Shown: piece after piece, positions 1 through 64,000 of the stretch
Layout of the letters: the number at the start of each line of letters is the position of its first letter
How positions within the stretch are numbered: position 1 is the stretch's first letter
DNA from: an uncultured Pseudomonadota bacterium
Lineage (GTDB): Bacteria; Pseudomonadota; Gammaproteobacteria; Xanthomonadales; Rhodanobacteraceae
Length of the DNA: 64,000 nt
Direction: 5' to 3'
NCBI GenBank assembly: GCA_963711075.1
Contig: CAVQCW010000008.1
Span: 37,136-101,135 of the forward strand
Notes under the pieces: generated by a model
What the model was told of the DNA's origin: nothing
What the model saw: the letters and a program-made list of their open reading frames with translations, nothing else
The model's database searches: none
Made by a program: the position numbers and the translations under genes

Positions 1-2
1 TG

Positions 3-782
3 ATCTATTGCATCCAGCATCAGATCGGGTGGGCCATCGTCGTTTCGATACTGGTCGGCATCTGCGTGCTGGTGTCGCTTGGCGGCTTTTTCACCGTGGC
101 GCCAAACGAAGGCAAAGTACTGCAATTCTTCGGCCGCTATGTTGGCACGGTGCGCGATCCCGGCCCGCGCTGGACCAATCCGTTCTACAGCAAGCGCGGT
201 GTCAGTCTGCGCGTGCGCAATTTCGAGTCGAGCAAGCTCAAGGTCAACGACAGCGACGGCAATCCGATCGAAATCGCAGCCGTGGTGGTGTGGCAGGTCG
301 TGGATACGGCCGAAGCCCTGTTTCAGGTCAACGATTACGAGGATTTCGTGCACATCCAGAGCGAATCGGCACTGCGTCAGATGGCGCAGAGCTATCCCTA
401 TGATTCGCACGACAGTGGCGGCATTTCCCTGCGCAGCCATGGCAACGAGATCACCGATCATCTGCAGAAGGAAATCCAGGATCGTCTGGCCAGCGCAGGC
501 GTCAAGGTGATCGAATCGCGCATCAGCCATCTGGCCTTTGCGCCGGAGATCGCCCAGGCAATGCTGCAACGCCAGCAGGCCAGCGCGATCATTGCCGCGC
601 GCACACGCATCGTCGAAGGCGCCGTCACCATGGTCGAAATGGCGCTGGACCAACTGCAATCGCGCGGTGTCGTGAATCTGGACGAGGAACGCAAGGCGGC
701 GATGGTCAGCAATCTGCTGGTGGTTCTGTGCGGAGAGCGCGGCACCCAGCCGATCGTGAACACGGGCAGTCTGTATACGTGA
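3..782 (+). CDS. SPFH/band-7 domain protein, 5'-partial (frame is open to the window edge; a TM helix [22 protein letters not shown] precedes the listed start)
   Basis: Translation matches the prohibitin/stomatin-like SPFH fold ([12 protein letters not shown]...[22 protein letters not shown]...). There is no in-frame stop upstream of position 66. Confidence 0.85.
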
Positions 783-813
783 TCGTCACGATTCCAGACA
801 CTGCGCCCCGATC

Positions 814-1008
814 GTGAGCACGGACAAGAAAGCCTACCCGTTGCGAATCAGCGTCGACATACTCGACGCCGTGCAGCGCTGGGCCGACGACGACTTGCGC
901 AGCGTCAACGCCCAGATCGAGTATCTGCTGCGCGACGCGTTGCGCAAGGCGGGTCGCTGGAAGGCCGATGACACACGCACCCAAACCGCATCGAAGGTGA
1001 AGAAATGA
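814..1008 (+). CDS. Arc/ribbon-helix-helix-type small DNA-binding protein
   Basis: 64 aa. [43 protein letters not shown] is a typical RHH (beta-strand, helix, helix) pattern. The stop overlaps the next start (ATGA). Confidence 0.65.
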
Positions 1009-1841
1009 TCGGGCTCAGATCGCGTCTTGCACGCAACCCGACGACAGCAGATGCAGTCGTTGATTTCAATCGTACGATTCGCATCGAGCCGGATCGTGCA
1101 CACCTGGCGCGCCTGCTGTTCATGGGTTTGCTCGCTGCGCTTCTGCTGCTCGCCGGTGCAGTCTGGGGCATTGCGTACCCTGGCCGCGCGACGCCATGGA
1201 ATATCGAATGGCGGACATTGACCGGCGCTTCGCACAAAACGGCGCAAGCGGATGTGGACGTGTTTCGGCTCAAGTCGATTCAGCGGCATTCGCTGGTGAC
1301 TTCGCCATGGGTTCCAATAGAACTCGGCATTGCGGCATTGCTGGCAACTTTCGGCATGCTGCGCATTGTGTATCGCTTGCAGGACAGCGATCCCGTACTC
1401 ATCATTTCTCCGCGAGGTGTAAGCTTCAAGCCCAATCTTTTCGGCGAGGTTGCGAATATTCCGTGGGTCGCGATTCGCGCCATCAAGATGCGCAAAATCA
1501 AGCATCAGCGGCGACTCACTTTCCAGGTCGATGATTCGAATCGCTACGTGCCGCGCAGCGGAATCGCGCTGTACTGGCCACGACCGAATGGTGCAAACGC
1601 GAATACCCGTGCAATCGCACTGAACATCCCCACCTCGCGTCGCGCGTCGGCAACGATTGAATCGACGCTCAGGCAATATCTCGCGCATTATCGACCGGCT
1701 GAGAAAGGTACTACGACAATGCAATTGCCTCGGGATGTCGCGCGGCTTTCGGGCAGTTCGGCCCGTGTCCCGGACGAACGACTCGCCGCCCGGAGCCGGG
1801 CCAGGCCGGCGATTCGTCATTCCTCCAGGATCGAAGGATAG
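1005..1841 (+). CDS. Hypothetical membrane protein (two TM helices followed by a PH-like soluble domain)
   Basis: ATGA-coupled to the RHH gene. Hydrophobic segments [21 protein letters not shown] and [18 protein letters not shown]. No enzyme motif recognised. Confidence 0.55.
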
Positions 1842-1850
1842 GAGAAGCGC

Positions 1851-3197
1851 ATGTCACATCGATGGCTATCCGTCCTGTTGTCGTGCGTTCTCATGACGGA
1901 TTTGCAGGCTGCCACACCGGGTTGTGCCGAACGTTCCACGGCAATACTCGGGGCCTTCGCGCAAAACGATTTTGCCGCCGCCACAAGCAACTTCGACATG
2001 CGCATGCACGCCGCACTCGACGCCGACGCGCTCAAACGGATCTGGCAGGACCAGTTGCCCGCGAAATTCGGCACGTTTCAGCGCGCCACGACCGCGACGG
2101 TGACGCAAACAGCGAATGGCGTCAGCATTGTCGAAACGCCGCTGCAGTTCGCCAATGCCAGGTTGAAAATGCGCGTAGTCTGCTCCGCCGGCGGGCAGGT
2201 TTCGGGCCTGTTTTTCAAACCCGGTTCGGCGTCCGCTCAAAGCGCAGCGACAACGCAGCCCGCGGTCACCGCCACCCTGGGCAGTGAACGGGCGTTGAGT
2301 GTCGTCTCGCCACTGGGGCCGTTGCCGGGCACACTGATGCTGCCGCCAGGCGATGGGCCGTTCCCGGCAGTGCTGCTGGTGGCCGGTTCCGGACCGAACG
2401 ATCGCGACGAGACCATCGGCCCGAACAAGACGTTTCGGGACCTGGCCCGCGGGCTGGCGGCACACGGCATCGCTTCATATCGCTACGACAAACGCACCCG
2501 GGTCTACGCCAGAAAGATGGCGGGCAAGCCGATCACCGTCGACAATGAAGTCACCGAGGATGCACTGTTGGCATTGAAGCTGCTGGCGCGGCAGCCGCAC
2601 ATCGATGCGCGTCGCGTATTCGTGCTCGGCCACAGCCTGGGCGCGCTGATGGCGCCGCGCATCGTCAGGCGCGACGCGGACGTTGCCGGCGCGATACTGC
2701 TGGCTGCGCCGGACACGCTGGATCTGGATACCGTGCTGCGCCAGATGCGCTATATCGAACGTCTGCATGGCGCCAGCGATGCGCAGATCAAGCGGGCGAC
2801 ACAAGCCATCGTCACTGCGCGCGACACGCTTGCCCACGCCGATCCGGCGCATCCTCCGAGCGGCGATTTCTTTCATGCACCGGCCAGCTACTGGTTGAGT
2901 CTGCGTAATTATCACGCGATCGCCGTGGCAGAAAAATTGCGTCAACCGATGCTGATCCTGCAAGGCACGCGTGACTATCAGGTCACCCCAGAACATGATT
3001 TTTCCCGATGGCAACACGCGTTCGCTCACAGTCGACGTGTAACACTCAGGGAATTTCCCGGTCTGGGCCATTTGTTCATGCCGGCAGGCGCTCCACCCTC
3101 GCCTGCCGACTATGAAAAAGCCGGCCATGTCGACGCGCAAGTCATCGATACCATCGCCCACTGGATTGCGACGCAATCACATACGAAGGCAAACTGA
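1851..3197 (+). CDS. Secreted alpha/beta hydrolase (S33/S9-like serine hydrolase)
   Basis: N-terminal signal peptide, nucleophile elbow GHSLGA, and downstream D and H (GLGHLF) consistent with a catalytic triad. Confidence 0.8.
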   Translation: MSHRWLSVLLSCVLMTDLQAATPGCAERSTAILGAFAQNDFAAATSNFDMRMHAALDADALKRIWQDQLPAKFGTFQRATTATVTQTANGVSIVETPLQFANARLKMRVVCSAGGQVSGLFFKPGSASAQSAATTQPAVTATLGSERALSVVSPLGPLPGTLMLPPGDGPFPAVLLVAGSGPNDRDETIGPNKTFRDLARGLAAHGIASYRYDKRTRVYARKMAGKPITVDNEVTEDALLALKLLARQPHIDARRVFVLGHSLGALMAPRIVRRDADVAGAILLAAPDTLDLDTVLRQMRYIERLHGASDAQIKRATQAIVTARDTLAHADPAHPPSGDFFHAPASYWLSLRNYHAIAVAEKLRQPMLILQGTRDYQVTPEHDFSRWQHAFAHSRRVTLREFPGLGHLFMPAGAPPSPADYEKAGHVDAQVIDTIAHWIATQSHTKAN

Positions 3198-3201
3198 CAC
3201 C

Positions 3202-3768
3202 GTGAACGCGACACCGTCACTTCCGGCACCACCTGCGCGCCTGGATGCAACCGCTTGCCGGCGTGTCGCGCAAGCGGCTTTTGCGCTCGGCGTGCCGCGC
3301 GACTACGGTCGCCAGCATGGATTGCGCCGCACCCGCGATGCACGAGAATTGCGCTTCATTGGCCACGATACCCAGAATCGTCCGCAGTGGCTGTTGCCGC
3401 GAGCCGCACGAGCCTGGATTCGCATGCGCGACACCGCCGCCGAAACCGGCATCGAGTTGCAGATCGTTTCCGCATTTCGCAGCGTCGAATATCAGTTGGG
3501 CATTCTCCGGCGCAAGCTCGACCGCGGTCAAACCATCGCCGAAATCCTGCGCGTCAGCGCCGCACCCGGCTACAGCGAACACCACACCGGTCGTGCGCTG
3601 GATATCACCACGCCGGGATTTGCCGCACTCGAAGAACAGTTCGAACACTCCGCTGCATTTGCGTGGTTATCCACAAATGCACAAGCCCACGGGTTCCGCC
3701 TGTCGTTTCCGCGCGGGAACCGGCACGGGATTGTTTATGAACCGTGGCACTGGTGCTGGCACCGCTGA
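3202..3768 (+). CDS. M15B (VanY-like) D-alanyl-D-alanine carboxypeptidase family protein
   Basis: Zn-peptidase motifs SEHHTGRALDI and EPWHW. The GTG at 3202 is preferred because the listed start (3112) overlaps the preceding gene by 86 nt. Confidence 0.8.
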   Translation: MNATPSLPAPPARLDATACRRVAQAAFALGVPRDYGRQHGLRRTRDARELRFIGHDTQNRPQWLLPRAARAWIRMRDTAAETGIELQIVSAFRSVEYQLGILRRKLDRGQTIAEILRVSAAPGYSEHHTGRALDITTPGFAALEEQFEHSAAFAWLSTNAQAHGFRLSFPRGNRHGIVYEPWHWCWHR

Positions 3769-3776
3769 AACCGCTT
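3741..3776. repeat. Direct repeat copy 1 (36 nt, covers the last codons of the M15B gene)
   Basis: accgtggcactggtgctggcaccgctgaaaccgctt recurs 136 nt downstream with 33/36 identity. Confidence 0.85.
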
Positions 3777-3834
3777 CGATCCCTCCCTGGAGCGGTCATC
3801 CAGTCGGCATCCATGCCTCCTCCTCGTTTCGTGC

Positions 3835-3860
3835 ACGCAATGCCATTCAAGGCATTGCGT
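3835..3860. repeat. Perfect 10-bp-stem hairpin (acgcaatgcc-attcaa-ggcattgcgt), REP-like
   Basis: Read directly from the sequence. It lies between the two 36-nt direct repeats. No flanking U-tract on either strand. Confidence 0.6.
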
Positions 3861-4200
3861 AAACGCACAAAACTCGACCGTGGCACTGGTGCTGGCGCCG
3901 CTGAACACGCTTTGGACGCAATTCGTGGCAGCGATTGAATGCTTGGGTATGCACCCCATACCGCTGGCGCATGCCCGTACCCGGCGTGAACTCGCGCGTC
4001 TCCCCCGGAAAATGGTAGTGATTGCTCATCAGGCAATACGCATGACAGGCCCAGTTGGATCGCTCGCAGGCCCCGGCAAGTAGCTCCAGGAACCGCTCGC
4101 GATCCTCGTCATCCGGAAAGACGTCTTCGCGTCGGCCACGACGCGAAGTTGCGCGATACAGCGCACCGACGAACTCCATGCGCAGCAGGGCAGAACGATT
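3847..4200 (-). pseudogene. Decayed REP-associated tyrosine transposase (RAYT, IS200/Y1 transposase-like) remnant
   Basis: LLRMEFVGALYRATSRRGRREDVFPDDEDRERFLELL...CHAYCLMSNHYH...GMRQ..GV.TQAFNR.H matches the RAYT N-terminal half, including the HUH-type H-x-Y-C-L-M-x-N-H-Y-H block. Similarity collapses after about 100 aa, the catalytic-Tyr region is absent, and the conserved GALYH is GALYR. Confidence 0.7.
3877..3912. repeat. Direct repeat copy 2
   Basis: accgtggcactggtgctggcgccgctgaacacgctt, 33/36 identical to 3741-3776. Confidence 0.85.
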
Positions 4201-4592
4201 GCGAGCAGTATCGCGCTTTCAGTCACCAGGCTCGCTTCAAAACCTTGCCCCGTCGCTCCTTGGACCCGGTCGCTTCTTGTACTTGATGCGGCAGATCTGC
4301 GCACATGAGCGCAGCGCGGAAGTCGGCACCTTGCTGGTCGATGCCGCATACGGTCGCCGCTGCGCCGTTGAGACGCTGACAGCTCTTGTCGGGACCTGAT
4401 TCCGGGCATTGCCCATCGACACGGTTTGGGTGCAATATCGCGGTGCCAATGTCGCAGCAGCGCGCTTGACGCACTGGTTTTCCGCAATCCGATGGCTGGC
4501 GTCCCCGTGGCGCAGTTCAGCGGTTTTGTGTCAGGATCGTGGAGCGGCTGGCATGGCGCAGGCAATCCAACCAATCAGATAGGGGTTATTAC

Positions 4593-4910
4593 ATGTCGAA
4601 TATCATCGGGTTTCTCGAAACCGCTGGACGCGATGCCGCGTGGCGCCACGCCACCCGGGAACAGATGCTGCGCGCGATGCAGCACGAGCGGATCGAACCG
4701 GCCATGAGTGACGCGCTGTTGCAGCCGGAGCGCATGGCGATTGATGGACTGCTTGACGTGCGCGAAACCATGTATTGCATCAATCGGGCAGCCCCTCCCC
4801 CAAAGAAGGCGCCGGCCAAGAAGACGCCGGCCAAGGCTCCGCCGAAAAAGGCGCCAGCCAAGAAGCCTGCCAAGAAGGCTCCCGCAAAGCGCGGTGGCAA
4901 GAAGAAGTAA
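4593..4910 (+). CDS. Small protein with a histone-H1/AlgP-like Lys-Ala-Pro repeat tail
   Basis: ATG at 4593 is preceded by AGGGG 7 nt upstream. About 65 aa of globular N-terminus is followed by PPPKKAPAKKTPAKAPPKKAPAKKPAKKAPAKRGGKKK. Confidence 0.7.
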   Translation: MSNIIGFLETAGRDAAWRHATREQMLRAMQHERIEPAMSDALLQPERMAIDGLLDVRETMYCINRAAPPPKKAPAKKTPAKAPPKKAPAKKPAKKAPAKRGGKKK

Positions 4911-4947
4911 TCGGATTGCGGGTGGCATCAAATCCAGCGGATCGGTC

Positions 4948-6753
4948 ATGCAACCTGCGCACAAATCACGCCCGGCGAATCTCGCCGGGCGTGTATTTGC
5001 AGCCATCCTGCTGCTGGCGGTCGGAATCTGCCTCGCGAAAGACCACACGCCTGAGGAGCTGCTGCACCAGGCAGATCAGATCAAGCTCGCGAACAACGAC
5101 GAATTCCAGAACCTGCTGCAGCAACTCGATGCGCAAGCAGACCAATTGAATCAGTTGCAGCACGACTGGCTCGATTACCTTCACGCCTGGCAACTCGGCT
5201 ATCGGGGGGAATACCCGCAGGCCTTATCGGCGTTCCAGACCTTGCTCGCGCACGTGCTCGACCCGACGTTGCGCGCACGCGCGCGCATCAGCATGATTTA
5301 CGATCAGGTCAATGCCACGCACTTCGAGGATGCCTACTCGACGGTGAGCGATCTGCTCGCTTCCCTGCCGCAGATATCCGATCGCAACGCGCATTTTCTG
5401 GTGCTGATTACCGCTGCGTATCTGTACAGCGACGCCGGCCAATACGACCTGGCGCTGCACTACATCGATCAGGCCGCAGCTTACGATTCAAGCGAGCCCT
5501 CGATCTGTATCGTCGGGCAAACCCGCATCGAAACGATGTCCAAGGCCGGCAAGCTCAAGCCGGACGATGCACGGATCCCGACCGTCCTCGACGCCTGCCA
5601 GCGCATCGGCGATTCCATCGATGCAAACAGCATTCGCCTTTTCTTGTCCAACGCGCTGTTCGACCAAAGCCACACCGCTGAGGCGTTGAAGCTGCTCAAG
5701 GCACACGATGCGGAAGTACTGGCATCTCATTCGTCCGCCTTGACCACGGACTATCGCGCAGCAATGGCGCGCTTCTATCTGGCTAGCGGCGACCTCGCCC
5801 ACGCGCGCGAGTACGCCCAAAGCGCTATCGAGCACGCCAACCAGCAGACATTTGCAAAATCCGTGGCAGACGCATACAAGACCCTTTATCTGGTCGCCAA
5901 GAAGCAAGGCGATCCGACCGCCGCACTCGTCTATCACGAAAAATTCGCGGCAGCCGACAAGGGCTATCTGAACGACACCAGTACACGCGCTCTCGCCTAT
6001 CAGATGGTGCATCAGCAGGTGCTGGACAAGAAACGCCAGATCGATGCGCTCAACGAACAGAACCAGATGCTGGCGTTACAGCAACAGGTCGACGAAAAAT
6101 CGTCGGAAACCCGGATGCTGTATATCCTGTTGCTGCTCAGCGGGTTGGCCATCGTCGCCTTGTGGGCCTATCGCACAAAACGCTTGCAGATCAAGTTCCA
6201 GAAACTGGCACGGCGCGACGGCCTGACCGGCATCTTCAATCGCCAGCACTTCTTTGAAAGCGCCCAGGACGCACTGCGCTATTGCGCCAGAAATTCACGC
6301 GAAGCCTGCGTACTGGCGCTGGATCTGGATCATTTCAAATCCGTCAACGACATGCACGGTCACGCCGCCGGCGATGCCGCACTCAAACGCGTGGTCGCGA
6401 CCTGCCAGGCCCGCTTGCGGTCGATCGACCTGTTCGGCCGTCTGGGCGGCGAGGAATTCGCGATCCTGCTGCCCGATTGCAATGCGGCCGTCGCCGAGCA
6501 GCGCGCCAACGAGATGCGCACGGCCATCGCCGGACTGGTCGACGGCGACGATGCGGCAGCCAACGTCGTGGTAACAGCAAGCTTCGGGGTCGCCGCAACC
6601 ATTGTGTGCGGTTACAACCTCGCCACCCTGCTCGCCCACGCCGACAACGCGCTGTATTCGGCCAAGCATGCCGGTCGCAATCGCGTGAGCGTGCATCGCG
6701 CTGGCCATGTCGATGACGAAGTAGCCGAGAGCAACAGAGCAGTCAATGCCTGA
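4948..6753 (+). CDS. Diguanylate cyclase (GGDEF) with periplasmic TPR-like sensor region and one internal TM helix
   Basis: Active-site GGEEF with an I-site RSID five residues upstream (RSIDLFGRLGGEEF). Signal/TM at the N-terminus (VFAAILLLAVGICLA) and a TM helix (MLYILLLLSGLAIVALWAY) before the GGDEF domain. Confidence 0.9.
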   Translation: MQPAHKSRPANLAGRVFAAILLLAVGICLAKDHTPEELLHQADQIKLANNDEFQNLLQQLDAQADQLNQLQHDWLDYLHAWQLGYRGEYPQALSAFQTLLAHVLDPTLRARARISMIYDQVNATHFEDAYSTVSDLLASLPQISDRNAHFLVLITAAYLYSDAGQYDLALHYIDQAAAYDSSEPSICIVGQTRIETMSKAGKLKPDDARIPTVLDACQRIGDSIDANSIRLFLSNALFDQSHTAEALKLLKAHDAEVLASHSSALTTDYRAAMARFYLASGDLAHAREYAQSAIEHANQQTFAKSVADAYKTLYLVAKKQGDPTAALVYHEKFAAADKGYLNDTSTRALAYQMVHQQVLDKKRQIDALNEQNQMLALQQQVDEKSSETRMLYILLLLSGLAIVALWAYRTKRLQIKFQKLARRDGLTGIFNRQHFFESAQDALRYCARNSREACVLALDLDHFKSVNDMHGHAAGDAALKRVVATCQARLRSIDLFGRLGGEEFAILLPDCNAAVAEQRANEMRTAIAGLVDGDDAAANVVVTASFGVAATIVCGYNLATLLAHADNALYSAKHAGRNRVSVHRAGHVDDEVAESNRAVNA

Positions 6754-7086
6754 GGCAAACCATCGACCTTGTCATCGCACAACCCGGACGGCGCCGGGAA
6801 GCTTGCGATACATCGCCGACAACCTCGTTCGACTGCGCTGCCAGTAGAATTTCACGCTGCAGCCGACCCCGCACGTCAACCAGTTTCGGCGCCACAAGAC
6901 CCAAGCACAAAGGGGTCAATTTTCGCAGCGTTCGAACTCAGCCTCATCAGCTGCAAGAATGCGAAGATTGACCCCTTCGATTAAAGCGGCGGGATTCGCT
7001 GCGCTACTCCCGCCCCACAGGCTTGAAGATACTGGTGAGTGCGGAACACTCCAGCAATCGGGAGAATATGCGTTCAAGCGTCCGCA

Positions 7087-9990
7087 TCAGCCGCCAGGAG
7101 CGAAGTTCACGGTCGACTGGCCCCCCTGCAATGCGGCGTTCGGATCAACGACCAGCGGGTGGTAGCTGCCGGTGAGCCAGAGCAGCAATTGGCTGGCGTA
7201 GTTGGGATCGCCGAGCACGGCGCTTTCGCCGCCGGGAATCACTTCGACCGCCTTGATCGGTGTATCCATCTCGCCGACGAAGCGACGACCCGGTGCGGTC
7301 GCACCGCTGAACATGAAGTCGTTGACGCTGCTCACGCGCAATGCACCGCCGCCGGGATTCACCGTTTCGAAACCGCTGTCGCGCGCCAGCCCCGGCAGGT
7401 CCGGTGCCAGATCGGTGAAACCATACGGATTCGGCCCCGGGATGTTGAATGGTCCGCCGAGCGGATGTTCGAGCACGAAACGATGCAACGCACCCCAGTG
7501 ATAATCGGCCTGATCGGTGGAGTTGCCGAATGCCGGCGCGAATGCATCGCTGGAAAGCTGATTCAAGCCATCCTGCAAACTTTTCAGCAGCACATAATCG
7601 CGCGCGGAAGCCGGATCCGGCGCGCCGGGAACATTGAAGAAATTGATCCCCGATGCACCGTGTCCGCCCAGTACGGGAAATGCGTCGAGCAGAAATTTCA
7701 AACTCGTGTAGGCGCTGTCGCCACCAGGCAGATAATTGCCCAAACCGTACTGGGTCAAGGTCGCATCGACGACGTTCTTGATCGCATTGCTGCGCCACAT
7801 GTAAAACTCCGTGGCCGCGACACTGTTGTCCAAACGTCCCTGCGTTGGCGTCGATCCCGGTGCGACACCGGCGTCGAAGCCTTGGGCCAGACCGGTCGGC
7901 GTTGATAGATTCCAATCCGTCAGGCGCGAAATCGCCTCGGTGATTTGCGGATCGTCGGCGAGTTGTTGCAGCGGGCCCCAGGCACCGCCCGCCGACGCAT
8001 TCTGGTAGGCGGCGAGCAAATACGGCAGCAGCAATTCTGCGTCGACCGGCTGATTGTTCAGTTGCACGTTTTCAATGTCGGTCATCGTGATCTTGTGGCC
8101 TGCGGCGATCATCGACGACAACAGGCGGTCGATACGACCCATGCGATAGGAGCTGTAGCCGAAGTTCAGATAATAGATCCCGCCACCAGGACGCAATTGA
8201 TTGAACGGATTGTTGTCCAGGGTCACGCCAATCGGATCGTTGTTGGCATTGGCAAAGTAACCCGTGGACGGATTGATTGCATGCGGCATTTCCGATGCCG
8301 GCATGATTTCGAACGGCGTGGCCTGGTTGGGTTGCGGATGCGTCACCGGCAGCCAGTCGTTGTGCGCCTGGCCTGAACCGTCGCGGATGAAGAACGGGGG
8401 TGATCCGAGGTAACCGCCATAATTCTGCAAGTCGTCGCGTATCGGATTTTCTGCACTGGTGAAATACGCGATATTGCCGGCCGTATCCGAATAGGCGAAG
8501 TTCTGCGAGCCGAAGTCAAAATAGGTCAGCGCGTTCTGGAAATCGCCGATGTTCTGCGCGCGATTGATCAGCTTGAACGCCTTGAGTTCCTTGGTCGGAC
8601 CCCAACCGGTATAGGCAATCGACAGACCACAGGCATAGGCCGGGCTGGTCTGCTGGCCGGTGATCTCGCAATTCCCGGGGTTGTCGATCTCGACCACCGG
8701 GCCGTTATTGCGACGCGGCACGATTATCGTGACGGCGCCGTTGGTGTAGCCGAGCGAATTGTCGCGCGCGATGTCGTCGGTATGACCGGGCGACATCTGG
8801 TTGACGTAGTAGCTCTGGAACACCCATTGCACCGGTTCGGTCTGCCCGTTGTGCACGATCGCCGTGGGCAACCCGTAACTGTTCACGGTGAAGGTTTCCA
8901 GGTAGGTATCGGTTACATCCATCGGATTGACCGTGCTGCCCCAGCAGATATTGCTGTTGCAACCCTGAATGATGCCGGGCGCGCCGGGCACGCTGACGCC
9001 GGTCGCATTGAGACCGTCGGAGGAAATCAGGTGCATCTCGATGAAAATCGGCGGCAACGCGAGGGTCAGATGCGGATCGTTGGCAATGATCGGCTTACCC
9101 GAAGCGGTAACCGCGCCGCTGACGGCGAACTCGTTGCTGCCACCACGCCCCATGCGCGGATGCAGGGTCGGCGCGATGAACGGATTGTTCGCGATCCGGT
9201 CGCGATATTGCCTGGCGAGCTTGAGCGCGAGCGGATTGATGTGCAAGGAACCCGTTCCGGGCGCGAGCGCCTTGGTCTGTGCCGATGTTCCAGCAGACGG
9301 ATCGAAGCCCGGCAGGGTCACATGATCGTCGGGCGGCGCGAAGCGATGCGTATCGCCAAAGAACAATGCGTCGCCATCGATGTTCGCGGCAGCGGCAGCC
9401 TGACTGTAGGCGGCGTAATCAATGGTGTTGTCGATATCCAGATCGAACGAGAGCTGGAACGCGAGACCCTTGCCGATCACGACCGAATCCACCGGCGACC
9501 ATGGCTGCGCACGGGTCAACATCAACGCGCCATATTCCGGCGGCAACGATTGCGTCTGCAGCCAGAAATTCACCCCATTCGAATAGGCCTGCAGCCAACC
9601 GCGGGTATCATCGTCCAGAGCTTTCCAGCTTGCCCATGCTGCCCGACGCAAACCCAGCGTGCGCGTTTGCACGTCGCTGGACAGCGCGCCGGCACCAACC
9701 AGTTCGGCCAACGTTCCGCTGGCGGCGCGGCGCGAGAAGTCCATCTCGAAGAAGCGCGCCTTCGCTTGCGCATAACCCTGCAGAAATGCGGCATCGTTTT
9801 CGGTGGCCGCCTTGATGGTCGGAGTGCCCAGTGCATCGTAGGAAATCGAACCGGGCGCCGACAATCCCGGCGCGCTGATGGTTTGCGCCGCAAGCGGTAA
9901 CGCGGTGATGGCGATTGCCGCGCCAACAAATTGGCACAGCACGAAAACAAAACGATTGCTGCGGCGAACGCCGCGAATGACGAAACGCAT
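7087..9990 (-). CDS. Penicillin acylase family protein (peptidase S45, Ntn-hydrolase)
   Basis: Signal peptide, then the Ntn nucleophile context GRGGSNEFAVSG. Length and conserved blocks are typical of S45 acylases. The start is set at MRFVIRG (9990). Confidence 0.85.
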   Translation of the reverse strand: MRFVIRGVRRSNRFVFVLCQFVGAAIAITALPLAAQTISAPGLSAPGSISYDALGTPTIKAATENDAAFLQGYAQAKARFFEMDFSRRAASGTLAELVGAGALSSDVQTRTLGLRRAAWASWKALDDDTRGWLQAYSNGVNFWLQTQSLPPEYGALMLTRAQPWSPVDSVVIGKGLAFQLSFDLDIDNTIDYAAYSQAAAAANIDGDALFFGDTHRFAPPDDHVTLPGFDPSAGTSAQTKALAPGTGSLHINPLALKLARQYRDRIANNPFIAPTLHPRMGRGGSNEFAVSGAVTASGKPIIANDPHLTLALPPIFIEMHLISSDGLNATGVSVPGAPGIIQGCNSNICWGSTVNPMDVTDTYLETFTVNSYGLPTAIVHNGQTEPVQWVFQSYYVNQMSPGHTDDIARDNSLGYTNGAVTIIVPRRNNGPVVEIDNPGNCEITGQQTSPAYACGLSIAYTGWGPTKELKAFKLINRAQNIGDFQNALTYFDFGSQNFAYSDTAGNIAYFTSAENPIRDDLQNYGGYLGSPPFFIRDGSGQAHNDWLPVTHPQPNQATPFEIMPASEMPHAINPSTGYFANANNDPIGVTLDNNPFNQLRPGGGIYYLNFGYSSYRMGRIDRLLSSMIAAGHKITMTDIENVQLNNQPVDAELLLPYLLAAYQNASAGGAWGPLQQLADDPQITEAISRLTDWNLSTPTGLAQGFDAGVAPGSTPTQGRLDNSVAATEFYMWRSNAIKNVVDATLTQYGLGNYLPGGDSAYTSLKFLLDAFPVLGGHGASGINFFNVPGAPDPASARDYVLLKSLQDGLNQLSSDAFAPAFGNSTDQADYHWGALHRFVLEHPLGGPFNIPGPNPYGFTDLAPDLPGLARDSGFETVNPGGGALRVSSVNDFMFSGATAPGRRFVGEMDTPIKAVEVIPGGESAVLGDPNYASQLLLWLTGSYHPLVVDPNAALQGGQSTVNFAPGG

Positions 9991-10119
9991 GATCTGCCCC
10001 TCCCAAGGTTCGAATCGCACGGCGCCAAACAAACGCCCGTTCGATTTCGATTATGCGCCGAAGTGCCGGTCAGGCAAAGGGGTGTAGAACGACTTGCAAG
10101 AAACGCGCGGAACGGGACG

Positions 10120-10497
10120 CTACCGCCGCGCAAGTGCCAAACCCAGGCTGAGCCAGCCTACGATCAGGCAAAGCCCGCCAAGCGGAGTGATCGCGCCGAT
10201 CATGTGCGGCGCACCCAGCGCCAACGCATACAAGCTGCCGCAAAAGGCGATGATTCCGGCAACGAATGCGATGGCGGCAATGCGCCAGAGTGGCGACATC
10301 GACTCACCGGCAAGCGCTGCGATCGCCAGCAGCGCTAGAACGTGCCAGAACTGGTACTCGACTGCCGTGTGCCAGACCTGCATCGAGGTCGGGTCGAGCT
10401 TTCCGCGTAGTGCGTGAGCGCCGAAAGCGCCGAAAACGACTGCCGCAGCGCCAAAAATCGCTGCGACAGACGCTATTTCACGCACCCCGGAGCGCAT
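10120..10497 (-). CDS. DUF423 family membrane protein
   Basis: 125 aa, four TM helices, characteristic FGAFGAH...YQ..H motif. Confidence 0.8.
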   Translation of the reverse strand: MRSGVREIASVAAIFGAAAVVFGAFGAHALRGKLDPTSMQVWHTAVEYQFWHVLALLAIAALAGESMSPLWRIAAIAFVAGIIAFCGSLYALALGAPHMIGAITPLGGLCLIVGWLSLGLALARR

Positions 10498-11772
10498 CTA
10501 CTTGTGGGTTTTGTGCGATGACTTTTTCACGTGCTTTTCCGACTTTTTCTTTTCCGGCAGCGGTTTGAGCATGTCGTCCATGGTTTTGGTCATGTCCGTG
10601 TATTTGTAGTTCGGCAGCGTGAAGCTCCAGCCGGAAAACGTCTTGTTCAACCCGGCAACTTCGGTATTCAACGCAGCGAGCTTCTGCTGCCGGTCCCTGG
10701 CCGGATCGCTCAGCGCCATCGGCTTGGCAATTTGCGCGGCCGATGCGGCTTTGGCATTGGCTTGAGCCTGCTCACCCGTCGTCGATTTCTCGTCAGCGAC
10801 TTTCTGGTTGGCCTGTTTCACGGCAATCTCGTAATCCGCCTTGGCCTTGGCCTGCGCGGCGTCGATGTCGGCATTGGCGACAGTCGCGTCAAGCGATGCC
10901 GTGAACTGCGCATAGTTCTTGCCGCCATTTTCCCAACCGGTCGCGACGATGGTCAGGCCGTCAAACGCGGTGTATTTCGCCTTGACCGCCTTGTCTGACG
11001 GTTTTTGGTCACTCGCCGGAAACACATCGTCTGCCTTGAGATTCGCGAGTACGGAGGCCAGTTCGTTGGCGACGAATTCGGAACTGACTTCACGACCCTT
11101 CGGCACATCAGCCACCTTGAAATTCGTATCGCCTGCTGCGTCTTTATATACTTTCAGCGATTTGCCGTCGGCCGCGGTCAACTCGACGGACTTCAAGCGA
11201 CTCGATGGAATGTCCGCAAGATCGCGTTTTTCCCAGTCGCTGACGTTCCTGGCGACGGTCAAATTGCCGTTCGCCAACCAGCTTTGAGGCTCGCCGACGC
11301 GACGCACGAACGTGCCGCCACCGCCGCTGCCGTTGTAGTTGCCGATGATCAGCTTGATGGGCGGGGTCAGGCCACCGAGCTCCACCCGGACACCCGTGGC
11401 ACCTTTGTCTTTCACGTCGTCGACGCCGAGCTTCGGATACAGTTTCGGACTGGCCGTCTTGGCTTCGATCAACGTTGCCTGATCGAGCTTGATCAGGAAT
11501 TCGCGAATCTTCGCCAGATCCGCCGGGTAGCCGGATTTCTCGGCAACACCCCAGCCGTCCTTGTCGCGTTTGAGCGTGACCAGCACCTTGTCTCCGGCAC
11601 CGGTCAACGTGATGTTGTCCACGTCATTGACGTGCGCATGCAGTTGCGGCAGCAGCGCCTTGTCCCGCGCAGCGACATTGGTCTGCGGCTTGTTTGATGA
11701 GTTGATCAGCCACGCGGCAATCAGGGCCAAAACGGCCACGCCGACCAGAACGAACAGTTTCTTGGCATTCAT
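10498..11772 (-). CDS. DUF4340-like periplasmic protein anchored by an N-terminal TM helix
   Basis: Its position directly downstream of a GldG-like gene is the usual context for DUF4340. It has an N-terminal anchor and a Lys-rich tail. Confidence 0.6.
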   Translation of the reverse strand: MNAKKLFVLVGVAVLALIAAWLINSSNKPQTNVAARDKALLPQLHAHVNDVDNITLTGAGDKVLVTLKRDKDGWGVAEKSGYPADLAKIREFLIKLDQATLIEAKTASPKLYPKLGVDDVKDKGATGVRVELGGLTPPIKLIIGNYNGSGGGGTFVRRVGEPQSWLANGNLTVARNVSDWEKRDLADIPSSRLKSVELTAADGKSLKVYKDAAGDTNFKVADVPKGREVSSEFVANELASVLANLKADDVFPASDQKPSDKAVKAKYTAFDGLTIVATGWENGGKNYAQFTASLDATVANADIDAAQAKAKADYEIAVKQANQKVADEKSTTGEQAQANAKAASAAQIAKPMALSDPARDRQQKLAALNTEVAGLNKTFSGWSFTLPNYKYTDMTKTMDDMLKPLPEKKKSEKHVKKSSHKTHK

Positions 11773-11782
11773 CGCAATATCC

Positions 11783-13636
11783 TCAGGCGCTTCGACGACG
11801 ACGCTTCCACGCCGCGAACAGCAGCGCAGCTATCGTGATAAGGACAGGCATCAACGCGATATTGATGAACTTCAAGCGTGTGCCCAGTGCATTGATGTTT
11901 TCGTCGAGGCGGTGCCGTACTTCGCGCAATTGCTTGCGGATTGCAACCTTCTTGTCGAGGAAGCTCTGCAACTCGGTTTGCTGTTGCGGCGAAAGGATCA
12001 TTTCGCTGCCTTTGCTCTTGCCGCTTTGCAACTGCGTGAGTTTTTGCTCGGTATCCTTGAGTTGCTGTTGCAATTCCTGTTCCTTGCCGCGGAAATTGTC
12101 CTCGGCGGCGCGCTTCATGTCCTCGACCCGGGTGAACGGGCGTTGCGAGGTGGCGCGACCACGGATCGAAATCAGGTCCGACGAACCGGTGAGGTTGTCC
12201 ACCGCGTTGATGAAGAAGTCGCCGTTGTTGGCAAACGCATTCATCAGCTTCTGGCCGAAGAACGGCTGAATCTGCACCCACAACCGATCGGTGAGCATGT
12301 CGGTGTCGCCGACGAGAATGATCTCACCCGGTTTCGCCGATTCGGCCAGGTGACCTGCATCCTTGCGATCCGGAAACGCGCTGGCAAATTTTCCTTCCAG
12401 ACGCCCGGCAATCACATAGCTTTGCTTCGTCGGTTGGTATCCGGCGAGCAACTGGCTTGGATCGGGCAGGAACTTCACCCGCTGCGTCGGCACCACCATC
12501 GAATCGCTGCTGGTCTGGATCAGCGGCACGAGCTTGTTTTTCGAGTCTTTCGCCAGTTCAAAGAAACCTGCCGTCGAAACATTGATGCTGGCCAGATTCG
12601 CCGTCACCACGTCATCGGCGTTCAAATCGCGTTTGTCGAAGCCGAGAATGGCCGGATCGCGCACCGGCGGTGCGCCCTGGCTGATGCTGATCTGCAACGC
12701 ATGCTCGCGGTCGAGTACTACTTTGTTCGGGTCGTAGTTCACACCCCACGCCTTGAAAAGGCGTGGCAGGTTCGACGACTTGTCCGCGAACATCGCCGCC
12801 TGCGGGTTGTTCGGATCGGCGCCGGATTCATCGGATTCGGCATTCGGGTCGACGAATACGAGCAGGTGCCCACCGCGCATGACGAACTGGTCGATCGCGT
12901 AAGCCGCATCATCGCTCAACTTCTTCGGATGCACCAGCACCACCACGCCGATATCCTTGTCGATCGATTTGAGCGAGGCCGCATTCAACGTGCGCACATC
13001 GAACTGCTGCGTCAATTGCTGGTCGACCGCCCACGGATCTCGCATCGAACGCGTCTGCGGATTAAAGCCGGCGGCAATCGGCAAATCGGTCAGCAGGCCG
13101 ACTACGGGCTTCTTGGTTTCGGTCAACTCGTGGATCAGCTTGGCGACGTCGTATTCCAGGAACGCCTCCTTGTTCGGCTGCAAGAAAGGAATCACCGATT
13201 TGCCGTTGGTGGAATTGGTTCCGACCAAACCGAGGAAGACCTTGCTGCCGTCCGCGCCGGTCGGAACAGCCTGCAAGCCGTAACCGGTGGCTCGATCTTC
13301 GTCTTCCGAAAACGGTTGCGGATCGATGACTTCGAGTTTGATCTTGCCGTGCGCGCGCGACGCCATTTCCTGCAGCATCTCGCGCACGCGCTGCGCGTAG
13401 ACGCGCAGCTGCGGCAAGTCCTGCGATTCCTTGTCGGAATAGAAAAGATACAAGTGAATCGGCTCGTCGATGTCGCCGAGAATATTCTTCGTGCCTTGCG
13501 ACAACGTATACAAATGATTGCTGGTCAAATCCAGGCGTGCGCCGCGGAACAACGTGTTGCTGAGCAGAATCACCGCCACGAACGCGATGGCGAGTACTGC
13601 GAGTGCGCTGCCGGTCAGGAGTTTGCGGTTTGTCAT
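11783..13636 (-). CDS. GldG-family ABC-transporter auxiliary protein
   Basis: N- and C-terminal TM anchors around a large periplasmic domain with a coiled-coil near the C-terminus. It follows ABC-2 permease and ATPase genes. Confidence 0.75.
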   Translation of the reverse strand: MTNRKLLTGSALAVLAIAFVAVILLSNTLFRGARLDLTSNHLYTLSQGTKNILGDIDEPIHLYLFYSDKESQDLPQLRVYAQRVREMLQEMASRAHGKIKLEVIDPQPFSEDEDRATGYGLQAVPTGADGSKVFLGLVGTNSTNGKSVIPFLQPNKEAFLEYDVAKLIHELTETKKPVVGLLTDLPIAAGFNPQTRSMRDPWAVDQQLTQQFDVRTLNAASLKSIDKDIGVVVLVHPKKLSDDAAYAIDQFVMRGGHLLVFVDPNAESDESGADPNNPQAAMFADKSSNLPRLFKAWGVNYDPNKVVLDREHALQISISQGAPPVRDPAILGFDKRDLNADDVVTANLASINVSTAGFFELAKDSKNKLVPLIQTSSDSMVVPTQRVKFLPDPSQLLAGYQPTKQSYVIAGRLEGKFASAFPDRKDAGHLAESAKPGEIILVGDTDMLTDRLWVQIQPFFGQKLMNAFANNGDFFINAVDNLTGSSDLISIRGRATSQRPFTRVEDMKRAAEDNFRGKEQELQQQLKDTEQKLTQLQSGKSKGSEMILSPQQQTELQSFLDKKVAIRKQLREVRHRLDENINALGTRLKFINIALMPVLITIAALLFAAWKRRRRSA

Positions 13637-13642
13637 GGTGAG

Positions 13643-14377
13643 TTAGTCCGCCTTCTTTAGGTCGATAACCACGGCGCTGGCGTACAGCCAGAACGCGATG
13701 GTGAGCAGGAAGTAGACGACATCGCGCAATTCGATCACGCCTTTGCCGATCGACGAAAAATGAGTGAGGAAGCTCAGTCCCGAAATGGCGTCGACGAGAC
13801 CTTGCGGCGCCCAGGAACTGAAAAAATTCAGCACCAGCGGAAACCCCGCAAGCAAAAACCCGAAACAAACGACCGCCGTCAGGATAAATGCGATCACCTG
13901 ATTGCGCGTGCACGCCGAAATGCACGAACCGATCGCGAGAAAGGCGCCGGCCATGAGGAAGCTGCCGATGTAACTGGCAAAGATCACGCCGTTGTCCGGC
14001 GAGCCCAGGTAATTCACGGTGATCCAGATCGGAAATGTCAGCACCAGTGCGATGCCGATGAACGCCCAGGCCGCGAGAAACTTGCCGGCAACCGCCTGCC
14101 ACATCGTCAAGGGCAATGTCAGCAGCAGTTCAATCGTGCCGCTCTTGCGTTCCTCGGACCACAGGCGCATGCCGACGGCCGGCACCAGGAACAGGTAAAG
14201 CCACGGGTGGAAATTGAAGAATGGCAACAAGTCGGCCTGGCCACGCTCATAGAAATTGCCGAGATAGAACGTAAAGGTTCCGGCCAGCACCAGAAAAATG
14301 ACGATGAATACGTAGGCGACCGGGGTCGAGAAATAGCTCGAAAGTTCGCGCTTGAATACGGTGAGGATGTTGCTCAT
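13643..14377 (-). CDS. ABC-2 type transporter permease (GldF-like)
   Basis: 244 aa, six predicted TM helices. ATGA overlap with the upstream ATPase gene. Confidence 0.8.
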   Translation of the reverse strand: MSNILTVFKRELSSYFSTPVAYVFIVIFLVLAGTFTFYLGNFYERGQADLLPFFNFHPWLYLFLVPAVGMRLWSEERKSGTIELLLTLPLTMWQAVAGKFLAAWAFIGIALVLTFPIWITVNYLGSPDNGVIFASYIGSFLMAGAFLAIGSCISACTRNQVIAFILTAVVCFGFLLAGFPLVLNFFSSWAPQGLVDAISGLSFLTHFSSIGKGVIELRDVVYFLLTIAFWLYASAVVIDLKKAD

Positions 14378-15312
14378 GCGCGCGCCTCCGTCTCTGGTTC
14401 CCGGGTGATCGTGCGAAACACTTCATCAAGACGCCCGCTTTCCAATTGCAATTCACTGACCTGAATGTTCTGCGCCTTGAGCAAATCACTGATCGGGCCG
14501 AAAATCTGTTTCCCCGGTTTCGGGAACGCGGTAAGGCGATGGTCCTGCCGATCGATTTCGACAGCCGCAACATCGGCGACGCTCGACATCGCATCCTTGG
14601 CCGCTGCAACATTCGGCGTGGTCAAAGAAACCGCCTGGTGGTAGCGCGAACGGGCTTCGAGCTCGGCCGGCGTCGCATCGGCGAGAATTTTCCCGGAGGC
14701 AATGATGATTGCGCGCCCGCACACGGCATGGACTTCTTCGAGGATGTGCGTCGACACGATGATGGTCTTGTCTTTTGCCATCGTGTTGATCAGCGTGCGC
14801 ACTTCGTGTTTCTGATTCGGATCCAGGCCGTCGGTCGGCTCATCGAGTACCAGCACCGCCGGATCGTGCACGATCGCCTGTGCCAATCCGACGCGGCGCT
14901 TGAAACCCTTGGAAAGCGTTTCGATCGGTTGTTCCAGCACGCCATTCAGATGCAGGCGTTCGATCACGTCGTCGATTCGCTGCGTGCGCCGCGCGCCGCT
15001 CAGACCACGAACGTCGGCGACGAACTGCAGGAATTGTCGCGGCGTCATCTCGCCGTAACTCGGCGCGCCCTCAGGCAGATAGCCGACCACGCGCTTGGCC
15101 GCGATGGCATCGTCGACGACGTCATGGCCGCAGATGCTGGCACTGCCCGACGTGGGCGTCAGGAAGCCCGCAAGCACTTTCATCGTGGTGGACTTGCCCG
15201 CACCGTTGGGGCCGAGAAACCCGAGCACGCGCCCTGGCTCGAGTTTGAAGGAGATACCGTCGATGGCGGTCAGTTCGCCATAACGTTTCGTCAACTGTCG
15301 GGTTTCGATCAT
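14374..15312 (-). CDS. ABC transporter ATP-binding protein
   Basis: Walker A GPNGAGKST, signature LSKGFKRR, Walker B LVLDEPT. The start is set at MIETRQL (15312), not the extended ORF start. Confidence 0.92.
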   Translation of the reverse strand: MIETRQLTKRYGELTAIDGISFKLEPGRVLGFLGPNGAGKSTTMKVLAGFLTPTSGSASICGHDVVDDAIAAKRVVGYLPEGAPSYGEMTPRQFLQFVADVRGLSGARRTQRIDDVIERLHLNGVLEQPIETLSKGFKRRVGLAQAIVHDPAVLVLDEPTDGLDPNQKHEVRTLINTMAKDKTIIVSTHILEEVHAVCGRAIIIASGKILADATPAELEARSRYHQAVSLTTPNVAAAKDAMSSVADVAAVEIDRQDHRLTAFPKPGKQIFGPISDLLKAQNIQVSELQLESGRLDEVFRTITREPETEARA

Positions 15313-15539
15313 GCTCAGTTCACCGATTGCGATTGGGTTGTGTTGATGCGGATGCGAAAAGCGGCGCTTGGTCGCCAAGCGTCGGCGCGCCGACGCCGAG
15401 CTGATAAATTCGATTTTCAGCGGACGGACGGCGCGAAAAATTCCCAAGTGCCGGGGGAAATACCACAAACCAACGGAAAAGTTCCCCACGCAAACAAGAA
15501 AGGCGGCTTGCGCCGCCCATCTCGGAGGTTCCGTCGGCG

Positions 15540-16601
15540 TTACTGTGTCTGGGTCTGGATCGGCAGAAACACGCTATAGGTTTGTTGATCCGGAGCCGCG
15601 TTGGGATCGGTCGTGGTGTTTTCGTCGAAGAATCGACCGTTGCCTTCCGAGCTCTCGTCGAACACGTAACCGTGAGTGTAGGCATATGCCTTCAGCATCA
15701 GTCGCGCCACCGGCAATTGCACCGCCGTGCCCGTGAACGAGGTGACCAGCGCCTTGCCACCATAACCGGTTGCGAGCTTGACCGGATCGGCTACCGTCGC
15801 ATCGGCGTTTTCGATGGGCAGAGCGACATCGAAATCATAATTCTCGTCGCCCCAGTTGGTAGTGATGATCCGCGCCGGGCCGGTGACATTGAGCTTGGCT
15901 TTCTTGACTGCCGCATTCAACAGTTCCTTGGCCTTGTCCTGGGCGTCGGCGACGTCGTCCAGATTACGCCTGGCTGTCGTCGATATGTAAATCATCGGCA
16001 CGGCCGCGACGTCCTGAATCTCGATGTTCTGGTCCGAATAATCCACGTTCGGAAACGTGGCCAGCATGTTCTGCAAACGGGTCAACTGGATCTGGATCTG
16101 GGTCGCCGGTTCGCCTTGCAGATACAGGCCGGAAATACGTGCAATCAGGTCCCAGCCGTAATCGACGTCGTATCCCATCGTCACCTTGACGGTCTTGCCA
16201 TTCTCCGAAGGTTCGATGTTGATGGTGAAATTCTTGTTGCGGCCCATCCAGCTGTTTTGTACGTCCCAGGTGATGGAGCGATCCTGCTGTGGCGCGGGAT
16301 TGTCCGCAATCGTCAAGCTGCCGTTTCCGACTCGGTCGTCGTTGCTGTACCAGTTGAGTTTGGCGCCCGGGCCCATGGCCGGACCTTCGTAGGTCATCTG
16401 TGCTTTCGGGTCGTAGACCTGAAACGGATTCCACGAAGGGTAGGTGTGAAAGCCGTCCACGACGTCGAATACCAGACGCGCCGGGGAACTGACCACAACC
16501 GAACGATCGACATGTCGGTGATCGGGCTGAGCGATAGCAAAAAACACGCCCAGGATCAGGACGATGACGATGGCAACAAGCAGCTCAAACAGACGGGTCA
16601 T
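15540..16601 (-). CDS. Membrane-anchored SRPBCC-family protein with a C-terminal GyrI-like effector-binding-type domain
   Basis: N-terminal TM helix. The SRPBCC-like block is VFDVVDGFHTYPSWNPF. Assignment is by pattern only. Confidence 0.5.
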   Translation of the reverse strand: MTRLFELLVAIVIVLILGVFFAIAQPDHRHVDRSVVVSSPARLVFDVVDGFHTYPSWNPFQVYDPKAQMTYEGPAMGPGAKLNWYSNDDRVGNGSLTIADNPAPQQDRSITWDVQNSWMGRNKNFTINIEPSENGKTVKVTMGYDVDYGWDLIARISGLYLQGEPATQIQIQLTRLQNMLATFPNVDYSDQNIEIQDVAAVPMIYISTTARRNLDDVADAQDKAKELLNAAVKKAKLNVTGPARIITTNWGDENYDFDVALPIENADATVADPVKLATGYGGKALVTSFTGTAVQLPVARLMLKAYAYTHGYVFDESSEGNGRFFDENTTTDPNAAPDQQTYSVFLPIQTQTQ

Positions 16602-16878
16602 TCCACGAATCTCCGAGATGACATTGATCTTTTACGCCAGTCCCCAGGCGCAGTGACAGTACATGATACGTGTTTCAGGCGATTTTGGGCACTTCCAGGC
16701 CCGAACACGACGCATGACGCCGAATGTTACTTGCTCGGCTGCGCGAACGCCATGGGAAACAGACAAGCAGGCTTGTGGCTGGCGGCTTTGCGCAGCATAC
16801 GCCCGTCGCCCCTGCGCAGGCACGAATGACGGACTCCGATCGATTTCCGATTGACCCGATTCCCTGTCTCCTCGCCCC

Positions 16879-17535
16879 TCAAACAATGCCCAGCTCGAAC
16901 GCCTTGAGCACAGCCCGGGTTCGGTCGCGCACCCCGAGCTTGGACAGGATATTGGAAACGTGATTCTTGACCGTGCCTTCTGCCACGCCCAGCGAATTGG
17001 CGATTTCCTTGTTGCTGTAGCCGCCTGCCATCAGGCGCAGGATTTCGGTTTCACGCTCGGTCAGCGGATCCGGCCGATCCAGGCTGGTAAAGTCGTTGTG
17101 CATGCGTTGCAGGCCGGAAAGCAATCGCTGGGTTACCACCGGTGCCACCAGCGAACCGCCGCCGGCAACGGTTTTCACCGCGTCGACCAGTTGTTCCAGC
17201 GACACATCCTTGAGCAAATAACCGCGCGCGCCCGCCTTGAGTCCGGCCAGCACCAATTGATCGTCGTCGAACGTGGTCAGGATTATCGTCGGCGGCAACG
17301 CATCATTTGCCGCCAGCGCGTTGAGCACGTCGAGGCCCGACATTCCCGGCATGCGCATATCAAGCAGAACGACATCCGGACCGATCTGCGGAATGATCTC
17401 CACCGCCTGCGCACCGTCGCCGGCTTCACCGGCGACATGGATATCGTCTGCCAGTTCCAGCAATGAGCGTATGCCCTGGCGGACCAGCGTCTGGTCGTCG
17501 ACCAGACAAACCGAAATCGTTTTTGCATCCGTCAT
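16879..17535 (-). CDS. NarL/FixJ (LuxR-type HTH) response regulator
   Basis: Receiver motifs (VDDQ, VVLLDMRMPGMSG, phospho-acceptor D) and a C-terminal LuxR HTH (LTERETEILRLMAGGYSNKEIANSLGVAEGTVKNHV). ATGA overlap with the kinase gene. Confidence 0.92.
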   Translation of the reverse strand: MTDAKTISVCLVDDQTLVRQGIRSLLELADDIHVAGEAGDGAQAVEIIPQIGPDVVLLDMRMPGMSGLDVLNALAANDALPPTIILTTFDDDQLVLAGLKAGARGYLLKDVSLEQLVDAVKTVAGGGSLVAPVVTQRLLSGLQRMHNDFTSLDRPDPLTERETEILRLMAGGYSNKEIANSLGVAEGTVKNHVSNILSKLGVRDRTRAVLKAFELGIV

Positions 17536-18692
17536 TGGGCAGTCTCCAGCGGTACCCACGCATCCAGCGCGAAGCCACGGTCGCGTGCAGTCGAGATATT
17601 CAAGCGTCCGCCGATCTGGACCAGACGTTCGCGCATCCCGGTCAATCCGTTGCCCTGACGCAAATTGCCAGCGCCATGACCGTCGTCACGCGCGTGGATG
17701 GCCAACTCGTTCGACGCGGTTCGCTCGAAGCGCAGCCAGAGATTGCGCGCGTCGGCGTGGCGCACGGTGTTGGTGATGATTTCCTGCGCACAGCGCAACA
17801 ATACCTGGGCACGACGCGGATCATCGACCGCGAATCGCGGCGGCAACTCCAGATGAATCGCCAGACCCGGCACCCCTTCGACAAGGGTCTTCAATGCCTG
17901 GGTAAGGTCGATCGCATCGTCGTCGCGCAACTGGCTGACCACCTCGCGCACATCGGTCAGCAACAATCGCGCAACGGATTGGGCCTTGCGAACGTGCTCC
18001 TGGGCGCCTCCGCTCACCAGATGACTGGCTACTTCGAGGTTCAGGCTCAGCGCAGTCAGATGATGACCGACCAGATCGTGCAACTCGCGCGAAATACGCA
18101 TGCGCTCGCCGATGCGGCTGGATTCCGTCAGCAGCGTCCGTGTCGCGCGCAATTCGGAATTCAGACGGCGCAGTTCTTCACGCGAATCGGTCTGTTGCTT
18201 GGCCACCAGCGAAGTGACATAGGTGAACACCGAAAATCCGAGATACAGCGTGCATTGTACAAGCGCGTCATTCACGGAATAGTTCGCAGAGCGCGCGAAC
18301 ACAGGTACCAGGGTGAAATTCTGCGACAACACCCAGAGCACACCAGGCCAGAACGGCAATGTCCATGGCACGACACCGGCTATGACCAGAAACAGGATCG
18401 CCGAGATGCCGCTTTGACTGAACCAGCCGATGGCAAACGCGGCAATATTCATGGCCACCAGCAACGGCACGCGCTGCAGGCGTGAATCGCGACGCCCGAG
18501 CGCGCGCGTTGCCAGCCAGTAGGCAACACCGAAACACGCGTAGGCGACGCACCAGCCGATGTAATCGGCCGAACCCGTCGCTACACCTTCGGATCGAAAC
18601 GAACTGCTCAACAAGGGCACGCCGGTACACGCATAGGTGAACAAACCGGCGAAGCGCAGCAACTGGATATGGTTGATGGTGGAAAAACGCAT
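17532..18692 (-). CDS. Sensor histidine kinase (HisKA_3/NarX-LiaS type) with polytopic N-terminal membrane domain
   Basis: H-box RISRELHDLVGHHL, plus N and G boxes (NTVRHADA, DDGHG, GNGLTGMRER). Confidence 0.9.
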   Translation of the reverse strand: MRFSTINHIQLLRFAGLFTYACTGVPLLSSSFRSEGVATGSADYIGWCVAYACFGVAYWLATRALGRRDSRLQRVPLLVAMNIAAFAIGWFSQSGISAILFLVIAGVVPWTLPFWPGVLWVLSQNFTLVPVFARSANYSVNDALVQCTLYLGFSVFTYVTSLVAKQQTDSREELRRLNSELRATRTLLTESSRIGERMRISRELHDLVGHHLTALSLNLEVASHLVSGGAQEHVRKAQSVARLLLTDVREVVSQLRDDDAIDLTQALKTLVEGVPGLAIHLELPPRFAVDDPRRAQVLLRCAQEIITNTVRHADARNLWLRFERTASNELAIHARDDGHGAGNLRQGNGLTGMRERLVQIGGRLNISTARDRGFALDAWVPLETAQ

Positions 18693-18967
18693 GCGTGCAT
18701 CATAGACCCACGCAGCCCTACCAGCACCTGCCCTTGGTCACTGTGCCGGCAATCGGCACGGGAAATACGCGACCGGCGGGGGCCAACGACCGCGCGCCGT
18801 GCATGCTCCGATTCCCCCTTCGCGGTTCCCGATTCCGGGCAATTAACGAAAAAGCCATTCTTTCGACATGGTTTGCGATGGTTGCGCATGCCATAATCGC
18901 GCCCCTCGAAAATACACGCCTCTAAAAGAATGTGTAGTCGCCGCCTGCCTCGTGGAGCAACACACGC

Positions 18968-19579
18968 ATGACCTTGAACATCCGCGACGTCCGCGAACAC
19001 GAGATGGACGCCGTACTCGCGCTCAACAATGCCGCAGGCGCTTCCATCCTGGCGTTGGACATGGCGCAATTGCGCGTACTGGCGGAGCAGGCCGCGTATT
19101 TCAGGGTCGCTGAAGCCGATGGCCAACTCGCCGGGTTTCTCGTGGCGCTGCGCGAAGATGCCAATTACACCAGTCCAAATTTCCGCTGGTTCCGCGAACG
19201 CTACGAACAATTCCTCTACATCGACCGCATCGTGATCGCGCGCGCCTATCGGCGCATCGGTCTGGGCCGCGTGTTCTACGCCGATGTAACGAGCTTCGCC
19301 GAAGTGCGCGTGCCCCTGCTTGCCTGTGAGGTTTTCCTGGAACCGCGCGACGATGTTGCCGTGCTGTTTCATGGCACCTACGGCTTCCAGGAAGTCGGCC
19401 AGCAATTGATGGCAGAAGTGAATCGCCACGTGGCCTTGCTGGCCAAGGAGCTGCCCAGCTTCGCCTACGTGCGCGACACCTATCTGCTCGGACCTTCGGC
19501 CGGCCTGCCCGCTCAACCATGGCTTGCCGAACGCGCTACTGCTGACCCGCAACGCGCGCGCGCGGCGGGCGAAAACTAG
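18968..19579 (+). CDS. GNAT family N-acetyltransferase
   Basis: Acetyl-CoA binding block IVIARAYRRIGLGRVFY in a roughly 200-aa protein. Confidence 0.75.
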   Translation: MTLNIRDVREHEMDAVLALNNAAGASILALDMAQLRVLAEQAAYFRVAEADGQLAGFLVALREDANYTSPNFRWFRERYEQFLYIDRIVIARAYRRIGLGRVFYADVTSFAEVRVPLLACEVFLEPRDDVAVLFHGTYGFQEVGQQLMAEVNRHVALLAKELPSFAYVRDTYLLGPSAGLPAQPWLAERATADPQRARAAGEN

Positions 19580-19592
19580 AACTCAGGCACGG

Positions 19593-20315
19593 ATGCGCCC
19601 CGATTCCGGAAACTCCATCGAACCGATTTTCGAGCTCAAATTCGGCCAGGTCGGCATTGCGAATCTGCGCCTGCACGTGTGCGATGCGCAAGCGCTGCAC
19701 GACGAAATCCAGCGCCGGGTACGGACCGCGCCGACGCTGTTCGAGCGCGCGCCTCTCGTTATCGATCTGGGCAGCCTGGCGAGGCTGCCCGACATCGTTG
19801 CAGCGCGCGCATTGCTGGACGCAGTGCACAGTGCCGGCATGCTCCCGGTCGGCCTTGCCTATGGCTCACCCGAAAACGAACACCTCGCGCGCGAACTCAA
19901 CCTGCCCTTGTTCGCGAAATTCCGCGCCGCCGCATCCAGCGGGGTCGAAAAAGACCCGGCTGCCGCGCATTCCCCGCCGGCGCCGGGTCTGAGTGGCCGG
20001 CATCACGACAAACCGGTGCGTTCCGGGCAGCAGATCTACGCGCAAGGCCGCGATCTCGTCCTCAACGCCACGGTCGGCAACGGCGCGGAAGTTATCGCTG
20101 ACGGCTCGATCCACGTATACGGCAGACTCAGCGGCCGCGCCATGGCGGGTGCGCAGGGTGAAACGGGCGCGCGCATTTACTGCATGGATTTCCAGGCCGA
20201 ACTGCTGTCGATCGCGGGCTGCTACCGTGTGTTCGAGGAATTTCCGGCCGAACTGCACGGCAAACCCGTGCAGGCATGGCTGGAAGGAGAAAAGCTGCTT
20301 GTTGCCGCATTGTAA
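19593..20315 (+). CDS. minC: Septum site-determining protein MinC
   Basis: FELKFGQV...LVIDL N-domain and a C-terminal beta-helix (RSGQQIYAQGRDLVLNATVGNGAEVIADGSIHVYGRLSGRA). It precedes minD and minE. Confidence 0.9.
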   Translation: MRPDSGNSIEPIFELKFGQVGIANLRLHVCDAQALHDEIQRRVRTAPTLFERAPLVIDLGSLARLPDIVAARALLDAVHSAGMLPVGLAYGSPENEHLARELNLPLFAKFRAAASSGVEKDPAAAHSPPAPGLSGRHHDKPVRSGQQIYAQGRDLVLNATVGNGAEVIADGSIHVYGRLSGRAMAGAQGETGARIYCMDFQAELLSIAGCYRVFEEFPAELHGKPVQAWLEGEKLLVAAL

Positions 20316-20354
20316 ATATCTAGACCTTGCAACAAAACCATCGGAGATCGCATC

Positions 20355-21167
20355 TTGACTGAATTCATCGTCGTCACTTCCGGCAAGGGCGGAGTCGGCA
20401 AGACCACCACCAGTGCCAGCGTTGCCGTAGGCCTTGCCTGTCACGGCAGGAAAGTCGCCGTCATCGACTTCGACGTCGGTCTGCGCAACCTCGATCTGAT
20501 CATGGGCTGCGAGCGCCGCGTGGTCTATGATTTCGTCAACGTCATCCAGGGCGATTGCACGCTCAGACAGGCGTTGATCAAGGACAAGCGCCACGAGAAC
20601 CTTTTTGTGCTCGCCGCATCGCAGACCCGCGACAAGGAAGCGTTAACCCAGGACGGCGTCGAACGCGTGCTCAATGAATTGCGCGACGACGGCTTCGACT
20701 ACGTGGTGTGCGATTCTCCTGCCGGAATCGAAAAAGGTGCATTCCTGGCGATGTATTTCGCCGATCGCGCGATCGTCGTGGTCAATCCCGAAGTTTCGTC
20801 GGTGCGCGACTCGGATCGCATTCTCGGCCTGCTCGCGAGCAAGACCCGGCGTGCCGAACTCGGCGCCGCCCCGATCGAACAGCACTTGTTGCTGACCCGC
20901 TACAACCCGGCGCGCGTTGCCGATGGCGACATGCTCAGCATCGACGACGTCAAGGAAATCCTCGGCATCGAAATCGTCGGCGTGATTCCCGAATCCGAAG
21001 GCGTATTGAGCGCGTCTAACGCCGGCGTGCCGGTGATACTCGACGAGGAATCCAACGCCGGGCACGCCTATGCCGACGCCGTCGCCCGGTTGCTCGGCGA
21101 ACAGCGGCCGATGCGCTTCCTCGACGCACCGAAGAAGGGTTTTCTCTCACGCATGTTCGGAGGCTGA
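20355..21167 (+). CDS. minD: Septum site-determining ATPase MinD (TTG start)
   Basis: Deviant Walker [11 protein letters not shown], and a C-terminal amphipathic helix [11 protein letters not shown]. Confidence 0.95.
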
Positions 21168-21168
21168 C

Positions 21169-21438
21169 ATGGGTATCCTCGATTTCCTGCGTGCGCGTCC
21201 GAAACACACTGCATCGATCGCCAAGGAACGCCTGCGCATCATCGTCGCGCAGGAGCGCGCGGAACGCGACAGCCCGGATTATCTGCCGCTGCTGCGTCGC
21301 GAATTGCTCGAAGTCATCAAGAAGTACGTCAACGTCGACCCGGACGCAGTCACCGTCAATGTCGAACGCGACGGCGGGCATGAGGTGCTGGAACTGAGCG
21401 TGGCCTTGCCGGAACATGCGGCGCGGGCCGAGGGCTGA
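21169..21438 (+). CDS. minE: Cell division topological specificity factor MinE
   Basis: MGILDFLR...[15 protein letters not shown] is the conserved MinE N-terminus. The gene is adjacent to the minD stop. Confidence 0.92.
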
Positions 21439-21533
21439 GAGCCGGGCAGAAACGCATCAAGTATCATCAATGCAGCGCAGGCGGGAATGACGGGTTCTGG
21501 ATTTCCCGAGTTGCGAGTCCGGCGGTACGCACA

Positions 21534-22001
21534 ATGCCTTGCCAACAGCCCATGCTCCTTGTCTCCCACATCGACATCAACGCTGCCACGGCCCTGCTCG
21601 CACGGCACGACCTGAAACTGGTGCTGGTAGGCGATCACGCACCGATCCCCGGCAGTTTTTGGGGCGAACCGGAAGCCGGCGTGATCGGCAGCTGCGTCTA
21701 TGTGCGCCTCGACACGCCCGTGCATTCCGTGTTGCATGAAGCCTGTCACCTGATCGTTGCCGCACCTGATCGGCGCGCGCAGATCCACACCGACGCGTCC
21801 GATTCGCAGGCCGAGGAAGACGCCGCGTGCTATCTGCAGATTGCGCTGGCCGATGCCATTCCCGGCGTGGGCAGCGCGCGGCTGATGACGGACATGGACG
21901 CGTGGGGCTACAGCTTTCGCCTGGGATCGGCGCGAGCATGGTTCGAAACCGACGCCGACGATGTGCGCGATTGGTTGCAGCAACGCGGCTTGCTGTCGTA
22001 A
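21534..22001 (+). CDS. Hypothetical protein carrying an HExxH motif (LHEACHL)
   Basis: 155-aa ORF with normal composition. No family recognised. Confidence 0.5.
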   Translation: MPCQQPMLLVSHIDINAATALLARHDLKLVLVGDHAPIPGSFWGEPEAGVIGSCVYVRLDTPVHSVLHEACHLIVAAPDRRAQIHTDASDSQAEEDAACYLQIALADAIPGVGSARLMTDMDAWGYSFRLGSARAWFETDADDVRDWLQQRGLLS

Positions 22002-22086
22002 ATCCCCGATCGGCTTGCGCCCGCGCGACGCCCGCACTAGTGTAGTGCTTCACTAACCTGCACATCCCATTGACAGGAATCGACCC

Positions 22087-22326
22087 ATGCAACGCTGGCT
22101 GAAACTTCCCGACGGCCGCTACCTCGACGCCAACAGTATCGTCTATGTAAGCAAGGTGGAAACCTACCCGCGACTGGACGACGACGGCAACGAGGCCGGG
22201 CAAGGTTATGTGGTCAATCTCGGCACCGGGATTCCGCGCGACCAGCAACTCACGGCGATGGGAACCAAGGAGGAAATCCTTGCTTTGTTGAAAGCGTTGC
22301 TCGGCGCGGGCGCAGCGACAAGCTGA
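22087..22326 (+). CDS. Hypothetical small protein (79 aa)
   Basis: ORF with balanced, non-Arg-rich composition in an otherwise empty interval. No family recognised. Confidence 0.4.
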   Translation: MQRWLKLPDGRYLDANSIVYVSKVETYPRLDDDGNEAGQGYVVNLGTGIPRDQQLTAMGTKEEILALLKALLGAGAATS

Positions 22327-22390
22327 AGGCCTGCCGGATTCCCGTCAGACACGCGCGCGATTGCATACTGGCAATGACGCTGCCCATGCC

Positions 22391-23572
22391 GTGAGCCAAT
22401 CCTTCGATGTCGCGATCATCGGTGCCGGCGCCGCCGGCCTGATGTGCGCGATCGCCGCCGCTCGACGCGGCCGGCGCGTGCTCGTCATGGAACACACCAA
22501 CCGCGTCGGCAAGAAGATTTTGATGTCGGGCGGCGGGCGCTGCAACTTCACCAACATCGGCACGTCTCCGGCGAATTTCCTTTCCGCGAATCCGCATTTC
22601 TGCAAGTCGGCGCTTGCACGGTTCCGACCCGATGACTTCATCGCCATGGTCGAAAGCCACGGCATCGCATACCACGAAAAGGAACTCGGCCAATTGTTCT
22701 GCGACGATTCGTCCAGGCAGATCGTGCGCATGCTTGTCGACGAATGTGCGGCGGCGAACGTGTGCATCCTGACGGACTGCACGATCACAAACGTGCTGCA
22801 TGACGCGCCCGTATTCCGGCTCGATGCGAATCCGGGAAAGTTCAGCGCGAATGCACTGGTTGTCGCCAGCGGTGGACTTTCGATTCCGCGCATGGGTGCG
22901 AGCGGATTCGGTTACGACCTGGCGCGTCAGTTCGGTCATCGCATCGTGCCGACGCGCGCAGGTCTGGTGCCGCTGACATTGAGCGGCACGCACCAGCAGC
23001 GTCTGGCCGATCTTGCCGGCGTAGCCGTGCCGATCGAAGCGCGCTGCAATGACGCGAGTTTCCGCAATTTCATGTTGATCACGCATCGCGGCGTCAGCGG
23101 ACCGGCGATTCTGCAGATTTCCTCGTTCTGGAATCCCGGCGACGATTTGCGCCTGGATCTGCTGCCGGACACGCCAGCGCCGGATTGGTTGTTTGAGCAA
23201 CTGGCGCAGCGCCCGGCAGCGGAATTCAAGACCGTGCTCGCCGAACGCCTGCCGAAACGCTTTGCGCAGCGACTGTGCGAACACTGGCTTCCGAACAAGC
23301 CTTTGCGCCAATTAGGACAAACGCAACTGCGCGAAATTGCTGCGCAACTGTCCGACTGGCCGTTGATCGCCAGCGGCACCGAAGGATATCGCACCGCAGA
23401 AGTCACGCTCGGCGGTGTGGATACCAACGAACTTTCTTCGACCGACATGCAATCCCGACGCGTGCCCGGACTTTATTTCATCGGCGAAGTGATCGATGTG
23501 AGTGGATGGCTGGGCGGCTATAACTTTCAATGGGCGTGGGCGTCCGGACACGCTTGCGGCAATGCACTCTGA
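22391..23572 (+). CDS. YhiN/HI0933-family NAD(P)/FAD-dependent oxidoreductase
   Basis: Dinucleotide fold FDVAIIGAGAAGLMCA, GGGRCNFTN, and C-terminal GEVIDVSGWLGGYNFQWAW. Start uncertain (GTG 22391 or TTG 22361). Confidence 0.88.
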   Translation: MSQSFDVAIIGAGAAGLMCAIAAARRGRRVLVMEHTNRVGKKILMSGGGRCNFTNIGTSPANFLSANPHFCKSALARFRPDDFIAMVESHGIAYHEKELGQLFCDDSSRQIVRMLVDECAAANVCILTDCTITNVLHDAPVFRLDANPGKFSANALVVASGGLSIPRMGASGFGYDLARQFGHRIVPTRAGLVPLTLSGTHQQRLADLAGVAVPIEARCNDASFRNFMLITHRGVSGPAILQISSFWNPGDDLRLDLLPDTPAPDWLFEQLAQRPAAEFKTVLAERLPKRFAQRLCEHWLPNKPLRQLGQTQLREIAAQLSDWPLIASGTEGYRTAEVTLGGVDTNELSSTDMQSRRVPGLYFIGEVIDVSGWLGGYNFQWAWASGHACGNAL

Positions 23573-23625
23573 GCGTGCGTATCGCCTTGACACTTGCACA
23601 GGTCAATGCGCTACTATTCGTCAAC

Positions 23626-23682
23626 ACTCGGGAGATGGCATTCCTCCCCGAACCGCCGCAAGGCTGATGATGCCTACCCGAG
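23626..23682 (+). promoter_or_regulatory. Fluoride riboswitch (crcB-motif RNA)
   Basis: GGGAGAUGGCAUUCCUCCCCGAACCGCCGCAAGGCUGAUGAUGCCUAC matches the conserved crcB-motif blocks GGnGAUGG..UUCCUCC..AACCGCC..GCUGAUGAUGCCUAC. It lies about 95 nt upstream of crcB. Confidence 0.9.
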
Positions 23683-23773
23683 CCGGGCAACCCGGCGCTC
23701 GTAGGTGTCGCCGCAAGACGACAAGCCTGCGCGCGCGTGGTTCCCGCACCGAACAAGGACGCGAGGAACCGAC

Positions 23774-24166
23774 ATGACACTCATTGCATTTCTGGCCGTA
23801 GGCGGGGGCGCTTTTTTCGGTGCCGGCCTTCGCTATGCGCTGGGTCTGGCATTAAATCCGGTTTTTCCGACGTTGCCGCTCGGCACGCTCGCCGCGAACC
23901 TTCTCGGTGGCCTGATCATGGGCCTGGCAATGGCGCTGTTCGCGCAATTCCAGGCGTTGCCGCCGGAACTGCGGCTGTTTCTCGCCACCGGATTTCTCGG
24001 CGGACTGACCACGTTCTCAACTTTCTCCGCGGAAACGCTGACACTAATGCTGCGACATGAATATCTATGGGCACTGGCACTGATCAGTGCGCACCTGATC
24101 GGCACGCTGAGCATGACGTTTCTCGGTTTCATCCTGGTTCAAGGCATCGCGAGGGCATGGGCATGA
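23774..24166 (+). CDS. crcB: Fluoride channel CrcB/Fluc
   Basis: 130 aa, four TM helices. Conserved GG..GA..RY near the N-terminus and GFLGGLTTFSTF in TM3. Confidence 0.93.
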   Translation: MTLIAFLAVGGGAFFGAGLRYALGLALNPVFPTLPLGTLAANLLGGLIMGLAMALFAQFQALPPELRLFLATGFLGGLTTFSTFSAETLTLMLRHEYLWALALISAHLIGTLSMTFLGFILVQGIARAWA

Positions 24167-24492
24167 CCAGTCAGCAAGGCGCATACCTGCGCTTTTTCGT
24201 ACACGAGAATCGTCGCCATCACGGCGTCCTGCTCTACGAGTGGTTGCTCGAGCAGGCAAAGAAGATGGGAATCCACGGCGGCAGCGCGTTTCGCGCGATC
24301 GCCGGTTTCGGTCGACACGGCGTCATGCACGAGCAGCACTTCTTCGAGCTGGCCGGCGACCTGACTGTGCGCATCGATTTCGTCGTCGGCGCCGACGAGG
24401 CGGATCGCCTGCTCAAATTTGTCGCCGACGAAAATTTGTCGATTTTCTATGCCCGGCTGGCGACGGAATTCGGCACCACCGGAGTGGACTGA
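24163..24492 (+). CDS. DUF190 (PII-like) protein, a common crcB neighbour
   Basis: LRFFVHENRRHHG.LLYEWLLEQAKKMGIHGGSAFRAIAGFG pattern. ATGA overlap with crcB. Confidence 0.8.
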   Translation: MTSQQGAYLRFFVHENRRHHGVLLYEWLLEQAKKMGIHGGSAFRAIAGFGRHGVMHEQHFFELAGDLTVRIDFVVGADEADRLLKFVADENLSIFYARLATEFGTTGVD

Positions 24493-24496
24493 ATCC

Positions 24497-25438
24497 ATGC
24501 GCGATATTCTGGCCCAGATCGCGCAGGTACTCACGGTATTGCTGCTGGCGCCGCTGCTGCAGGGATTCATCCATCGCTACGAAGAACGTGTGCAGCGCAG
24601 CCGCGGCCCGTCGCTGCTGCAGCCATATCGCGACCTTATCAAATTGTTGCGCAAGCAACTGGTCGTTCCGGAATCGGCGACCTGGGTATTCTGGACCGCT
24701 CCGATCGTCGCGTTTACGGCAATGCTGACCGTGCCGATCCTGATTCCGGTACTGACCAATTACCCGCTGCCGTTGTCGGACATGGGCGACATCCTCGGCG
24801 GTGGACTGATCCTTACGGTCGGCAGCTTCTTCGTGAATCTGGCCGCTCTCGACAGCGGCAGCGCATACGGTGGCATCGGCAGCAGCCGCACGGTCATGCT
24901 CACGATCCTGGCCGAGCCGACGCTGATTCTGGTATTCGTGGGGATCACGCTGATGGCGCAATCGATGCTGCCCTTCGTTGTCAATCATCTACTGGTCGCG
25001 CAGCCGGCGGTGTACTGGAATCCGACTCATCTGTTTCTGGTGATGGCGTTTTTCGTGCTGCTGCTGGTTGAAACCGATCGCCTGCCGATCCACTCGAGCA
25101 CGCATATCGAGGTGTACATGATCGAGGAAGCGCGCATCCTCGAATACTCCGGGCCGCTGCTGGCGTTGCTGAAGTGGGCATCGGCGATGAAGCAGTTCAT
25201 TCTCTACACGATCTTCGTCAACGTGCTGCTGTTGCCGTGGGGGCTATCGAAAACCGGCAGCGTGCCTGGCATCGGTGGCAGCGCGCTGGCGTTGCTGATG
25301 AAATTGGCATTGGTCGCGCTGGCCGTGATCGGCGTGGAGACGATGCAGTCGCGCCTGCGCTTTTACCGCTACCAGGAACCCCTGGCCGCGGCATTTCTTT
25401 TCGCCGTGCTCGCGGTAATCGCCAATCAAATTCGCTGA
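24497..25438 (+). CDS. HyfC/HycD-like (NuoH-like) membrane subunit
   Basis: Aligns by eye to E. coli HyfC blocks (RGP..Q.YRD..KL; EYSG..LAL.KW). It starts 4 nt after the DUF190 stop. Confidence 0.88.
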   Translation: MRDILAQIAQVLTVLLLAPLLQGFIHRYEERVQRSRGPSLLQPYRDLIKLLRKQLVVPESATWVFWTAPIVAFTAMLTVPILIPVLTNYPLPLSDMGDILGGGLILTVGSFFVNLAALDSGSAYGGIGSSRTVMLTILAEPTLILVFVGITLMAQSMLPFVVNHLLVAQPAVYWNPTHLFLVMAFFVLLLVETDRLPIHSSTHIEVYMIEEARILEYSGPLLALLKWASAMKQFILYTIFVNVLLLPWGLSKTGSVPGIGGSALALLMKLALVALAVIGVETMQSRLRFYRYQEPLAAAFLFAVLAVIANQIR

Positions 25439-25455
25439 CTGGAGCCGGCTGACCT

Positions 25456-26136
25456 ATGCTCGCCGCGAATCTCGATCCACTTGCCGCTTCGCTGTTCAGT
25501 CTGCTTGCCATTGGCTGCCTGGTGCTGGCGTTCGTGATGCTCGGCTCGCGCTGGCTCAAGGACTATCTGTATGCGTTCGCCGCGCAGTCCTGGCTGATCG
25601 CGCTGTTGTCGGCAGCGATCGGCTATTACGGTCACTACCGCGAGCTCTATGCGATTGCGGTACTGACCGCATTGTTCCGCGGACTGGTGCTGCCGTGGCT
25701 CGTGCTGCGCATTTTGCGGCGCATGCACGTGACCCGCGAATTGCATCCCATACTGCAACCATCGACCAGCCTGCTGATCGGCGCGGTCGCTGTGGTGTTT
25801 GCCTTGATCGTCGCCACGCGCATCTCTGCGTCTTTGGGCCTGACCCAGAACATTGTCGTGCTGGCACTGACCGTGATGCTGTCGATGAAAATGATCGGCT
25901 TGCTGATTCTGGCTTTGCGTCGAGAAGCAATCAGCCAGATTCTCGGCATCATGCTGCTGGAAAACGGCATATTTCTCGGCTCGCAGATTCTGGTGCCGGG
26001 CATGCCGATGCTGATCGAACTGGTGCTGCTGTTCGATCTGCTGGTCGCCGTCGCCTGTTTCGGCGTGCTCGTGCGCTACCTGATCACGCATGTCGGCAGT
26101 ACCAGCAGTCGGGAATTGCAGAGGCTGACCGGATGA
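25456..26136 (+). CDS. HyfE-like (NuoK-related) membrane subunit
   Basis: ILGIMLLENGIFLGS and the C-terminal ..LQRLTG mirror HyfE IFGYCLMENGSHL and ..LTALKG. Confidence 0.85.
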   Translation: MLAANLDPLAASLFSLLAIGCLVLAFVMLGSRWLKDYLYAFAAQSWLIALLSAAIGYYGHYRELYAIAVLTALFRGLVLPWLVLRILRRMHVTRELHPILQPSTSLLIGAVAVVFALIVATRISASLGLTQNIVVLALTVMLSMKMIGLLILALRREAISQILGIMLLENGIFLGSQILVPGMPMLIELVLLFDLLVAVACFGVLVRYLITHVGSTSSRELQRLTG

Positions 26137-27596
26137 TGATCGATCCGCGCCTGCTCGTCGTATTGATCGCACCACTCGTCGCGATCGTCGTTGCGCTGGC
26201 ATCGCGCCGCGCGCGCGTGGCCGAATGGGCGAACCTGCTCGCCGCCATTGCGGTGTTCATCGCCGCGCTGTCGCTGCCGTTTGTCGCCGCGTCGCCGCGG
26301 ACTTTCGCGGCAGGATATCTTTTTCTCGACGAACTCGGTGCCTGGGTACTGCTGTGCGTGGCCGTGGTTTACCTGCTCGCCTCGTTGCACGCGGTCGGCT
26401 ACATGCGCAGCGACCCGACGCACGACCGGCGCCTGCCGCAGTTCTACGCGCTTTTCGCGGCCTTCGCCCTGACCATGCTGTTCGCGCCGCTGGTCGCCAA
26501 TTTGGGGGTGTACTGGATCGCGATCGAACTGACCACGCTGGTCAGCACGTTCCTGGTCGGCTTCGAGCGCCGCGCGACGAGCATGGAAGCAGCATGGAAA
26601 TACATCATCATCGTCTCGGCCGGTATCAGTCTGGCCCTGCTCGGCACCATAGTGCTGTACTGGGGCGGCAGTCTGGTGCTCGGACCAACCTACGATCTCA
26701 CCTGGCAGTCGTTGGCGGCAGTCGCGCCGCGCATGAATCCAATGTTGTTGCGGCTGGGATTTTTGCTGATGCTGATCGGCTACGCAGTCAAGGTCGGTCT
26801 TGCGCCCATGCACAGTTGGCTGCCGGACGCCCACAGCGAAGCGCCCGCTCCGGTGTCCGCGATGCTTTCCGGTGCGCTTCTCAATACGGCGATGCTCGGC
26901 ATCGTGCGCACGCTGGCCGCGACCGACGCAGCCGCCGCCGGCACCATGCCGCACGCGGCATTGATCGTGCTCGGCGTGCTTTCGATTCTGATCGGTGCGC
27001 TGTTCATCGTGCGCCAACGCGACATCAAACGGCTGATGGCCTATTCCAGCGTCGAACACATGGGCATCATCGCCTTGGGTTTCGGTTTCGGCGGCGTATT
27101 CGGCGTCGCTGGCGCCCTTTACCAGATGCTCAACCACTCATTGAACAAGTCGCTGCTGTTTTTCGGCGCCGGCAATGTCATGCGCCGATACGGAACCACG
27201 AAGATCGGCGAGATCCGGGACGTGTTGTCGCAGTTTCCGGTATCCGGCCCGCTGTGGCTGATGGGTGCGATCGCGATCACGGGCGCGCCGCCATTCGGCC
27301 CGTTTCTTGGCGAGCTGAGCGTCCTGCGCGCCGGCTGGAGCGGCATCTGTCTGTGGGCTTCGGCAACCATGCTGATTGCGCTGATCGTGATCTTCATCGG
27401 CTTCCTGAATCATTTTCGCGTCATGTATTTCGGCGAGCCGTTATCCGATCCGCCAACCGGGATACGCACGCCGGCTATCAGCATCTTGCCAATGTGGATC
27501 GCGGCGATCGCGTTGCTGGTGTTCGGACTGTGGTGGCCACAAAGCCTGCGCGGTTTGTTCGGCAACATCGCCGCCAGTCTGGGAGCCACGCCATGA
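26133..27596 (+). CDS. HyfF/HyfD-like antiporter-type (NuoN/M-like) membrane subunit
   Basis: Proton-conducting membrane transporter blocks (GLAPMHSWLPDAHSEAP, MAYSSVEHMG). ATGA overlap with the previous gene. Confidence 0.88.
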   Translation: MMIDPRLLVVLIAPLVAIVVALASRRARVAEWANLLAAIAVFIAALSLPFVAASPRTFAAGYLFLDELGAWVLLCVAVVYLLASLHAVGYMRSDPTHDRRLPQFYALFAAFALTMLFAPLVANLGVYWIAIELTTLVSTFLVGFERRATSMEAAWKYIIIVSAGISLALLGTIVLYWGGSLVLGPTYDLTWQSLAAVAPRMNPMLLRLGFLLMLIGYAVKVGLAPMHSWLPDAHSEAPAPVSAMLSGALLNTAMLGIVRTLAATDAAAAGTMPHAALIVLGVLSILIGALFIVRQRDIKRLMAYSSVEHMGIIALGFGFGGVFGVAGALYQMLNHSLNKSLLFFGAGNVMRRYGTTKIGEIRDVLSQFPVSGPLWLMGAIAITGAPPFGPFLGELSVLRAGWSGICLWASATMLIALIVIFIGFLNHFRVMYFGEPLSDPPTGIRTPAISILPMWIAAIALLVFGLWWPQSLRGLFGNIAASLGATP

Positions 27597-29074
27597 TGCG
27601 CGGAACCAACGAACGCGATTGCAACGCCGGGCAATTGCGCGCCGCGGTTGCGGATTTGATCGCTGCGGGCGGTCGCATGCAGATGGCGTGGTGCTGGTTT
27701 CCGGAAAAATCAAAATCCGAAGTTTGCTATCTGGCCGCGCCGGGCGCACGCCGGCCACTGGAACTATGGCGTTGTCGCGTCGACAATGGAATTTTGCCGA
27801 GTCTGGCCGGTCTGGTTCCGTTGCTGGGTTGGTACGAACGCGAAATCACCGATCTATGCGGTGTGCGTTTCGACGGTCATCCGGAACCGCGTCCGCTGCT
27901 GTTCGATGGGCTCGACCATGCGCCGATGGATCCGGCACATGTGTATGCTGCGGCCAGCGGAAATGCCCGCGCACCTGCCTTCGTCCCCGAAGTACTGGGC
28001 GACGATGTCCAACAATTGCCGTTCGGTCCCGTGCGCGCCGATGTAGTCGAGTCGGCGCAGTTTCAATTCTTCTATCTTGGCGAACACATCCTGCGTTACC
28101 AGCCGCGACTGTTTTTCAAGCACCGCGGCATGGAACAGCGCTTCACGGGTCTCGCCCCAAGCGCCGGCACAGCGTTCGCCGAGCGCGTTTCCGGCATCGG
28201 AAGCGTGGCTCACGCGCTGGCCTATTGCCAGGCGATCGAGGCCGCGGCAGGTTGCGGCGTGCCCGTTCGTGCGCGCCGCATTCGCGTGCTGCTCGCAGAA
28301 CTCGAACGGCTATACAACCATCTGCATTACTTCGGCCATCTGGCCGCCACGACCACACTCAAGGCAGGTCACGCGGAGGGAACGCTGCTCGAAGAAGGCA
28401 TCAAGCAGCTCATCGCACGCCTGTGTGGCAGCCGCTTCGGGCGCAATCTGCTGACACCGGGAGGATTGCGTCGCGATGTCGTCATCGCTGCGGATCTTTC
28501 CGCGCGGCTCGATGAGCTGGAAAAATCCGTACGCTGTTATCTGGAACAACTCGAACGCACGACGAGTTATCTGGATCGCCTCATCACGACCGGCCCGCTA
28601 CCGCGGCAGACTGCGTTCGACCAGGGCGCGACCGGCCCGGTCGAGCGCGCCTCGGGGTTGGATCGCGACATGCGACGCGATCATCCCTACGCCGCATACG
28701 ATGAACTGAAAATTGCGGTCCCCGTTCGCGATGACGGCGACGCCTACGCGCGAGCGCGAGTACGCATGGCAGAAATCATCGAGATTTTTGCGGCCCTGCG
28801 CCAGATCCTGGCGCGTCTGCAACCAGGCGACGTTCGTGTTGACTGCACGCCGCCACCCGATTCCGAAGGATTGGGCTGGGCCGAATCGCCACGTGGCTCG
28901 CTCTACTACGCCGTGCATGTGGACGCCGCGCAACGTCTGGCGCGAGTCAAGATCAAATCGCCGTCGTATTCCAACTGGCGCGTATTCCCGTTCACGGTGC
29001 ATGACACCAACATGATGGATTACGCGATCAACGAAGCCAGTTTCGGTTTGTCCATTGCCGGTTGTGATCGCTGA
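27593..29074 (+). CDS. HycE/HyfG-like fused NuoC-NuoD-type 'large subunit' lacking the Ni-Fe cysteines
   Basis: NuoC-like N-domain (LLGWYEREITDLCGVRFDGHPEPRPLL). The large-subunit core has the L1 position reading RVSGIGSVAH and the C-terminus reading LSIAGCDR-stop. ATGA overlap with the previous gene. Confidence 0.88.
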   Translation: MMRGTNERDCNAGQLRAAVADLIAAGGRMQMAWCWFPEKSKSEVCYLAAPGARRPLELWRCRVDNGILPSLAGLVPLLGWYEREITDLCGVRFDGHPEPRPLLFDGLDHAPMDPAHVYAAASGNARAPAFVPEVLGDDVQQLPFGPVRADVVESAQFQFFYLGEHILRYQPRLFFKHRGMEQRFTGLAPSAGTAFAERVSGIGSVAHALAYCQAIEAAAGCGVPVRARRIRVLLAELERLYNHLHYFGHLAATTTLKAGHAEGTLLEEGIKQLIARLCGSRFGRNLLTPGGLRRDVVIAADLSARLDELEKSVRCYLEQLERTTSYLDRLITTGPLPRQTAFDQGATGPVERASGLDRDMRRDHPYAAYDELKIAVPVRDDGDAYARARVRMAEIIEIFAALRQILARLQPGDVRVDCTPPPDSEGLGWAESPRGSLYYAVHVDAAQRLARVKIKSPSYSNWRVFPFTVHDTNMMDYAINEASFGLSIAGCDR

Positions 29075-29123
29075 TGAACACAATGCAATTTTCCCAGACA
29101 AGATTCGGTTCCGGAGTTCACCG

Positions 29124-29924
29124 ATGCCCATCTGGACGCTGATTGGACTGGCCAAAGGCAGCGCAACTACCGCGTGGCCTGCGCATGACGGCGACGACGG
29201 GCAGACCGGAGTGTCCGGCATGCCGCGCATCACTGGCGAGCGTTGCGTCGTGGATTGCCGCGCCTGCGCCGAGGTCTGTCCGACACGCGCCATCGGCCTT
29301 GATGCCGCCGGAAATTTGCAGACTCTCGATTATGGACGCTGCATCGCGTGCCAGTTGTGTGTGCAGGCGTGTCCTTCGGGCAGGCTGCAAGCCAGCAACG
29401 ACTGGGCGTGCGGCGTGCGCGATCGCGGCGAACTGCACTGGAGCGATGCGACGACTTCGCCCGCGGCAGAGCAGTTGCGCAAGCACATCGAGCGCAGTTT
29501 CAAATGCAGTCTGCATATTCGGCATGTCGATGCCGGCTCGTGCAACGGTTGCGAATCGGAATTGCAGGCGTTGAACAATCCATACTACAACCTGCATCGG
29601 CTCGGCATTTTCTTCACGGCATCGCCACGCTTCGCTGATCTGCTGCTGGTCACCGGCCCGGTCACGCACGCGATGCGAGAACCGCTGCTGGCAACCTACG
29701 AAGCCATGGCTGAGCCACGCCTGGTAATGGCGACGGGAACCTGCGCCGTTTCCGGCGGCATCGCTGCAGGCGGATACGCATGTGGCAGCGGACTCGACGG
29801 CGTGTTGCCGGTGGATCTGTGGCTGCCGGGCTGCCCGCCGAATCCGGCGGCAATCATCGAAGGATTGCTGGTGCTGCTCGATCGCGCGAAGCCGCGCCTG
29901 CGCGGAGGCCGCTTCGATGAATGA
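29124..29924 (+). CDS. Fusion of a 2x[4Fe-4S] ferredoxin (HycF/HyfH/NuoI-like) with a hydrogenase small subunit (HycG/HyfI/NuoB-like)
   Basis: N-half: CVVDCRACAEVCP and CIACQLCVQACP. C-half: DAGSCNGCE, SPRFADLLLVTGPVT, GTCAVSGG, LPGCPPNP (the four NuoB-type Cys are retained). GGAG lies 7 nt upstream of the ATG at 29124. Confidence 0.88.
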   Translation: MPIWTLIGLAKGSATTAWPAHDGDDGQTGVSGMPRITGERCVVDCRACAEVCPTRAIGLDAAGNLQTLDYGRCIACQLCVQACPSGRLQASNDWACGVRDRGELHWSDATTSPAAEQLRKHIERSFKCSLHIRHVDAGSCNGCESELQALNNPYYNLHRLGIFFTASPRFADLLLVTGPVTHAMREPLLATYEAMAEPRLVMATGTCAVSGGIAAGGYACGSGLDGVLPVDLWLPGCPPNPAAIIEGLLVLLDRAKPRLRGGRFDE

Positions 29925-31884
29925 AATGATCGGAGTCGCTCTCGCCTGCTGGCTGCTCGCGCTGGTTCTTGCCATCGCGGGACGCGCGTTGACGCCTGCG
30001 CGATGGCTGCTGGCCGCAGGTGCCGCAGCGATGATTGCGTGCGCGTTGCTGACACTACCCGGCTCGACGGCAACGCTTTCGCTGGGCTTCGGCCCCGGCG
30101 CGCACGGCAGCGTGTTTCGACTCGATGCTGCGGCGTTGTGGTTGTCGCTGTTCGGCTTCATGCCCGCGCTGGCGGCGTGCTTGCTGGGTACGCCGGCAAG
30201 CGAAAAACGCGGCTGGATCGCTGGTGCAGCGCTGGCATCAATCGCTGCACTTGGCGTATTCGGCTTGCAAGACGCCGCATCGTTTCGGGTCGCCTGGGAA
30301 ATCATGAGTCTGGGCGGTGCGTGCATGTTGCTTGGCGAAAGATTCGATGGCCCGCAATCGGGTGCATCCAGTTTGTTCATGCTTGGCTTGCTCGAAGTCG
30401 GAGCTGTCGCCCTGATCGCGTCCATGCTGATCCTCGGTCATGCCTCAGGCACGTTTGCCTTCGCGGCTTTTCCGTCGGCAGCGGCGAGCCTGTCGCCGGG
30501 GTTGCGCCTTGGCGTCGGCATGCTGTTGCTGGTCGGTTTCGGCGCCAAGCTGGGCCTGTTGCCTTTTTACGAATGGCTGCCGCGCGCGTACGCATCGGGC
30601 AGCGGTGCCAGTGGCGCAATGTTGTCCGGCGTCATTTTGAATGCGGCGTATTTCGCGCTTGCGCGCGGATTCACGCAGTGGCTTCCGGCGGATTTCGCGC
30701 TCGGCGCAATCGTCATCGCGCTGGCCATCGTGAGCGCGATTCTGGCCATTCTTTACGCGTTCCAGGAAGAAGACTGGCGCGAATTGCTGAGTTTTTCGAC
30801 GGCGGAAAATGCCTGCATCGCGATGGCCCTGCTCGGCGCATCGATGTTGTTCCGAAGTCGCGGTCTGGAAACCTTCGCGGCACTGGCCTGGGTGGTTGCA
30901 CTGTTGCATCTTGGCGCACACGCGCTGGCGAAAGGCGCTCTGTTTTGTGCCGCCGACGGCATCTACCGCGCCAGTGGCAGCTATCACATCACCCAATGCG
31001 GTTGGTTCAAGCGCAGCCCGCTGCTGTTCGGCATCGGCGTCGTATTCGCCGGCATGAGTCTGGCGGCGATGCCGCCGCAGGCCGGATTCGTCAGCGAGTG
31101 GTTCGCCTTCCAGACCCTGTTCCAGGGATTTCATCTTCCCGGAATGGGCGGGCGCCTGGTGCTGGCGCTGGCCGGCGCCGGACTCGCTCTGACCGCCGCG
31201 ATCGCATTCGCCACGTTCGTCAAAGTCGTTGGCATTGGCGCACAAGGCGCAAGCACGCATGAGGGTACGCGTGTACCCGGCGCGCACGCGTTTGCAACGG
31301 GCGTTCTCGGTTTGCTGGTGCTGGCGCTTGCAGTCGGCATGCCATGGTGGCTGCACTATCTGGACCGCGCCGCCAGTCTTGCTTTCGGCGCGCACACGGC
31401 CACTGCAATGCACGATGGGCCGATCCTCGTACCGCTCTCCAAATTCGCTTTCATCTCGCCGACGTTGCTGATTATTGTTTGTCCGCTGCTCGCGATCGTG
31501 CCGATCGCGCTGTTGTGGTGGTCCATGCGCAGACATCCGGCACGCGGCGCACCGGTCTGGTACGGCGGGTTTGCGCGCGATTCGACGCGGGTGGCGACGA
31601 CCGCACTGACTTTTTCCAATGCGATGCGCGTGTTCTACAGTTTTATCTATCGCCCAACGGTCGATGTCGCGCACGAACATAGTGAGCGCGAATATTTCGT
31701 GCACCGATTGCGCTTGCGTCACGGTGTCGCAGCGTTGTTTGAACCGCTGCTGTTTGGCCCCTTGCGGCGCGGCGTGGACGCGCTCGCCGGCGCCTTGCAA
31801 GGCATGCAATCCGGACAGATGAACTTCTATCTTGCCCTGATCGCACTGCTGCTGGTTGTCGCGTTGTCCATCGCGATCTGGTAG
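29917..31884 (+). CDS. HyfB/HycC-like (NuoL-like) antiporter-type membrane subunit
   Basis: 655 aa, polytopic, with blocks FGAKLGLLPFYEWLPRAY and AENACIAMALLG typical of HyfB/HycC. 8-nt overlap with the previous gene. Confidence 0.85.
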   Translation: MNEMIGVALACWLLALVLAIAGRALTPARWLLAAGAAAMIACALLTLPGSTATLSLGFGPGAHGSVFRLDAAALWLSLFGFMPALAACLLGTPASEKRGWIAGAALASIAALGVFGLQDAASFRVAWEIMSLGGACMLLGERFDGPQSGASSLFMLGLLEVGAVALIASMLILGHASGTFAFAAFPSAAASLSPGLRLGVGMLLLVGFGAKLGLLPFYEWLPRAYASGSGASGAMLSGVILNAAYFALARGFTQWLPADFALGAIVIALAIVSAILAILYAFQEEDWRELLSFSTAENACIAMALLGASMLFRSRGLETFAALAWVVALLHLGAHALAKGALFCAADGIYRASGSYHITQCGWFKRSPLLFGIGVVFAGMSLAAMPPQAGFVSEWFAFQTLFQGFHLPGMGGRLVLALAGAGLALTAAIAFATFVKVVGIGAQGASTHEGTRVPGAHAFATGVLGLLVLALAVGMPWWLHYLDRAASLAFGAHTATAMHDGPILVPLSKFAFISPTLLIIVCPLLAIVPIALLWWSMRRHPARGAPVWYGGFARDSTRVATTALTFSNAMRVFYSFIYRPTVDVAHEHSEREYFVHRLRLRHGVAALFEPLLFGPLRRGVDALAGALQGMQSGQMNFYLALIALLLVVALSIAIW

Positions 31885-31934
31885 CAACGCAAAGCCGTCG
31901 ACCTGAGTTTCGTTGGCACGCATGATAGGCTGAA

Positions 31935-33068
31935 ATGTCCGATACCAAGGAAATGGAATCGATGTCGCACTCCAGAGTTTCGCAACTGCTTGCGCAAGCC
32001 GGGCTCACCCTGAACGGTGGTGCCCCGTACGATCCGCAAATCCATAACGATCATTTTTACGCCCGCGTCGTCACCCATGGCTCAATCGGGCTCGGCGAGT
32101 CCTACATGGACGAGTGGTGGGACGTGCGCGATCTCGACGCCATGCTGTATCGCATTCTCGCCGCAGGACTGGATCGAAAGGTCCACGCCATCGACGATGC
32201 GTGGCTGTGGCTCAAGTCGACATTTCTGAACCTGCAACGTGGGCACCGCGCCTATGTAATCGGCGAACATCACTACGACATCGGCAACGATCTTTTCGAG
32301 GCAATGCTCGGCAAGCGCCTCGTATACAGCTGCGCGTATTGGAACACCGCAACAAATCTCGACGACGCCCAGGAAGCCAAGCTCGATCTGGTTTGCCGAA
32401 AACTCGGACTGAAAGCCGGTATGCGCGTGCTCGACATCGGTTGCGGCTGGGGCGAGGCATTGAAATATGCCGCCGAGCGTTATGGCGTATCCGGCGTCGG
32501 CATCACGGTATCGCAGGAACAGGCGGAATTCGCCCGTGATCTGTGCAAAAACCTGCCGATCGAGATTCGCGTACAGGACTACCGCGAACTTGACGAAAAA
32601 TTCGATCGCAGCTTTTCCATCGGCATGTTCGAACACGTCGGCGTGAAAAACTATCGCACATATTTCGAGATGGTGCGCCGTTGCCTGAACGACGATGGCC
32701 TGTCGCTGCTGCATTGCATCGGCTCCAACGTGTCCACAAACCGTACCGATCCGTGGATCGCAAAATACATATTCCCCAACTCGATGCTGCCGTCCGCAGT
32801 GCAGATCGCCGACGCGCGCGAAGACCTGTTCGTGATCGAGGACTGGCACAATTTCGGCGCCGACTACGACGCGACGTTGATGGCCTGGCGAGACAATTTC
32901 GATAGCGCATGGCCACGACTGCGCGACACCTACGGCGAACGCTTCCGGCGCATGTGGCACTTCTACCTGTCCGCCTCGGCTGCCGTGTTCCGTGCACGTC
33001 GCGACCAATTGTGGCAACTGGTTTTGAGCCCGAACGGGGTGCCGGGCGGATACCGCGCACCGCGATGA
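31935..33068 (+). CDS. cfa: Cyclopropane-fatty-acyl-phospholipid synthase
   Basis: GSIGLGESYMDEWWD and the SAM motif VLDIGCGWGE, with length and blocks as in E. coli Cfa. Confidence 0.92.
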   Translation: MSDTKEMESMSHSRVSQLLAQAGLTLNGGAPYDPQIHNDHFYARVVTHGSIGLGESYMDEWWDVRDLDAMLYRILAAGLDRKVHAIDDAWLWLKSTFLNLQRGHRAYVIGEHHYDIGNDLFEAMLGKRLVYSCAYWNTATNLDDAQEAKLDLVCRKLGLKAGMRVLDIGCGWGEALKYAAERYGVSGVGITVSQEQAEFARDLCKNLPIEIRVQDYRELDEKFDRSFSIGMFEHVGVKNYRTYFEMVRRCLNDDGLSLLHCIGSNVSTNRTDPWIAKYIFPNSMLPSAVQIADAREDLFVIEDWHNFGADYDATLMAWRDNFDSAWPRLRDTYGERFRRMWHFYLSASAAVFRARRDQLWQLVLSPNGVPGGYRAPR

Positions 33069-33084
33069 TGCGGCACAACGTCGC

Positions 33085-33750
33085 ATGAATCCGGTGCCAA
33101 CCGAGTACACCGCGATCATATCGACACCAGCGCCACGGGGTAGAATCAGGGCATTTGAAAATCGGGACCACCACGTGACCATCAGTGTCGAACCAACCGA
33201 GGATCTGCTGCGCCGCATTCGCACCGGTGAATCCGCGGCCAAGCAGGCCTTGTACGAACGTTGCCTGCCGTTGTTGCGACGCTGGGCGCACGGGCGCCTG
33301 CCGCACTACGCGCGCGATATCGCCGATACCGACGATCTGGTCCAGGTGACACTGCTGCGCGCGCTCAATCGTCTGGACGACTTCAACTCCGATGGCGGCA
33401 GCGGCAGTTTTCTCGCGTACCTGCGCCAGATATTGCTCAACGAAGTTCGCGGCGAATTGCGCAAACGCCAGGTTCGTGGCAGCAGGCTCGATATCGACGA
33501 TATGCCTTTGCCCGACGATACCGCTTCCGTCGTCGAACATCTGGTCGGCGAGCAGCGTATCCGCAATTACGAGGCCGCGCTGGGCACGCTGGACCGCGAG
33601 CAACAGGCGCTGATCGTGATGCGCCTGGAATTCGGCATGAGCTATCAGGAAATGGGCATCGAGACCGGTAGTTCGCCGGATGCTGTTCGGATGCGTGTCA
33701 CTCGCGCATTGAAGACTGTTGCCAGTCGCATCGCGACGGACAGAGACTAG
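33085..33750 (+). CDS. ECF-type RNA polymerase sigma-70 family factor
   Basis: Region 2 (DTDDLVQVTLLRALNRLDDF) and region 4 HTH (MRLEFGMSYQEMGIETGSSPDAVRMRVTRAL). The start may be later (GTG 33175). Confidence 0.85.
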   Translation: MNPVPTEYTAIISTPAPRGRIRAFENRDHHVTISVEPTEDLLRRIRTGESAAKQALYERCLPLLRRWAHGRLPHYARDIADTDDLVQVTLLRALNRLDDFNSDGGSGSFLAYLRQILLNEVRGELRKRQVRGSRLDIDDMPLPDDTASVVEHLVGEQRIRNYEAALGTLDREQQALIVMRLEFGMSYQEMGIETGSSPDAVRMRVTRALKTVASRIATDRD

Positions 33751-33754
33751 ACTC

Positions 33755-35359
33755 ATGCCCGGCAAATCCGGAACAAGAAAACAAATCGATGAAGCCCTGT
33801 CGGCCATCGCGGACGGAGCTCCATTGGCCTGGAGAGAGATCGAATCCGGATTGGACGATCCAGCCCAGGTCGAAGTGTTGCGTTTGCTTGACGACGTCGC
33901 CGGCGCGTATCGCCGGGAGCGCAACGCGACTTCCGCAGCGCCGAATCATGCGATGTTCCGCTGGGGTCCGCTTGAAGTGGAAGCGATGATTGGCGAAGGC
34001 AGCTACGGCAATGTGTACCGCGCATTCGACCCGTGGCTGGGTCGACACGTCGCCCTGAAGCTTGCGCAACTGGCGACGGGTACCGGCAGCGGGCTCGACG
34101 AGGCACGCCGCCTGGCGCGCCTGCGCCATCGCAACGTGCTGCATGTTTACGGCTGCGCGGTGCACGACGGTCGCTCCGGACTGTGGAGCGAGCTGATCGA
34201 AGGTCGCACCCTGGCTGCGGTGGTTGCAAGCGATGGCGCATTGAGCGTCGAAGAAACCATGCGCATTGGCCGCGATCTGGCCAATGCATTGGCCGCTGTC
34301 CACGCTGCAGGCCTCGTACACGGCGATGTGAAAGCGGACAACGTGATGCGTGAAAGCGGCGGTCGCATCGTGTTGATGGATTTCGGTGCCGGCGGCGACC
34401 AGCGCTTGCTCGCCAGCCGCCAACTGATTTCCGGCACACCGGCCTACCTGTCGCCGGAAGTGCTTGACGGCGCGCCGCTGAGTATACAAAGCGACATTTA
34501 CGCGTTCGGCGTGCTGCTGTTTTTCCTGCTCAGCGGGCGTTATCCATACGCGCATTCCGATTTCGGCGCATTGCGCGACGCGCAGGCAGCCGGCGAGCGA
34601 GCGGAACTGCGCGCGTTGCGCCCGGATCTCGACCCGGATCTTGGCGCGCTGGTCGAAGCGTGCACGGCCACGGATCCCGCTCTGCGGCCGCAGAGCGCAT
34701 CTGCGCTTGCCGCCCGATTGACTCGGCTGGCCCAGCCGCAACCGCACGCACTTTCGCATCCACGCCGCTGGATCGGTGTGGCGGCCTGCGCCGCCGCCGT
34801 CGCCGCGTGCACGCTGCTGGCATGGCCGCAGCTGTTTCCGCCGGCCTGGGCCAGCACGATTCAATTCCTGCGCGTTGAACCCGGAGGCAATGTTCCACTC
34901 GACGCAAATTCGAGCCTGCGCGTCGGCGACCGGATACGCCTGCTCGCGAGCAGCACGCGCGACACGTATCTGTACGTTCTCAACGAAGACGCCGCCGGCA
35001 ACGCGACGGTATTGTTCCCGTTGAACGCTACGGCACGCAATCCACTGCATGCCGGCGTGCAACTGCAGCTGCCCGGCGGCACGGGATCGACGCAGGCGTA
35101 TGAAGTCACTGCCGATTCCGCACGCGAGGAATTTCTCGTGGTGGCGTCGCTGGCGCCGCTGCCGGATCTGGAAGGAGAACTCAACAGTTGGCGTCACGCG
35201 GCAACTGCCGACACAGCACCGACACGCGGAGTTGGCGCAATCGTGGATGTATCCGCGCCGCTGCTGCGTGGCGCGCATCTTCACGCGCTGCTCGATCGAC
35301 TCCGTCAGGACCCGGCCCACGTGCGCGTCTGGCAATACAGCTTTACGCACCGCAACTGA
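33755..35359 (+). CDS. Membrane Ser/Thr protein kinase with C-terminal periplasmic DUF4384-like domain
   Basis: Hanks motifs GEGSYGNVY, VALK, HGDVKADNVM, DFG, GTPAYLSPE. TM helix WIGVAACAAAVAACTLLAW. C-terminal VGDRIRLLASSTRDTYLYVLNEDAAGNATVLFP is DUF4384-like. Confidence 0.88.
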   Translation: MPGKSGTRKQIDEALSAIADGAPLAWREIESGLDDPAQVEVLRLLDDVAGAYRRERNATSAAPNHAMFRWGPLEVEAMIGEGSYGNVYRAFDPWLGRHVALKLAQLATGTGSGLDEARRLARLRHRNVLHVYGCAVHDGRSGLWSELIEGRTLAAVVASDGALSVEETMRIGRDLANALAAVHAAGLVHGDVKADNVMRESGGRIVLMDFGAGGDQRLLASRQLISGTPAYLSPEVLDGAPLSIQSDIYAFGVLLFFLLSGRYPYAHSDFGALRDAQAAGERAELRALRPDLDPDLGALVEACTATDPALRPQSASALAARLTRLAQPQPHALSHPRRWIGVAACAAAVAACTLLAWPQLFPPAWASTIQFLRVEPGGNVPLDANSSLRVGDRIRLLASSTRDTYLYVLNEDAAGNATVLFPLNATARNPLHAGVQLQLPGGTGSTQAYEVTADSAREEFLVVASLAPLPDLEGELNSWRHAATADTAPTRGVGAIVDVSAPLLRGAHLHALLDRLRQDPAHVRVWQYSFTHRN

Positions 35360-35455
35360 CCGTAGCGTGCACGCTACGACAACCCGATTGAATTTGCTGC
35401 ATGCGCTCCGCGCACGGGCAATTCCTCGCCAAACCTGTCGTGCGCGAAGCGCACG

Positions 35456-38400
35456 CTACGACAGCGCGTTGCGGCGCCGCTGTGCGCGCTTCTCCTTGCG
35501 GCGTTTCGAGCGACGGGCGAAGACGAGGTAAATCGCCGGGGTCGAGAGCAAGGTGAGACTCTGCGAAAAAACCAGTCCGCCGAGCATGGCGATACCGAGC
35601 GGGCGGCGCAACGCCGCGCCCGTGCCAATGCCGACGACCAACGGCACCGAAGCCAGAATGGCGACCATGGTGGTCATCATGATCGGGCGAAAGCGTGCCA
35701 GGCAAGCTTCACGCACGGCCTCGAGCGGTGCCTTGCCTTCGCGTTCGGCGACCAGCGCGAAGTCGATCATCATGATCGCGTTTTTCTTCACCAGACCGAT
35801 CAGCAGCACCAGCGCCATGATCGCGACGATCGACAGTGGCGTGCCAGTTGCCAGCAACGCCAGCAGCGCGCCGACTCCGGCAGCAGGCAAAGTCGAGAGA
35901 ATCGTCACCGGGTGAATCAGGTTCTCGTACAACATGCCCAGCACCAGATACACCGCAATGATCGCGCCGATCAGCAGCAGCGGCATTTGCGTCATCTGCT
36001 GCTGGAAACGTCGGAACGAGTCGCCGAAGCCGAGCGTGATATCGCCGGGCATGCGCATGTCGCTGATGGTCTTTCTTATTTGCTCGGTAGCCTCGCCCAT
36101 GCTCACGCCTGGCGTGAGGTTGAAACTCAGCGACATGCTGGTCATCTGGTTGGTGTGGCTGATCTGACTCGGCGCGATGGTGGATTGCTGCTGCGCGATC
36201 TCACTGATCGGAATCATCTGTCCGTTGCCGGATCGCACGTGGATGGTTTCCAGCGCAGCGGGTGACGACGCCTGCGATGGCAGTGCCGTCAGCACCACCT
36301 GATATTGGTTGGTATCGGAGTAGATGGTCGAGATCGTGCGCTGCCCGAACGCGTTGTAGAGCGCATCATCCACATCCGCCATCGACACGCCCAGTCGCGC
36401 TGCCTTGGCGCGATCGACCACCATGTTCTGCAAGAGCGAGGCATCATCCAGATCTGTGCCGACTTCCGTGAACATCGGATTCTTCTGCAATTGCGCCTGC
36501 AACTTCGGCAACCACTCCTCGATCTCTGTGGCACTGTTGCCCTGCAGCTCCACGCTGTACTGGCCACCCTGACTGGTGCCGCCCGAGCCGCTGGGCAGGT
36601 CTTCATGCGCGCGCAGTCGCACATCCAGATCGGGATAGCGCGCCACTTTGGCGGACAGCCGCGCCACGACCAATTGCGTGGATTGCTTGCGACCTTCGCC
36701 CAGCGGTTTCAGCTGGATGCTGATCCATCCGCTGGCGCCGCGTCGACCGGTACCGATCGACGCGCCGACATATTCGACGTCCGGATCGTCGCGCAACGCC
36801 TTCATGATCGTGCTGGTGCGAGTTTCGAGATCGGCGAACGACATCGTCATGCTGGCGCTGGCACGACCCCAGATCAGGCCGCTGTCCTGCGGCGGGAAGC
36901 TGGTACCGGGAACTTCATGAAACAGGAAAATCGTGAGGATCAACAGCGGCAGCGGTGACCATGCCATCAGCCTGTGGTGCTTGTGCAGTGTCCAGTCCAG
37001 CATGCGCGTGTACGCGGCGAGCATGCCGGCGTGGAAACGATCCAGCGCCCGTCCGAACCGCGACGGGACCTCATCGCGCACGGTATGGTGACGCAGGTAG
37101 AGGCCGCAAAGCGTCGGCGTCAATGTGAGCGAGACCAGCATCGACACGAAGATGGCGGCGACCAGCGTCACCGTGAACTCGCGGAAGAACATGCCGATCA
37201 CGCCCGGCGCAAACAGGATCGGAGTGAATACCGCAATGAGCGAAGCCGTGATCGCGATAATGGTGAAACCGATCTCCTTGGCACCCGCGAGCGCTGCCTG
37301 CATCCGCGTTTGTCCCTCGTCCAGATGCCGGATGATGTTCTCGATCACGACGATGGCGTCATCGACCACGAACGTCAGCGCGATCACCAGCGCCAGCAGC
37401 GACAGGTTGTCCAGCGTGTAACCCATCACATACATCACGCCAAAGGCGCCGCACAACGACAACGGTACCGCCGCCGCTGCAATCAGTGTCGGCGCCATGC
37501 GGCGCAGGAACAATGCCATCGTAAGCACCACCATCATCAGACTGATCAGCAACGTGATCTGCACGTCGTCGACGGAGTCGCGGATGGTTGGTGTACCGTC
37601 AAAATACGGCGTCAATTGCGTTCCCGGAGGGAGCAACCCGCGCAGACCGGGCAATTCCGCCTTGATCGCATCTACCGTCTGAATCACGTTGGCATCGGAG
37701 CGCTTGAAAATCTGCAACTGGATTGAGCGCTTGCCGTTGAAGTAGGCGGCCTGGAAACTGTCCTGCGCGCCCTGGTACACGTTGGCGACGTCGCGCAGAT
37801 AGATGGGCGTGCCGGCATTATTGGCGATGACCAGGTCGGCAAAATCGCGCGCCGTGTGCAACTGGTCGGTTGCGGATATCGCGGTCGCGGTCTTGCCGTC
37901 GCTGAGCATGCCTTGCGGCGATCGGACATTCGCTGCGGTGACCGCATTGCGAATCTGGTTGGACGAAAGGCCCAGGGCTTCGAGCTTGTGCAGATCCACG
38001 TCCACGCGCACCGCAGGTTGGGCGCTGCCGGAAACCTCCACCGACGCCACACCCGGCAACTGGCTCAGTCGCGGCTGCAGCAAGGTGTTGGCCGCGTCGT
38101 AAAGTTCGGACAACGGCTGCGTGTCGGAAGTGAGCGCCAGCTCGATCGCCGGATCGTCGTTAGGATTGGCCTTGTGCCACTGCGGCATCTGCAATCCGGC
38201 GGGCAGATCGGGCACGGCAGCGTTCACCGCCGCGTCGACCTGCTGCGCGGCAGAGTCCAGATTCACATCGGAATCGAAGAAGAGGATGACGAAGCCGCTG
38301 CCGTTGGAGCTGCGCGAGCGCATCATCTCTATGCCCGGCGTCTGACCCAGATGACGTTCCAGCGGCGCGATGACCGTGGTCGACATCGTGTCGGCGTTGG

Positions 38401-38560
38401 CGCCCGCCTCGCTCGCGGCGACCCAGATGGCCGGAAACGACACCTGTGGCAGCGCACTGATTCCCAGCAGCGTGTAACACAGGCCGCCGGCCACCAACAC
38501 GCCCAGTGCCAGCAGCGAGGTGCCGATCGGTCTGCGGATGAACGGGCCGGAAATGTTCAT
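35456..38560 (-). CDS. mdtC: RND multidrug efflux permease, MdtC-like
   Basis: FIRRPIGTSLL N-terminus and a 12-TM RND architecture. It is the second of two tandem RND genes after an MFP gene. Confidence 0.85.
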   Translation of the reverse strand: MNISGPFIRRPIGTSLLALGVLVAGGLCYTLLGISALPQVSFPAIWVAASEAGANADTMSTTVIAPLERHLGQTPGIEMMRSRSSNGSGFVILFFDSDVNLDSAAQQVDAAVNAAVPDLPAGLQMPQWHKANPNDDPAIELALTSDTQPLSELYDAANTLLQPRLSQLPGVASVEVSGSAQPAVRVDVDLHKLEALGLSSNQIRNAVTAANVRSPQGMLSDGKTATAISATDQLHTARDFADLVIANNAGTPIYLRDVANVYQGAQDSFQAAYFNGKRSIQLQIFKRSDANVIQTVDAIKAELPGLRGLLPPGTQLTPYFDGTPTIRDSVDDVQITLLISLMMVVLTMALFLRRMAPTLIAAAAVPLSLCGAFGVMYVMGYTLDNLSLLALVIALTFVVDDAIVVIENIIRHLDEGQTRMQAALAGAKEIGFTIIAITASLIAVFTPILFAPGVIGMFFREFTVTLVAAIFVSMLVSLTLTPTLCGLYLRHHTVRDEVPSRFGRALDRFHAGMLAAYTRMLDWTLHKHHRLMAWSPLPLLILTIFLFHEVPGTSFPPQDSGLIWGRASASMTMSFADLETRTSTIMKALRDDPDVEYVGASIGTGRRGASGWISIQLKPLGEGRKQSTQLVVARLSAKVARYPDLDVRLRAHEDLPSGSGGTSQGGQYSVELQGNSATEIEEWLPKLQAQLQKNPMFTEVGTDLDDASLLQNMVVDRAKAARLGVSMADVDDALYNAFGQRTISTIYSDTNQYQVVLTALPSQASSPAALETIHVRSGNGQMIPISEIAQQQSTIAPSQISHTNQMTSMSLSFNLTPGVSMGEATEQIRKTISDMRMPGDITLGFGDSFRRFQQQMTQMPLLLIGAIIAVYLVLGMLYENLIHPVTILSTLPAAGVGALLALLATGTPLSIVAIMALVLLIGLVKKNAIMMIDFALVAEREGKAPLEAVREACLARFRPIMMTTMVAILASVPLVVGIGTGAALRRPLGIAMLGGLVFSQSLTLLSTPAIYLVFARRSKRRKEKRAQRRRNALS

Positions 38561-38570
38561 GCTGCGCCAA

Positions 38571-41500
38571 TCATTCGGCGCCTTGCGCGGCCAGCTCGCC
38601 GCGCTGCGCACGCCACGCGTGCAACCATTCCTGGAAGCGTTCCATGTACAGATAAATCACCGGCGTGGTGTATAGCGTCACCAGTTGCGAGAGCAGCAGG
38701 CCACCCACGATCGACACGCCGAGCGGACGCCGCAGTTCCGAGCCGATGCCGTTGCCCAACGCCAACGGAAGCGCGCCGAACAGCGCGGCGAATGTGGTCA
38801 TCATGATCGGGCGGAAGCGCAGCAGGCATGCGCGACGTATCGCATCGTGCGCGTTCATGCCGCCGCGCTGCGCGGTGATCGCGAAGTCGATCATCATGAT
38901 CGCGTTTTTCTTTACGATGCCCACCAGCAACACGATGCCGACGATGCCGTCGACCGACAGCGGCATGCCGAACAGCATCAGCGCCAGCAGTGCGCCGACA
39001 CCCGCGGGCGGGAGCGACGAGAGAATCGTCAATGGATGGATGTAACTTTCATACAGCACACCCAGAACGATGTAGATGACGATGATCGCGGCAAGCACCA
39101 GCAACAGCTCGTTGCCGACCGACGACGAGAATTCGGCGGCCTCGCCGATGAATCCGGTGCGCACCTGCGGCGGGAAGTTCATCGAAGCCGCAGTCCGGTT
39201 GATGCCGTCGACTGCCTGCGAAAGCGAATACCCCGGCGCCACATTGAACGAGATGATCACTGCCGGCAACTGGTTCTGGTGTGCGATCACCAACTGCGCG
39301 TCGGTAGTGGTAGCACTCGCCAATGTCGACAACGGCACGGTGTTGCCACCGCCGGTAAGAATGCCGGTGTTGGATTGCCCGATGCCTGTCGCCGTCGAGG
39401 AATTTGACGACTTCAACATGCCCAGACTGGTGGCGTTGGTGCCCGTAAGCGCACCACTCGCGCCGTTCGAGCGCACCCGCAACATGTTCATCAGATCGGA
39501 ACGGTTGCGGAATTGCGGCGCGACTTCAAGGACCACGCGATATTGGTTCTGCTGGGTGAAGATGGTCGAGATCTGGCGCTGACCGTAGGCGTCGTACAAG
39601 GTATCGTCGATGGTTTGCACCGGTACACCGAGACGACTCGCCGAGGTACGGTCGATATTCAATTGCAGCGCGCGCCCGTTCATCGCCAGATTGCTGCCGA
39701 CATCGACCAGTTCGGGAAGTTGCTTGATCGCCTGCACCATCTTCTGTGCATAGGGGACGAGATCCCTGGCGCTGATCTCGGACACCGCGTACTGGTAGGC
39801 GGTCGGCGCGACAGTGGTATCGAGCGTGATGTCCTGCACCGGCTTCAGGAACAATTGCACGCCGGCAATCCCGGCGACATCGCGCTGCAGATCGGCAACG
39901 ACCTTGTCGAGGCTGCCGCGCTTGCCGCGCGCCTTCAGCACGATGCTGACCTGGCCCTGGTTGAGGGTCGGATTGACTTCGCCAGCGCCGATAAACGCGG
40001 CCACTCCGGCGACCGCCTCATCGTGGCGCAACGCGGCAACCACCGCCTTCGTGTAATTTTCCATCGCTGGAAACGCGATGTCGCTGTCGGCCTGTACCAC
40101 ACCGGTAATGATGCCGGTGTCCTGTTCGGGCAACAGGTCTTTTGGAATGATCACGTACAGCAAGCCTGTCAGCAGCAACGAAGCCGTCGCGATGACCATG
40201 GTGATGCGGCGACTGCGCAGCACCCAGTCCAGGCTGGCTTCGTACCATCCCAGCATCCTCGCGTAGAAGCCGCGACGATTCTCCATCGCCGCCTCGTCGC
40301 CAACCGGCAGCGAGCCGCGCTTGAGCAGGTACGCACACATCATCGGCGTAAGGGTCAACGACACCAGCATCGATATCGCGACCGCAATGGCGAGCACCCA
40401 GGCGAATTCGTGGAACAGCCGCCCGGTAACGCCTGGCATCAGCAGCAACGGCAGGAACACCGCGATCAGCGAAACCGTCAGCGAAAGCACGGTGAAACCG
40501 ATTTCGCGCGCGCCGATCTCGGCGGCTTCGCGCCCCTCCTTGCCTTGTTCGAGATAGCGCACGATGTTCTCGATCATCACGATCGCGTCGTCGACCACGA
40601 AGCCAGTGGCCACGGTCAAGGCCATCAGCGACAGGTTGTCCAGCGAAAATCCCACCGCCGACATCACCGCGAACGTACCCATCAGCGACAACGGCACGGC
40701 AACCGCTGGAATCACGGTCGCCCACAGGCGGCGCAGGAACATGAAAATCACCGCGACCACCAGCGCAATCGCAATCAGCAACGACATCTCGACATCGTGG
40801 ACCGACGCTCGGATGGTCACGGTGCGATCGGCGAACGCTTGAAGGTGCACGCCAGCCGGCAACGCCGATCGCAACGACGGCAGGGTCTGCTGGATCAGAT
40901 CGACGGTGTTGATGATGTTGGCACCGGGTTGACGACGGATATCCAGCAGCACGGCGGGTTTGCCGTTCGCCCACGCTGCGAGTTGGTCGTTCTCGACTCC
41001 ATCGATGACGCGGGCGACATCCGACAATTTGACCGGCGCGCCATTCTTGTAGGAAATGATGGTGTTGGCGTAGTCCGAAGCGCTTTGCAACTGGTCGTTG
41101 GTGCCGATCTGGTAGGTCTGCACGGCTCCGTTCAAGGAACCTTTTGCCGCGTTGACGTTGGCCTGGGTCAGCGCGCTGCGCACGTCCTCCATGGTCAGGC
41201 CGAGATTGCCGAGCTTGCCTGGATCGACCTGCACACGAACCGCCGGGCGCACGTTGCCGGCAATTGAAACGAGACCGACACCGGTTATCTGCGCCAGGCG
41301 TTGCGCGAGGATCGAATCGGCAAAATCGTTGACGTCGCGCAGCGGCATGCTTTCGGAGGTCAATGCCAGCGTCATGATCGGCGCATCGGCGGGATTGACG
41401 CGCTTGTAGATCGGCGGGTATGGCAGGCTGCCCGGCAGACGCGCGGTACGCAGTGCTGACTGCACGTCCTGCGCGGCGACATCCAGATTCGTATCGATCG

Positions 41501-41834
41501 CGAACTGCAGGGTGATGCTGGACAGGCCCACGGAACTGTTCGAGCTCATCATCGTGAGCCCGCTGATCTGGCCGAGTTGCTGTTCGAGCGGCGTGGTGAC
41601 CAGGGTGGCGACGGTGTCCGCACTTGCACCCGGATATTGCGTTGTCACCACCAGACTGGGCGCTTCGACCTCGGGCAATGCCGAGACGGGCAACGCGCGA
41701 TAGCCGATGATGCCGAGCAGCAACACCGCCATCATCAACAGCGACGTCGCGATCGGACGGCGGATGAAGATGCTGGAAAATGCCACCGGTTCCATGTTCG
41801 CCGGTTCCATGTTGGAGTCTTCGTCAGCGCTCAA
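38571..41834 (-). CDS. mdtB: RND multidrug efflux permease, MdtB-like (start ambiguous: TTG 41834, ATG 41810 or ATG 41795)
   Basis: FIRRPIATSLLM N-terminus and RND architecture. See the tandem 15-nt repeat at its 5' end. Confidence 0.85.
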   Translation of the reverse strand: MSADEDSNMEPANMEPVAFSSIFIRRPIATSLLMMAVLLLGIIGYRALPVSALPEVEAPSLVVTTQYPGASADTVATLVTTPLEQQLGQISGLTMMSSNSSVGLSSITLQFAIDTNLDVAAQDVQSALRTARLPGSLPYPPIYKRVNPADAPIMTLALTSESMPLRDVNDFADSILAQRLAQITGVGLVSIAGNVRPAVRVQVDPGKLGNLGLTMEDVRSALTQANVNAAKGSLNGAVQTYQIGTNDQLQSASDYANTIISYKNGAPVKLSDVARVIDGVENDQLAAWANGKPAVLLDIRRQPGANIINTVDLIQQTLPSLRSALPAGVHLQAFADRTVTIRASVHDVEMSLLIAIALVVAVIFMFLRRLWATVIPAVAVPLSLMGTFAVMSAVGFSLDNLSLMALTVATGFVVDDAIVMIENIVRYLEQGKEGREAAEIGAREIGFTVLSLTVSLIAVFLPLLLMPGVTGRLFHEFAWVLAIAVAISMLVSLTLTPMMCAYLLKRGSLPVGDEAAMENRRGFYARMLGWYEASLDWVLRSRRITMVIATASLLLTGLLYVIIPKDLLPEQDTGIITGVVQADSDIAFPAMENYTKAVVAALRHDEAVAGVAAFIGAGEVNPTLNQGQVSIVLKARGKRGSLDKVVADLQRDVAGIAGVQLFLKPVQDITLDTTVAPTAYQYAVSEISARDLVPYAQKMVQAIKQLPELVDVGSNLAMNGRALQLNIDRTSASRLGVPVQTIDDTLYDAYGQRQISTIFTQQNQYRVVLEVAPQFRNRSDLMNMLRVRSNGASGALTGTNATSLGMLKSSNSSTATGIGQSNTGILTGGGNTVPLSTLASATTTDAQLVIAHQNQLPAVIISFNVAPGYSLSQAVDGINRTAASMNFPPQVRTGFIGEAAEFSSSVGNELLLVLAAIIVIYIVLGVLYESYIHPLTILSSLPPAGVGALLALMLFGMPLSVDGIVGIVLLVGIVKKNAIMMIDFAITAQRGGMNAHDAIRRACLLRFRPIMMTTFAALFGALPLALGNGIGSELRRPLGVSIVGGLLLSQLVTLYTTPVIYLYMERFQEWLHAWRAQRGELAAQGAE
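41784..41813. repeat. Tandem 15-nt duplication (caccggttccatgtt / cgccggttccatgtt) at the mdtB 5' end
   Basis: Read directly from the sequence. It encodes MEPAN-MEPVA on the minus strand and duplicates an ATG. Confidence 0.8.
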
Positions 41835-43114
41835 TGGTGCCCGTGCCCACGTTCGCCACCGGCCTTGGCCGCCTGCTTGATCTCCTCGGCGGTCGGTGGC
41901 AACGGCACTTCGCCGGGTTTCATCGTCAGCACCTTGCTGCCCTGTTTCAGGCGAAATTGTCCGGCGGTGACGACAAGATCGCCGGCCTTGAGACCCTTGC
42001 TGACGATCAGCCCGTTGTCGCCGGCTTCGCCGCCCTGCGTGACCGGTTGCATCTGGACGTACTTGGCCGGCTTGTCGACGTGAGCCGCACCGCGTTGGCG
42101 GCTGTGTTGGGCGGTTGCGCTATCCTGCGTGGCGGCGTGGGCCGGCGGGGCATCGGTGATCAGCCACACGTATTCGCCGTTTGGTCCGCGCTGGACTGCC
42201 GCCGTCGGCACCACCAGTGCGTTCGCGTTGACCCCGACCTGAAGTCGAATGTTGGCATATTCGCCGGGATACAAGCGATCGTCGGTGTTGGGGAATTCGG
42301 CCTTGACCTTGAACTGCCCGCTGCTGGAATCGATTTGGTTGTCGATCACCTTCAACGTGCCATCGGCTTCAACCACGTTGTTGGCGGCATCCAGCACTGC
42401 AACCTGCAACGGTGCCTTGTCCTGCGCGGCGCGCACCTGGTCGAGATAAGTACCCGCCAGCGAAAAGATCACATCGATGGGGCTCATCTCGGTCACGGTC
42501 ACGATCGTGGTGGACGTGGTGATCACGTTGCCCGGATCGACCTGCCGGATGCCGGCGACACCATCGATCGGCGACGTCACCTTGGTGAAACCCAGTTGCA
42601 CTCTGGTGCTGGCGATCGACGCATCATCGGCCGCCAACGCACCTTGATATTGCGTCACCGTGTTGCTTTGCGTGATACGGTCGATCTGGGCGACATACTG
42701 CTTGTACTGCGGGCTTTCGGAACGCTCCAGATTTGCTTTCGCGGTCGACAGCAGGGTCGCATCCTGCGCACGCTTGGCCAGCACCTGATCGAGCTGCGCC
42801 TGCAACGTGCGTGGATCGATCTCGGCCAGCACCTGGCCCTTGGTCACCGGTTTGCCTTCGACAAATCCGAGTTTGAGCAATTGACCACCTACCTGTGGCT
42901 GTACGTTCACGGTATTGATCGGTTGCACCGTGCCTTGCGTGGTCAGGTAGACCGGTACGTTTTGCGTGGCGGCAGGCACAACCGTCACCGGTACCGCGGC
43001 ACTGGTGCCGCCGTCGCCGGCGTCTGCGCCGTGCTGGCCGCGGAAAACGCGCCACAGGACAAGGGCCAAAATGACGACGCCGATCAGCGTCAAGATCCAT
43101 TTGCTTCGCGACAT
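41831..43114 (-). CDS. mdtA: RND efflux periplasmic adaptor (membrane fusion protein), MdtA-like
   Basis: N-terminal anchor, lipoyl/barrel-sandwich hybrid blocks (VQPQVGGQLLKLGFVEGKPVTKGQVLAEIDPR), and a His-rich tail. Confidence 0.88.
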   Translation of the reverse strand: MSRSKWILTLIGVVILALVLWRVFRGQHGADAGDGGTSAAVPVTVVPAATQNVPVYLTTQGTVQPINTVNVQPQVGGQLLKLGFVEGKPVTKGQVLAEIDPRTLQAQLDQVLAKRAQDATLLSTAKANLERSESPQYKQYVAQIDRITQSNTVTQYQGALAADDASIASTRVQLGFTKVTSPIDGVAGIRQVDPGNVITTSTTIVTVTEMSPIDVIFSLAGTYLDQVRAAQDKAPLQVAVLDAANNVVEADGTLKVIDNQIDSSSGQFKVKAEFPNTDDRLYPGEYANIRLQVGVNANALVVPTAAVQRGPNGEYVWLITDAPPAHAATQDSATAQHSRQRGAAHVDKPAKYVQMQPVTQGGEAGDNGLIVSKGLKAGDLVVTAGQFRLKQGSKVLTMKPGEVPLPPTAEEIKQAAKAGGERGHGHH

Positions 43115-43500
43115 GGGTGTCGTCCGGGAGTTTGCAGAGTTGAAAAGGCTTGGACCATCCGAGCGGAAAACGGTTCACCGATCGAGCGTTCCGAATGTCC
43201 CCATGTTACTGGATTCCTGGCGTTTCGCGCCCATGACATTCGGCACGGGTGAAGCATTACGCAATGCAACGCCAGCATGCGGCTGGCGAAAGATCACATA
43301 GCATCAACCGGCAGTTTGCGCCCCGGATCAAGTCCGGGCAGGCTTGGGGCATGGTGCCGAAGGTACGAAGTCGAAGGCTGTATGCGGTCGCCTCCAATTC
43401 CGCTCTCGTCGTGGCGTCGCTCGCGCCGCGGCTGTATCGGAAGGCAAAAGGTACCGTTGCCGTCATGTTGCAAGAGCAAACACAACGTCGACACGCCGCG

Positions 43501-46500
43501 TCAGCGCCAATCACCGGCTGCGATGAATCCACTCCAGTAGAACGGCCGCGTCGATTGTCCGGCGTGACGCCGCGCGACGAGGGTGTCGCGCATCGCCGTA
43601 TGCATGGCATCGATCGTGCTCGCATGCCTCTGCAGACGCGCCCGGTACAGCGACTGCATGAATTGCCCGGTCGCCAGATCATCAACTCGCCACAGGCTCA
43701 TGATCACACTGCGCACCCCGGCCAGATGGAACGCATGCTGCAGGCCGAGCACGCCCTCGTGCGCAGTTGTCTGCCCGAGCGCGGTCTCGCATGCTGAAAG
43801 CACCGCCCAGTCGACCTTCGACAGGTCCATCCCCGCGATCTCATCGCTGGTGAGCAAGCCGTCATCGGCGCTGTCTGCGCTGCCGCGATTGGCGCCACTG
43901 AACGCCAATGCTGCCAGTGGCGCGCGCGGCACTGCCAAGCCGGATGCGGCGGTGTCGACGGTAATCACGCCGCGGCTCGTACGGGCGGTGTCCGCGGCAC
44001 CGCAATGCTGGCCCAGATACACGCCGTGGGTGGCGAAATGCAGGATGCCGGCGTCGAGTACCGCCGTGCGCACACGCGCCTCGGTCGCGGCGGCGCCGGT
44101 GAGTAGAACGCGGTCCAGATGTTGACCCGCGGCCAGGCGTGACAGCTCGTCCAGCTCGCTACGCGCACCGGGCAAGGGCTGGAACGGCGCGCTGCGCAGT
44201 CCCAGGCAATCGCCACGCGTTGCCACGCCGACGCCCGCGACGAAGTCCGGCGCACCTGCCAGCAGCAGCGAATGCGGCCTGTGCGCCGGTGGCAGTAACA
44301 GGTCGCGCTCCCGGTTCAGGAACTGGAAGCGTGGTCCGGACTCGACCAGAAACTGCCCGTCGTTGCGTTCAAGCGCAGCGAAATTGACCCGCTCAATACT
44401 TGCTGACGGCACGATCAGGATACGGCTACCGGATGTGGCCGCTGCCAGCGGATCCCAGACCAGCTGGCGCAATGTCCTCGACGCCTCCGACAATCGCGCA
44501 GCATCGGCCGTCGGGTCGGACGCAAGGCGATACCACCTCGCGGCGACCTGCGAGACGACGTCCGCATCGCCGAGAGTAAGTAGGCGAACGGGACAGCCAC
44601 GTCGGCCAACCAACACGCGCAGCAACTTCTGCGCGCGATCCGACTGAGCGTAACCCTGCGGACGATCGGCCGCGTTCTCGGTGAAGCTGGCCAGCACCGT
44701 GTCGGCCGACAGCGCGGCGAGTACATCGCCGATGCTGCGTTGCCGCAACGCCAACCGCCGGCCAACCTCGCCGCTGGCAGCAGCCAGTTTCAGTTCACTG
44801 GCATCAAACGCGCCATTCGCAGCGATGAATTGTGCGTATTCAGCTTCCCCGGGTGATCGCGCCAGCGCAACGCGCGCCAGCGCCAGCACCTTGTTGCGCG
44901 CCTGCCAATCGCGCCACAGTGGCACCAGTGTCGGGTCGCGCGCCGCGCGCGCATTCGCCAAACGACGCGCGGCAATCGCTGAAACCAGACCGTTGGACTC
45001 CAGCACGGCTTGCCAGACCGCCCGCAATTGCGCCTGATCCCGCGTGATCGACGCAATCGCCAGCATGCGTTCGATGCCGCCGGGAATGCCGCCGATACCG
45101 GTCATTGCGCGATGCTCGTCCAGATCCGTCGCGGCCGCTGTGCGTACCAGCGCCGCAGAACGCTCCGCCCGTTCGGCGACAATAAACGCCTCGTCGAGTT
45201 TGCCTTCGCCCCACAGTGCGCCGGCCAGGCCATTCAGCGTCGCGGCAGGATTTTGCGAGGAAAAATCCGCGTGTGGAGGAAAGCGCCCCAGATGCTTGCG
45301 ATACACAGCTTCGGCCTGCGCATAGCGGCCCTGCAAACGCAGCACCTGGCCAAGCGCCGTTTCCGCACCAAATACCCAAGGCGTGTGCAAGCCAGTGCGT
45401 TCGGCATAGTTCAGCGAGCGTCGTGCGGCACGATCCTCACCCGCCACTTGTCCCAGATCGCCGAGCACGTAGGCTAGCGTCGCATAGGCCGACGCCAGTT
45501 CGAATGCCGGCGGACTCGGCAACGCTTCAAGTCCCGCAACCGCAGCCTGGCAATGCGGTTCGGCATCGCGCACTTGTCCGGCCGGGGCTAGCGTGTTGCA
45601 CAGCTCGTAATTCGCCATCGCCGCGGAAAACCCGCCAAGCACTGGATATTTCGCTTCCACGGCGAGTTCGCGCTCGAAAAATCTGCGCGCGAGTACAGTA
45701 TTGTGATTGGCTTCCTCGAGCTGTGCGCGCGTGTGCAGCGTGGCGACGTGAATCGCGGGACTGTACGGCTTCGCCGCGGCAGCGACCGTTACGGCGCGCT
45801 CGCCGAACCGCATCGCCTCGGCAAACCGACCTTTCTCGTGCAGCAACGGCACGCGCAGGCGCAATAATTCCGCTTGCAATGGGTGGTTCGGCACGTGAGC
45901 CTGCGCCAATGAAGCGGCGGCCTGGTCCAGCGCCTGCGCCGCATCGCCGGGTTTTCCCGAATACAGCAACGGCATGACCAGCCACGACTGCGCCCGGGCG
46001 CGCTCCAGAGGCGCCAGCGCGTCGCGCCGGGACAGTCCCTTGCGGATCAGTTCGATCGCCTCGGCGAAGTGCGTACGCTGATTGCGTCGGGCAAATCCGA
46101 GATTGATATTGGCGAGCGCGTGCTCCCTCGCGCCGGCGCTCTGACCGAGCTCAGCGACGATCTTCCAGGCGCGCTCAAATTGGGCTGCGGCGGCATCGTT
46201 AGCGTTTCGTGCGGCCAGCGCAAACCCCAGTCGGCTCAGAGCATGAGCGTAGGCCAGCGACCCTGATCCGTCGTGGCGGACGCGCAATGCCAGCTCGCGA
46301 CGAGCCAGCGCTTCCACGGCAACCGCATCGGTGTCGACCCGGTAATCGGCAAGTTCGGCATCGATGCGCTGTGCCAGTGCATCAATGCTGAGTGGCCCTG
46401 TGGTATCGGCTCCGGCGACTCCTGACGCGTGAACATCCGCATGCGCCATGTCCGAACGACGCGCATGCGCTGGTGCGGCGAGCGCCAGCAATATTACGCA

Positions 46501-46566
46501 CATCCCTAGCGTGCGTCTGTCCACCCGCATTCTCCCGATTTCAGCACCGGGGATATTCTGCCGCAT
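43501..46566 (-). CDS. Secreted TPR-repeat / CHAT-domain (caspase-fold) protein
   Basis: Signal peptide (LGMCVILLALAAPAHA), long TPR-like helical repeats, and C-terminal CHAT catalytic dyad contexts ILHFATHGVY and WAVLSACETALG. The start may be ATG 46530. Confidence 0.85.
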   Translation of the reverse strand: MRQNIPGAEIGRMRVDRRTLGMCVILLALAAPAHARRSDMAHADVHASGVAGADTTGPLSIDALAQRIDAELADYRVDTDAVAVEALARRELALRVRHDGSGSLAYAHALSRLGFALAARNANDAAAAQFERAWKIVAELGQSAGAREHALANINLGFARRNQRTHFAEAIELIRKGLSRRDALAPLERARAQSWLVMPLLYSGKPGDAAQALDQAAASLAQAHVPNHPLQAELLRLRVPLLHEKGRFAEAMRFGERAVTVAAAAKPYSPAIHVATLHTRAQLEEANHNTVLARRFFERELAVEAKYPVLGGFSAAMANYELCNTLAPAGQVRDAEPHCQAAVAGLEALPSPPAFELASAYATLAYVLGDLGQVAGEDRAARRSLNYAERTGLHTPWVFGAETALGQVLRLQGRYAQAEAVYRKHLGRFPPHADFSSQNPAATLNGLAGALWGEGKLDEAFIVAERAERSAALVRTAAATDLDEHRAMTGIGGIPGGIERMLAIASITRDQAQLRAVWQAVLESNGLVSAIAARRLANARAARDPTLVPLWRDWQARNKVLALARVALARSPGEAEYAQFIAANGAFDASELKLAAASGEVGRRLALRQRSIGDVLAALSADTVLASFTENAADRPQGYAQSDRAQKLLRVLVGRRGCPVRLLTLGDADVVSQVAARWYRLASDPTADAARLSEASRTLRQLVWDPLAAATSGSRILIVPSASIERVNFAALERNDGQFLVESGPRFQFLNRERDLLLPPAHRPHSLLLAGAPDFVAGVGVATRGDCLGLRSAPFQPLPGARSELDELSRLAAGQHLDRVLLTGAAATEARVRTAVLDAGILHFATHGVYLGQHCGAADTARTSRGVITVDTAASGLAVPRAPLAALAFSGANRGSADSADDGLLTSDEIAGMDLSKVDWAVLSACETALGQTTAHEGVLGLQHAFHLAGVRSVIMSLWRVDDLATGQFMQSLYRARLQRHASTIDAMHTAMRDTLVARRHAGQSTRPFYWSGFIAAGDWR

Positions 46567-46765
46567 TTGTCTGGACTTTGTTGGAGCTACGCGAGCACGG
46601 CAGAGCCCGCGGCTCGATCCGCGCCGCCTATCCCGCCACCGGCTGAGGCGATATTTGATCGGTCGGTTGCGCCGCTACGCGGCTGACCTACCCTGACAAA
46701 ATTCAGCAACCGGCTTGCGGTATTTTTGCTTCGCTGATGGTGGCGTGTGCTTTACGCACGAACGA

Positions 46766-49240
46766 CTACGGAGCGCAGGCAAAGCCTAGGCTGCTGTCGA
46801 AATCGTGCGCGAAGATCGTGTCGTCGACGAAGCACCCGGACATTTCCGAAGTGTTGCCGTCCACATCTGTCGCCGTCGCGCCAATTCGGCAGTACTGATC
46901 CGGGCCGCTGCCCGGCCCGCGCCCGATGGTCAGAGTGAAGTTCGCCGTACCGCCACCGAACGGCGCGATCAGCGGTCGCGCATCGATGCTCAGCACCATA
47001 GCGGCCTGGGCGCGACCAGCGTTGCCGCACTGCGCCGCGCCGAATACCTCGATGCGCGTGCCGCTGCTGATGTAGATGCTGCCGCTGAGCAGTCGCGCTC
47101 CGGCGGTATGCCGAATTGCAGTCAACACCGGGAAATTCTGAAATCCGTTTGCGCCACTGTCGCTATCAGTCGCATCGTTCGCCGTCGGCCCGTCGGCGCC
47201 GAGGTCGATCGCCTGACCGTAGTTGGAATAAATCAGATTGCCACTGATGCGATTGCCGCTACCGGACTCGATTGAAACACCACCGGAGCCGTTGCCTGGC
47301 CCGCCGACGCCGTTCAGGCCGTTGCCGACGATGACGTTGCCGGCGATCAGTCCATGCGCATCGAGACCGATGAGATTACCGTTCGCAGTCGATATCGCGC
47401 GCACGCCGGCGCCATAGTTACTCGCTGAATCCACTCCCTGCACGGCCGGCAGGCCGATGATGTTCGCCGTCAGCACGTTAACTTGCGGATAGCCCATGAA
47501 TGTGGCGTTGCCCTGCAGTTGCACACCCTCGTTGCCGCTGGCCGCGATGAAATTGCCATCGAGCAGGTTGTAGGCCGAAGACACGATCACGCCGATCCCG
47601 TTACCGGCGGCATCGCTTCCGTTCGGGGCCAGGCCGATGTAATTGTTGCGCAGCTCGTGCCCACCATAGTTTCCGATCAACGACACACCGTACACGCTGG
47701 ACCCGTCGAAGACATTTCGCTGCTGCGGATCGATGCCGCCGACGTAGGAGTTCGCCGAATCCTGGCGCAGGCGCAAGCCGCGCGCGTTCGCCTCCAGGGT
47801 CAGGCTGCCGGACGCGCCAACCGCCAATATGCCACCGAACTGGTTGCCTTCGATGATATGACTGTCGCCGTCGCTGATGTCGATGCCGGCAATGCCGAAG
47901 TTGGCAAATGCCAGCCCGCGCACAGTGAGATGACTGTTCAAGTCGGTCGCAGTCAGGCCGGTGCTGTTCGCGTAGTTCCCGCGCAGGATCACGCACAAGC
48001 GCGCATCGCTGCCGATCGTCCTGGTATTGGCACTGGAACCGGGTTGGGTGTAGCCGTCGATTGTCAGTGTGTCGACAACTTCAGGCAATGCCGATGACAC
48101 GTTGACGATCTGCGGGCACGATGACAGGTTGAATACGATGCGTTGCGCATTCGCCGCCTGCGCCGCCGAGGTCAGCGCCTCGCGCAGACTTCCCGTGCCG
48201 CTGTCGGCATTCGTGGTCACTGTCAACGTGGCCGAATCGTCCACGGGGCTTTCATACGCGCCGCGATCCGGCGCTGTGCCGATCACGCGCGCATTGCCAC
48301 CGGCATCCGTCGCGCCAAGACCTCCGGGAACAGAAATCGTGCCGCTGTTGATCGCCGGCGAACCGGGCACAATGGGTATGTAGTTTGAATCGAGCTGCGG
48401 ATCGGCGTTGCTGTTGCCGGTCGAACCACTGGCCAACGCAACATTGTTGGCGTTGACCAGACTTTGCCAGTTGTTGTGCGTGGCCAGCACCTCCGGCGCG
48501 TGGTTGATGCGAATCCCGCCCGTCGCGTTGTTCCACAGCGCGTTGTTCGCCAGCACGATGTGCAGGCTCAGCCCCGATCCGGGCTCTTCCAGATTCAGCC
48601 CGTAGCCGTCAAGTATGTATTCGTTGCTGCTACCGACTGCTGCATTGACGAAGGTGTTGTTGATCACGTGCCAGACCTTGCTGGTGGCCTCGCTCGTGTC
48701 GCGGTTCAAGATCTCGACGTTCTTGCCGTCGAACACGTTGCTGTCCAGCAGCACCGATCCCGACGAACCCTCTACGCGCAGCGCGTCGTTACCCTGGCCG
48801 CCAGTGAACACGTCATGGCGCATCTGCGTATTCCCGGCGGCGATGTCGAAGATTGGCACCCGATGGAAACGGATGCCGTCGAGGGTCAACGTATGCCCTA
48901 CGTGAAATAACATGAATTGGGTGTTGCCGCCGTCGATCACTGTGTTGAACGGGTTCAGCGTGCGCTGCGTGCAGCCTGCGTTCCATCCGCCGTCAAGCTC
49001 CAGCGATTCCTCACTGAACAGGTTGACGATGCCGCTCAGCGCATACGTGCCAGCAACGAGGTGGATCTGATCGCCCTGACCGTCACCCTCCGCGGCGATC
49101 AGCGCTGCGCCAAGCTCGCCGCTGTCGTGAACACAGAAGACGCCGGCATGGGCGTTGTGGGCCGCAAGGCACAGTACCGCTGCCGCGAATGTGCGAATCG
49201 GCCCCGGCCGTCGGGATGATGTGCGATCACTCATTTCCAC
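46766..49240 (-). CDS. Secreted right-handed parallel beta-helix repeat protein (paralog A, 824 aa)
   Basis: Signal peptide and an N-terminal FCV...LGAAL..A...I.L.AGTYAL module. Many G-N-x-I/V-G beta-helix turns. C-terminal GANGFQNFPVL...TSEMS...IFAHDFD. AGGAGA RBS upstream. Confidence 0.8.
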   Translation of the reverse strand: MEMSDRTSSRRPGPIRTFAAAVLCLAAHNAHAGVFCVHDSGELGAALIAAEGDGQGDQIHLVAGTYALSGIVNLFSEESLELDGGWNAGCTQRTLNPFNTVIDGGNTQFMLFHVGHTLTLDGIRFHRVPIFDIAAGNTQMRHDVFTGGQGNDALRVEGSSGSVLLDSNVFDGKNVEILNRDTSEATSKVWHVINNTFVNAAVGSSNEYILDGYGLNLEEPGSGLSLHIVLANNALWNNATGGIRINHAPEVLATHNNWQSLVNANNVALASGSTGNSNADPQLDSNYIPIVPGSPAINSGTISVPGGLGATDAGGNARVIGTAPDRGAYESPVDDSATLTVTTNADSGTGSLREALTSAAQAANAQRIVFNLSSCPQIVNVSSALPEVVDTLTIDGYTQPGSSANTRTIGSDARLCVILRGNYANSTGLTATDLNSHLTVRGLAFANFGIAGIDISDGDSHIIEGNQFGGILAVGASGSLTLEANARGLRLRQDSANSYVGGIDPQQRNVFDGSSVYGVSLIGNYGGHELRNNYIGLAPNGSDAAGNGIGVIVSSAYNLLDGNFIAASGNEGVQLQGNATFMGYPQVNVLTANIIGLPAVQGVDSASNYGAGVRAISTANGNLIGLDAHGLIAGNVIVGNGLNGVGGPGNGSGGVSIESGSGNRISGNLIYSNYGQAIDLGADGPTANDATDSDSGANGFQNFPVLTAIRHTAGARLLSGSIYISSGTRIEVFGAAQCGNAGRAQAAMVLSIDARPLIAPFGGGTANFTLTIGRGPGSGPDQYCRIGATATDVDGNTSEMSGCFVDDTIFAHDFDSSLGFACAP

Positions 49241-49255
49241 TTCGTTCTCCTACAT

Positions 49256-49335
49256 TCTGTTGAAAAAGGGCTGTCCCGCCCTTTTTCAGTCGCTCCGCGC
49301 GGGCCGAGCCCGCGAACGTCGCTACGCGCATCAAT
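49256..49335. repeat. 80-nt intergenic repeat, copy 1 (contains two hairpins)
   Basis: 78/80 identical to 49412-49491. Both differences fall in hairpin loops. Confidence 0.9.
49262..49287. terminator. Bidirectional terminator-like hairpin gaaaaagggc-tgtccc-gccctttttc (inside repeat copy 1, only about 20 nt upstream of the paralog-A start)
   Basis: Perfect 10-bp stem, with an A-tract 5' and a T-tract 3' on both strands. Confidence 0.45.
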
Positions 49336-49411
49336 CACTTGCGTCATTGACCCGCGCGCGATCCGTCCATGGATCGCATTAGCAGGTTGTTTTTCAACAA
49401 TCTGCTAGAAG

Positions 49412-49491
49412 TCTGTTGAAAAAGGGCTGTCCTGCCCTTTTTCAGTCGCTCCGCGCGGGCCAAGCCCGCGAACGTCGCTACGCGCATCAAT
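49412..49491. repeat. 80-nt intergenic repeat, copy 2 (abuts the stop codon of the 49487-49885 gene)
   Basis: See copy 1. The offset is exactly 156 nt. Confidence 0.9.
49418..49443. terminator. Bidirectional terminator-like hairpin gaaaaagggc-tgtcct-gccctttttc, 44 nt downstream of the minus-strand gene ending at 49487
   Basis: Perfect 10-bp stem followed by a T-run on the minus strand. Confidence 0.55.
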
Positions 49492-49885
49492 GCGCATGCG
49501 TCGAAGTCGACTCCTTTTCGATGCGCCAGTGCCCGCCTTCCTTGAGCATGTGCACACTGGAAGTCGACGGATTGCCGGCGCTGTCCTTGCCGCTGACGCT
49601 CAAGGTGGCGTCGTTGCCGTGCGTGTCGACCTTTTCCACCTTGGTGTCGTGCAAGGCATTGCCGCGGATGAAGCCGAACATCATCTGGAATTGCGGGCTG
49701 TCGCGCTGGGCCTGCAATTCGGCTGCACGCGCCTTGGTCATGGTGGCCTCCATCGCGTCGATATCGCCCTTGCTCATGGCGACTTCGTAACTGCGATAGA
49801 CGGTTTCCTGTGGGCTGGCGGCGGCCTGTGCAACAGATGTGGCCAGTACGGTCACGAGGGCAACAAAATAGATGCAACGGTGCAT
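49487..49885 (-). CDS. Small secreted protein (DUF4878/SnoaL-like fold guess), paralogous to the C-terminal domain of the 50120-50974 lipoprotein
   Basis: Signal peptide VALVTVLATSVAQA. KGDIDAMEATMTK...ATLSVSG...MLKEGGHWRI parallels KGDIAAMAKSMTR...ATLTLRG...MRRENGAWRF in the neighbouring gene. Confidence 0.65.
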   Translation of the reverse strand: MHRCIYFVALVTVLATSVAQAAASPQETVYRSYEVAMSKGDIDAMEATMTKARAAELQAQRDSPQFQMMFGFIRGNALHDTKVEKVDTHGNDATLSVSGKDSAGNPSTSSVHMLKEGGHWRIEKESTSTHAH

Positions 49886-50119
49886 GATCGACTCCTCTGG
49901 GTGTTTGTCTTCCTATCGAATGCGCAACCAAGGGAAACCGAACGCAGCATTGCCCTTGATTGCCGGATCTGAATAGCGCCGAATCTCAGCAAGTAATAAA
50001 TGACGAAGTCACCCTGCCGCGTCATTCCCGCATGCTTTTGGCAGGTTGTTGAAAAACAATCCGCTTAGGGGTGCGCTGACAAAGAGCAGGACAGCGCTGT
50101 TTCAACAGACGTTTGGCGG

Positions 50120-50974
50120 TCAATCAGTGGTCTGGTCGACGAATCGCCATGCGCCGTTCTCGCGCCGCATGGTTGCATGCGCGCCAGTGCCGGCGCTGGC
50201 ATCGACGTGCGTGCCGCGCAAGGTCAACGTCGCGCGATCACCCTTGAACGAGCCGCTGACGAATTGCGGATTTTGCAGGGCGACGAATTGCATATAGTCC
50301 AGGGTTGTCTTGAAGTTGTCGCGTTTGCGATCGACCAATAATTGATCGCCATCCTTGCGCGTCATGCTTTTCGCCATCGCCGCGATGTCGCCCTTGGCCA
50401 AGGCCTGCGCATAATTCAGGTATGCCTTGAACGCCTCGCCACCATCCGCCGGCAATGGCGTTTCGGCTGGCGGCAGGGACAGAGCAAAATGCAGATCGAA
50501 ATATTCGCCTTCGGTCTTGCCTGCTGCGTTGTTGCTGCGAAGGCTGCCTTCGACGCGCTTGTCATCGTTGCGTTTTATCGTCAATGTGCAGCAGGCATCG
50601 CCGAATGCGACGTCGTGCAGCTCGTCTCCCAGGGTTTCGATACGCTGCAAGCTGGCATCCGGATTCAGATACATCACCACGGCAGTCGCTTGCTTGTCGT
50701 CCAGCTCGCGCCTGACCGCCATCGGCATATCAAATTGCTGCTTTTGATCCAGCGCCGCTGCATCAATGGGTTTATCGCTCAACACGATCACCGTCGATGC
50801 TTTCAATGCCTCGGCCGAGTTGGCACGTGCCGCTTGGTAGCGATACGCATAGGCGCCAACCAATGGATAAGGTTTGCCGCCCGCATACAGCATTCCGGAC
50901 CCGCCAGAAGCCTTTGCGGCGCATCCCGCCAGCAACAGCGCACCCAAGGTCAACCCGCACTTGAATGGGTTCAT
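50120..50974 (-). CDS. Lipoprotein, two domains of unknown function
   Basis: The lipobox LLLAGC follows MNPFKCGLTLGA. The start is set at 50974. Confidence 0.7.
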   Translation of the reverse strand: MNPFKCGLTLGALLLAGCAAKASGGSGMLYAGGKPYPLVGAYAYRYQAARANSAEALKASTVIVLSDKPIDAAALDQKQQFDMPMAVRRELDDKQATAVVMYLNPDASLQRIETLGDELHDVAFGDACCTLTIKRNDDKRVEGSLRSNNAAGKTEGEYFDLHFALSLPPAETPLPADGGEAFKAYLNYAQALAKGDIAAMAKSMTRKDGDQLLVDRKRDNFKTTLDYMQFVALQNPQFVSGSFKGDRATLTLRGTHVDASAGTGAHATMRRENGAWRFVDQTTD

Positions 50975-51055
50975 GATCGTCTCCGCATTGTGATTCTTGA
51001 TAGGCCTGATGAACGCACGAGCGCGCAAAATCGAACGCGGTCGTGCTATCAAGGG

Positions 51056-52078
51056 CTACTGGAAGCCGTTGGCAAACAGCACCTCGGATTCGTAGGCGCC
51101 GATATCGACGTGTTTGCCGATCAGGCGTTCGCCAAAGGCCAGGTCCTCGCTGCCGATGCCGCCATAGGGCGTATCCAGGCCGGCGTTGATCAGACGTGAT
51201 TTGAGTCCGGGATGCACGCTCAGCAAGCCGAACTGTGGATCCACGCTCAGTGCGTTGCTTTCGCTGGCCGGCGGAAATCCATCGCGCACGCCGATATCGT
51301 TGTTGGAGAAATTCGCGGCCCCGCTCTGGTCATACAGATCGTTGCCCTCGTTGTTCCACAGCAGATTGTTGCTGATGTAATACGTGCCACTACCGGCCAG
51401 ATCCAACGCGCCCAGTCCCACATGATTGGCGAGCTGATTGCCGACAATCGTGTTGTTGTTCAGATCGGCGATGCCGTCGTTGACCAGATAAAGCGTATTG
51501 GTGCCCTGATTGGCGTAAAACAAATTGTTCCGCATCAAGATCGTGCCGGGGGACGAAACAAAGATTGCTCCGCCGGAATTGGTGGCTGGCACGCTGTTCG
51601 CGACAAACGAGTTGTAGTCGATCGCGACGACAGCGCCGGCTGGTCCGGTGACGTTCAGCGCGCCGCCGGCGTATTGCGCGGGATTGCCGTGCGCGAACGT
51701 GAGCCCGAAAATGCTGACATTGCCGTTCGCGTCGATGTACAACGGTCGCACCGCGTTCTGTCCGTCGAGTACGCTGCTGCCCGAGGTTGCGCGCACATTG
51801 CAGCCTGGTGCCCAGCCGCCGTTAATCGCCAGAGCATAGGTTTCGGAGGTCGCGGCGAAATAGTCGAGTTCGCCGCCAAGATTGTAGGTGCCGACTTCGA
51901 GCTGGATGAAATCGTCTTCACCGTTGTTTTGTGCAACGAACAATGCAATAGCCAACTGCAACGGGGTACTCACGCAGGTGACCGCGGCAAATGCCGGCGC
52001 CCAACCCAACACACCAGCTATGAGCAGCAGCGGACTGAAAAATCTTGCGTTGAATGGGCTAATGCGGCGAGCGTTCAC
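51056..52078 (-). CDS. Secreted parallel beta-helix repeat protein (paralog D, 340 aa, GTG start)
   Basis: Signal peptide and a TCVSTPLQLAIAL..A....I.L.VGTYNL module. It ends ...VLFANGFQ-stop. GGAGA RBS 5 nt upstream. Confidence 0.8.
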   Translation of the reverse strand: MNARRISPFNARFFSPLLLIAGVLGWAPAFAAVTCVSTPLQLAIALFVAQNNGEDDFIQLEVGTYNLGGELDYFAATSETYALAINGGWAPGCNVRATSGSSVLDGQNAVRPLYIDANGNVSIFGLTFAHGNPAQYAGGALNVTGPAGAVVAIDYNSFVANSVPATNSGGAIFVSSPGTILMRNNLFYANQGTNTLYLVNDGIADLNNNTIVGNQLANHVGLGALDLAGSGTYYISNNLLWNNEGNDLYDQSGAANFSNNDIGVRDGFPPASESNALSVDPQFGLLSVHPGLKSRLINAGLDTPYGGIGSEDLAFGERLIGKHVDIGAYESEVLFANGFQ

Positions 52079-52390
52079 TTCCGTCTCCGGTGCCGAACCT
52101 GACCATATGAATGACCGATGACGGCAAAACCGAACGCCGCTTCAGCCGATTTGCGCTTCGGATCGCAGCAACATCGCCACCAATGTCACCACACATTTGT
52201 ATGCATCCATGATGCGTCTCCTCAGTCGCTGATTCGACCTTTGCGGACATGAATGCGCCAACGCGACAAAACGAACGCGATCTCGATTCACCGCAATTCG
52301 ACACAATCCGGCGCAACGACGCGTTGAATCGCCGCGTTCGCTTTTTTGCCATCGCGCATTCCTTGTGATCGGATCACAGGAGTATGCGAA

Positions 52391-53734
52391 ATGAGACCCA
52401 ACATCCCAGCTGTTCTGAGTCTGATTCTCGTCCTCGCCATCGCGCCGCGCGCTCGCGCCGACGTCTGGGTACCGCGAGCGCAGACATTTGGCGGTGTTCC
52501 GGGAGCGCACATGGGCACGAGCGTCGCGGCTGGTGTCGGTGTCGACCCGCAAGGTCACCTGATCATCAACCGGGTGTATGTCGGTCAACCGGATGCCGAC
52601 GGCCCGAGTGGGCAAATCGGTGCCGGCTCCGTGCAAATCTACAACCTGGGGCCAAACGGCTGGGTGTTTGCCGCCAATTTGTTCTCGAACCAGGTCCAGG
52701 CGGGCGCACACTTCGGCGCCAGTCTGGCCTACGGCTCCGGTCACCTTGTGGTCGGCGCGCCCGATTACAACGATGTCGGCGGGACAGGTGCCAACGCCGG
52801 ACGGGTCGAATTCTATTTCGACAATGGCGCGAGTCCACTGAACCTGTCGTACAAGGGGTCGCGTACCGGAGGCGGCGGCAATTTCGGCAGCGCGGTTGCC
52901 GTCAACGTGGATATGGCGGCGATCGGCGAGACGGGCGGCAGCGGCGATGGCTGCGTCTCGGCCTTTCATTACGATTTGGGCACGGGCACCTGGACCAATC
53001 TGCCGGCTGTCAACGACATCGTCTGCGGCAGCACCGGCGCAGCGCTGGGAACATCGGTGGCAATCCTGCGCACCAGCGCGACGAGTTTTTTGCTGGTCGC
53101 CGGTGCGACGGGCGAATCGCAGAATGCCAATTCGCTGGCGGGCGCCGCGCATGTGTACATACCGAACCCGAATACGACGACCGGAGGATTTGTCGAAGTC
53201 GGCACGCTCGCCGCCAACAACCCCGCAGCGTTCGATTTTTTCGGTACCAGCGTCGGCATCGACGCGAACTTCATCTATGTAGGCGCCACCGGTCGCGACA
53301 ACGGCGCAGGCCGCGTCGGCTCGGTGACGATTTTCAAACCGGCCTCGATTATCGGCTACAACTATCTGAGCGAATACTTCCCCAGCGCGCCGGCGACAAT
53401 TGGCGGACTTTGCGGAGCATCGCTGAGCGTCGACGCCGCCAACTCGCAATTCATCATGGGCTGCCCCAATAGCGCGAGTCCCTACTTCGCCCACGAAGGC
53501 ACGGCGCGTGTGTATCGGCAGATCGATTTCCTCGGCAACACGGTGTGGCTGGACAGTGTGCTCAGCTTCGGCACCCAGCCGCACAACGGCGATGACGCGC
53601 TGGGCAGCAGCGTGGCGATATTGGGCAATGAAGCCATCGTTGGCGCACCCGACTCCCACTATTCCGGGCAATCCGGCAACGGCGTCTGGAAGACGTTCGT
53701 GACGGACAAGATCTTCGCCAACGGCTTTCAGTGA
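52391..53734 (+). CDS. Secreted FG-GAP (integrin-alpha-like beta-propeller) repeat protein
   Basis: At least six repeats of FG.S(V/L)A....(L/I)VGAP.....G.G.V..F type, a signal peptide, and an AGGAG RBS. It ends ...KIFANGFQ-stop. Confidence 0.85.
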   Translation: MRPNIPAVLSLILVLAIAPRARADVWVPRAQTFGGVPGAHMGTSVAAGVGVDPQGHLIINRVYVGQPDADGPSGQIGAGSVQIYNLGPNGWVFAANLFSNQVQAGAHFGASLAYGSGHLVVGAPDYNDVGGTGANAGRVEFYFDNGASPLNLSYKGSRTGGGGNFGSAVAVNVDMAAIGETGGSGDGCVSAFHYDLGTGTWTNLPAVNDIVCGSTGAALGTSVAILRTSATSFLLVAGATGESQNANSLAGAAHVYIPNPNTTTGGFVEVGTLAANNPAAFDFFGTSVGIDANFIYVGATGRDNGAGRVGSVTIFKPASIIGYNYLSEYFPSAPATIGGLCGASLSVDAANSQFIMGCPNSASPYFAHEGTARVYRQIDFLGNTVWLDSVLSFGTQPHNGDDALGSSVAILGNEAIVGAPDSHYSGQSGNGVWKTFVTDKIFANGFQ

Positions 53735-53743
53735 GGTGCGACG

Positions 53744-55684
53744 ATGAAGGTTCTGCACATCGCGTTCGCAACCGCGTTGCTCGGTATTGCCGGCAGCGCT
53801 GCGGCAATGGACATCACGGTCACACGCCTCGACGATCCGGCGCCGGTCGCCTGCACACCGACGGATTGTTCGCTGCGCGAGGCGGTGTTGCTGGCCAATG
53901 CCAGCGTTGGTGCGGACACGATTCATCTTGGCGCTGGCGCCTACCAGCTCACGATTGCCGGTGCCGGCGAAGACCTTTCGGCATCCGGCGATCTGGACGT
54001 ACGCGACGACTTGACTATCGTCGGCGCCGGCCAGAGCCAGACCAGCATCGTCATGACAGGGCAACTCGATCGCGTGATCCAGCTTTACTACGATCAAAAC
54101 ACCGGTGTCGCACACACGCTGAACCTGCAGGATCTGTCCGTGTCGGGTGGTTATGCACACAGCAGCGATCCTCTCGATTCCGACAACCTGGGTCGCGGCG
54201 GCTGCATTTTTGCCGTCGGTGAGATGAACCTTACCAATGTGACGATCGGCAATTGTCAGGCGGACGATGCCGGCGGTCTGCACCTGGGTTTTGGCAATGC
54301 GTCTTCATTGCAAAACGTCATCATCACCGGCAATAGCGCGCTGCATGGTGCTGGCGGAGCGGAAATTCTGAGCTATTCAGCACCCGCCAGAATCAGCCAC
54401 CTCACGGTCAGCAACAACATCGTCAGCGGCTACGACTCGACCAATCCAAGGTTTGCCGGCGGACTGTATGTGTACATGAGCGGTGCCGGCGCCAACCTCG
54501 ATCATGTCAGCTTGATCAACAACTCGGCGCAGAAGTGCGGAGGTGGAGAAATCGCCGTCGACGGGCAGGCGCAGCTGTCAGACTTCACGGTCACCGGCAA
54601 CACCGCATATGGTGCTGGCGGTGGACTGTGCCTGGCGCAAACCATTCACGACGTTTCCGCGGACATGTATCGATTCAGCGTCACCGGCAATTCTGCCACG
54701 GGCGACGGCGGGGGCATTCTCGTTCTGCTCGACGCGAATTATCCGGTAAACACGTCGCTGCGGCTGCACAATGCCAACATCGCTGACAATACTGCCCAGC
54801 AAGGCAGAGGCGGCGGCGTGTCGTTTCCGTATTGCTTCGGCTGCGCATTCAGCGCACCCGTCAGCCGATCCCTTACGTTGCTCGACTCGACACTCAGCAA
54901 CAACAGCGCGACCGCGATGAGCATCAACGACGGCGAAGGATTCGGCGGCGGAATCTTCAGCCAGTTTTCAATCAAAGCGCTGCGCTCAACATTTGCAGGC
55001 AACCAGGCCGCGTTTTTCGGCGGCGGTATTTGTGTTGAGGCCTTCAGCAACAACGGTCTGCCCACTGGCACAAACTCAATCCAGTCGAGCACGTTCAACT
55101 CCAATACAACGGCTCAGACGTCCCCACTCGCTGGCGGTGGTGCCATCTACGTTCAGTCAACCGGTCTGACCATCGACAGCAGCACGTTCGACAACAACGC
55201 CGGACCCAATGGCGGCGTGCTTTTCAACTACGCCGCCTATGTCTATTTGTACCGCAGCACGCTGGCGGCAGGCAGCAACACACCGCCGGGTGCCGTGGGC
55301 ACGCTCGTCGAAGCACAAGGCGACGGCACCACCACCCCGGCGACAAACATCCTCAACAGCGTACTCAATGGCAATTGCCACGGCGTGATGCCGAATGGAT
55401 CGACGCCGGGCAATCTGGCCGTTGGCAGCAACAGTTGCGGCAGCAGCTATGTCTTGAACGAGAGCTCATTGCATCTGGGCGCACTCGCCGATAACGGCGG
55501 TCCGACGCAGACGCGCTTGCCCGGCGCCGGCAGCACGCTGATCGGCTTTGCCAATGCGACGTATTGCGCCACGTTCGATCAGCGCGGATACGTGCGTCCG
55601 AATTCGGCGACCTGCGATACCGGTGCTGTGCAAACAACCGCCATCGACGACGTGATCTTCCGCAACGGGCTTGAGATCAATTGA
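53744..55684 (+). CDS. Secreted choice-of-anchor-Q / polymorphic-membrane-protein-like repeat protein
   Basis: Signal peptide, TRLDDP...CTPTDCSLREAVLLANA module, then repeated (F/V/L)..N.A ... GGG(I/L) Pmp-like units. It ends ...VIFRNGLEIN-stop. Confidence 0.82.
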   Translation: MKVLHIAFATALLGIAGSAAAMDITVTRLDDPAPVACTPTDCSLREAVLLANASVGADTIHLGAGAYQLTIAGAGEDLSASGDLDVRDDLTIVGAGQSQTSIVMTGQLDRVIQLYYDQNTGVAHTLNLQDLSVSGGYAHSSDPLDSDNLGRGGCIFAVGEMNLTNVTIGNCQADDAGGLHLGFGNASSLQNVIITGNSALHGAGGAEILSYSAPARISHLTVSNNIVSGYDSTNPRFAGGLYVYMSGAGANLDHVSLINNSAQKCGGGEIAVDGQAQLSDFTVTGNTAYGAGGGLCLAQTIHDVSADMYRFSVTGNSATGDGGGILVLLDANYPVNTSLRLHNANIADNTAQQGRGGGVSFPYCFGCAFSAPVSRSLTLLDSTLSNNSATAMSINDGEGFGGGIFSQFSIKALRSTFAGNQAAFFGGGICVEAFSNNGLPTGTNSIQSSTFNSNTTAQTSPLAGGGAIYVQSTGLTIDSSTFDNNAGPNGGVLFNYAAYVYLYRSTLAAGSNTPPGAVGTLVEAQGDGTTTPATNILNSVLNGNCHGVMPNGSTPGNLAVGSNSCGSSYVLNESSLHLGALADNGGPTQTRLPGAGSTLIGFANATYCATFDQRGYVRPNSATCDTGAVQTTAIDDVIFRNGLEIN

Positions 55685-55703
55685 GCGGTCATCAGGCCTG
55701 ACC

Positions 55704-57287
55704 ATGACCAGCATGTTTGCAATGACGCTCTGTGACGTTCGTAACACTGGTCGCAACGTGTCGTTCGCGTTGCTGATGTCAGCGGCTGGCGTCGCACAAG
55801 CCACCACGTTCACCGTTGTCTCCAGCGACGACCCAACGCCCGCAGGTTGCACGCCGACGCATTGCTCGTTGCGCGAAGCGATTGCAGCCGCGAATGCCGA
55901 TACCAGCGCGCCGCAAACGATCGACTTCGCGATACCCGGCGCCGGACCGCATACGCTCAACGTCACCAGCCAGCTTCCGGCCATCACACGCAGCACCACC
56001 ATCGACGGCTTCTCGCAGGCCGGCACGGCGACGAACACGAATTCTCCGGACCAGGGCGGACTCAATGCTGTTCTGCAGATCGAGATCGTCGGCGCGGGCG
56101 GCTTTGGCTTTATCGTCGGCACCAGCAATGGCATCAGCGTGACAGTTCAGGGTCTGGCCATGCACGGGTTCAGTACACCCATTGCCGGCGCCGGCGGCAA
56201 CGGCGGCAGTTCGCAGTTGAACGTGTTCGGCAATTATCTGGGCACGACGATTGACGGCGCGTCGCTGGGCGCAAGCCCGGGCAATACCGGCAGCGACATC
56301 AGTTGCGCAAACAGCCCGATCCAGATCGGCGGCCAACAAGCCTGGCAACGCAATCTGATTTCCGGATCCGGCGGCGCGGCGATATCGATCGGCGGACCGG
56401 CAATCGTCGAAGGCAATCTGATCGGTACCGATGCCAGCGGCACGCTGCCGATCGCCAACGGCATCACCGGCAACAATGCCGCGATCACGATCTCCACCTA
56501 CTATGCGCCGATCCGCATCGGCGGCGCCTTGCCCGCATCGCGCAACGTGATCTCCGGCAACCATACCTGGGCGATTTCCGTCGGCGCACCCAGTGGCATC
56601 GCCAACCATGACGGCCTGGAAATCAAGGGCAATAACATCGGCACGGACTGGAGCGGACTGCAGGGATTGCCGAACGGTTACGAAAATCCGCTCTACGCAC
56701 AATACGGCGGCGGCATCCAGCTCGCCAACGCCGGCAGCGATCCGAATCCGGCGACCATCGGTGGCTTTGGAGCTGGAGAAGCAAACCTGATCGCCTACAA
56801 CCGCGGTGCGGGCATATCCGTCACCTACAACACCGCCGGCGAAAATTTCGACAACCGGGGCAACGCGATTCATCACAATCGCGGCGTCGGCGGTACCAAT
56901 GTCGACATCGGCGCATTCGGCAAGACGCCGAACGATGCCGACGATGCCGATTCCGGCGCAAACGGTGTGCAGAATTACCCGGAAATTCTCTCGTCCAGCC
57001 AGTCCGGCGACCAGTTGACGGTGACCTACGTCGTCGACACCGCAACGACGAACGCGACCTATCCGCTGCGCATCGATTTCTATGCCGACGTGCAAGGCGG
57101 AAGCGGCGAACTGTTGGCCGAAGATTTTTATGCGCTGAGCGACGCGCAGCAACCGCGCACGGTAACGCTGAACTTGCCCGCTGGCGCCAAGGCGATTCCA
57201 TTCGTGGCCGCCGCCACAGATGCCAATGGCCGCAGCAGCGAATTCTCGCCGGCGGCGGATGTCATCTTCGAAAACGACTTCGAATAG
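55704..57287 (+). CDS. Secreted choice-of-anchor-Q / beta-helix protein
   Basis: SSDDP..GCTPTHCSLREAIAAANA module, beta-helix repeats, and C-terminal GANGVQNYPEIL...RSSEFS...VIFENDFE-stop. The start (ATG 55704) is moderately uncertain. Confidence 0.8.
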   Translation: MTSMFAMTLCDVRNTGRNVSFALLMSAAGVAQATTFTVVSSDDPTPAGCTPTHCSLREAIAAANADTSAPQTIDFAIPGAGPHTLNVTSQLPAITRSTTIDGFSQAGTATNTNSPDQGGLNAVLQIEIVGAGGFGFIVGTSNGISVTVQGLAMHGFSTPIAGAGGNGGSSQLNVFGNYLGTTIDGASLGASPGNTGSDISCANSPIQIGGQQAWQRNLISGSGGAAISIGGPAIVEGNLIGTDASGTLPIANGITGNNAAITISTYYAPIRIGGALPASRNVISGNHTWAISVGAPSGIANHDGLEIKGNNIGTDWSGLQGLPNGYENPLYAQYGGGIQLANAGSDPNPATIGGFGAGEANLIAYNRGAGISVTYNTAGENFDNRGNAIHHNRGVGGTNVDIGAFGKTPNDADDADSGANGVQNYPEILSSSQSGDQLTVTYVVDTATTNATYPLRIDFYADVQGGSGELLAEDFYALSDAQQPRTVTLNLPAGAKAIPFVAAATDANGRSSEFSPAADVIFENDFE

Positions 57288-57358
57288 CGCCGCGTTTCAT
57301 CACGCTGGTAAGATGCACGCATGGCACACTCGCTGCCGCGCACTTGCCGGAGCCTTGC

Positions 57359-57820
57359 ATGAAACGACTGCTGCTGTTGACCTTGTTGATCGCCACCAGC
57401 GCGTTTGCCGCGACCGGCCCCTACAATCCAAAGGCTGATGCAAATGCCGATGTGCAGCGCGCGCTGACCAAGGCCGCAGCCGACCACGAACCCGTGCTGC
57501 TTTTTTTCGGCGCGAACTGGTGTGAGGATTGTCGCGCATTGGCCAAATCGCTCGAAGCCGGCAAGAACGCTGAACTGATGGCCACGCATTTCAATATCGT
57601 CAAGATCGACGTCGGCAATTTCGACCGCAATCTCGACGTGGTGAAACGCTTCGGCAATCCGATCAAGAAAGGCATTCCCGCCGCAGTGATCGCATCGTCG
57701 CACGGCAAAGTGCTGTACTCGACCCGCGCCGGCGAATTGTCCTCGGCTCGCCACATGAGCGATCAAGGCGTGTACGACTTTTTCACCAAGGCCATCGCAC
57801 GCATAGAAAAGAAGACGTGA
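57359..57820 (+). CDS. Periplasmic thioredoxin-fold protein (CxxC = WCEDC)
   Basis: Signal peptide, then VLLFFGANWCEDCRAL, typical of Thioredoxin_7-like proteins. Confidence 0.8.
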   Translation: MKRLLLLTLLIATSAFAATGPYNPKADANADVQRALTKAAADHEPVLLFFGANWCEDCRALAKSLEAGKNAELMATHFNIVKIDVGNFDRNLDVVKRFGNPIKKGIPAAVIASSHGKVLYSTRAGELSSARHMSDQGVYDFFTKAIARIEKKT

Positions 57821-58081
57821 AGATGCAAATCCAGTTGGTCTGATTCGTGGAACATGTCGGTCCCGGCGGGTGCCATCGTCAGATGCCCGGTGAGTTGTCC
57901 GTCGGAGCGCTTCATGGCGCTGGGATTGACCGGACCTGGACCGCCCAGACCGCGACGCTCCATCGCCGAATGCGAACGGCAATCGCGCCGACAGGTTGCT
58001 GAAAATGCTCCGTAGTGTGCGCCATGCGCACGTTCTTGCACCATCGTGTCCGCATGCACGCCAAACCCATCATGTCCAGCG

Positions 58082-58558
58082 CTATGGCTGCTTGACGTGA
58101 AAGCGCAGATCAATCTGCACCGGCTCATCGAAAACGGTTGCCCCGGGCCGGGTATACAAATGCCCGCTGATGAAGCCGCCACTGATTTTGACGTCATTGA
58201 CCCAGACCAGACCGGAATTGCTTGATCCGGAATGCTTGAGTGCCGAATGCCAAGGCTCGCATCCGATGACATTCCAATCGGTGCCGGACCCGGACACCCT
58301 GATCGACAGCGCGTCGCCAAGATTGCCGAATTGCGCATCCATGCGCGCGTCTGGATCATGACTGGCATCCTTCTCGCTGAAGACCAATTGGATAACGGGC
58401 TTGTTGTCGAATGGCTTGCCTTTCAGCGCAACGAGATAATTGAGCTTGCCGCTTTTGCCATTGGCGCCAAAGGTTCCATGGAACGGTGTGGCTGCAAACA
58501 GGTCTGCACTTGCCAGAACCAACAGGCCAAGAACAGCGAAATGAATTGTGCGCGGCAT
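58082..58558 (-). CDS. Secreted hypothetical protein, distantly similar to the N-domain of the 50120-50974 lipoprotein
   Basis: Signal peptide FAVLGLLVLASADLFA. The start is set at MPRTIHF. No family recognised. Confidence 0.55.
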   Translation of the reverse strand: MPRTIHFAVLGLLVLASADLFAATPFHGTFGANGKSGKLNYLVALKGKPFDNKPVIQLVFSEKDASHDPDARMDAQFGNLGDALSIRVSGSGTDWNVIGCEPWHSALKHSGSSNSGLVWVNDVKISGGFISGHLYTRPGATVFDEPVQIDLRFHVKQP

Positions 58559-58723
58559 GATTGATTTCTCTCGATTGAAGAAGGAAAGCGCAATGGGTCC
58601 AATAGCTCTCCGACACGCAGACAAATGTGCAATAGCGACGAAACAATCGCTGCTGTCGACGAATCGGCGCGAGGCGGAGCATTCAGTATGCGTGCGCTAC
58701 GCGCCTGCGTCGGTCACGCTTGC

Positions 58724-59758
58724 TCACGGCCCGAAACCGTCTCGAAAAATGAGGTCGGCATTCTCAAACGCGCCGATGTCGATGTGCGCGCCAACGATGC
58801 GTGGCCGGAACGCCAGATCAAGCGTACCGACGCCGTAGCCGGGGGCGTCGTTGCCCGCGTCGATGAGCAGCGATGTGCTGTCCAGTTCGTAGTTGCCACA
58901 GCCCACGCCGCAATCGACGAAGCGCGGATCGACGCTCACGTTGCCGCTGGCGGCATCGGGTATGGCCATGGTACCGCCGACGATACCGAGATCGTTGTTC
59001 AGTCGACTGTGCGCCGCACCGGCGTACAGGTCGTAACCGCCGTCGTTGGTGTTGCCCCACAGGATATTGTTGGCAAGGGTGAAATGCGCATTGCCGGAAA
59101 TCGCCAGGCCACCGGTGTTCTGCCCAGCCTGATTGCCGTTGTCGGCGACGGTGTTGCCAATCACGTACGCCTCGCCAGCGCCCTGGTAAAGCGTGCCGGC
59201 ACCGAAATCGAACGCCGTATTGCCCACGACGAGATTGTTGGCGAACGAGATCTGGCCATGTTCGGTGCCCACGCTGAGGCCGCCACCAAGACTGCCTGCA
59301 TTGTTCGCGAAGCGGCTCAGGCCGATCAGGATGTTGCCGTTGCTCGAATACGCGTACAGTCCCGCGCCGCCATTGAGATCGTTGACAGAACCGTTTTCGA
59401 AGCCCATGCGCGATATCGCGACCGCGCCATTGCTGTTGGAAACAGACAGCGCGCGATACAGATTCTGGCCGTTCAGGATCGACAAGGTTCCGGTCAGGGT
59501 CGAGCAAGTCGCATCGACGCCACCGACCAGGGTCAGCGCGTAGGCCTGTGTTGAATCGAATTCCAGTCCGGCGCTCAAGTTGTACGTGCCCGCGACGACG
59601 TAGACGATATCGTTGTCGTTATCGGTTTGCGCTGCGGACAACGCGGCAGCAAATTGCCCTGGATTGGATACGCAAAACGTCGCCGCCGATGTCGTCGCGA
59701 AGGCGCCGAACGCGCCGGCGCATGCGGCGATTGCCTGAAGTTTTCTCATGGTGTTCAT
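58724..59758 (-). CDS. Secreted parallel beta-helix repeat protein (paralog H)
   Basis: Signal peptide and an FCVSNPGQFAAAL..A....I..V.AGTYNL module. It ends ...LIFRDGFGP-stop. Confidence 0.8.
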   Translation of the reverse strand: MNTMRKLQAIAACAGAFGAFATTSAATFCVSNPGQFAAALSAAQTDNDNDIVYVVAGTYNLSAGLEFDSTQAYALTLVGGVDATCSTLTGTLSILNGQNLYRALSVSNSNGAVAISRMGFENGSVNDLNGGAGLYAYSSNGNILIGLSRFANNAGSLGGGLSVGTEHGQISFANNLVVGNTAFDFGAGTLYQGAGEAYVIGNTVADNGNQAGQNTGGLAISGNAHFTLANNILWGNTNDGGYDLYAGAAHSRLNNDLGIVGGTMAIPDAASGNVSVDPRFVDCGVGCGNYELDSTSLLIDAGNDAPGYGVGTLDLAFRPRIVGAHIDIGAFENADLIFRDGFGP

Positions 59759-59916
59759 GGCCGGTTCCAGCCAGCGGACTTGGCCATACAAATGCACAAG
59801 CGCGCAAAAGCGAACGCCACCATGCCCGCGGAAGGCGACAGCCTGGCAAACGTTTGAGCGTCACCTGTTGGCCGTGCGGTGATACAGTGGCGCGCAACCC
59901 AGTCCGGAGCACCGAC

Positions 59917-60354
59917 ATGGACCCGTTTCTGCAAAACGCCATCGACGAAGCCCGCCAGGGATTGGACGAAGGCGGCATACCGATCGGCTCGGTCATCGTC
60001 CACGCCGGGCGCATTCTGGGCCGCGGCCACAACCGCCGCGTGCAGCAGGGTTCAACCGTCCTGCACGGCGAGATGGACGCGTTCGAAAACGCCGGCAGGC
60101 AACCCGCGCGCGTGTACCGCGAGTGCGTTCTCTACACGACGCTGTCGCCCTGCCCCATGTGCAGCGGCGCCATCCTGCTGTACGGCATACCCAGGGTGAT
60201 CGTGGGCGAAAACAAGACCTTCATGGGTGAGGAAGACCTGTTGCGTTCGCGCGGCGTGAGCGTCGAGGTACTGCAGGACGAAACCTGCATCGCGATGATG
60301 CGCGATTTCATCGCCGCCAGTCCCGAACTGTGGAACGAGGATATCGGTGTGTGA
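59917..60354 (+). CDS. CDA-fold (yeast Fcy1-type) cytosine/nucleoside deaminase
   Basis: Zinc motifs HGEMDA and SPCPMCSG. 145 aa. The ending ...LWNEDIGV resembles Fcy1. Confidence 0.85.
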   Translation: MDPFLQNAIDEARQGLDEGGIPIGSVIVHAGRILGRGHNRRVQQGSTVLHGEMDAFENAGRQPARVYRECVLYTTLSPCPMCSGAILLYGIPRVIVGENKTFMGEEDLLRSRGVSVEVLQDETCIAMMRDFIAASPELWNEDIGV

Positions 60355-60363
60355 AGTGCGCAA

Positions 60364-61878
60364 TCAGGACGGTGTGGCTACCGTGGCCTGCGATTTGCCT
60401 ATTGCGACACTCATCGCCCAATACGCAACGAGCGCCACGATGAAGGTGAAAAACCAACCGTAGGTGTACAGCCGATCGATGAAGCCCGGATGCGTAACGA
60501 CACCGCCCGGTGTGGTCGCCGCCGCGATGAAGCCCGGAACGACCGGTACGATGGCGACGGCGATGGCGATGAACGCGATCGCGTTCCAGCGCGGATACTG
60601 GCCGTTCATGCGGTACAGGTCGGCGATATCGAGGCGACGACGTCGCACGATCCAGTAGTCGGCGATCATCACCCCGGCGATCGCGCCGAGCAGGCTGCCG
60701 TAACCGCCCAGCCAGGTGAAAATATAGGCGCTGGCGCTGTTGAAGATCGCCCACGGGCACATCAGCACGCCGATGACCCCGGTAATCATGCCGCCGGTGC
60801 GGAAAGAAATGTAGCGCGGCGCGACGTTGGAAAAATCGTTCGACGGCGCCACCACGTTGGCTGCCATGTTGGTGCTGATTTGCGCGATGAGGATGAGCAG
60901 CATGGCGATGATCAGGATCACCGGATTGTGGGTGATCATCGCAACCAGGTCGACCGGATTCCACACCGGCTTGTCGAAGACCACCACGGTCGCCGCCGTC
61001 GTGGCAATGCCGAGAAAACTGTACGCAATCATGGCCAGCGGCAGGCCGATCGTCTGGCCGATGACTTGCGAGCGCTGCGAGCGCGCAAACCGGGTGAAGT
61101 CGGGGATGTTCAGGCTCAGCGTTGCCCAATAGCCGACGTTTGCCGCGAGCCCCGGCCAGAACAATTCCCAGAACGAGTGCTCAGGCGTGCCCATCATGCG
61201 CGCCGAGGTACGCAGCACGTTGTCCAGACCGTGGCCGGCGGAAATGCCCCAGTACAGCAGCCACACGCCGACCAGAATCAGCGCCAGCGCCGCCCACGAT
61301 TCGAATTTCTTGATGCCTTCCATGCCGCGGTAGATGATGGCCATCTGCAGCACCCAGAAAATGAAAAAGGCGATGAAATCGTGGCCCGGCAGCGCCGACC
61401 AACCCGGCCACAACACCGCCACGATGCCGGACACCGCCAGACCGCCCAGCCACGTCTGGATGCCGAACCAGCCGCAGGCGACGATGGCGCGTGCCAGTGC
61501 CGCGAAGTTGGCGCCGACAATGCCGAACGACGAACGCACGAACACCGGAAACGGAATGCCGTAACGCACGCCGACGTGCGCGTTGAGCAGCATCGGAATC
61601 AACACGATGAAGTTGGCAATGCCGACCGTCGCCAGCGCCTGCCACCAGTTCATGCCGGCCGACATCAAACCCGAGGCCAACGTGTAGGTCGTCAGCACCA
61701 CGCTCATGCCCAGCCACATGGCAAGAATGTGCCAGGTGTTCCATGTGCGCTTGCGCGGCCCGGCCGGCGCGAGGTCGTCGTTGTACAGCGGCGAATCGGC
61801 AACGGCGCGACACAGCGCATCGACTTGTGCGTCGGACTTGAATTCCAGGTCGTGGAACTGCTGCGTGTCGTCGGTCAT
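60364..61878 (-). CDS. NCS1 family nucleobase/hydantoin:cation symporter
   Basis: N-terminal NDDLAP....R.W......MW block and a 12-TM architecture. It lies next to dihydropyrimidinase. Confidence 0.88.
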   Translation of the reverse strand: MTDDTQQFHDLEFKSDAQVDALCRAVADSPLYNDDLAPAGPRKRTWNTWHILAMWLGMSVVLTTYTLASGLMSAGMNWWQALATVGIANFIVLIPMLLNAHVGVRYGIPFPVFVRSSFGIVGANFAALARAIVACGWFGIQTWLGGLAVSGIVAVLWPGWSALPGHDFIAFFIFWVLQMAIIYRGMEGIKKFESWAALALILVGVWLLYWGISAGHGLDNVLRTSARMMGTPEHSFWELFWPGLAANVGYWATLSLNIPDFTRFARSQRSQVIGQTIGLPLAMIAYSFLGIATTAATVVVFDKPVWNPVDLVAMITHNPVILIIAMLLILIAQISTNMAANVVAPSNDFSNVAPRYISFRTGGMITGVIGVLMCPWAIFNSASAYIFTWLGGYGSLLGAIAGVMIADYWIVRRRRLDIADLYRMNGQYPRWNAIAFIAIAVAIVPVVPGFIAAATTPGGVVTHPGFIDRLYTYGWFFTFIVALVAYWAMSVAIGKSQATVATPS

Positions 61879-62107
61879 GCGATTCCCCAGGGTTGTTGTT
61901 CAGGATGGCAGTCGCGCAAAGCGCTCCAACGAGCGCTGCCGGCTGCAACGATCCACCCGGCGCGATGGTTGCATCGCACCAGTGGGCAGCTCCGTAGTCG
62001 ATGAAACCTGCAGGAGCCTTGAGCTGCAATAGTTCCAGTGTCAATCAGGCACTGCAACAGGTCGCGTTCCGTGAACGATGGCGACATCAGTCCCGACACA
62101 TTGCGGA

Positions 62108-63559
<1,452 letters not shown>

Positions 63560-63632
63560 TCATTGCCTCCATCGTTGCGTGCGGGTGACGCCACGTTCAA
63601 TGCGCCATTCACTCGCCGAATGTGTTGGGGAT

Positions 63633-64000
63633 CTATACGTTATTCGGATACGTCGTCCAGTCGGCGTGGCCGTGCTCGATGGCGCGACCGGTGCGCGGGT
63701 CCGTACCGCCTTGCATCGCCACCATGGCCAGGCAGTTTTCGACCGGGCACACCTCGACGCACAGATTGCAGCCGACGCATTCGTCGTCCTTCACTTCGAA
63801 ATGGCGTTCGCCGTTCCTGCTCGCGCTGATGGCCTGATGCGACGTGTCTTCGCAGGCGATGTAGCAGCGGCCGCACTTGATGCACAAGTCCTGATCGATG
63901 TGCGCCTTGGTGACGTAGTTCAGATTGAGGAACTTCCAGTCGACCAGGCGCGGCAGCGCGCGGCCGATGAAATCGTCGAGCCGGGCGTAGCCTTTGGATT
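63633..64000 (-). CDS. preA: NAD-dependent dihydropyrimidine dehydrogenase subunit PreA, C-terminal part (5' end lies outside the window)
   Basis: C-terminal 2x[4Fe-4S] ferredoxin domain CIKCGRCYIACED and CVGCNLCVEVCP. The frame is open to the window edge. Confidence 0.8.
   Translation of the reverse strand, partial: SKGYARLDDFIGRALPRLVDWKFLNLNYVTKAHIDQDLCIKCGRCYIACEDTSHQAISASRNGERHFEVKDDECVGCNLCVEVCPVENCLAMVAMQGGTDPRTGRAIEHGHADWTTYPNNV

Follow-up and report, generated by a model that had tools for sequence, protein, structure and literature searches.

A fluoride riboswitch ahead of crcB, DUF190 and a predicted six-gene membrane complex of the energy-converting-hydrogenase-related type

What a fluoride riboswitch would have to do with a membrane complex resembling complex I or a group-4 hydrogenase is the question raised by the window, a 64 kb stretch of DNA from an uncultured member of the Rhodanobacteraceae. 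The association itself is already published, and the window, which comes from a Rudaea sp. MAG, is one more example of it. Weinberg 2010 (PMC2864571) places "formate hydrogen lyase" genes downstream of crcB-motif RNAs, and a 2024 review (PMC11139923) cites Baker 2012 for the same association; the statement to this effect in the original prediction was correct. As with those published regulon genes, the Hyc/Hyf-like genes of the window have a crcB-motif RNA in their 5′ UTR, and crcB is often found with them.

The riboswitch aptamer is real. Rfam RF01734 matches positions 23622–23683 of the plus strand over the full model (1–64) at 54.3 bits and E 2.7e-12, well above the gathering score of 34, and the span 23630–23677 first assigned to it is the core of that match. 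Our own model, R1, gives it 60.5 bits, and it is the only Rfam match at gathering level in the 64 kb window. A candidate promoter on the same strand (23587–23617) ends 5 nt before the aptamer and consists of TTGACA (23587–23592), a 19-nt spacer and TACTAT (23612–23617). A consensus scan of 22–34 kb found no sigma-70-like promoter, this site going unreported because of its 19-nt spacer. The related loci L001–L003 keep both TTGACA at −35 and a −10-like TAnnAT, which makes the site a putative promoter. The predicted expression platform (23673–23773, plus strand) has a minimum free energy fold with a z of −2.49, and the structure is kept in the same three loci. In this fold, a hairpin from CCUAC (23673) to GUAGG (23705) could sequester the 3′ tail of the aptamer, a GCAA-tetraloop hairpin is predicted at 23707–23722, and a hairpin from GGUUCC (23739) to GGAACC (23770) surrounds the crcB Shine–Dalgarno sequence GAGGAA (23763–23768). 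No U-tract terminator is recognisable within 23673–23773, and the platform looks translational rather than terminator-based. Since the leader lacks a recognisable terminator, the case for control of the seven genes beyond crcB rests on coupling, polarity and comparison with relatives.

Family assignments with Pfam and NCBIfam bear out the predicted chain of crcB, DUF190 and a six-gene complex-I/Hyf-like module, all on the plus strand and with every junction as originally described. The first gene, crcB (23774–24166, ATG at 23774), encodes a Fluc fluoride channel of 130 aa with a TFSTF motif at residue 80; it matches PF02537 at 91.8 bits and exceeds the cutoff of 125 for the NCBIfam equivalog NF010792 with 140.8 bits. 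It overlaps by ATGA the DUF190/COG1993 gene (24163–24492, 109 aa, PF02641 70.1 bits), the product of which also has a weak Pfam P-II match below cutoff and has the "hypothetical" proteins TM0021 and PH1503 as its closest solved structures. After a 4-nt gap the module begins with a NuoH/HycD/HyfC-like membrane subunit (24497–25438, 313 aa, PF00146 119.6 bits), followed after 17 nt by a HyfE-like membrane subunit whose C-terminus is NuoK-like (25456–26136, 226 aa; NCBIfam PRK11492, "hydrogenase 4 membrane subunit", 62 bits, below cutoff; PF00420 weak). An ATGA overlap leads to a HyfF/NuoM,N-like antiporter-like subunit (26133–27596, 487 aa, PF00361 177.7 bits), which scores at most 373 bits with HyfF models and misses their cutoff of 610. 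A second ATGA overlap leads to a NuoC+NuoD/HycE-like large subunit (27593–29074, 493 aa; HycE 7z0s_E, E 9.9e-46). The seventh gene, 49 nt on, proves to be a fusion of a HycF/NuoI-like 2×[4Fe-4S] ferredoxin domain with a NuoB-like domain (29124–29924, 266 aa; PF01058 100.7 bits plus Fer4 families). It overlaps by 8 nt the last gene, encoding a HyfB/HycC/NuoL-like antiporter-like subunit (29917–31884, 655 aa; HycC 7z0s_C, E 5.9e-24; NCBIfam "hydrogenase 4 subunit B" 266 bits, below cutoff).

The packing of these eight genes suggests co-transcription and translational coupling. A scan of 22–34 kb gave 12 weak terminator-like sites, where 11.5 are expected from shuffled sequence, and none of the 12 is convincing; this agrees with the earlier statement that no hairpin plus U-tract lies between 24166 and 31884, and neither of the spacers 29075–29123 and 31885–31934 contains one. 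The eight chained genes of the predicted unit stand, but its 3′ boundary at 31884 is uncertain, because a gene for cyclopropane fatty-acyl phospholipid synthase and further genes continue on the same strand. This cfa gene (31935–33068; NF008686 588 bits, cutoff 400) starts 50 nt past the last module gene across the terminator-free spacer, and it is followed after 17 nt by an ECF sigma factor gene (33085–33750) and then by a Ser/Thr kinase gene. In L001 the distance from the end of the module to a cfa-like gene is about 9 nt, in L002 and L003 it is 1.3 kb, and six other cfa-like genes have fluoride aptamers of their own. It is possible that cfa is a ninth gene of the unit.

Whether the module belongs under the riboswitch was addressed in the best 80 of 438 genome matches and the best 80 of at least 490 metagenome matches. 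Every locus with enough upstream sequence has an aptamer ahead of the six-gene module on the same strand, 72 of 72 among those genome matches and 50 of 50 independent loci among those metagenome matches, so the association is far beyond chance. No more than 400 nt separates the aptamer from the first module gene in 66 of the 72 genome loci; it stands immediately before the module in most of the loci examined, and Rfam's model confirmed it in all seven of the loci that were spot-checked. Even L161, a member of a clade with just 45% identity, carries an RF01734 match of 47.1 bits ahead of a Usp gene and the module. Gene order within the module is kept in all 80 of the best genome matches, while crcB is directly behind it in about 30 of the 72 loci and ahead of it in 5. 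Two loci, L027 and L079, have crcB-DUF190 upstream at a longer gap, with an aptamer on crcB-DUF190 and another on the module. In the window lineage, crcB-DUF190 and the module are fused with the 4-nt gap. Other aptamers in the related loci precede known fluoride-response genes (crcB, enolase, metallophosphoesterase, Na+/H+ exchanger), and the commonest other gene under aptamer control is DUF190, with 14 cases. At the level of sequence comparison, then, there is support for fluoride control of the module, because the aptamer of the relatives directly precedes it and the two units of L027 and L079 each have their own.

The large subunit indicates what kind of complex this is. The NiFe ligands C241, C244, C531 and C534 of HycE align to S200, G203, S487 and G490 of the window protein, and across 81 homologues these positions are Ser (81), Gly (78), Thr/Ser (81) and Gly (81). 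The protein ends at an Arg past which HycE carries further C-terminal residues. None of the closest 15 representatives at 50% clustering has the NiFe cysteines, and the window protein nests among representatives of this kind. The quinone-site residues of complex I are also gone, Tyr87 and His38 of Nqo4 (Thermus numbering) aligning to Gly and Val. Other residues are nearly invariant among the 75–81 homologues compared, drawn from Proteobacteria and Acidobacteria: H207, C212, C491 and R493 of the large subunit are invariant or nearly so in 81, and all 8+4 cluster cysteines of the ferredoxin–NuoB fusion are kept in 74–75 of 75. In the membrane, the NuoH-like subunit has conserved acidic residues in 71 homologues (E140, E192, D194, E205, E211 and E216). 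The HyfF-like subunit conserves Glu132 in TM5, Lys220 in TM7 and Glu394 in TM12, and the HyfB-like subunit likewise E128, K211 and E394. The central TM8 Lys is replaced by Asn in both (Asn250 in the former), a change that could modify canonical proton transfer or even eliminate it. Since the NiFe ligands and the quinone Tyr/His are gone while the 12 Fe-S cysteines and charged membrane residues are kept, we assign the module, on these residues, to the Ehr ("energy-converting hydrogenase related") complexes rather than to the hydrogenases. There is strong support for the suggestion that the module may make no H2, and the name "formate hydrogenlyase" would be misleading for it.

The Ehr complexes share with the module a group-4-hydrogenase-like large subunit without metal-binding cysteines, together with NuoB-like Fe-S, NuoH-like, HyfE-like and two antiporter-like subunits. 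We take Rv0082–Rv0087 of Mycobacterium tuberculosis to comprise the same six subunit types. That operon is an example of the class (Marreiros 2013, as cited in PMC6728331 and bioRxiv 10.1101/2019.12.18.881540) and is described as under Rv0081 control, in contrast to the riboswitch control of the window clade. The window clade also differs from other Ehr complexes in the fusion of the NuoI-like ferredoxin to the NuoB-like subunit and in usually having crcB adjacent; at least one other Ehr clade (Nitrospirae, L162) arranges its genes differently and lacks an aptamer. E. coli Hyc (PDB 7z0s) provides the best solved relatives of the large and HyfB-like subunits, and Hyc/Hyf has the same subunit types, the four membrane subunits of the window receiving Hyf-like names; the module differs in having just six genes and in lacking NiFe ligands, the HycI-type C-terminal extension and FdhF/HycB. 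Complex I (Nuo), MBH, MBS/Mbx and photosynthetic NDH-1 follow the same modular plan, in which an arm of NuoB/C/D/I type is attached to a membrane arm of NuoH and antiporter-like subunits, and they have conserved Glu/Lys channel residues in common with the module, although the quinone-site and TM8 residues differ. With no NuoEFG, the module's arm is minimal and in this looks like the ferredoxin-using relatives of complex I. Among the sources found, with Baker 2012 represented by its citing paper, we found no paper noting either the Ehr nature of this module or its invariable riboswitch link.

Several functions could be imagined for such a complex. It may be a fluoride-insensitive stand-in for a fluoride-poisoned energy-conserving step such as proton extrusion by F1Fo-ATPase, comparable to extra riboswitch-controlled copies of enolase, an enzyme inhibited by fluoride according to PMC11139923, and would then not be directed specifically at HF/F- cycling. 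Other aptamers in the related loci precede housekeeping copies (enolase, IlvD, GlnA, phosphoglycerate mutase), and the conserved redox and channel residues would suit a working substitute. However, the module is not known to be a paralogue of any fluoride-sensitive complex, and its position, so often right beside crcB, suggests a functional connection with F- export. This explanation, which largely overlaps with a pump and differs only in what is compensated, we regard as unlikely. Quite unlikely, too, is a secondary Mrp-like cation/proton antiporter in which the Fe-S arm is structural or regulatory and carries no sustained electron flow. It would account for the two Mrp/Nuo-type antiporter-like subunits, the lack of an encoded donor module and of NiFe and canonical quinone sites, and the place of Na+/H+ antiporters in the fluoride regulon, where PMC11139923 ranks them the second commonest riboswitch-linked class and where one occurs in L161. 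Against it, the cluster cysteines and the pocket residues are nearly invariant, which argues for a working redox site.

Two other explanations concern the link to fluoride itself. The module might be expressed from its own fluoride-independent promoter inside crcB/DUF190, leaving only those two genes to a platform that looks translational and would by itself regulate the first ORF. We consider this very unlikely, since an aptamer is placed to control the module in every relative examined, the genes of the window lineage are joined by the 4-nt gap and ATGA overlaps, a second aptamer is absent, and the scan found no sigma-70-like promoter. Marginally less probable still is that the complex handles fluoride directly, as an energy-driven F-/HF exporter or by binding F- or metal-fluoride in the remodelled NiFe pocket. 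The aptamer link is invariant, many loci have no crcB beside the module (by tblastn, of limited sensitivity), and the remodelled pocket is itself strictly conserved, combining small Ser, Gly, Thr and Gly with two conserved Cys; but anion transport has no known precedent in this protein superfamily, the sequence gives no indication of an anion site, and crcB adjoins the module in at least 35 of the 72 loci from the best 80 of 438. A genuine formate hydrogenlyase/hydrogenase-4, consuming cytoplasmic protons to make H2 or serving a shift to fermentation under fluoride, is scarcely credible: the database names ("nickel-dependent hydrogenase large subunit", "formate hydrogenlyase subunit 5"), HycE as best solved relative and the reading of the association as formate hydrogenlyase and anaerobic fermentation in the 2024 review favour it, but the NiFe site is missing, all subunits fall below NCBIfam equivalog cutoffs, and no hyp maturation domain, hycI protease domain or formate dehydrogenase was seen in the window or examined loci, the sole Molybdopterin Pfam match being a nitrate/nitrite-oxidoreductase-like ORF in L034 that adjoins a weak aptamer match not confirmed by Rfam.

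We favour, at about even odds, a redox-driven H+/Na+ pump, induced by fluoride and expressed from one riboswitch-controlled operon, that would counter the burden of protons and charge imposed by HF entry and F- export. The conserved residues of the ion channels and the Fe-S ligands fit it; the operon encodes no dehydrogenase module and the central TM8 Lys is Asn, which count against it. Co-transcription in the window, redox turnover, the electron donor, ion pumping and its direction are all presumed. Rising cytoplasmic F- would act through the one riboswitch to turn on a stress operon for the CrcB (Fluc) channel, the DUF190 protein and the six-gene Ehr-class complex. This complex is built on a group-4 hydrogenase or complex-I core: NuoH-like, HyfE-like and two antiporter-like subunits are in the membrane, and the peripheral arm, made up of the NuoC/D-like and ferredoxin+NuoB-like proteins, holds three [4Fe-4S] clusters. 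According to PMC11139923, the cytoplasm turns acidic and the proton-motive force is run down under fluoride stress; HF would contribute to this drain by diffusing in and dissociating, and F- by its exit through the electrogenic Fluc channel. A low-potential carrier, for example ferredoxin, would supply electrons that pass to some acceptor, and the redox energy would expel H+ (or Na+), allowing membrane potential and cytoplasmic pH to recover.

The eight-gene unit opens with a predicted fluoride riboswitch. The original prediction had placed such an RNA upstream of crcB, and running the RF01734 covariance model bore this out. The match at 23622-23683 (+) covers model positions 1-64 of 64 and scores 54.3 bits against a gathering score of 34 (E 2.7e-12), and it is the sole gathering-level Rfam match across the 64-kb window. 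In the cmscan alignment, the P1 and P2 pairs, GGAG/CUCC and GCC/GGC, carry zero non-canonical marks, and the loop GGCAU is complementary to AUGCC in the 3' tail, providing the pseudoknot. The 3' end of the aptamer lies 90 nt from the crcB start, which is a 5'-leader placement. By model score, helices, pseudoknot and leader placement, the RNA is assigned as a fluoride riboswitch, with fluoride binding and switching predicted. A promoter-like TTGACA-19 nt-TACTAT element (+) ends 5 nt 5' of the aptamer and is kept in close relatives. A U-tract or intrinsic terminator was sought in this leader and not found. In the predicted leader fold, CCUAC of the aptamer 3' tail pairs with GUAGG at 23701-23705, and the crcB Shine-Dalgarno is enclosed within a GGUUCC/GGAACC hairpin. 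In some close relatives, about 50 nt are inserted between P1 and P2 of the aptamer (locus L002, 5966-6076; locus L003, 6029-6083); the L002 aptamer scores 37.7 bits, above the Rfam gathering score, and the L003 aptamer scores 25.1 bits with our own covariance model, R1.

Translation of the proposed genes gave eight open frames with the junctions originally listed. The first, crcB (23774-24166, +; Pfam and NCBIfam), passes the curated equivalog cutoffs NF010792 (140.8 bits, cutoff 125) and TIGR00494 (100.6 bits, cutoff 80.45) and contains the TFSTF motif; by the curated equivalog model, it is assigned to the CrcB/Fluc fluoride channel family. DUF190 (24163-24492, +) shares an ATGA overlap with crcB. 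The six genes of the complex-I/Hyf-like module (24497-31884, +) are, by Pfam and NCBIfam, a NuoH/HyfC-like gene, a HyfE-like gene, a HyfF-like antiporter-like gene, a NuoC+NuoD/HycE-like large subunit gene, a fusion of a 2x[4Fe-4S] ferredoxin with a NuoB-like domain, and a HyfB-like antiporter-like gene. From DUF190 onwards, their junctions are a 4-nt gap, a 17-nt gap, two ATGA overlaps, a 49-nt gap and an 8-nt overlap. The two longer spacers, 29075-29123 and 31885-31934 (the latter 3' of the module), had no hairpin plus U-tract when inspected. A consensus scan of 22-34 kb gave 12 terminator-like sites, with 11.5 expected by chance, and no convincing one among them.

The linkage between the aptamer and the module extends well beyond the window. 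We examined 80 genome loci, the best 80 of 438 species genomes with a match to the large subunit, at 58-84% identity and drawn from Gammaproteobacteria, Alphaproteobacteria and Acidobacteria. The six-gene order is unchanged in 80/80. The R1 model, built from 24 aptamers drawn from these loci and the window, gave 157 matches in 1.56 Mb, and a same-strand aptamer lies upstream of the module in all 72 of the genome loci that include the first module gene's 5' end. In 66 of these 72, no more than 400 nt separate the aptamer end from that gene, with 110-130 nt typical. Rfam's own model recovered the module-proximal aptamer at the gathering level in 7/7 spot-checked loci, the lowest scorers included. 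As an independent replicate, 80 metagenome loci (the best 80 of at least 490 hits) were taken from a scan with the outgroup probe P0123, to which all are 45-51% identical, apparently within the main clade. An aptamer precedes the large-subunit gene by 3.15-3.93 kb in every one of the 50 with enough upstream sequence, bringing the related loci with an aptamer before the module to 122 (72 genome and 50 metagenome).

The position of crcB varies among these loci. In about 30 loci it comes directly after the module's last gene, in 5 it precedes the module, and these tblastn counts are lower bounds because short-query tblastn is insensitive. In L027 and L079, crcB-DUF190 and the module stand in tandem with one aptamer apiece, whereas in the window and L001-L003 only 4 to 25 nt separate the two fused units, which have one aptamer in common. 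Of the arguments that the window's one riboswitch also governs the module, this comparison is the strongest. A rival account has the window module driven by an internal, fluoride-independent promoter; the consensus scan found no sigma-70-like promoter within the unit. We consider fluoride control of the module to be very probable.

How the switch may reach the module is suggested by the 66 direct loci, those within L005-L079 in which the aptamer immediately precedes the module (for example, L031 6760-6890 and L046 3569-3695). A leader ORF is present in 60 of the 66, against 4.3 +/- 1.9 in shuffled controls. It begins 22-40 nt past the aptamer, runs for 15-48 codons behind a Shine-Dalgarno of AGGAG type with which the aptamer 3' tail pairs, and stops at or overlapping the first module gene's start codon (ATGA/TGATG). 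The peptide is conserved within clades only (MRGPxxPP, MTCIVLS, MAYRK). Since the peptide is not kept across clades, the switch appears to be relayed to the module by translation of the leader ORF as such. Within the window, this first position belongs to crcB, and downstream control would there pass through the chain of ATGA overlaps and short gaps, through polarity, or through both.

The large subunit (27593-29074, 493 aa) has lost the metal site of its hydrogenase relatives. Aligned to E. coli HycE (PDB 7z0s, E 9.9e-46), the NiFe ligands C241/C244 correspond to Ser200/Gly203, and gap-free counting on to the C-terminus places C531/C534 at Ser487/Gly490. The L1 motif RxCGxCxxxH has become ERVSGIGSVAH, and the L2 motif DPCxxCxxR has become LSIAGCDR. 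Across 81 family members, the four former ligand positions are Ser in 81, Gly in 78, Thr/Ser in 81 and Gly in 81, and His207, Cys212, Cys491 and Arg493 are close to invariant. The former NiFe site is under strong constraint despite the lost ligands. Cys212, Cys491 and His207 flank the former NiFe positions, with Cys491 directly after the last lost ligand position; these three are candidate residues of a new redox-active site. R493, the last residue of the protein, aligns with a HycE Arg that we take to be the processing site of the maturation endopeptidase. HycE continues beyond that Arg, and the C-terminal extension that is cleaved by the endopeptidase after Ni insertion is absent from the window protein. 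In the quinone site of Thermus Nqo4, Tyr87 aligns to Gly201 and His38 aligns to Val. With neither NiFe ligands nor the quinone Tyr/His, the site is no hydrogenase center, and it is no canonical quinone site of complex I either. When 1.84 billion representative proteins were scanned, the large subunit fell within a big radiation of Cys-less relatives; all four cysteines are kept in 23 of about 125 full-length related representatives, and the nearest 15 are without them. An identical protein is on record for a Rudaea sp. MAG (Rhodanobacteraceae) under the name "nickel-dependent hydrogenase large subunit". The original suggestion that the complex may not make H2 at all is upheld, with all four NiFe ligands replaced in the window and in 78-81 of 81 homologues, and the module is almost certainly not a hydrogenase.

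The remaining subunits have kept their redox and channel features. The eight ferredoxin-domain cysteines and the four NuoB-like cluster cysteines are conserved in 74-75 of 75 sequences. Pfam recognizes PF01058, PF00146 and, twice, PF00361 in the module, and the Hyc/Hyf equivalog cutoffs are missed (HyfF, 373 vs. 610 bits; HyfB, 266 vs. 667; HyfE, 62 vs. 136). The NuoH-like subunit retains a chain of acidic residues, and both antiporter-like subunits retain the TM5 Glu, TM7 Lys and TM12 Glu. In place of the central TM8 Lys of NuoM, MbhH, MbsH and HycC, both of these subunits have Asn (Asn250 in 26133-27596; an LN motif in 29917-31884), and this change is family-wide. A Cys-less group-4-like large subunit accompanied by NuoB-like Fe-S, NuoH-like and antiporter-like subunits matches the "energy-converting hydrogenase related" (Ehr) complexes, for which the definition quoted in bioRxiv 10.1101/2019.12.18.881540 is a group-4-like large subunit without NiFe cysteines. 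The assignment follows from this definition and the subunit set; the literature available to us describes the function of Ehr complexes as undetermined.

The physiology of fluoride suggests what such a complex might do. As described in section 13 of PMC11139923, HF enters the cell and dissociates into H+ and F- in the cytoplasm; F- then exits via the Fluc channel, powered by the membrane potential, with one proton and one charge spent per cycle of HF in and F- out. Both would be restored by a primary ion pump that fluoride induces. The three-cluster wire and the channel residues, both conserved, would fit a redox-driven pump, and the minimal peripheral arm resembles those of the ferredoxin-using relatives MBH and NDH-1. 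As an overall explanation, a fluoride-induced, redox-driven ion pump fits best, and we give it about an even chance of being right. A fuller version is held more tentatively, at somewhat less than even. It states that this widespread Ehr clade of Proteobacteria, Acidobacteria and probably Chloroflexota is a dedicated fluoride-stress, redox-driven H+/Na+ pump built on a remodeled, metal-free "hydrogenase" pocket, expressed only when F- accumulates, and paying for the protonophore-like cycle of HF in and F- out through Fluc.

Several other identities were considered besides the pump. The module might be a bypass for a fluoride-poisoned step, or it might handle fluoride directly. A secondary, Mrp-like antiporter whose Fe-S arm is non-catalytic is also listed; an Mrp antiporter proper is rejected on the conserved redox arm of NuoB/C/D/I type with its 12 cluster cysteines, and Pfam annotation of the window shows no MrpE/F/G-like genes. 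Complex I proper is rejected on the missing quinone Tyr/His and the absence of NuoEFG; there are no NuoE/F/G-like genes in the operon, and the NuoD models score below their cutoffs. A true [NiFe] group 4 hydrogenase or formate hydrogenlyase is rejected on the missing ligands. Annotation of the genes in the window and in related loci showed no hyp domain, hycI domain or formate dehydrogenase, the single Molybdopterin match among related loci being a nitrate/nitrite-oxidoreductase-like ORF in L034.

More distant loci set the reach of the association. In the L161 clade, only 45% identical, the gene order is the same, and an RF01734 match of 47.1 bits precedes a Usp gene and the module; a second aptamer precedes a Na+/H+ exchanger operon, and the neighbors are MutS-like, dynamin-like and HEAT-repeat genes. 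The order is kept again in L164 (Ktedonobacteraceae), where the ferredoxin and the NuoB-like part are encoded by separate genes. Its aptamers form a divergent pair, one before a PP2C gene and one before the Ehr module, and are sub-threshold against the gathering score of 34 (5275-5331 (-), 26.8 bits; 5600-5657 (+), 23.4 bits). In them, GAUGA replaces GAUGG and GAUAGC replaces GAUGAC, with apparent covariation in the pseudoknot, and they may represent a variant aptamer class. MutS domain-V genes in pairs, and a HEAT-repeat protein alongside a dynamin-like GTPase, recur beside riboswitch-linked Ehr modules in distant phyla (L161 617-5345; L164 1-2935). At a Nitrospirae Ehr locus (L162/L163), no aptamer was found, there is no ferredoxin domain, and the gene order is different. 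It is therefore one broad Ehr clade, not the Ehr complexes as a whole, that the fluoride link marks.

Other genes in these regions also have aptamers. The genes 3' of the extra aptamers were assigned with Pfam, run over every candidate ORF, since naive calling by first ORF or GC3 bias gave many false ORFs in this high-GC DNA. In the 80 genome loci, the non-module aptamers precede DUF190 (14), crcB (6), cfa-like genes (6), metallophosphoesterase (4), enolase (3), IlvD (2) and glutamine synthetase (2), with further targets among dynamin-like and HEAT proteins, phosphoglycerate mutase and PQQ dehydrogenase. Some loci are "fluoride islands" with 5-6 R1 matches in about 21 kb: L052 (Ancylobacter dichloromethanicus), L069, L015, L031, L053, L071 and L074. 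In the window, the cyclopropane fatty-acid synthase gene cfa (31935-33068) begins 50 nt after the module, and the six cfa/CMAS-like genes with their own fluoride aptamers are in L011, L022, L034, L069, L071 and L074. These cfa links suggest that membrane remodeling is part of the fluoride response. An ECF sigma factor gene follows cfa by 17 nt, and its end is overlapped by the ORF of a Ser/Thr protein kinase with DUF4384 (together 33085-35359, +). This pair was not seen 3' of the module in L001, where opposite-strand RND-length ORFs are found instead. The opposite-strand stretches of the window (35456-41834 (-) and 43501-46566 (-)) encode two ORFs of RND-transporter length, the first of which (35456-38611, -) was confirmed as AcrB-family, and then a 1021-aa CHAT-domain/TPR protein; these genes appear unrelated to the fluoride unit.

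The association of the riboswitch with "formate hydrogen lyase" is already published, and the window adds one member. The statement in the original prediction that such genes were listed downstream of crcB-motif RNAs when the class was described can be traced to section 9 of Weinberg et al. 2010 (PMC2864571). In its passage on the subject, a 2024 review (PMC11139923), citing Baker 2012, counts formate hydrogen lyase among the commonest riboswitch-associated enzymes and reads it as anaerobic formate/H2 metabolism. In the searchable literature, we found no functional study of the riboswitch-linked complex and no mention of its NiFe-less Ehr nature, the clade-wide invariant linkage or the leader-ORF relay.

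These sequences correct an entry, "formate hydrogen lyase", that the fluoride-riboswitch regulon has carried since 2010. The finding reveals no new kind of system; it gives Ehr complexes a testable physiological context. From the always-riboswitched clade, Ehr complexes, including the one in Mycobacterium tuberculosis, gain a defined inducing condition. As that clade also has cultured carriers (Dyella, Rhodanobacter, Frateuria, Martelella and Ancylobacter), Ehr function becomes directly testable. If the fuller pump reading is true, this would be the first physiological role for any Ehr complex. The finding also points to the energetic cost of fluoride export, beyond export alone, as what acidic-soil bacteria spend about 7.4 kb of operon on.

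Follow-up and report, generated by a model that had tools for sequence, protein, structure and literature searches.

A tightly packed operon behind a fluoride riboswitch

We analyzed a 64,000-nt stretch of DNA from an uncultured Pseudomonadota bacterium (GCA_963711075.1, CAVQCW010000008.1:37136-101135; hereafter the window) and found that it carries one tight operon, in which a fluoride riboswitch is followed by crcB, a DUF190 gene and six genes encoding NuoH-, HyfE- and HyfF-like membrane proteins, a Cys-less large subunit, a Fer4-NuoB fusion and a HyfB-like protein (Table 1). The intergenic gaps within the operon range from -20 to +17 nt: the stop codon of crcB overlaps the next start codon (ATGA), and 4 nt separate the DUF190 gene from that of the NuoH-like subunit. 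Among known systems, the E. coli Hyf/Hyc subunits were found to be the closest, with 43% identity to HyfF, 41% to HyfI (the Fer4-NuoB fusion), 32% to HycD (the NuoH-like subunit), 32% to HyfE over the C-terminal 90 aa and 29% to HyfB over 577 aa. The start codon of the Fer4-NuoB fusion is uncertain (TTG 29055, GTG 29064 or ATG 29124). A DUF190 gene also adjoins crcB or ehr genes in three related loci (L084, L099 and L103).

Table 1. Features of the operon and its surroundings, in positions of the window
Feature	Position	Strand	Basis
Promoter-like TTGACA-N19-TACTAT, directly 5' of the riboswitch (weak candidate)	23587..23617	+	read from sequence
Fluoride riboswitch aptamer (crcB motif, RF01734)	23622..23683	+	Rfam cmscan
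crcB (Fluc fluoride channel), first gene of the operon	23774..24166	+	Pfam CRCB, 6.9e-26
DUF190 (P-II-like, COG1993), frequent crcB companion	24163..24492	+	Pfam DUF190, 4.1e-19
NuoH/HycD-like membrane subunit (EhrB-like)	24497..25438	+	Pfam NADHdh, 3e-34
HyfE-like small membrane subunit (EhrC-like)	25456..26136	+	weak Oxidored_q2 match
HyfF/NuoM-N-like antiporter subunit (EhrD-like)	26133..27596	+	Pfam Proton_antipo_M, 3.6e-52
Cys-less NuoC-NuoD/HycE-like large subunit (EhrL-like)	27593..29074	+	translation, Pfam, alignment, AF2
2x[4Fe-4S] ferredoxin domain (HycF/NuoI-like) fused to NuoB/HycG-like domain (EhrS-like)	29055..29924	+	Pfam Fer4 families and Oxidored_q6, 7.9e-29
HyfB/NuoL-like antiporter subunit (EhrA-like), last gene of the core	29917..31884	+	Pfam Proton_antipo_M, 4.2e-27
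cfa (cyclopropane-fatty-acyl-phospholipid synthase)	31935..33068	+	Pfam CMAS, 2.3e-86

The riboswitch belongs to the crcB motif (RF01734) that marks the fluoride riboswitch regulon (Weinberg 2010, PMC2864571; reviewed in PMC11139923). Rfam cmscan matched it over its full length (1-64/64) with 54.3 bits, well above the gathering score of 34 (E 2.7e-12), and a separately built covariance model (R1) scored it at 59 bits. The aptamer lies on the same strand as crcB, 90 nt upstream of it; a hairpin 3' of the aptamer overlaps the aptamer's 3' CCUAC, and no U-rich tail was found in the expression platform of the window, where the switch may act on either transcription or translation. In this riboswitch class, fluoride binding to the aptamer switches the genes on, and because this is established for RF01734, fluoride should, by analogy, turn on the operon described here. 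An earlier note on this DNA had called the substrate of Ehr-type complexes unknown and had missed the context 4 kb upstream of the large-subunit gene, where the operon starts with the fluoride riboswitch, crcB and DUF190. The locus therefore offers more than the note suggests, as at least the inducing signal, fluoride, can be inferred from the sequence. A consensus scan turned up neither a sigma-70 promoter nor more intrinsic terminators than expected; it required a spacer of 16-18 nt, and thus did not report the promoter-like element with its 19-nt spacer.

The large subunit lacks all four Ni-Fe cysteine ligands

The large-subunit ORF encodes a 493-aa protein; "nickel-dependent hydrogenase large subunit" and "formate hydrogenlyase subunit 5" are the names used in the source annotations. 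Pfam recognized Complex1_30kDa, NiFeSe_Hases (its N-terminal part only) and Complex1_49kDa, and the protein has the fused NuoC-like and NuoD-like domain order and fold of the HycE/HyfG type. HycE of FHL-1 (PDB 7Z0S) is the top PDB match both in sequence (phmmer to 7z0s_E, E 1e-45) and in fold: an AF2 model (pLDDT 83.5, pTM 0.88), a step suggested in the earlier note, gave the HycE/NuoCD fold, with a TM of 0.85 to 7z0s_E. The pocket loops of this model (residues 138-156 and 489-493) are of low confidence, and the content of the pocket is not readable from it.

Group-4 hydrogenases carry two of their Ni-Fe Cys ligands in the L1 motif (RxCGxCxxxH) and two in the L2 motif (DPCxxCxxR). In place of L1, the ORF reads RVSGIGSVAH (R198-H207, nt 28184-28213), which phmmer pairs with RVCGICGFAH of HycE, and in place of L2 it reads GLSIAGCDR (G485-R493, nt 29045-29071; compare DPCYSCTDR), directly followed by the stop codon. 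In a MAFFT alignment with E. coli HycE, HyfG and NuoCD, SLDPCYSCTDR is paired with SFGLSIAGCDR. Translation, phmmer and MAFFT agree that all four ligands are lost, as the earlier note had claimed, the changes being C241 to S, C244 to G, C531 to S and C534 to G (HycE numbering). C491, the sole Cys nearby, is off by one position in the alignment. The reading that the ORF stops at the arginine where HycE is cleaved also held: its last residue aligns with HycE R537, with 0 residues beyond, compared to 32 in HycE and HyfG. The GP.H..EP loop has indeed diverged, as had been noted, though its Glu is retained.

These replacements are highly conserved. RVSG[VI]GS.AH and SFGL[TS][IV]AGCDR were both present in 120/120 homologues (58-100% identity), and S200, H207, G490, C491 and R493 are invariant in a 47-sequence alignment. 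That the motifs are kept in all 120 homologues marks a selected state, neither chance nor decay. The possibility that the large subunit is a pseudogene or a relic was ruled out by the conservation of the motifs, the Fe-S cysteines and the invariant residues.

In line with the earlier note, which had found no hyp, hycI or fdhF genes in the window, tblastn with E. coli HypA-F, HycI, HycH, HyfJ and FdhF returned no match there, and hyp, hycI and fdhF were not found in ~1.6 Mb of 84 related loci. The protein has no HycI-type cleavable extension, and the hyp maturation genes are absent from the window and these 84 loci. Compared to E. coli Hyf/Hyc, the window lacks the Ni-Fe Cys, the C-terminal maturation peptide and the genes for HyfA/HycB, HyfD, HyfJ/HycH, HycI, FdhF and Hyp proteins, and, unlike in E. 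coli hydrogenase-4, the HyfH-like and HyfI-like parts form one protein. These findings support two conclusions of the earlier note: the large subunit is no [NiFe] hydrogenase, and it is related to both group-4 hydrogenases and complex I but lacks the Cys. Judging from its sequence, the annotated hydrogenase large subunit has lost its metal-binding Cys, and the "formate hydrogenlyase" of fluoride-response lists is probably not a hydrogenase.

Fe-S cluster and antiporter residues are retained

The Fer4-NuoB fusion of the window keeps all 12 Fe-S cluster Cys (8+4). The four of the NuoB-like domain, which the earlier note had rightly described as kept, align with the ligands of NuoB, HycG and HyfI and do not vary in 74/74 homologues, which come from three proteobacterial classes; of the eight Fer4 Cys, four are found in 74/74 and the remaining four in 73/74. 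By these residues, the complex retains a predicted wire of three [4Fe-4S] clusters. The near-perfect conservation of the cluster Cys, together with the addition of a 2x[4Fe-4S] domain, suggests that electron transfer matters to this complex. The Mrp/complex-I antiporter residues are likewise in place, with TM5 Glu, TM7 Lys and TM12 Glu kept in both the HyfF-like and HyfB-like subunits. At the TM8 position, both have Asn, not Lys, as does E. coli HyfF.

The comparison extends to the complex I Q-module (NuoCD/Nqo4, NuoB, NuoI and NuoH). The large subunit shares the fold of E. coli and Aquifex NuoCD (TM ~0.8), and its C-terminal ...DR coincides in position with that of NuoCD; the N2-type cluster site and antiporter Glu/Lys are common to both systems. 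However, the NuoEFG input module and the NuoA, NuoJ and NuoK set are absent from the operon of the window. The quinone head-group ligands, Tyr87 and His38 in Thermus Nqo4 (residue numbers counted by hand), are missing as well: in the alignment to 2fug_4, RMDYLHS of Nqo4 corresponds to RVSGIGS (Tyr to Gly) and GPQHPSTHG to GPVRADVVE (His to Val, a hand-counted position), whereas E. coli NuoCD retains both the Tyr and the His.

The complex is related to, but distinct from, classical Ehr

Ehr complexes are viewed as intermediate forms that link membrane-bound hydrogenases to complex I, and we know of no function or substrate for them. They are defined by six subunits, i.e., NuoL-, NuoH-, HyfE-, NuoM/N-, NuoD- and NuoB-like. 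All six types are found in the window, where the NuoB-like one additionally carries a fused Fer4 domain. As classical examples we used the loci of Cupriavidus metallidurans CH34 (L100) and Rhizobium leguminosarum pRltTA1A (L101), in which hyfB comes first; ehrABCDLS complexes have also been mentioned for Methylacidiphilum (PMC6688271). Like the window, both examples encode a HycE/NuoD homologue that has no Ni-Fe Cys and no C-terminal extension, alongside a NuoB-like subunit with its cluster Cys kept and the same six subunit types.

Nonetheless, the two systems differ in several respects. The gene order is B-C-D-L-S-A in the window and all 80 relatives, as opposed to A-B-C-D-L-S in classical Ehr. 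The window and the 80 relatives share the Fer4-NuoB fusion, whereas NuoB is a stand-alone protein of 150-177 aa in L100 and L101, such that the N-terminal 2x[4Fe-4S] domain of the window's small subunit is absent from the CH34 and R. leguminosarum complexes. The large subunits are ~32-33% identical, and their C-termini read GL[ST]IAGCDR in the window's clade versus NLSY[AS]GHDL in classical Ehr (the neighbour-joining tree is a rough distance tree only). The Ehr label given in the earlier note is broadly right, being favored by the six-subunit set and the loss of Cys, yet the gene order, the Fer4 fusion and the low identity set the locus apart. On these sequence features, the locus is Ehr-related but not a classical Ehr.

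The cluster is tied to fluoride riboswitches in related loci

To locate riboswitches we used a covariance model, as a strict regular expression recovered only ~30 sites and missed most of them; the matches were cross-checked with nhmmer and Rfam. Upstream of the NuoH-like gene, 71/71 evaluable loci have a same-strand fluoride riboswitch at a distance below 1.5 kb, and in 63 of these it lies within 200 nt. Rfam's own model re-confirmed the weakest matches and confirmed the riboswitch in 11 further loci. By contrast, no fluoride riboswitch was found at the two classical Ehr loci (L100 and L101), nor at a true group-4 hydrogenase locus from Azospirillum, in which the Cys and hypA are present. The association is kept across orthologous loci: it persists down to 45% large-subunit identity (L084, L086 and L088) and recurs on Burkholderia cenocepacia and Caballeronia plasmids. 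In one locus of 39% identity (L090), the same cluster is present and no riboswitch was found in the only 279 nt available upstream, a length that leaves the outer boundary of the fluoride-linked clade unfixed. The contigs of four more distant representatives (P0144, P0173, P0259 and P0187) and those of P0128 and P0131 were too short to be judged. crcB, often co-transcribed with the cluster, directly follows it in at least 30 loci and directly precedes it in 4, both counts being lower bounds, since the longest-ORF rule called some ORFs after hyfB in the wrong frame.

The subfamily was found in Alpha-, Beta- and Gammaproteobacteria, in Acidobacteria and on a conjugative Burkholderia cenocepacia plasmid. 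As far as can be read from these loci, it is a large and widespread Ehr-related subfamily whose expression is tied to one chemical signal, fluoride. A general proton pump would have no obvious need of a tie to fluoride only, which hints at a more fluoride-specific role.

A putative fluoride-induced ion pump

Taken together, these results suggest that the operon encodes a six-subunit, Hyf-derived, complex-I-like complex that has permanently lost its [NiFe] site and is a dedicated member of the fluoride regulon, acting as a putative fluoride-induced Fe-S ion pump; we give this reading a probability of roughly 0.55. Fluoride enters cells by weak-acid accumulation, lowering the cytoplasmic pH and the proton-motive force, and its export by Fluc depends on the electrical gradient (PMC11139923). 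At low external pH, HF would diffuse inward and then dissociate, and Fluc (CrcB) would release F- down the membrane potential, such that each cycle would leave one H+ inside and drain the proton-motive force. Electrons, probably from a ferredoxin or flavodoxin-type donor, would reach the exposed Fer4 domain, and their flow through the co-expressed complex would drive H+ (or Na+) outward, with an acceptor binding in the remodelled pocket where the large, NuoB-like and NuoH-like subunits meet. This would restore both the pH of the cytoplasm and the membrane potential on which fluoride export runs, maintaining homeostasis under HF stress. We counted the physiology of fluoride entry and the adjoining cfa, a gene known for acid-stress protection, in favor of a role in pH and proton-motive force; the missing quinone Tyr and His, the Asn in place of TM8 Lys and the tie to fluoride only were counted against the reading as an ion pump.

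A bolder version, which we put forward tentatively and at less than even odds, is a "fluoride respiratory pump", in which the Ehr-type complex and Fluc would jointly couple electron flow to net HF extrusion, F- exiting via the channel and H+ via the complex, and the remodelled Ser/Gly/Cys pocket would host a new redox half-reaction. If true, an Ehr complex would for the first time have a physiological role and an inducer, and the "formate hydrogenlyase" entry of the fluoride regulon would be overturned.

Could the complex instead be what its annotation says, a true formate hydrogenlyase or [NiFe] hydrogenase of group 4, with fluoride shifting cells to fermentative disposal of formate and H+? 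The source annotations, the mention of formate hydrogen lyase in reviews of fluoride-riboswitch genes and the best match to HycE by sequence and fold all favor this. However, the absence of the four ligands is itself conserved, there is no C-terminal extension, HycB/HyfA, FdhF, hyp and hycI are lacking in the window and the 84 related loci, and the locus titles name hosts that are mostly aerobic soil Proteobacteria. This explanation is already close to refuted. It is also very improbable that the complex is a generic ferredoxin (or NAD(P)H):quinone oxidoreductase, i.e., a small complex I whose link to fluoride is incidental, the riboswitch serving crcB. Although the architecture is complex-I-like and the window's riboswitch faces crcB rather than the NuoH-like gene directly, the 63/71 loci with a riboswitch at most 200 nt from the NuoH-like gene have no crcB in between, and the quinone-ligand Tyr and His are absent.

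If the complex were an Mrp-type cation/proton antiporter that does not depend on redox chemistry, with a peripheral arm and Fe-S clusters that are structural or regulatory (e.g., a redox sensor), it would work in the manner of the Na+/H+ antiporters that fluoride regulons commonly contain, these being frequent targets of the riboswitch (PMC11139923). The Mrp/Hyf-like membrane arm with its intact Glu/Lys, the lack of both NiFe and quinone ligands and the lack of a donor module in the operon are consistent with such an antiporter, yet we consider it unlikely given the near-perfect conservation of the 12 cluster Cys in 74 homologues from three proteobacterial classes and the 2x[4Fe-4S] domain that the clade gained relative to classical Ehr. 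Improbable, too, is a complex that acts on fluoride itself, either as a redox-driven primary F-/HF exporter or through a pocket that binds fluoride or metal-fluoride species. Here, the exclusive coupling to the riboswitch (71/71 loci), the shared operon with crcB and DUF190 and the highly conserved pocket residues, including the invariant out-of-register Cys491, have to be set against the redundancy of a dedicated pump where crcB is usually present too, and against the sequence, in which no feature indicates fluoride binding. Moreover, we know of no antiporter-like or NuoH-like subunit that carries anions.

Implications and neighboring genes

The link to fluoride opens the function of Ehr to experiment in cultivable Burkholderia, Caballeronia, Rhodanobacter and Dyella. 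In reviews, formate hydrogen lyase appears among the genes under fluoride riboswitches and is read as a shift to fermentation (PMC11139923), whereas every member examined here encodes a Cys-less, non-hydrogenase complex; our findings correct this reading, held in the fluoride literature since 2010, for every case examined here. On the practical side, the locus bears on fluoride tolerance in the engineering of organofluorine degradation and synthesis, and on life in acidic, fluoride-bearing soils.

As for the genes around the cluster, cfa follows the operon of the window after a 50-nt gap and is possibly co-transcribed with it. It also lies downstream of the six-gene cluster in L001-L003, directly so in L001, and in other loci it is found 3' of a fluoride riboswitch of its own. 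Other neighbors in related loci encode MutS-like, enolase, PPase, HAD, Usp, CLC and Na+/H+ exchanger proteins, which are typical fluoride-regulon families.

The large subunit is not a hydrogenase

The HycE-like ORF of the window, which the earlier note had delimited exactly, translates into a 493-aa protein with the Pfam domains Complex1_30kDa, NiFeSe_Hases (first 75 positions only) and Complex1_49kDa, and is thus a large subunit of the fused NuoC-NuoD/HycE type. Among solved structures, E. coli HycE (7z0s_E, E 1e-45) is its closest sequence match; Thermus Nqo4, Aquifex and E. coli NuoCD, and Pyrococcus MbhL come next. We aligned the protein to E. coli MG1655 HycE, HyfG and NuoCD, with attention to L1 and L2, the group-4 [NiFe] hydrogenase motifs that supply the four Ni-Fe cysteine ligands. 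At L1 it reads RVSGIGSVAH vs RVCGICGFAH in HycE, and its C-terminus reads SFGLSIAGCDR-stop vs SLDPCYSCTDR plus 32 further residues, so that Ser, Gly, Ser and Gly stand where HycE has its four ligands. C491, the sole neighbouring Cys, lies one position out of register, and the protein stops at the Arg aligned to HycE R537, as NuoCD likewise does. The earlier note's reading of the bare sequence, namely that all four ligands are lost, that the lone nearby Cys is out of register and that there is no C-terminal maturation extension, is thus borne out. The complex-I quinone ligands are absent as well as the Ni-Fe ligands. These alignments show that the large subunit is not a hydrogenase.

Both RVSG[VI]GS.AH and SFGL[TS][IV]AGCDR are present in all 120 of the 120 closest database homologues (58-100% identity), and S200, H207, G490, C491 and R493 are invariant in an alignment of 47 sequences. 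The large subunit is under purifying selection, and its pattern of conservation indicates that the ligand-less state is selected and not the outcome of decay. An AlphaFold2 model of the protein (pLDDT 83.5, pTM 0.88) best matches the fold of HycE (TM 0.85), then that of the fused NuoCD of complex I; model confidence is low for residues 138-156 and 489-493, the loops expected to surround the former active site. The Rudaea-like source organism belongs to the Rhodanobacteraceae, and an entry from a Rudaea sp. MAG matches the query protein at 100% identity.

The operon encodes an Fe-S wire and antiporter-like subunits

The genes from crcB, which encodes the fluoride channel Fluc, to the HyfB-like gene all lie on the + strand, with intergenic gaps of -20 to +17 nt.

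Genes of the crcB-hyfB-like cluster and the adjoining cfa
Gene	Position	Strand	Remark
crcB	23774-24166	+	
DUF190	24163-24492	+	
NuoH/HycD-like	24497-25438	+	
HyfE-like	25456-26136	+	
HyfF-like	26133-27596	+	
Large subunit	27593-29074	+	
Fer4 + NuoB-like fusion	29055-29924	+	
HyfB-like	29917-31884	+	
cfa (cyclopropane-fatty-acid synthase)	31935-33068	+	50 nt past the HyfB-like gene

The subunits share 43% (HyfF), 41% (HyfI), 32% (HycD), 32% (HyfE) and 29% (HyfB) identity with their nearest E. coli Hyf/Hyc counterparts. The fused small subunit carries eight ferredoxin-type and four NuoB-type cysteines; all 74 homologues keep the NuoB-type four, whose retention had been noted earlier, and four of the Fer4 cysteines, and 73 of the 74 keep the remaining four of the Fer4 domain. 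The complex thus has a three-cluster Fe-S wire. Its antiporter-type residues are also intact: both antiporter-like subunits retain the TM5 Glu, TM7 Lys and TM12 Glu, while the TM8 Lys is replaced by Asn, as it also is in E. coli HyfF.

HypA-F, HycI, HycH, HyfJ and FdhF, used as E. coli queries, gave no tblastn match in the window or in 84 related loci, confirming that hyp, hycI and fdhF are missing from the window; matches of E. coli HycB and HyfA were confined to the fused Fer4 domain.

The DUF190 protein, of a P-II-like fold family, is translationally coupled to crcB via an ATGA overlap, and DUF190 also stands beside crcB or the complex in three more distant loci (L084, L099, L103). Owing to the 62% G+C, a mechanical ORF list also contained spurious entries: a 949-aa ORF (26225-29074, +) that shares the frame of the large subunit, and long ORFs on the antisense strand. 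The large subunit really begins at 27593, its start overlapping the stop codon of the gene before it. Cfa is found downstream of the cluster in three related loci as well (L001-L003), and in several others directly behind a fluoride riboswitch of its own; it may be a further fluoride-regulon member tied to membrane permeability.

A fluoride riboswitch accompanies the complex across its clade

Across the whole window Rfam has a single match, to the fluoride riboswitch over its full length (RF01734; 54.3 bits, gathering score 34), at 23622-23683, on the same strand as crcB and 90 nt upstream of it, and the Cys-less "hydrogenase" therefore belongs to a fluoride-riboswitch operon. Just 5' of it (23587-23617, +) lie a perfect TTGACA -35 box and a TACTAT -10 box; this promoter call is tentative because their 19-nt spacing is outside the promoter scan's criterion.

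We searched for relatives in one genome per GTDB species, obtaining 438 encoding stretches, and retained the best 80 loci (58-84% identity), which come from Gammaproteobacteria, Alphaproteobacteria and Acidobacteria and include Rhodanobacter, Dyella, Frateuria, Nitrobacter, Ancylobacter and Martelella. The six-gene core (the NuoH-like to HyfB-like genes) is syntenic in 80/80. A covariance model built on 30 aptamers and searched against the window and these loci found 153 aptamers in 1.56 Mb. Wherever the 5' end of the NuoH-like gene was intact (71 loci), a same-strand riboswitch lay <1.5 kb upstream of it (71/71; <200 nt in 63), the weakest of these matches being confirmed with Rfam's own model. 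CrcB immediately follows the HyfB-like gene in at least 30 loci; in 4 it comes directly upstream, which is the arrangement of the window. In all evaluable loci, then, the complex is tied to a fluoride riboswitch, and it is often co-transcribed with Fluc. A post-aptamer hairpin formed with the aptamer's 3' strand is typical, with a U run after about one third of the hairpins, a pattern that fits an ON switch.

Among 1.84 billion cluster representatives searched, Cys-less large subunits form a very large radiation, with a Cys-containing group interleaved. The same six-gene cluster, preceded in every case by an Rfam-grade fluoride riboswitch, surrounds representatives at 51%, 48% and 45% identity; at 39% identity the cluster is present and the upstream sequence is too short to judge. 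The large-subunit gene also occurs in plasmid records of Burkholderia cenocepacia, B. multivorans and Caballeronia (53-55% identity), and we confirmed the entire operon on the B. cenocepacia and Caballeronia plasmids. A conjugative B. cenocepacia plasmid (NZ_CP073671.1, 134 kb) carries seven Rfam-grade fluoride riboswitches in 19.5 kb (L099, 93094-112578), a stretch that is a mobile fluoride-resistance island. The plasmid is clinical, and its riboswitches accompany a PPase, a HAD hydrolase, DUF190, the Cys-less operon, crcB, a histidine phosphatase, a dynamin-family protein and a CLC channel.

Among the 80 (L001-L080), one locus may contain as many as six fluoride riboswitches, and the extra ones precede, among others, genes for MutS domain V proteins (11), metallophosphoesterases, enolase, universal stress proteins, dihydroxy-acid dehydratase, dynamin-like GTPases and a Na+/H+ exchanger. 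One locus (L013, 13-102, +) has a variant with a P3 loop insertion of ~35 nt, scoring 30.5 bits with our model and falling under Rfam's gathering threshold. In Dyella, Frateuria and Rhodanobacter (L009, L011, L012, L014; ~14220-16140, +), a conserved ~640-aa ORF (MFSDNHRRYL...) after the HyfB-like gene occupies the place of crcB in other lineages.

Ehr (energy-converting-hydrogenase-related) complexes are described as clusters of six genes, ehrABCDLS, whose enigmatic role may lie in pH homeostasis (PMC6688271). The classical Ehr of Cupriavidus metallidurans CH34 and Rhizobium leguminosarum share the Cys-less state, with the C-terminus NLSY.GHDL; unlike in the window, hyfB comes first and NuoB is unfused. 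Fluoride riboswitches were found neither at these two loci nor at the Cys-containing group-4 hydrogenase locus of Azospirillum lipoferum, in which hypA is present. Judged by these three control loci, the fluoride link is thus specific to the clade and not general to Ehr or group-4 enzymes. The earlier note's Ehr interpretation was thus right in kind, but the subfamily is distinct and the riboswitch context had been overlooked.

A proposed role in fluoride resistance

At low pH, HF enters the cell and acidifies the cytoplasm, Fluc export relies on membrane potential, and Na+/H+ antiporters are common in the fluoride-riboswitch regulon (PMC11139923). We propose that the complex is induced by fluoride and pumps H+ (or Na+) at the expense of a redox reaction; it would remove the proton remaining after each cycle of HF entry and F- exit and uphold the potential that drives Fluc. 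The electron donor would probably be a ferredoxin-like carrier docking at the fused Fer4 domain, and the adjoining cfa would fit a defence against acid and permeability. That the complex is both a non-hydrogenase and a member of the fluoride regulon we hold with high confidence; for the composite reading, a non-hydrogenase ion pump of the fluoride regulon driven by redox, we put the probability at roughly 0.55.

The published reading is a different one. The crcB motif was reported in 2010 ahead of "genes encoding formate hydrogen lyase" (PMC2864571), a 2022 paper lists formate hydrogenlyase (FHL) as a common fluoride-riboswitch-associated enzyme (PMC8752731), and a 2024 review, noting the same association, interprets it as cells turning to anaerobic fermentation (PMC11139923). 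Given the replaced ligands, a true FHL is very improbable here. The "FHL" genes of Baker 2012 may all belong to the Cys-less clade. A redox-independent, Mrp-like antiporter would share the intact antiporter-type residues and leave aside the conserved Fe-S wire; we think it unlikely. That the complex handles fluoride itself would sit well with its place beside Fluc, and seems quite improbable. About as improbable is a generic small complex I with an incidental fluoride link, which the fold would allow and the position of the riboswitch, <200 nt from the NuoH-like gene in 63 of 71 loci, speaks against.

The finding gives the enigmatic Ehr family a defined candidate inducer, together with cultivable, plasmid-borne examples, and corrects the "formate hydrogenlyase" reading of the fluoride field. 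In full-text literature searches, neither fluoride nor its riboswitch was linked to hydrogenase 4, energy-converting hydrogenase, NADH dehydrogenase or Rhodanobacter.

Other genes in the window

Downstream of cfa, an ECF-type sigma factor gene (33085-33750, +) overlaps the start of a Ser/Thr protein kinase gene (33719-35359, +) whose product has a C-terminal DUF4384 domain, an unusual pairing. The neighbours in 16879-18692 (-), 19524-21167 (+) and 35456-43114 (-) are ordinary, among them a LuxR-type response regulator with a HisKA_3 kinase, minC-minD and, judged from translations only, two large RND-type pump genes with a membrane-fusion protein.

What the first reader, a model, noticed from the sequence alone, without database searches (positions are those of the whole stretch)
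46766..59797. Six secreted proteins end in a shared C-terminal (I/L)F-x-(N/D/H)-(G/D)-(F/L) motif that I cannot assign to a known sorting signal
The C-termini read from the translations are:
- A (46766-49240, minus strand): ...DDTIFAHDFDSSLGFACAP
- D (51056-52078, minus strand): ...SEVLFANGFQ
- E (52391-53734, plus strand): ...TDKIFANGFQ
- F (53744-55684, plus strand): ...DDVIFRNGLEIN
- G (55704-57287, plus strand): ...ADVIFENDFE
- H (58724-59758, minus strand): ...ADLIFRDGFGP

The proteins belong to three unrelated fold families (beta-helix, FG-GAP propeller, Pmp-like/choice-of-anchor-Q). All have Sec signal peptides. In three of them the motif is the literal end of the protein, and in two more only two or three residues follow it.

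A short motif shared at the extreme C-terminus by otherwise unrelated secreted proteins is how PEP-CTERM, LPXTG and T9SS CTD signals were first recognised. This one is not hydrophobic-helix-plus-basic, so it is not an exosortase- or sortase-type signal.
Basis: seen in the sequence. Interest (0 to 1): 0.65.

Follow-up and report, generated by a model that had tools for sequence, protein, structure and literature searches.

The report
Unannotated short tail tag on secreted proteins
Six exported proteins in this cluster end in the same short flexible tail (I/L-F-x-D/N-G-F), which recurs on many otherwise unrelated secreted proteins in one branch of Lysobacterales and, as a longer 19-residue form, in Acidobacteriota; no curated family describes it and its function is untested.

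Summary
The strict motif occurs six times in all six reading frames of the window (0.5 expected), each time 1-10 residues before the stop of a long exported ORF.

It is conserved in 72 of 73 homologues of protein D. It replaces LPXTG or PEP-CTERM-like tails at the same position in homologues of protein F. AlphaFold2 predicts it as an undocked, low-confidence tail.

A DNA scan of GTDB genomes with no stop codon in the pattern gave 102 in-frame matches. In 35 the motif lies 0-6 residues before the stop (Dokdonella, Tahibacter, Aquimonas, Rhodanobacteraceae). In 18 it lies exactly 13 residues before the stop, as IFADGFESGDTSAWSxxVP (Thermoanaerobaculia, Holophagae and others).

No Pfam or NCBIfam model covers the tag, and no paper carries the motif strings. 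About one in six occurrences in these lineages is internal or N-terminal, so a free C-terminus is not required.

In seven of seven related loci, tagged genes flank a conserved trio: ECF sigma factor, Ser/Thr kinase with DUF4384, and an exported TPR-CHAT protease.

Best reading: a portable recognition tag for exported extracellular proteins, read by an unknown partner. The sorting function is not shown.

The parts
46766..49240 (-). Protein A (824 aa): a D-like module (aa 8-333, with choice-of-anchor Q at 289-331) fused to a G-like module (aa 351-815). The tag IFAHDF lies at 46799-46816, with 10 residues after it.
51056..52078 (-). Protein D (340 aa): an exported beta-helix with a weak choice-of-anchor Q match. 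The tag LFANGF lies at 51062-51079, followed by Q and the stop.
52391..53734 (+). Protein E (447 aa): an exported FG-GAP propeller. The tag IFANGF lies at 53711-53728, followed by Q and the stop.
53744..55684 (+). Protein F (646 aa): a CSLREA-like N-terminus, Pmp-type beta-helix repeats and choice-of-anchor Q (aa 577-630). The tag IFRNGL lies at 55655-55672, followed by EIN and the stop.
55704..57287 (+). Protein G (527 aa): a CSLREA-like N-terminus and beta-helix repeats. The tag IFENDF lies at 57264-57281, followed by E and the stop.
58724..59758 (-). Protein H (344 aa): a paralogue of D. The tag IFRDGF lies at 58733-58750, followed by GP and the stop.
43501..46566 (-). Exported TPR-CHAT protein (clan CD, caspase-like) with a signal peptide and His and Cys motifs (HFATHG, LSACET) visible in the sequence. 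It lies directly downstream of A and is a conserved neighbour of tagged genes.
33028..33750 (+). ECF-type sigma factor, the first gene of the conserved trio.
   Evidence: same gene order in L128-L134
33719..35359 (+). Ser/Thr protein kinase with a DUF4384 domain, the second gene of the trio.
35456..43114 (-). RND efflux operon (two AcrB-type pumps and a membrane-fusion protein) lying between the kinase and CHAT. It is absent from that position in the related loci and is not part of the feature.
49487..51052 (-). Two exported proteins without the tag, inside the cluster: one of 132 aa, and one of 310 aa with a lipoprotein-type LAGC site.
   Evidence: no families found
57344..58624 (.). An exported thioredoxin-like protein (57344-57820, + strand) and an exported 180-aa protein (58082-58624, - strand). 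Both lack the tag.

Best explanation
The tail is a portable, unstructured short linear tag. Its consensus is [DE]-x-[ILV]-F-x-[DN]-G-[FL]-[DEQG], followed by 0-6 residues. It is attached to Sec-exported, extracellular-type proteins (beta-helix adhesin-like proteins, FG-GAP propellers, proteases) in the Rudaea / Dokdonella / Tahibacter / Aquimonas branch of Lysobacterales.

It is the short form of a 19-20 residue tag, [ILV]F-x-DGFE-x-G-x-x-x-x-WS-x-x-[VS]P, used in Acidobacteriota and a few other lineages.

I propose that, after export through Sec, a lineage-specific protein partner binds the exposed peptide through its three conserved hydrophobic positions. The partner then routes the protein out of the periplasm or keeps it at the cell surface, probably in connection with type II secretion. 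This would be peptide-in-groove recognition, as with PDZ or TPR domains. It would not be cleavage by a membrane-embedded sortase, because the tag has no membrane helix.

Shown: the motif, its terminal enrichment, its conservation, its lineage range, its position equivalent to known anchors, its predicted flexibility, and its restriction to exported proteins.

Inferred: that it is read by a partner, which partner that is, and what the outcome is.
For: 1. Enrichment. Six hits in the window against 0.5 expected, all at ORF ends. In a genome-wide scan with no stop codon in the pattern, 60 of 102 in-frame matches lie within 20 residues of the stop. The distances are bimodal, at 0-6 residues and at 13 residues. 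A second pattern gave the same two classes.

2. Selection. 72 of 73 D homologues, down to about 30% identity, keep aliphatic-F/L-x-x-x-F/L/V/Y three residues after DIGAYE. 66 of them have only 1-4 residues after the motif.

3. Anchor position. F homologues carry, directly after choice-of-anchor Q, either the short tag, the long tag, LPXTG or PEP-CTERM-like tails.

4. Fusion protein A lost the D-type tag at the internal junction and kept a tag only at its real end.

5. AlphaFold2. The short tag of D has pLDDT 64 against 85-98 for the body. The long tag of P0111 has pLDDT below 50. Neither is docked on the fold.

6. 42 of 53 tagged ORFs with a complete N-terminus have a signal-peptide-like start by a crude rule. 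Exported but probably periplasmic or lipoprotein neighbours in the window lack the tag.

7. The D fold's best PDB match is Rhombotarget A. A CSLREA protein is type II secretion-dependent in Acinetobacter baumannii. GlyGly-CTERM proteins are type II substrates retained at the cell surface. The PDZ domain of EpsC selects one type II substrate.
Against: - No reader protein was identified, and no experiment exists.
- About 12 of roughly 72 occurrences in the tag-bearing lineages are internal or N-terminal. Classical C-terminal sorting signals never behave this way.
- In L037 and L049 the long form runs straight on into a domain of about 200 residues. It may therefore be that domain's first beta-strand.
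- The link to type II secretion rests only on homology of the cargo proteins to known substrates in other genera.
- The presence of a type II system, or of a PDZ-bearing GspC, in these genomes was not checked.
Confidence: 0.4

Rival explanations
1. The tag is the ligand or substrate of the neighbouring exported TPR-CHAT protease. Two versions are possible. In the first it is a reporter peptide that the ECF sigma / kinase / TPR-CHAT module senses, as DegS senses outer-membrane-protein C-termini. In the second it is a cleavage or transpeptidation site, sortase-like, as PorU and GPI transamidase are among clan CD enzymes.
For: - The trio of ECF sigma, kinase with DUF4384 and exported TPR-CHAT is contiguous in L128-L134. 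It is present in the window, split by an efflux operon.
- In seven of seven loci of the tag-bearing lineage, a tagged gene lies within three genes of CHAT. About 26 tagged genes occur in about 116 kb, against about 7 in about 156 kb of flanks around random tagged seeds.
- Mini-proteins of 83-100 residues, consisting of a signal peptide, a short unassigned stretch and the tag, sit directly downstream of CHAT in L130 and L132.
- A periplasmic TPR-CHAT is the proposed protein-sensing domain of the anti-sigma factor DdvA.
- TPR domains classically bind short terminal peptides (established knowledge).
Against: - Most tagged genes found by the genome scans are not next to a CHAT gene. The D orthologue in Dokdonella fugitiva has none within 10 kb.
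- Adjacency is equally explained if the tagged proteins are simply the regulon of the sigma factor.
- The D/N position varies (R, T, S and G also occur), which argues against a strict Asp/Asn P1 site.
- With 0-1 residues after the motif there is almost no leaving group.
- L134 has the trio but no tags.
- The seven loci fall into about three or four synteny classes, so they are not independent.
Confidence: 0.15
2. The tag is a structural element rather than a signal. It would be the first beta-strand (short form) or first hairpin (long form) of a MAM / concanavalin-like beta-sandwich domain. It would be kept as a stub that pairs with another beta-sheet, for oligomerisation or docking to a partner domain, or would simply end the preceding module.
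For: - In L037 and L049, IFADGFESGxLxxWSA... continues directly into a domain of about 200 residues, after a signal peptide or a Pro/Thr linker.
- The MAM-type domain of L010 begins with a similar string (FTEGFEAGATGWT).
- The NCBIfam model of rhombosortase-dependent M36 peptidases aligns across the MAM end and part of the tag region, at model positions 1140-1181 of 1315.
Against: - AlphaFold2 does not dock either form on the preceding fold.
- The tag follows at least three unrelated domain types in the window, and more in the scan.
- In the Lysobacterales internal cases, a Pro/Gly-rich linker follows the motif before the next domain starts. There it is not that domain's first strand.
- An evolutionary stub would not keep a fixed distance to the stop across homologues down to about 30% identity.
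Confidence: 0.15
3. There is no shared function. The six tails would be inherited from one ancestral C-terminal segment by duplication within the cluster, or would be a by-product of composition.
For: D and H are paralogues. A is built from D-like and G-like parts. Some copies therefore share ancestry.
Against: - E (FG-GAP) shows no family match in common with the beta-helix proteins.
- The same tag ends S8 and M14 peptidases, Sortilin/PKD proteins and many others in other genomes.
- Background internal hits occur at the chance rate, while terminal hits are more than tenfold above it.
Confidence: 0.03

Closest known systems
GlyGly-CTERM / rhombosortase (VesB of Vibrio cholerae, Rhombotarget A of Acinetobacter)
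   Same: It is a C-terminal tag shared by unrelated Sec-exported proteins. The cargo is homologous: F and G have a CSLREA-like N-terminus, and the D model's best PDB match is Rhombotarget A 9cdv. Those cargos are type II secretion substrates retained at the surface.
   Different: GlyGly-CTERM is Gly/Ser-rich, followed by a membrane helix and a basic tail, and is cut inside the membrane. The tag here is 7-20 residues, acidic and aromatic, with no helix. It also tolerates internal positions.
LPXTG/sortase and PEP-CTERM/exosortase signals
   Same: They occupy the same position directly after the choice-of-anchor Q domain in homologues of F. They show a many-cargo, lineage-restricted distribution.
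   Different: Both need a hydrophobic helix plus basic residues and a strictly terminal position. Neither feature is present here.
T9SS C-terminal domain (PorU-processed)
   Same: It is a non-membrane C-terminal signal on Sec-exported extracellular enzymes and adhesins. Its processing enzyme, PorU, is a clan CD peptidase, the same clan as the neighbouring CHAT (established knowledge).
   Different: The T9SS CTD is a folded beta-sandwich of 70-100 residues, confined to the Bacteroidota / FCB group. Here the element is a 7-20 residue disordered peptide in Gammaproteobacteria and Acidobacteriota.
Outer-membrane-protein C-terminal YxF peptide sensed by the DegS PDZ domain; PTS1 (SKL) read by the PEX5 TPR domain
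   Same: These are short exposed terminal peptides with conserved aromatic or hydrophobic residues, read by a peptide-binding domain. That is the recognition mode proposed here.
   Different: Those motifs must be the last three residues. Here 0-6 (or 13) residues follow, and the last residue is usually D, E, Q, G or P. No reader is known.
DdvA-DdvS (periplasmic TPR-CHAT anti-sigma factor with its ECF sigma, Myxococcus xanthus)
   Same: An ECF sigma gene lies next to a large extracytoplasmic TPR-CHAT protein with a His-Cys dyad, which is proposed to sense a periplasmic protein signal.
   Different: Here the TPR-CHAT protein has a cleavable-looking signal peptide rather than an N-terminal zinc anti-sigma domain and a membrane helix. 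A Ser/Thr kinase with DUF4384 lies between it and the sigma gene.

Membership tests
LPXTG sortase signal | LPXTG pentapeptide followed by a hydrophobic helix and a basic tail at the extreme C-terminus | tested here: not met
   The tails are 7-19 residues, with no LPXTG and no hydrophobic stretch. True LPXTG tails are seen in Actinobacteria / Chloroflexi homologues P0137, P0140, P0145 and P0189.
PEP-CTERM / exosortase and GlyGly-CTERM / rhombosortase | Short signature motif followed by a transmembrane helix and an Arg/Lys cluster | tested here: not met
   No helix or basic cluster follows the motif. No NCBIfam sorting-domain model hit any of the six proteins at E<=0.01, apart from a weak partial match of F's N-terminal region to TIGR04212 (rhombotarget A; 25.1 bits against a cutoff of 295). 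None hit a 49-residue long-tag peptide at E<=1.
T9SS C-terminal sorting domain | Folded C-terminal domain of 70-100 residues matched by the Por secretion tail models | tested here: not met
   No such Pfam or NCBIfam match. The conserved element is 6-19 residues and is predicted disordered.
Outer-membrane beta-barrel C-terminal beta-signal | Terminal aromatic residue (usually Phe) as the last residue of the last barrel strand | tested here: not met
   The last residues are P, Q, Q, N, E and P. D is a soluble beta-helix in the model.
choice-of-anchor Q domain proteins (NF041518) | Match to NF041518 at or above the curated 25-bit cutoff, lying just before the C-terminal anchor | tested here: met
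   F scores 56.4 bits (aa 577-630). A scores 33.5 bits (aa 289-331, internal because of the fusion). H scores 23.1 and D 18.5 bits, both below the cutoff but at the homologous position. E and G lack the domain.
CSLREA / Rhombotarget A-like beta-helix proteins | TIGR04214 CSLREA N-terminal domain at or above 25 bits; RbtA-like fold | tested here: inconclusive
   F scores 20.9 and G 21.7 bits, both below the cutoff. The literal CSLREA string is present in both. The D model against 9cdv_B gives E 3.9e-5 and TM 0.42.
Type II secretion substrates | Export dependent on GspD/GspE; no sequence definition exists | not testable with these tools
   Only an indirect link is available: a CSLREA protein is T2SS-dependent in A. 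baumannii, and VesB is T2SS-dependent in V. cholerae.
TPR-CHAT proteases (neighbouring gene 43501-46566) | Pfam CHAT domain with the His-Cys dyad, preceded by TPR repeats | tested here: met
   PF12770 scores 187.5 bits and TPR_12 46.4 bits. HFATHG and LSACET are read in the sequence. Protease activity on tagged proteins was not tested.

The most novel reading that the evidence does not exclude
The tag is a true new class of post-Sec sorting signal: a short, non-hydrophobic, position-tolerant peptide shared by two phyla. Its reader is the exported TPR-CHAT caspase-like protein encoded beside the tagged genes. That protein would act either as a sortase-like processing enzyme or as the sensor that couples the load of tagged proteins in the periplasm to the ECF sigma factor / kinase pair.
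Probability: 0.12. Interest if true: 0.9.

Novelty: new variant of a known kind. Interest (0 to 1): 0.62.

Why it matters
Shared C-terminal tags on unrelated secreted proteins have repeatedly led to the discovery of sorting machines: sortase, exosortase, rhombosortase and PorU.

This tag marks a large share of the extracellular proteins sampled here, roughly 1 in 20 genes in the flanks examined. It does so in environmentally abundant but poorly studied groups: the Dokdonella/Rudaea-type Lysobacterales of wastewater and soil, and the Thermoanaerobaculia and Holophagae.

No curated family describes it, so these proteins are currently annotated without any localisation cue.

A regular expression or small HMM for it would immediately improve secretome prediction in these lineages. 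It would also give a concrete handle, through phylogenetic profiling and tag-deletion reporters, on how proteins with no membrane anchor are selected for export or surface retention. That is the long-standing open question of substrate recognition in type II-like secretion.

Tried and rejected
- **Motif strings in the literature.** Searches for FADGFE, FRDGFE, GFESGD, GDTSAWS and similar found nothing relevant. One search was swamped by the herbal name 'Fangfeng'. A search for C-terminal motif / Xanthomonadales / type II secretion found nothing specific.

- **Tag peptides against curated families.** Pfam and NCBIfam scans at E<=1, using long-tag peptides and the domains that follow internal copies, found no model for the tag. 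The only relevant match was partial, to the M36 peptidase models.

- **The L037 domain that begins with the motif.** A PDB sequence search gave no meaningful hit.

- **Recurrent neighbours.** All-against-all BLAST of ORFs from the 120 scan loci found only regulators (CadC-like proteins with TPR, Ser/Thr kinases with TPR) and CHAT. No secretion or sortase-like gene turned up.

- **CHAT relatives from a single-protein query.** The search for related loci returned only two TPR-only matches and cost one scan. The CHAT neighbourhoods were obtained instead through the search for homologous proteins and the look-up of encoding contigs.

- **Asp/Asn-specific cleavage.** I considered a cut after position 4 of the motif, as by caspases or legumain, and downgraded the idea because that position varies in D homologues.

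- **Recombination site or scar at the DNA level.** Rejected, because codon usage differs between the copies.

- **The search of protein representatives.** Not used. A profile of 10-19 informative columns cannot reach significance against 1.8 billion sequences.

Full report
**1. The observation**

The strict expression [ILVM]F.[NDH][GD][FL] matches exactly six times in the six-frame translation of the window. The matches lie 1, 1, 1, 2, 3 and 10 residues before the stops of A, D, E, F, G and H. Composition predicts 0.5 matches. Codon-shuffled windows gave a mean of 0.47 and never more than 4. The chance that six uniformly placed motifs all fall in the last 16 residues is about 1e-9. The codons of the six copies differ, so selection acts on the peptide, not on the DNA.

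All six proteins begin with signal-peptide-like sequences. This was read from the sequence; no predictor was available.

**2. What the tag is attached to**

- NCBIfam finds the choice-of-anchor Q domain (NF041518) ending just before the tag in F (56.4 bits). H (23.1 bits) and D (18.5 bits) match at the homologous position but below the 25-bit cutoff. A matches at an internal position (33.5 bits, aa 289-331).
- F and G carry a CSLREA-like N-terminus. E is an FG-GAP propeller.
- A is a fusion. Residues 8-333 align with D up to GAYES. Residues 351-815 align with G up to the tag. The D-type tag is missing at the internal junction and is present only at the true end of A.
- The AlphaFold2 model of D (mean pLDDT 91) is a beta-helix whose best PDB match is Rhombotarget A, 9cdv.
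- Exported neighbours in the window lack the tag: a lipoprotein-like 310-residue protein, a thioredoxin-like protein, two small proteins, and the TPR-CHAT protein.

**3. Conservation**

Of 73 homologues of D (Dokdonella, Rudaea and metagenomes, down to about 30% identity), 72 keep the motif. In 62 of them the motif starts three residues after DIGAYE.
- Position 1 is L, V or I in 71.
- Position 2 is F or L in 71.
- Position 5 is G in 56.
- Position 6 is F, L, V or Y in all 72.
- Position 4 is N or D in 51, but R, T, S and G also occur.
- 66 homologues have only 1-4 residues after the motif.

Two distant homologues carry a longer tail at the same place: LFKDDFEEGDTSAWSTTVP and LFLDSFEDGDSLAWSATVPPP.

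**4. The anchor position**

Among homologues of F, the segment directly after the choice-of-anchor Q core (CD.GA.E) takes several forms:
- the short tag;
- the long tag (P0080, P0104, P0111, P0113, P0132);
- an LPXTG signal with a membrane helix (P0137, P0140, P0145, P0189);
- a PEP-CTERM-like hydrophobic tail (P0090, P0107);
- in Chloroflexi, another short motif, [YF]LP[LIV][ILV]xR.

The tag therefore occupies the place that established sorting signals occupy in other lineages.

**5. Range and positional bias, tested without a stop codon in the query**

102 matches lie in frame in long open frames. Their distances to the stop were:

| Residues between motif and stop | Matches |
|---|---|
| 0-6 | 35 |
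| 12-15 | 21 (18 at exactly 13) |
| other distances up to 20 | 4 |
| more than 20 | 36 |
| runs off the locus | 6 |

Sixty of 102 within 20 residues of the stop compares with about 6% expected (binomial p about 3e-46).

- The 0-6 class comes from Dokdonella, Tahibacter, Chiayiivirga, Denitratimonas, Aquimonas, and Rhodanobacteraceae and Lysobacterales MAGs.
- The 13 class reads IFADGFESGDTSAWSxxVP. It comes from Thermoanaerobaculia, Holophagae, other Acidobacteriota and a Polyangiaceae MAG.

A second pattern, for LFR[DN]GF, had more background, because that hexapeptide is conserved inside LysE-type exporters and aminotransferases. It still reproduced both terminal classes. The loci whose titles were listed came from the same lineages as before, plus a 'Candidatus Multivoradales' MAG.

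In 204 kb of Lysobacterales loci the strict motif is terminal 27 times and elsewhere 13 times. Six of those 13 are real internal copies, and the remainder is close to the chance rate.

By a crude rule, 42 of 53 tagged ORFs with complete N-termini start like signal peptides. The cargo includes S8 and M14 peptidases, a reprolysin-like metalloprotease and Sortilin/PKD proteins.

**6. Not strictly terminal**

In the tag-bearing lineages roughly one occurrence in six is not terminal.
- In Dokdonella and relatives, the motif, followed by a Pro/Gly-rich linker, precedes an extra domain of 180-200 residues (L030, L071, L076, L083, L079/L082).
- In L037 (Vicinamibacteria) and L093 (Thermoanaerobaculia), the long form opens the mature protein just after the signal peptide.
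- In L049 (Chloroflexota), it follows a Pro/Thr linker inside an RHS protein and runs on into a domain of about 200 residues.

This is why I describe it as a portable linear module, not a classical C-terminal signal.

**7. Structure**

AlphaFold2 gives the last ten residues of D a pLDDT of 64, with no secondary structure, against 85-98 for the body. It gives the long tag of P0111 a pLDDT below 50. Neither form is docked onto the preceding fold.

**8. Is it known?**

No Pfam-A or NCBIfam model covers the tag. This holds both for the six whole proteins and for a 49-residue long-tag peptide scanned at E<=1. The only relevant hit is a partial alignment to the rhombosortase-dependent and myxosortase-dependent M36 peptidase models, across the MAM-domain end and the first half of the tag. 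Full-text searches for the motif strings found nothing relevant.

I cannot exclude a description in a source not held in this library.

**9. Genomic context**

The window encodes an ECF sigma factor (33028-33750), a Ser/Thr kinase with DUF4384 (33719-35359) and an exported TPR-CHAT protein (43501-46566). An RND efflux operon lies between the kinase and CHAT.

The same trio is contiguous in L128, L129, L130, L131, L132, L133 and L134. In all seven loci of the tag-bearing lineage, tagged genes lie within three genes of CHAT:
- window: six tagged genes;
- L128: four of eight genes;
- L129: seven;
- L130: five;
- L131: three;
- L132: one;
- L133: two.

That is about 26 tagged genes in 116 kb, compared with about 7 in 156 kb of flanks around randomly found tagged genes. 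The loci fall into only three or four synteny classes, so this is suggestive rather than statistical proof.

L134, from another lineage, has the trio but no tags. The D orthologue of Dokdonella fugitiva has no CHAT gene within 10 kb.

A periplasmic TPR-CHAT domain is the proposed protein-sensing part of the anti-sigma factor DdvA in Myxococcus. The simplest reading is therefore that the trio is a signalling unit and the tagged proteins are its regulon. A direct role of CHAT on the tag remains possible but is not supported beyond adjacency.

**10. Mechanism**

The conserved positions are three hydrophobic residues around a turn-forming x-[DN]-G, flanked by acidic residues, in a disordered tail. 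That is the profile of a short linear motif bound in a groove, as with PDZ or TPR domains. It is not the profile of a membrane-embedded sortase substrate.

The cargo families are homologous to type II secretion substrates that are surface-retained through GlyGly-CTERM in Vibrio and Acinetobacter. The PDZ domain of the type II component EpsC is needed for one such substrate.

I therefore rate as most likely (about 0.4) that the tag is a recognition tag that routes or retains exported proteins outside the cell through a lineage-specific reader, probably linked to type II secretion.

The rivals are:
- a ligand or substrate of the TPR-CHAT module (0.15);
- a structural first strand of a beta-sandwich domain, used for strand pairing (0.15);
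- no shared function (0.03).

The rest is unassigned.

**11. Verdict**

The tag is unannotated in the curated libraries available here. It belongs to the known kind 'shared terminal tag on secreted proteins' but differs from every defined member: it has no helix, no folded domain, and it tolerates non-terminal positions. Its function is not demonstrated.

Noticed in passing
window 33028-35359 and 43501-46566; L128-L134: A conserved trio of ECF sigma factor, Ser/Thr kinase with DUF4384 and exported TPR-CHAT protein. It resembles the DdvS/DdvA system but has a separate kinase and a signal peptide in place of an anti-sigma domain. In the window an RND efflux operon (35456-43114) sits between the kinase and CHAT.
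   Followed up: partly
window 46766-49240: Protein A is a fusion of a D-like module and a G-like module. The tag and the signal peptide that would lie at the junction are gone, and only the terminal tag remains.
   Followed up: yes
homologues of F: P0097, P0141, P0143, P0152, P0163, P0170, P0172: Chloroflexi-type homologues end, directly after choice-of-anchor Q, in a different short motif, [YF]LP[LIV][ILV]xR followed by 0-3 residues. This may be another undescribed terminal tag.
   Followed up: no
L130 13028-13279; L132 5995-6297; L123 11037-11195: Mini-proteins of 52-100 residues that end in the tag; the L130 and L132 ones also start with a signal peptide and end ...CLADLIFRDGFEGLE. The L130 and L132 copies lie directly downstream of the CHAT gene.
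   Followed up: no
L016, L044, L072, L076, L079, L083, L122; L130 18005-20395: Membrane-bound CadC/ToxR-like winged-helix regulators with TPR domains recur close to tagged genes in Dokdonella and Tahibacter loci. Ser/Thr kinases with TPR domains do so as well.
   Followed up: no
L037 (Vicinamibacteria), L093 (Thermoanaerobaculia), L049 (Chloroflexota): The long form IFADGFESGxxxxWS also occurs at the start of mature proteins, or after a Pro/Thr linker inside an RHS toxin. In L037 and L049 it leads into a domain of about 200 residues with no Pfam match.
   Followed up: partly
L071, L076, L083 (last ~200 aa); L079/L082; L030 (last ~185 aa): Three different unannotated C-terminal domains follow internal copies of the motif in Dokdonella-type genomes. 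They have no Pfam or NCBIfam hits.
   Followed up: partly
window 57344-57820: An exported thioredoxin-like protein sits inside the cluster of tagged genes. The tagged beta-helix proteins have conserved Cys residues near the mature N-terminus (FCV, CSLREA), so disulfide handling may be relevant.
   Followed up: no
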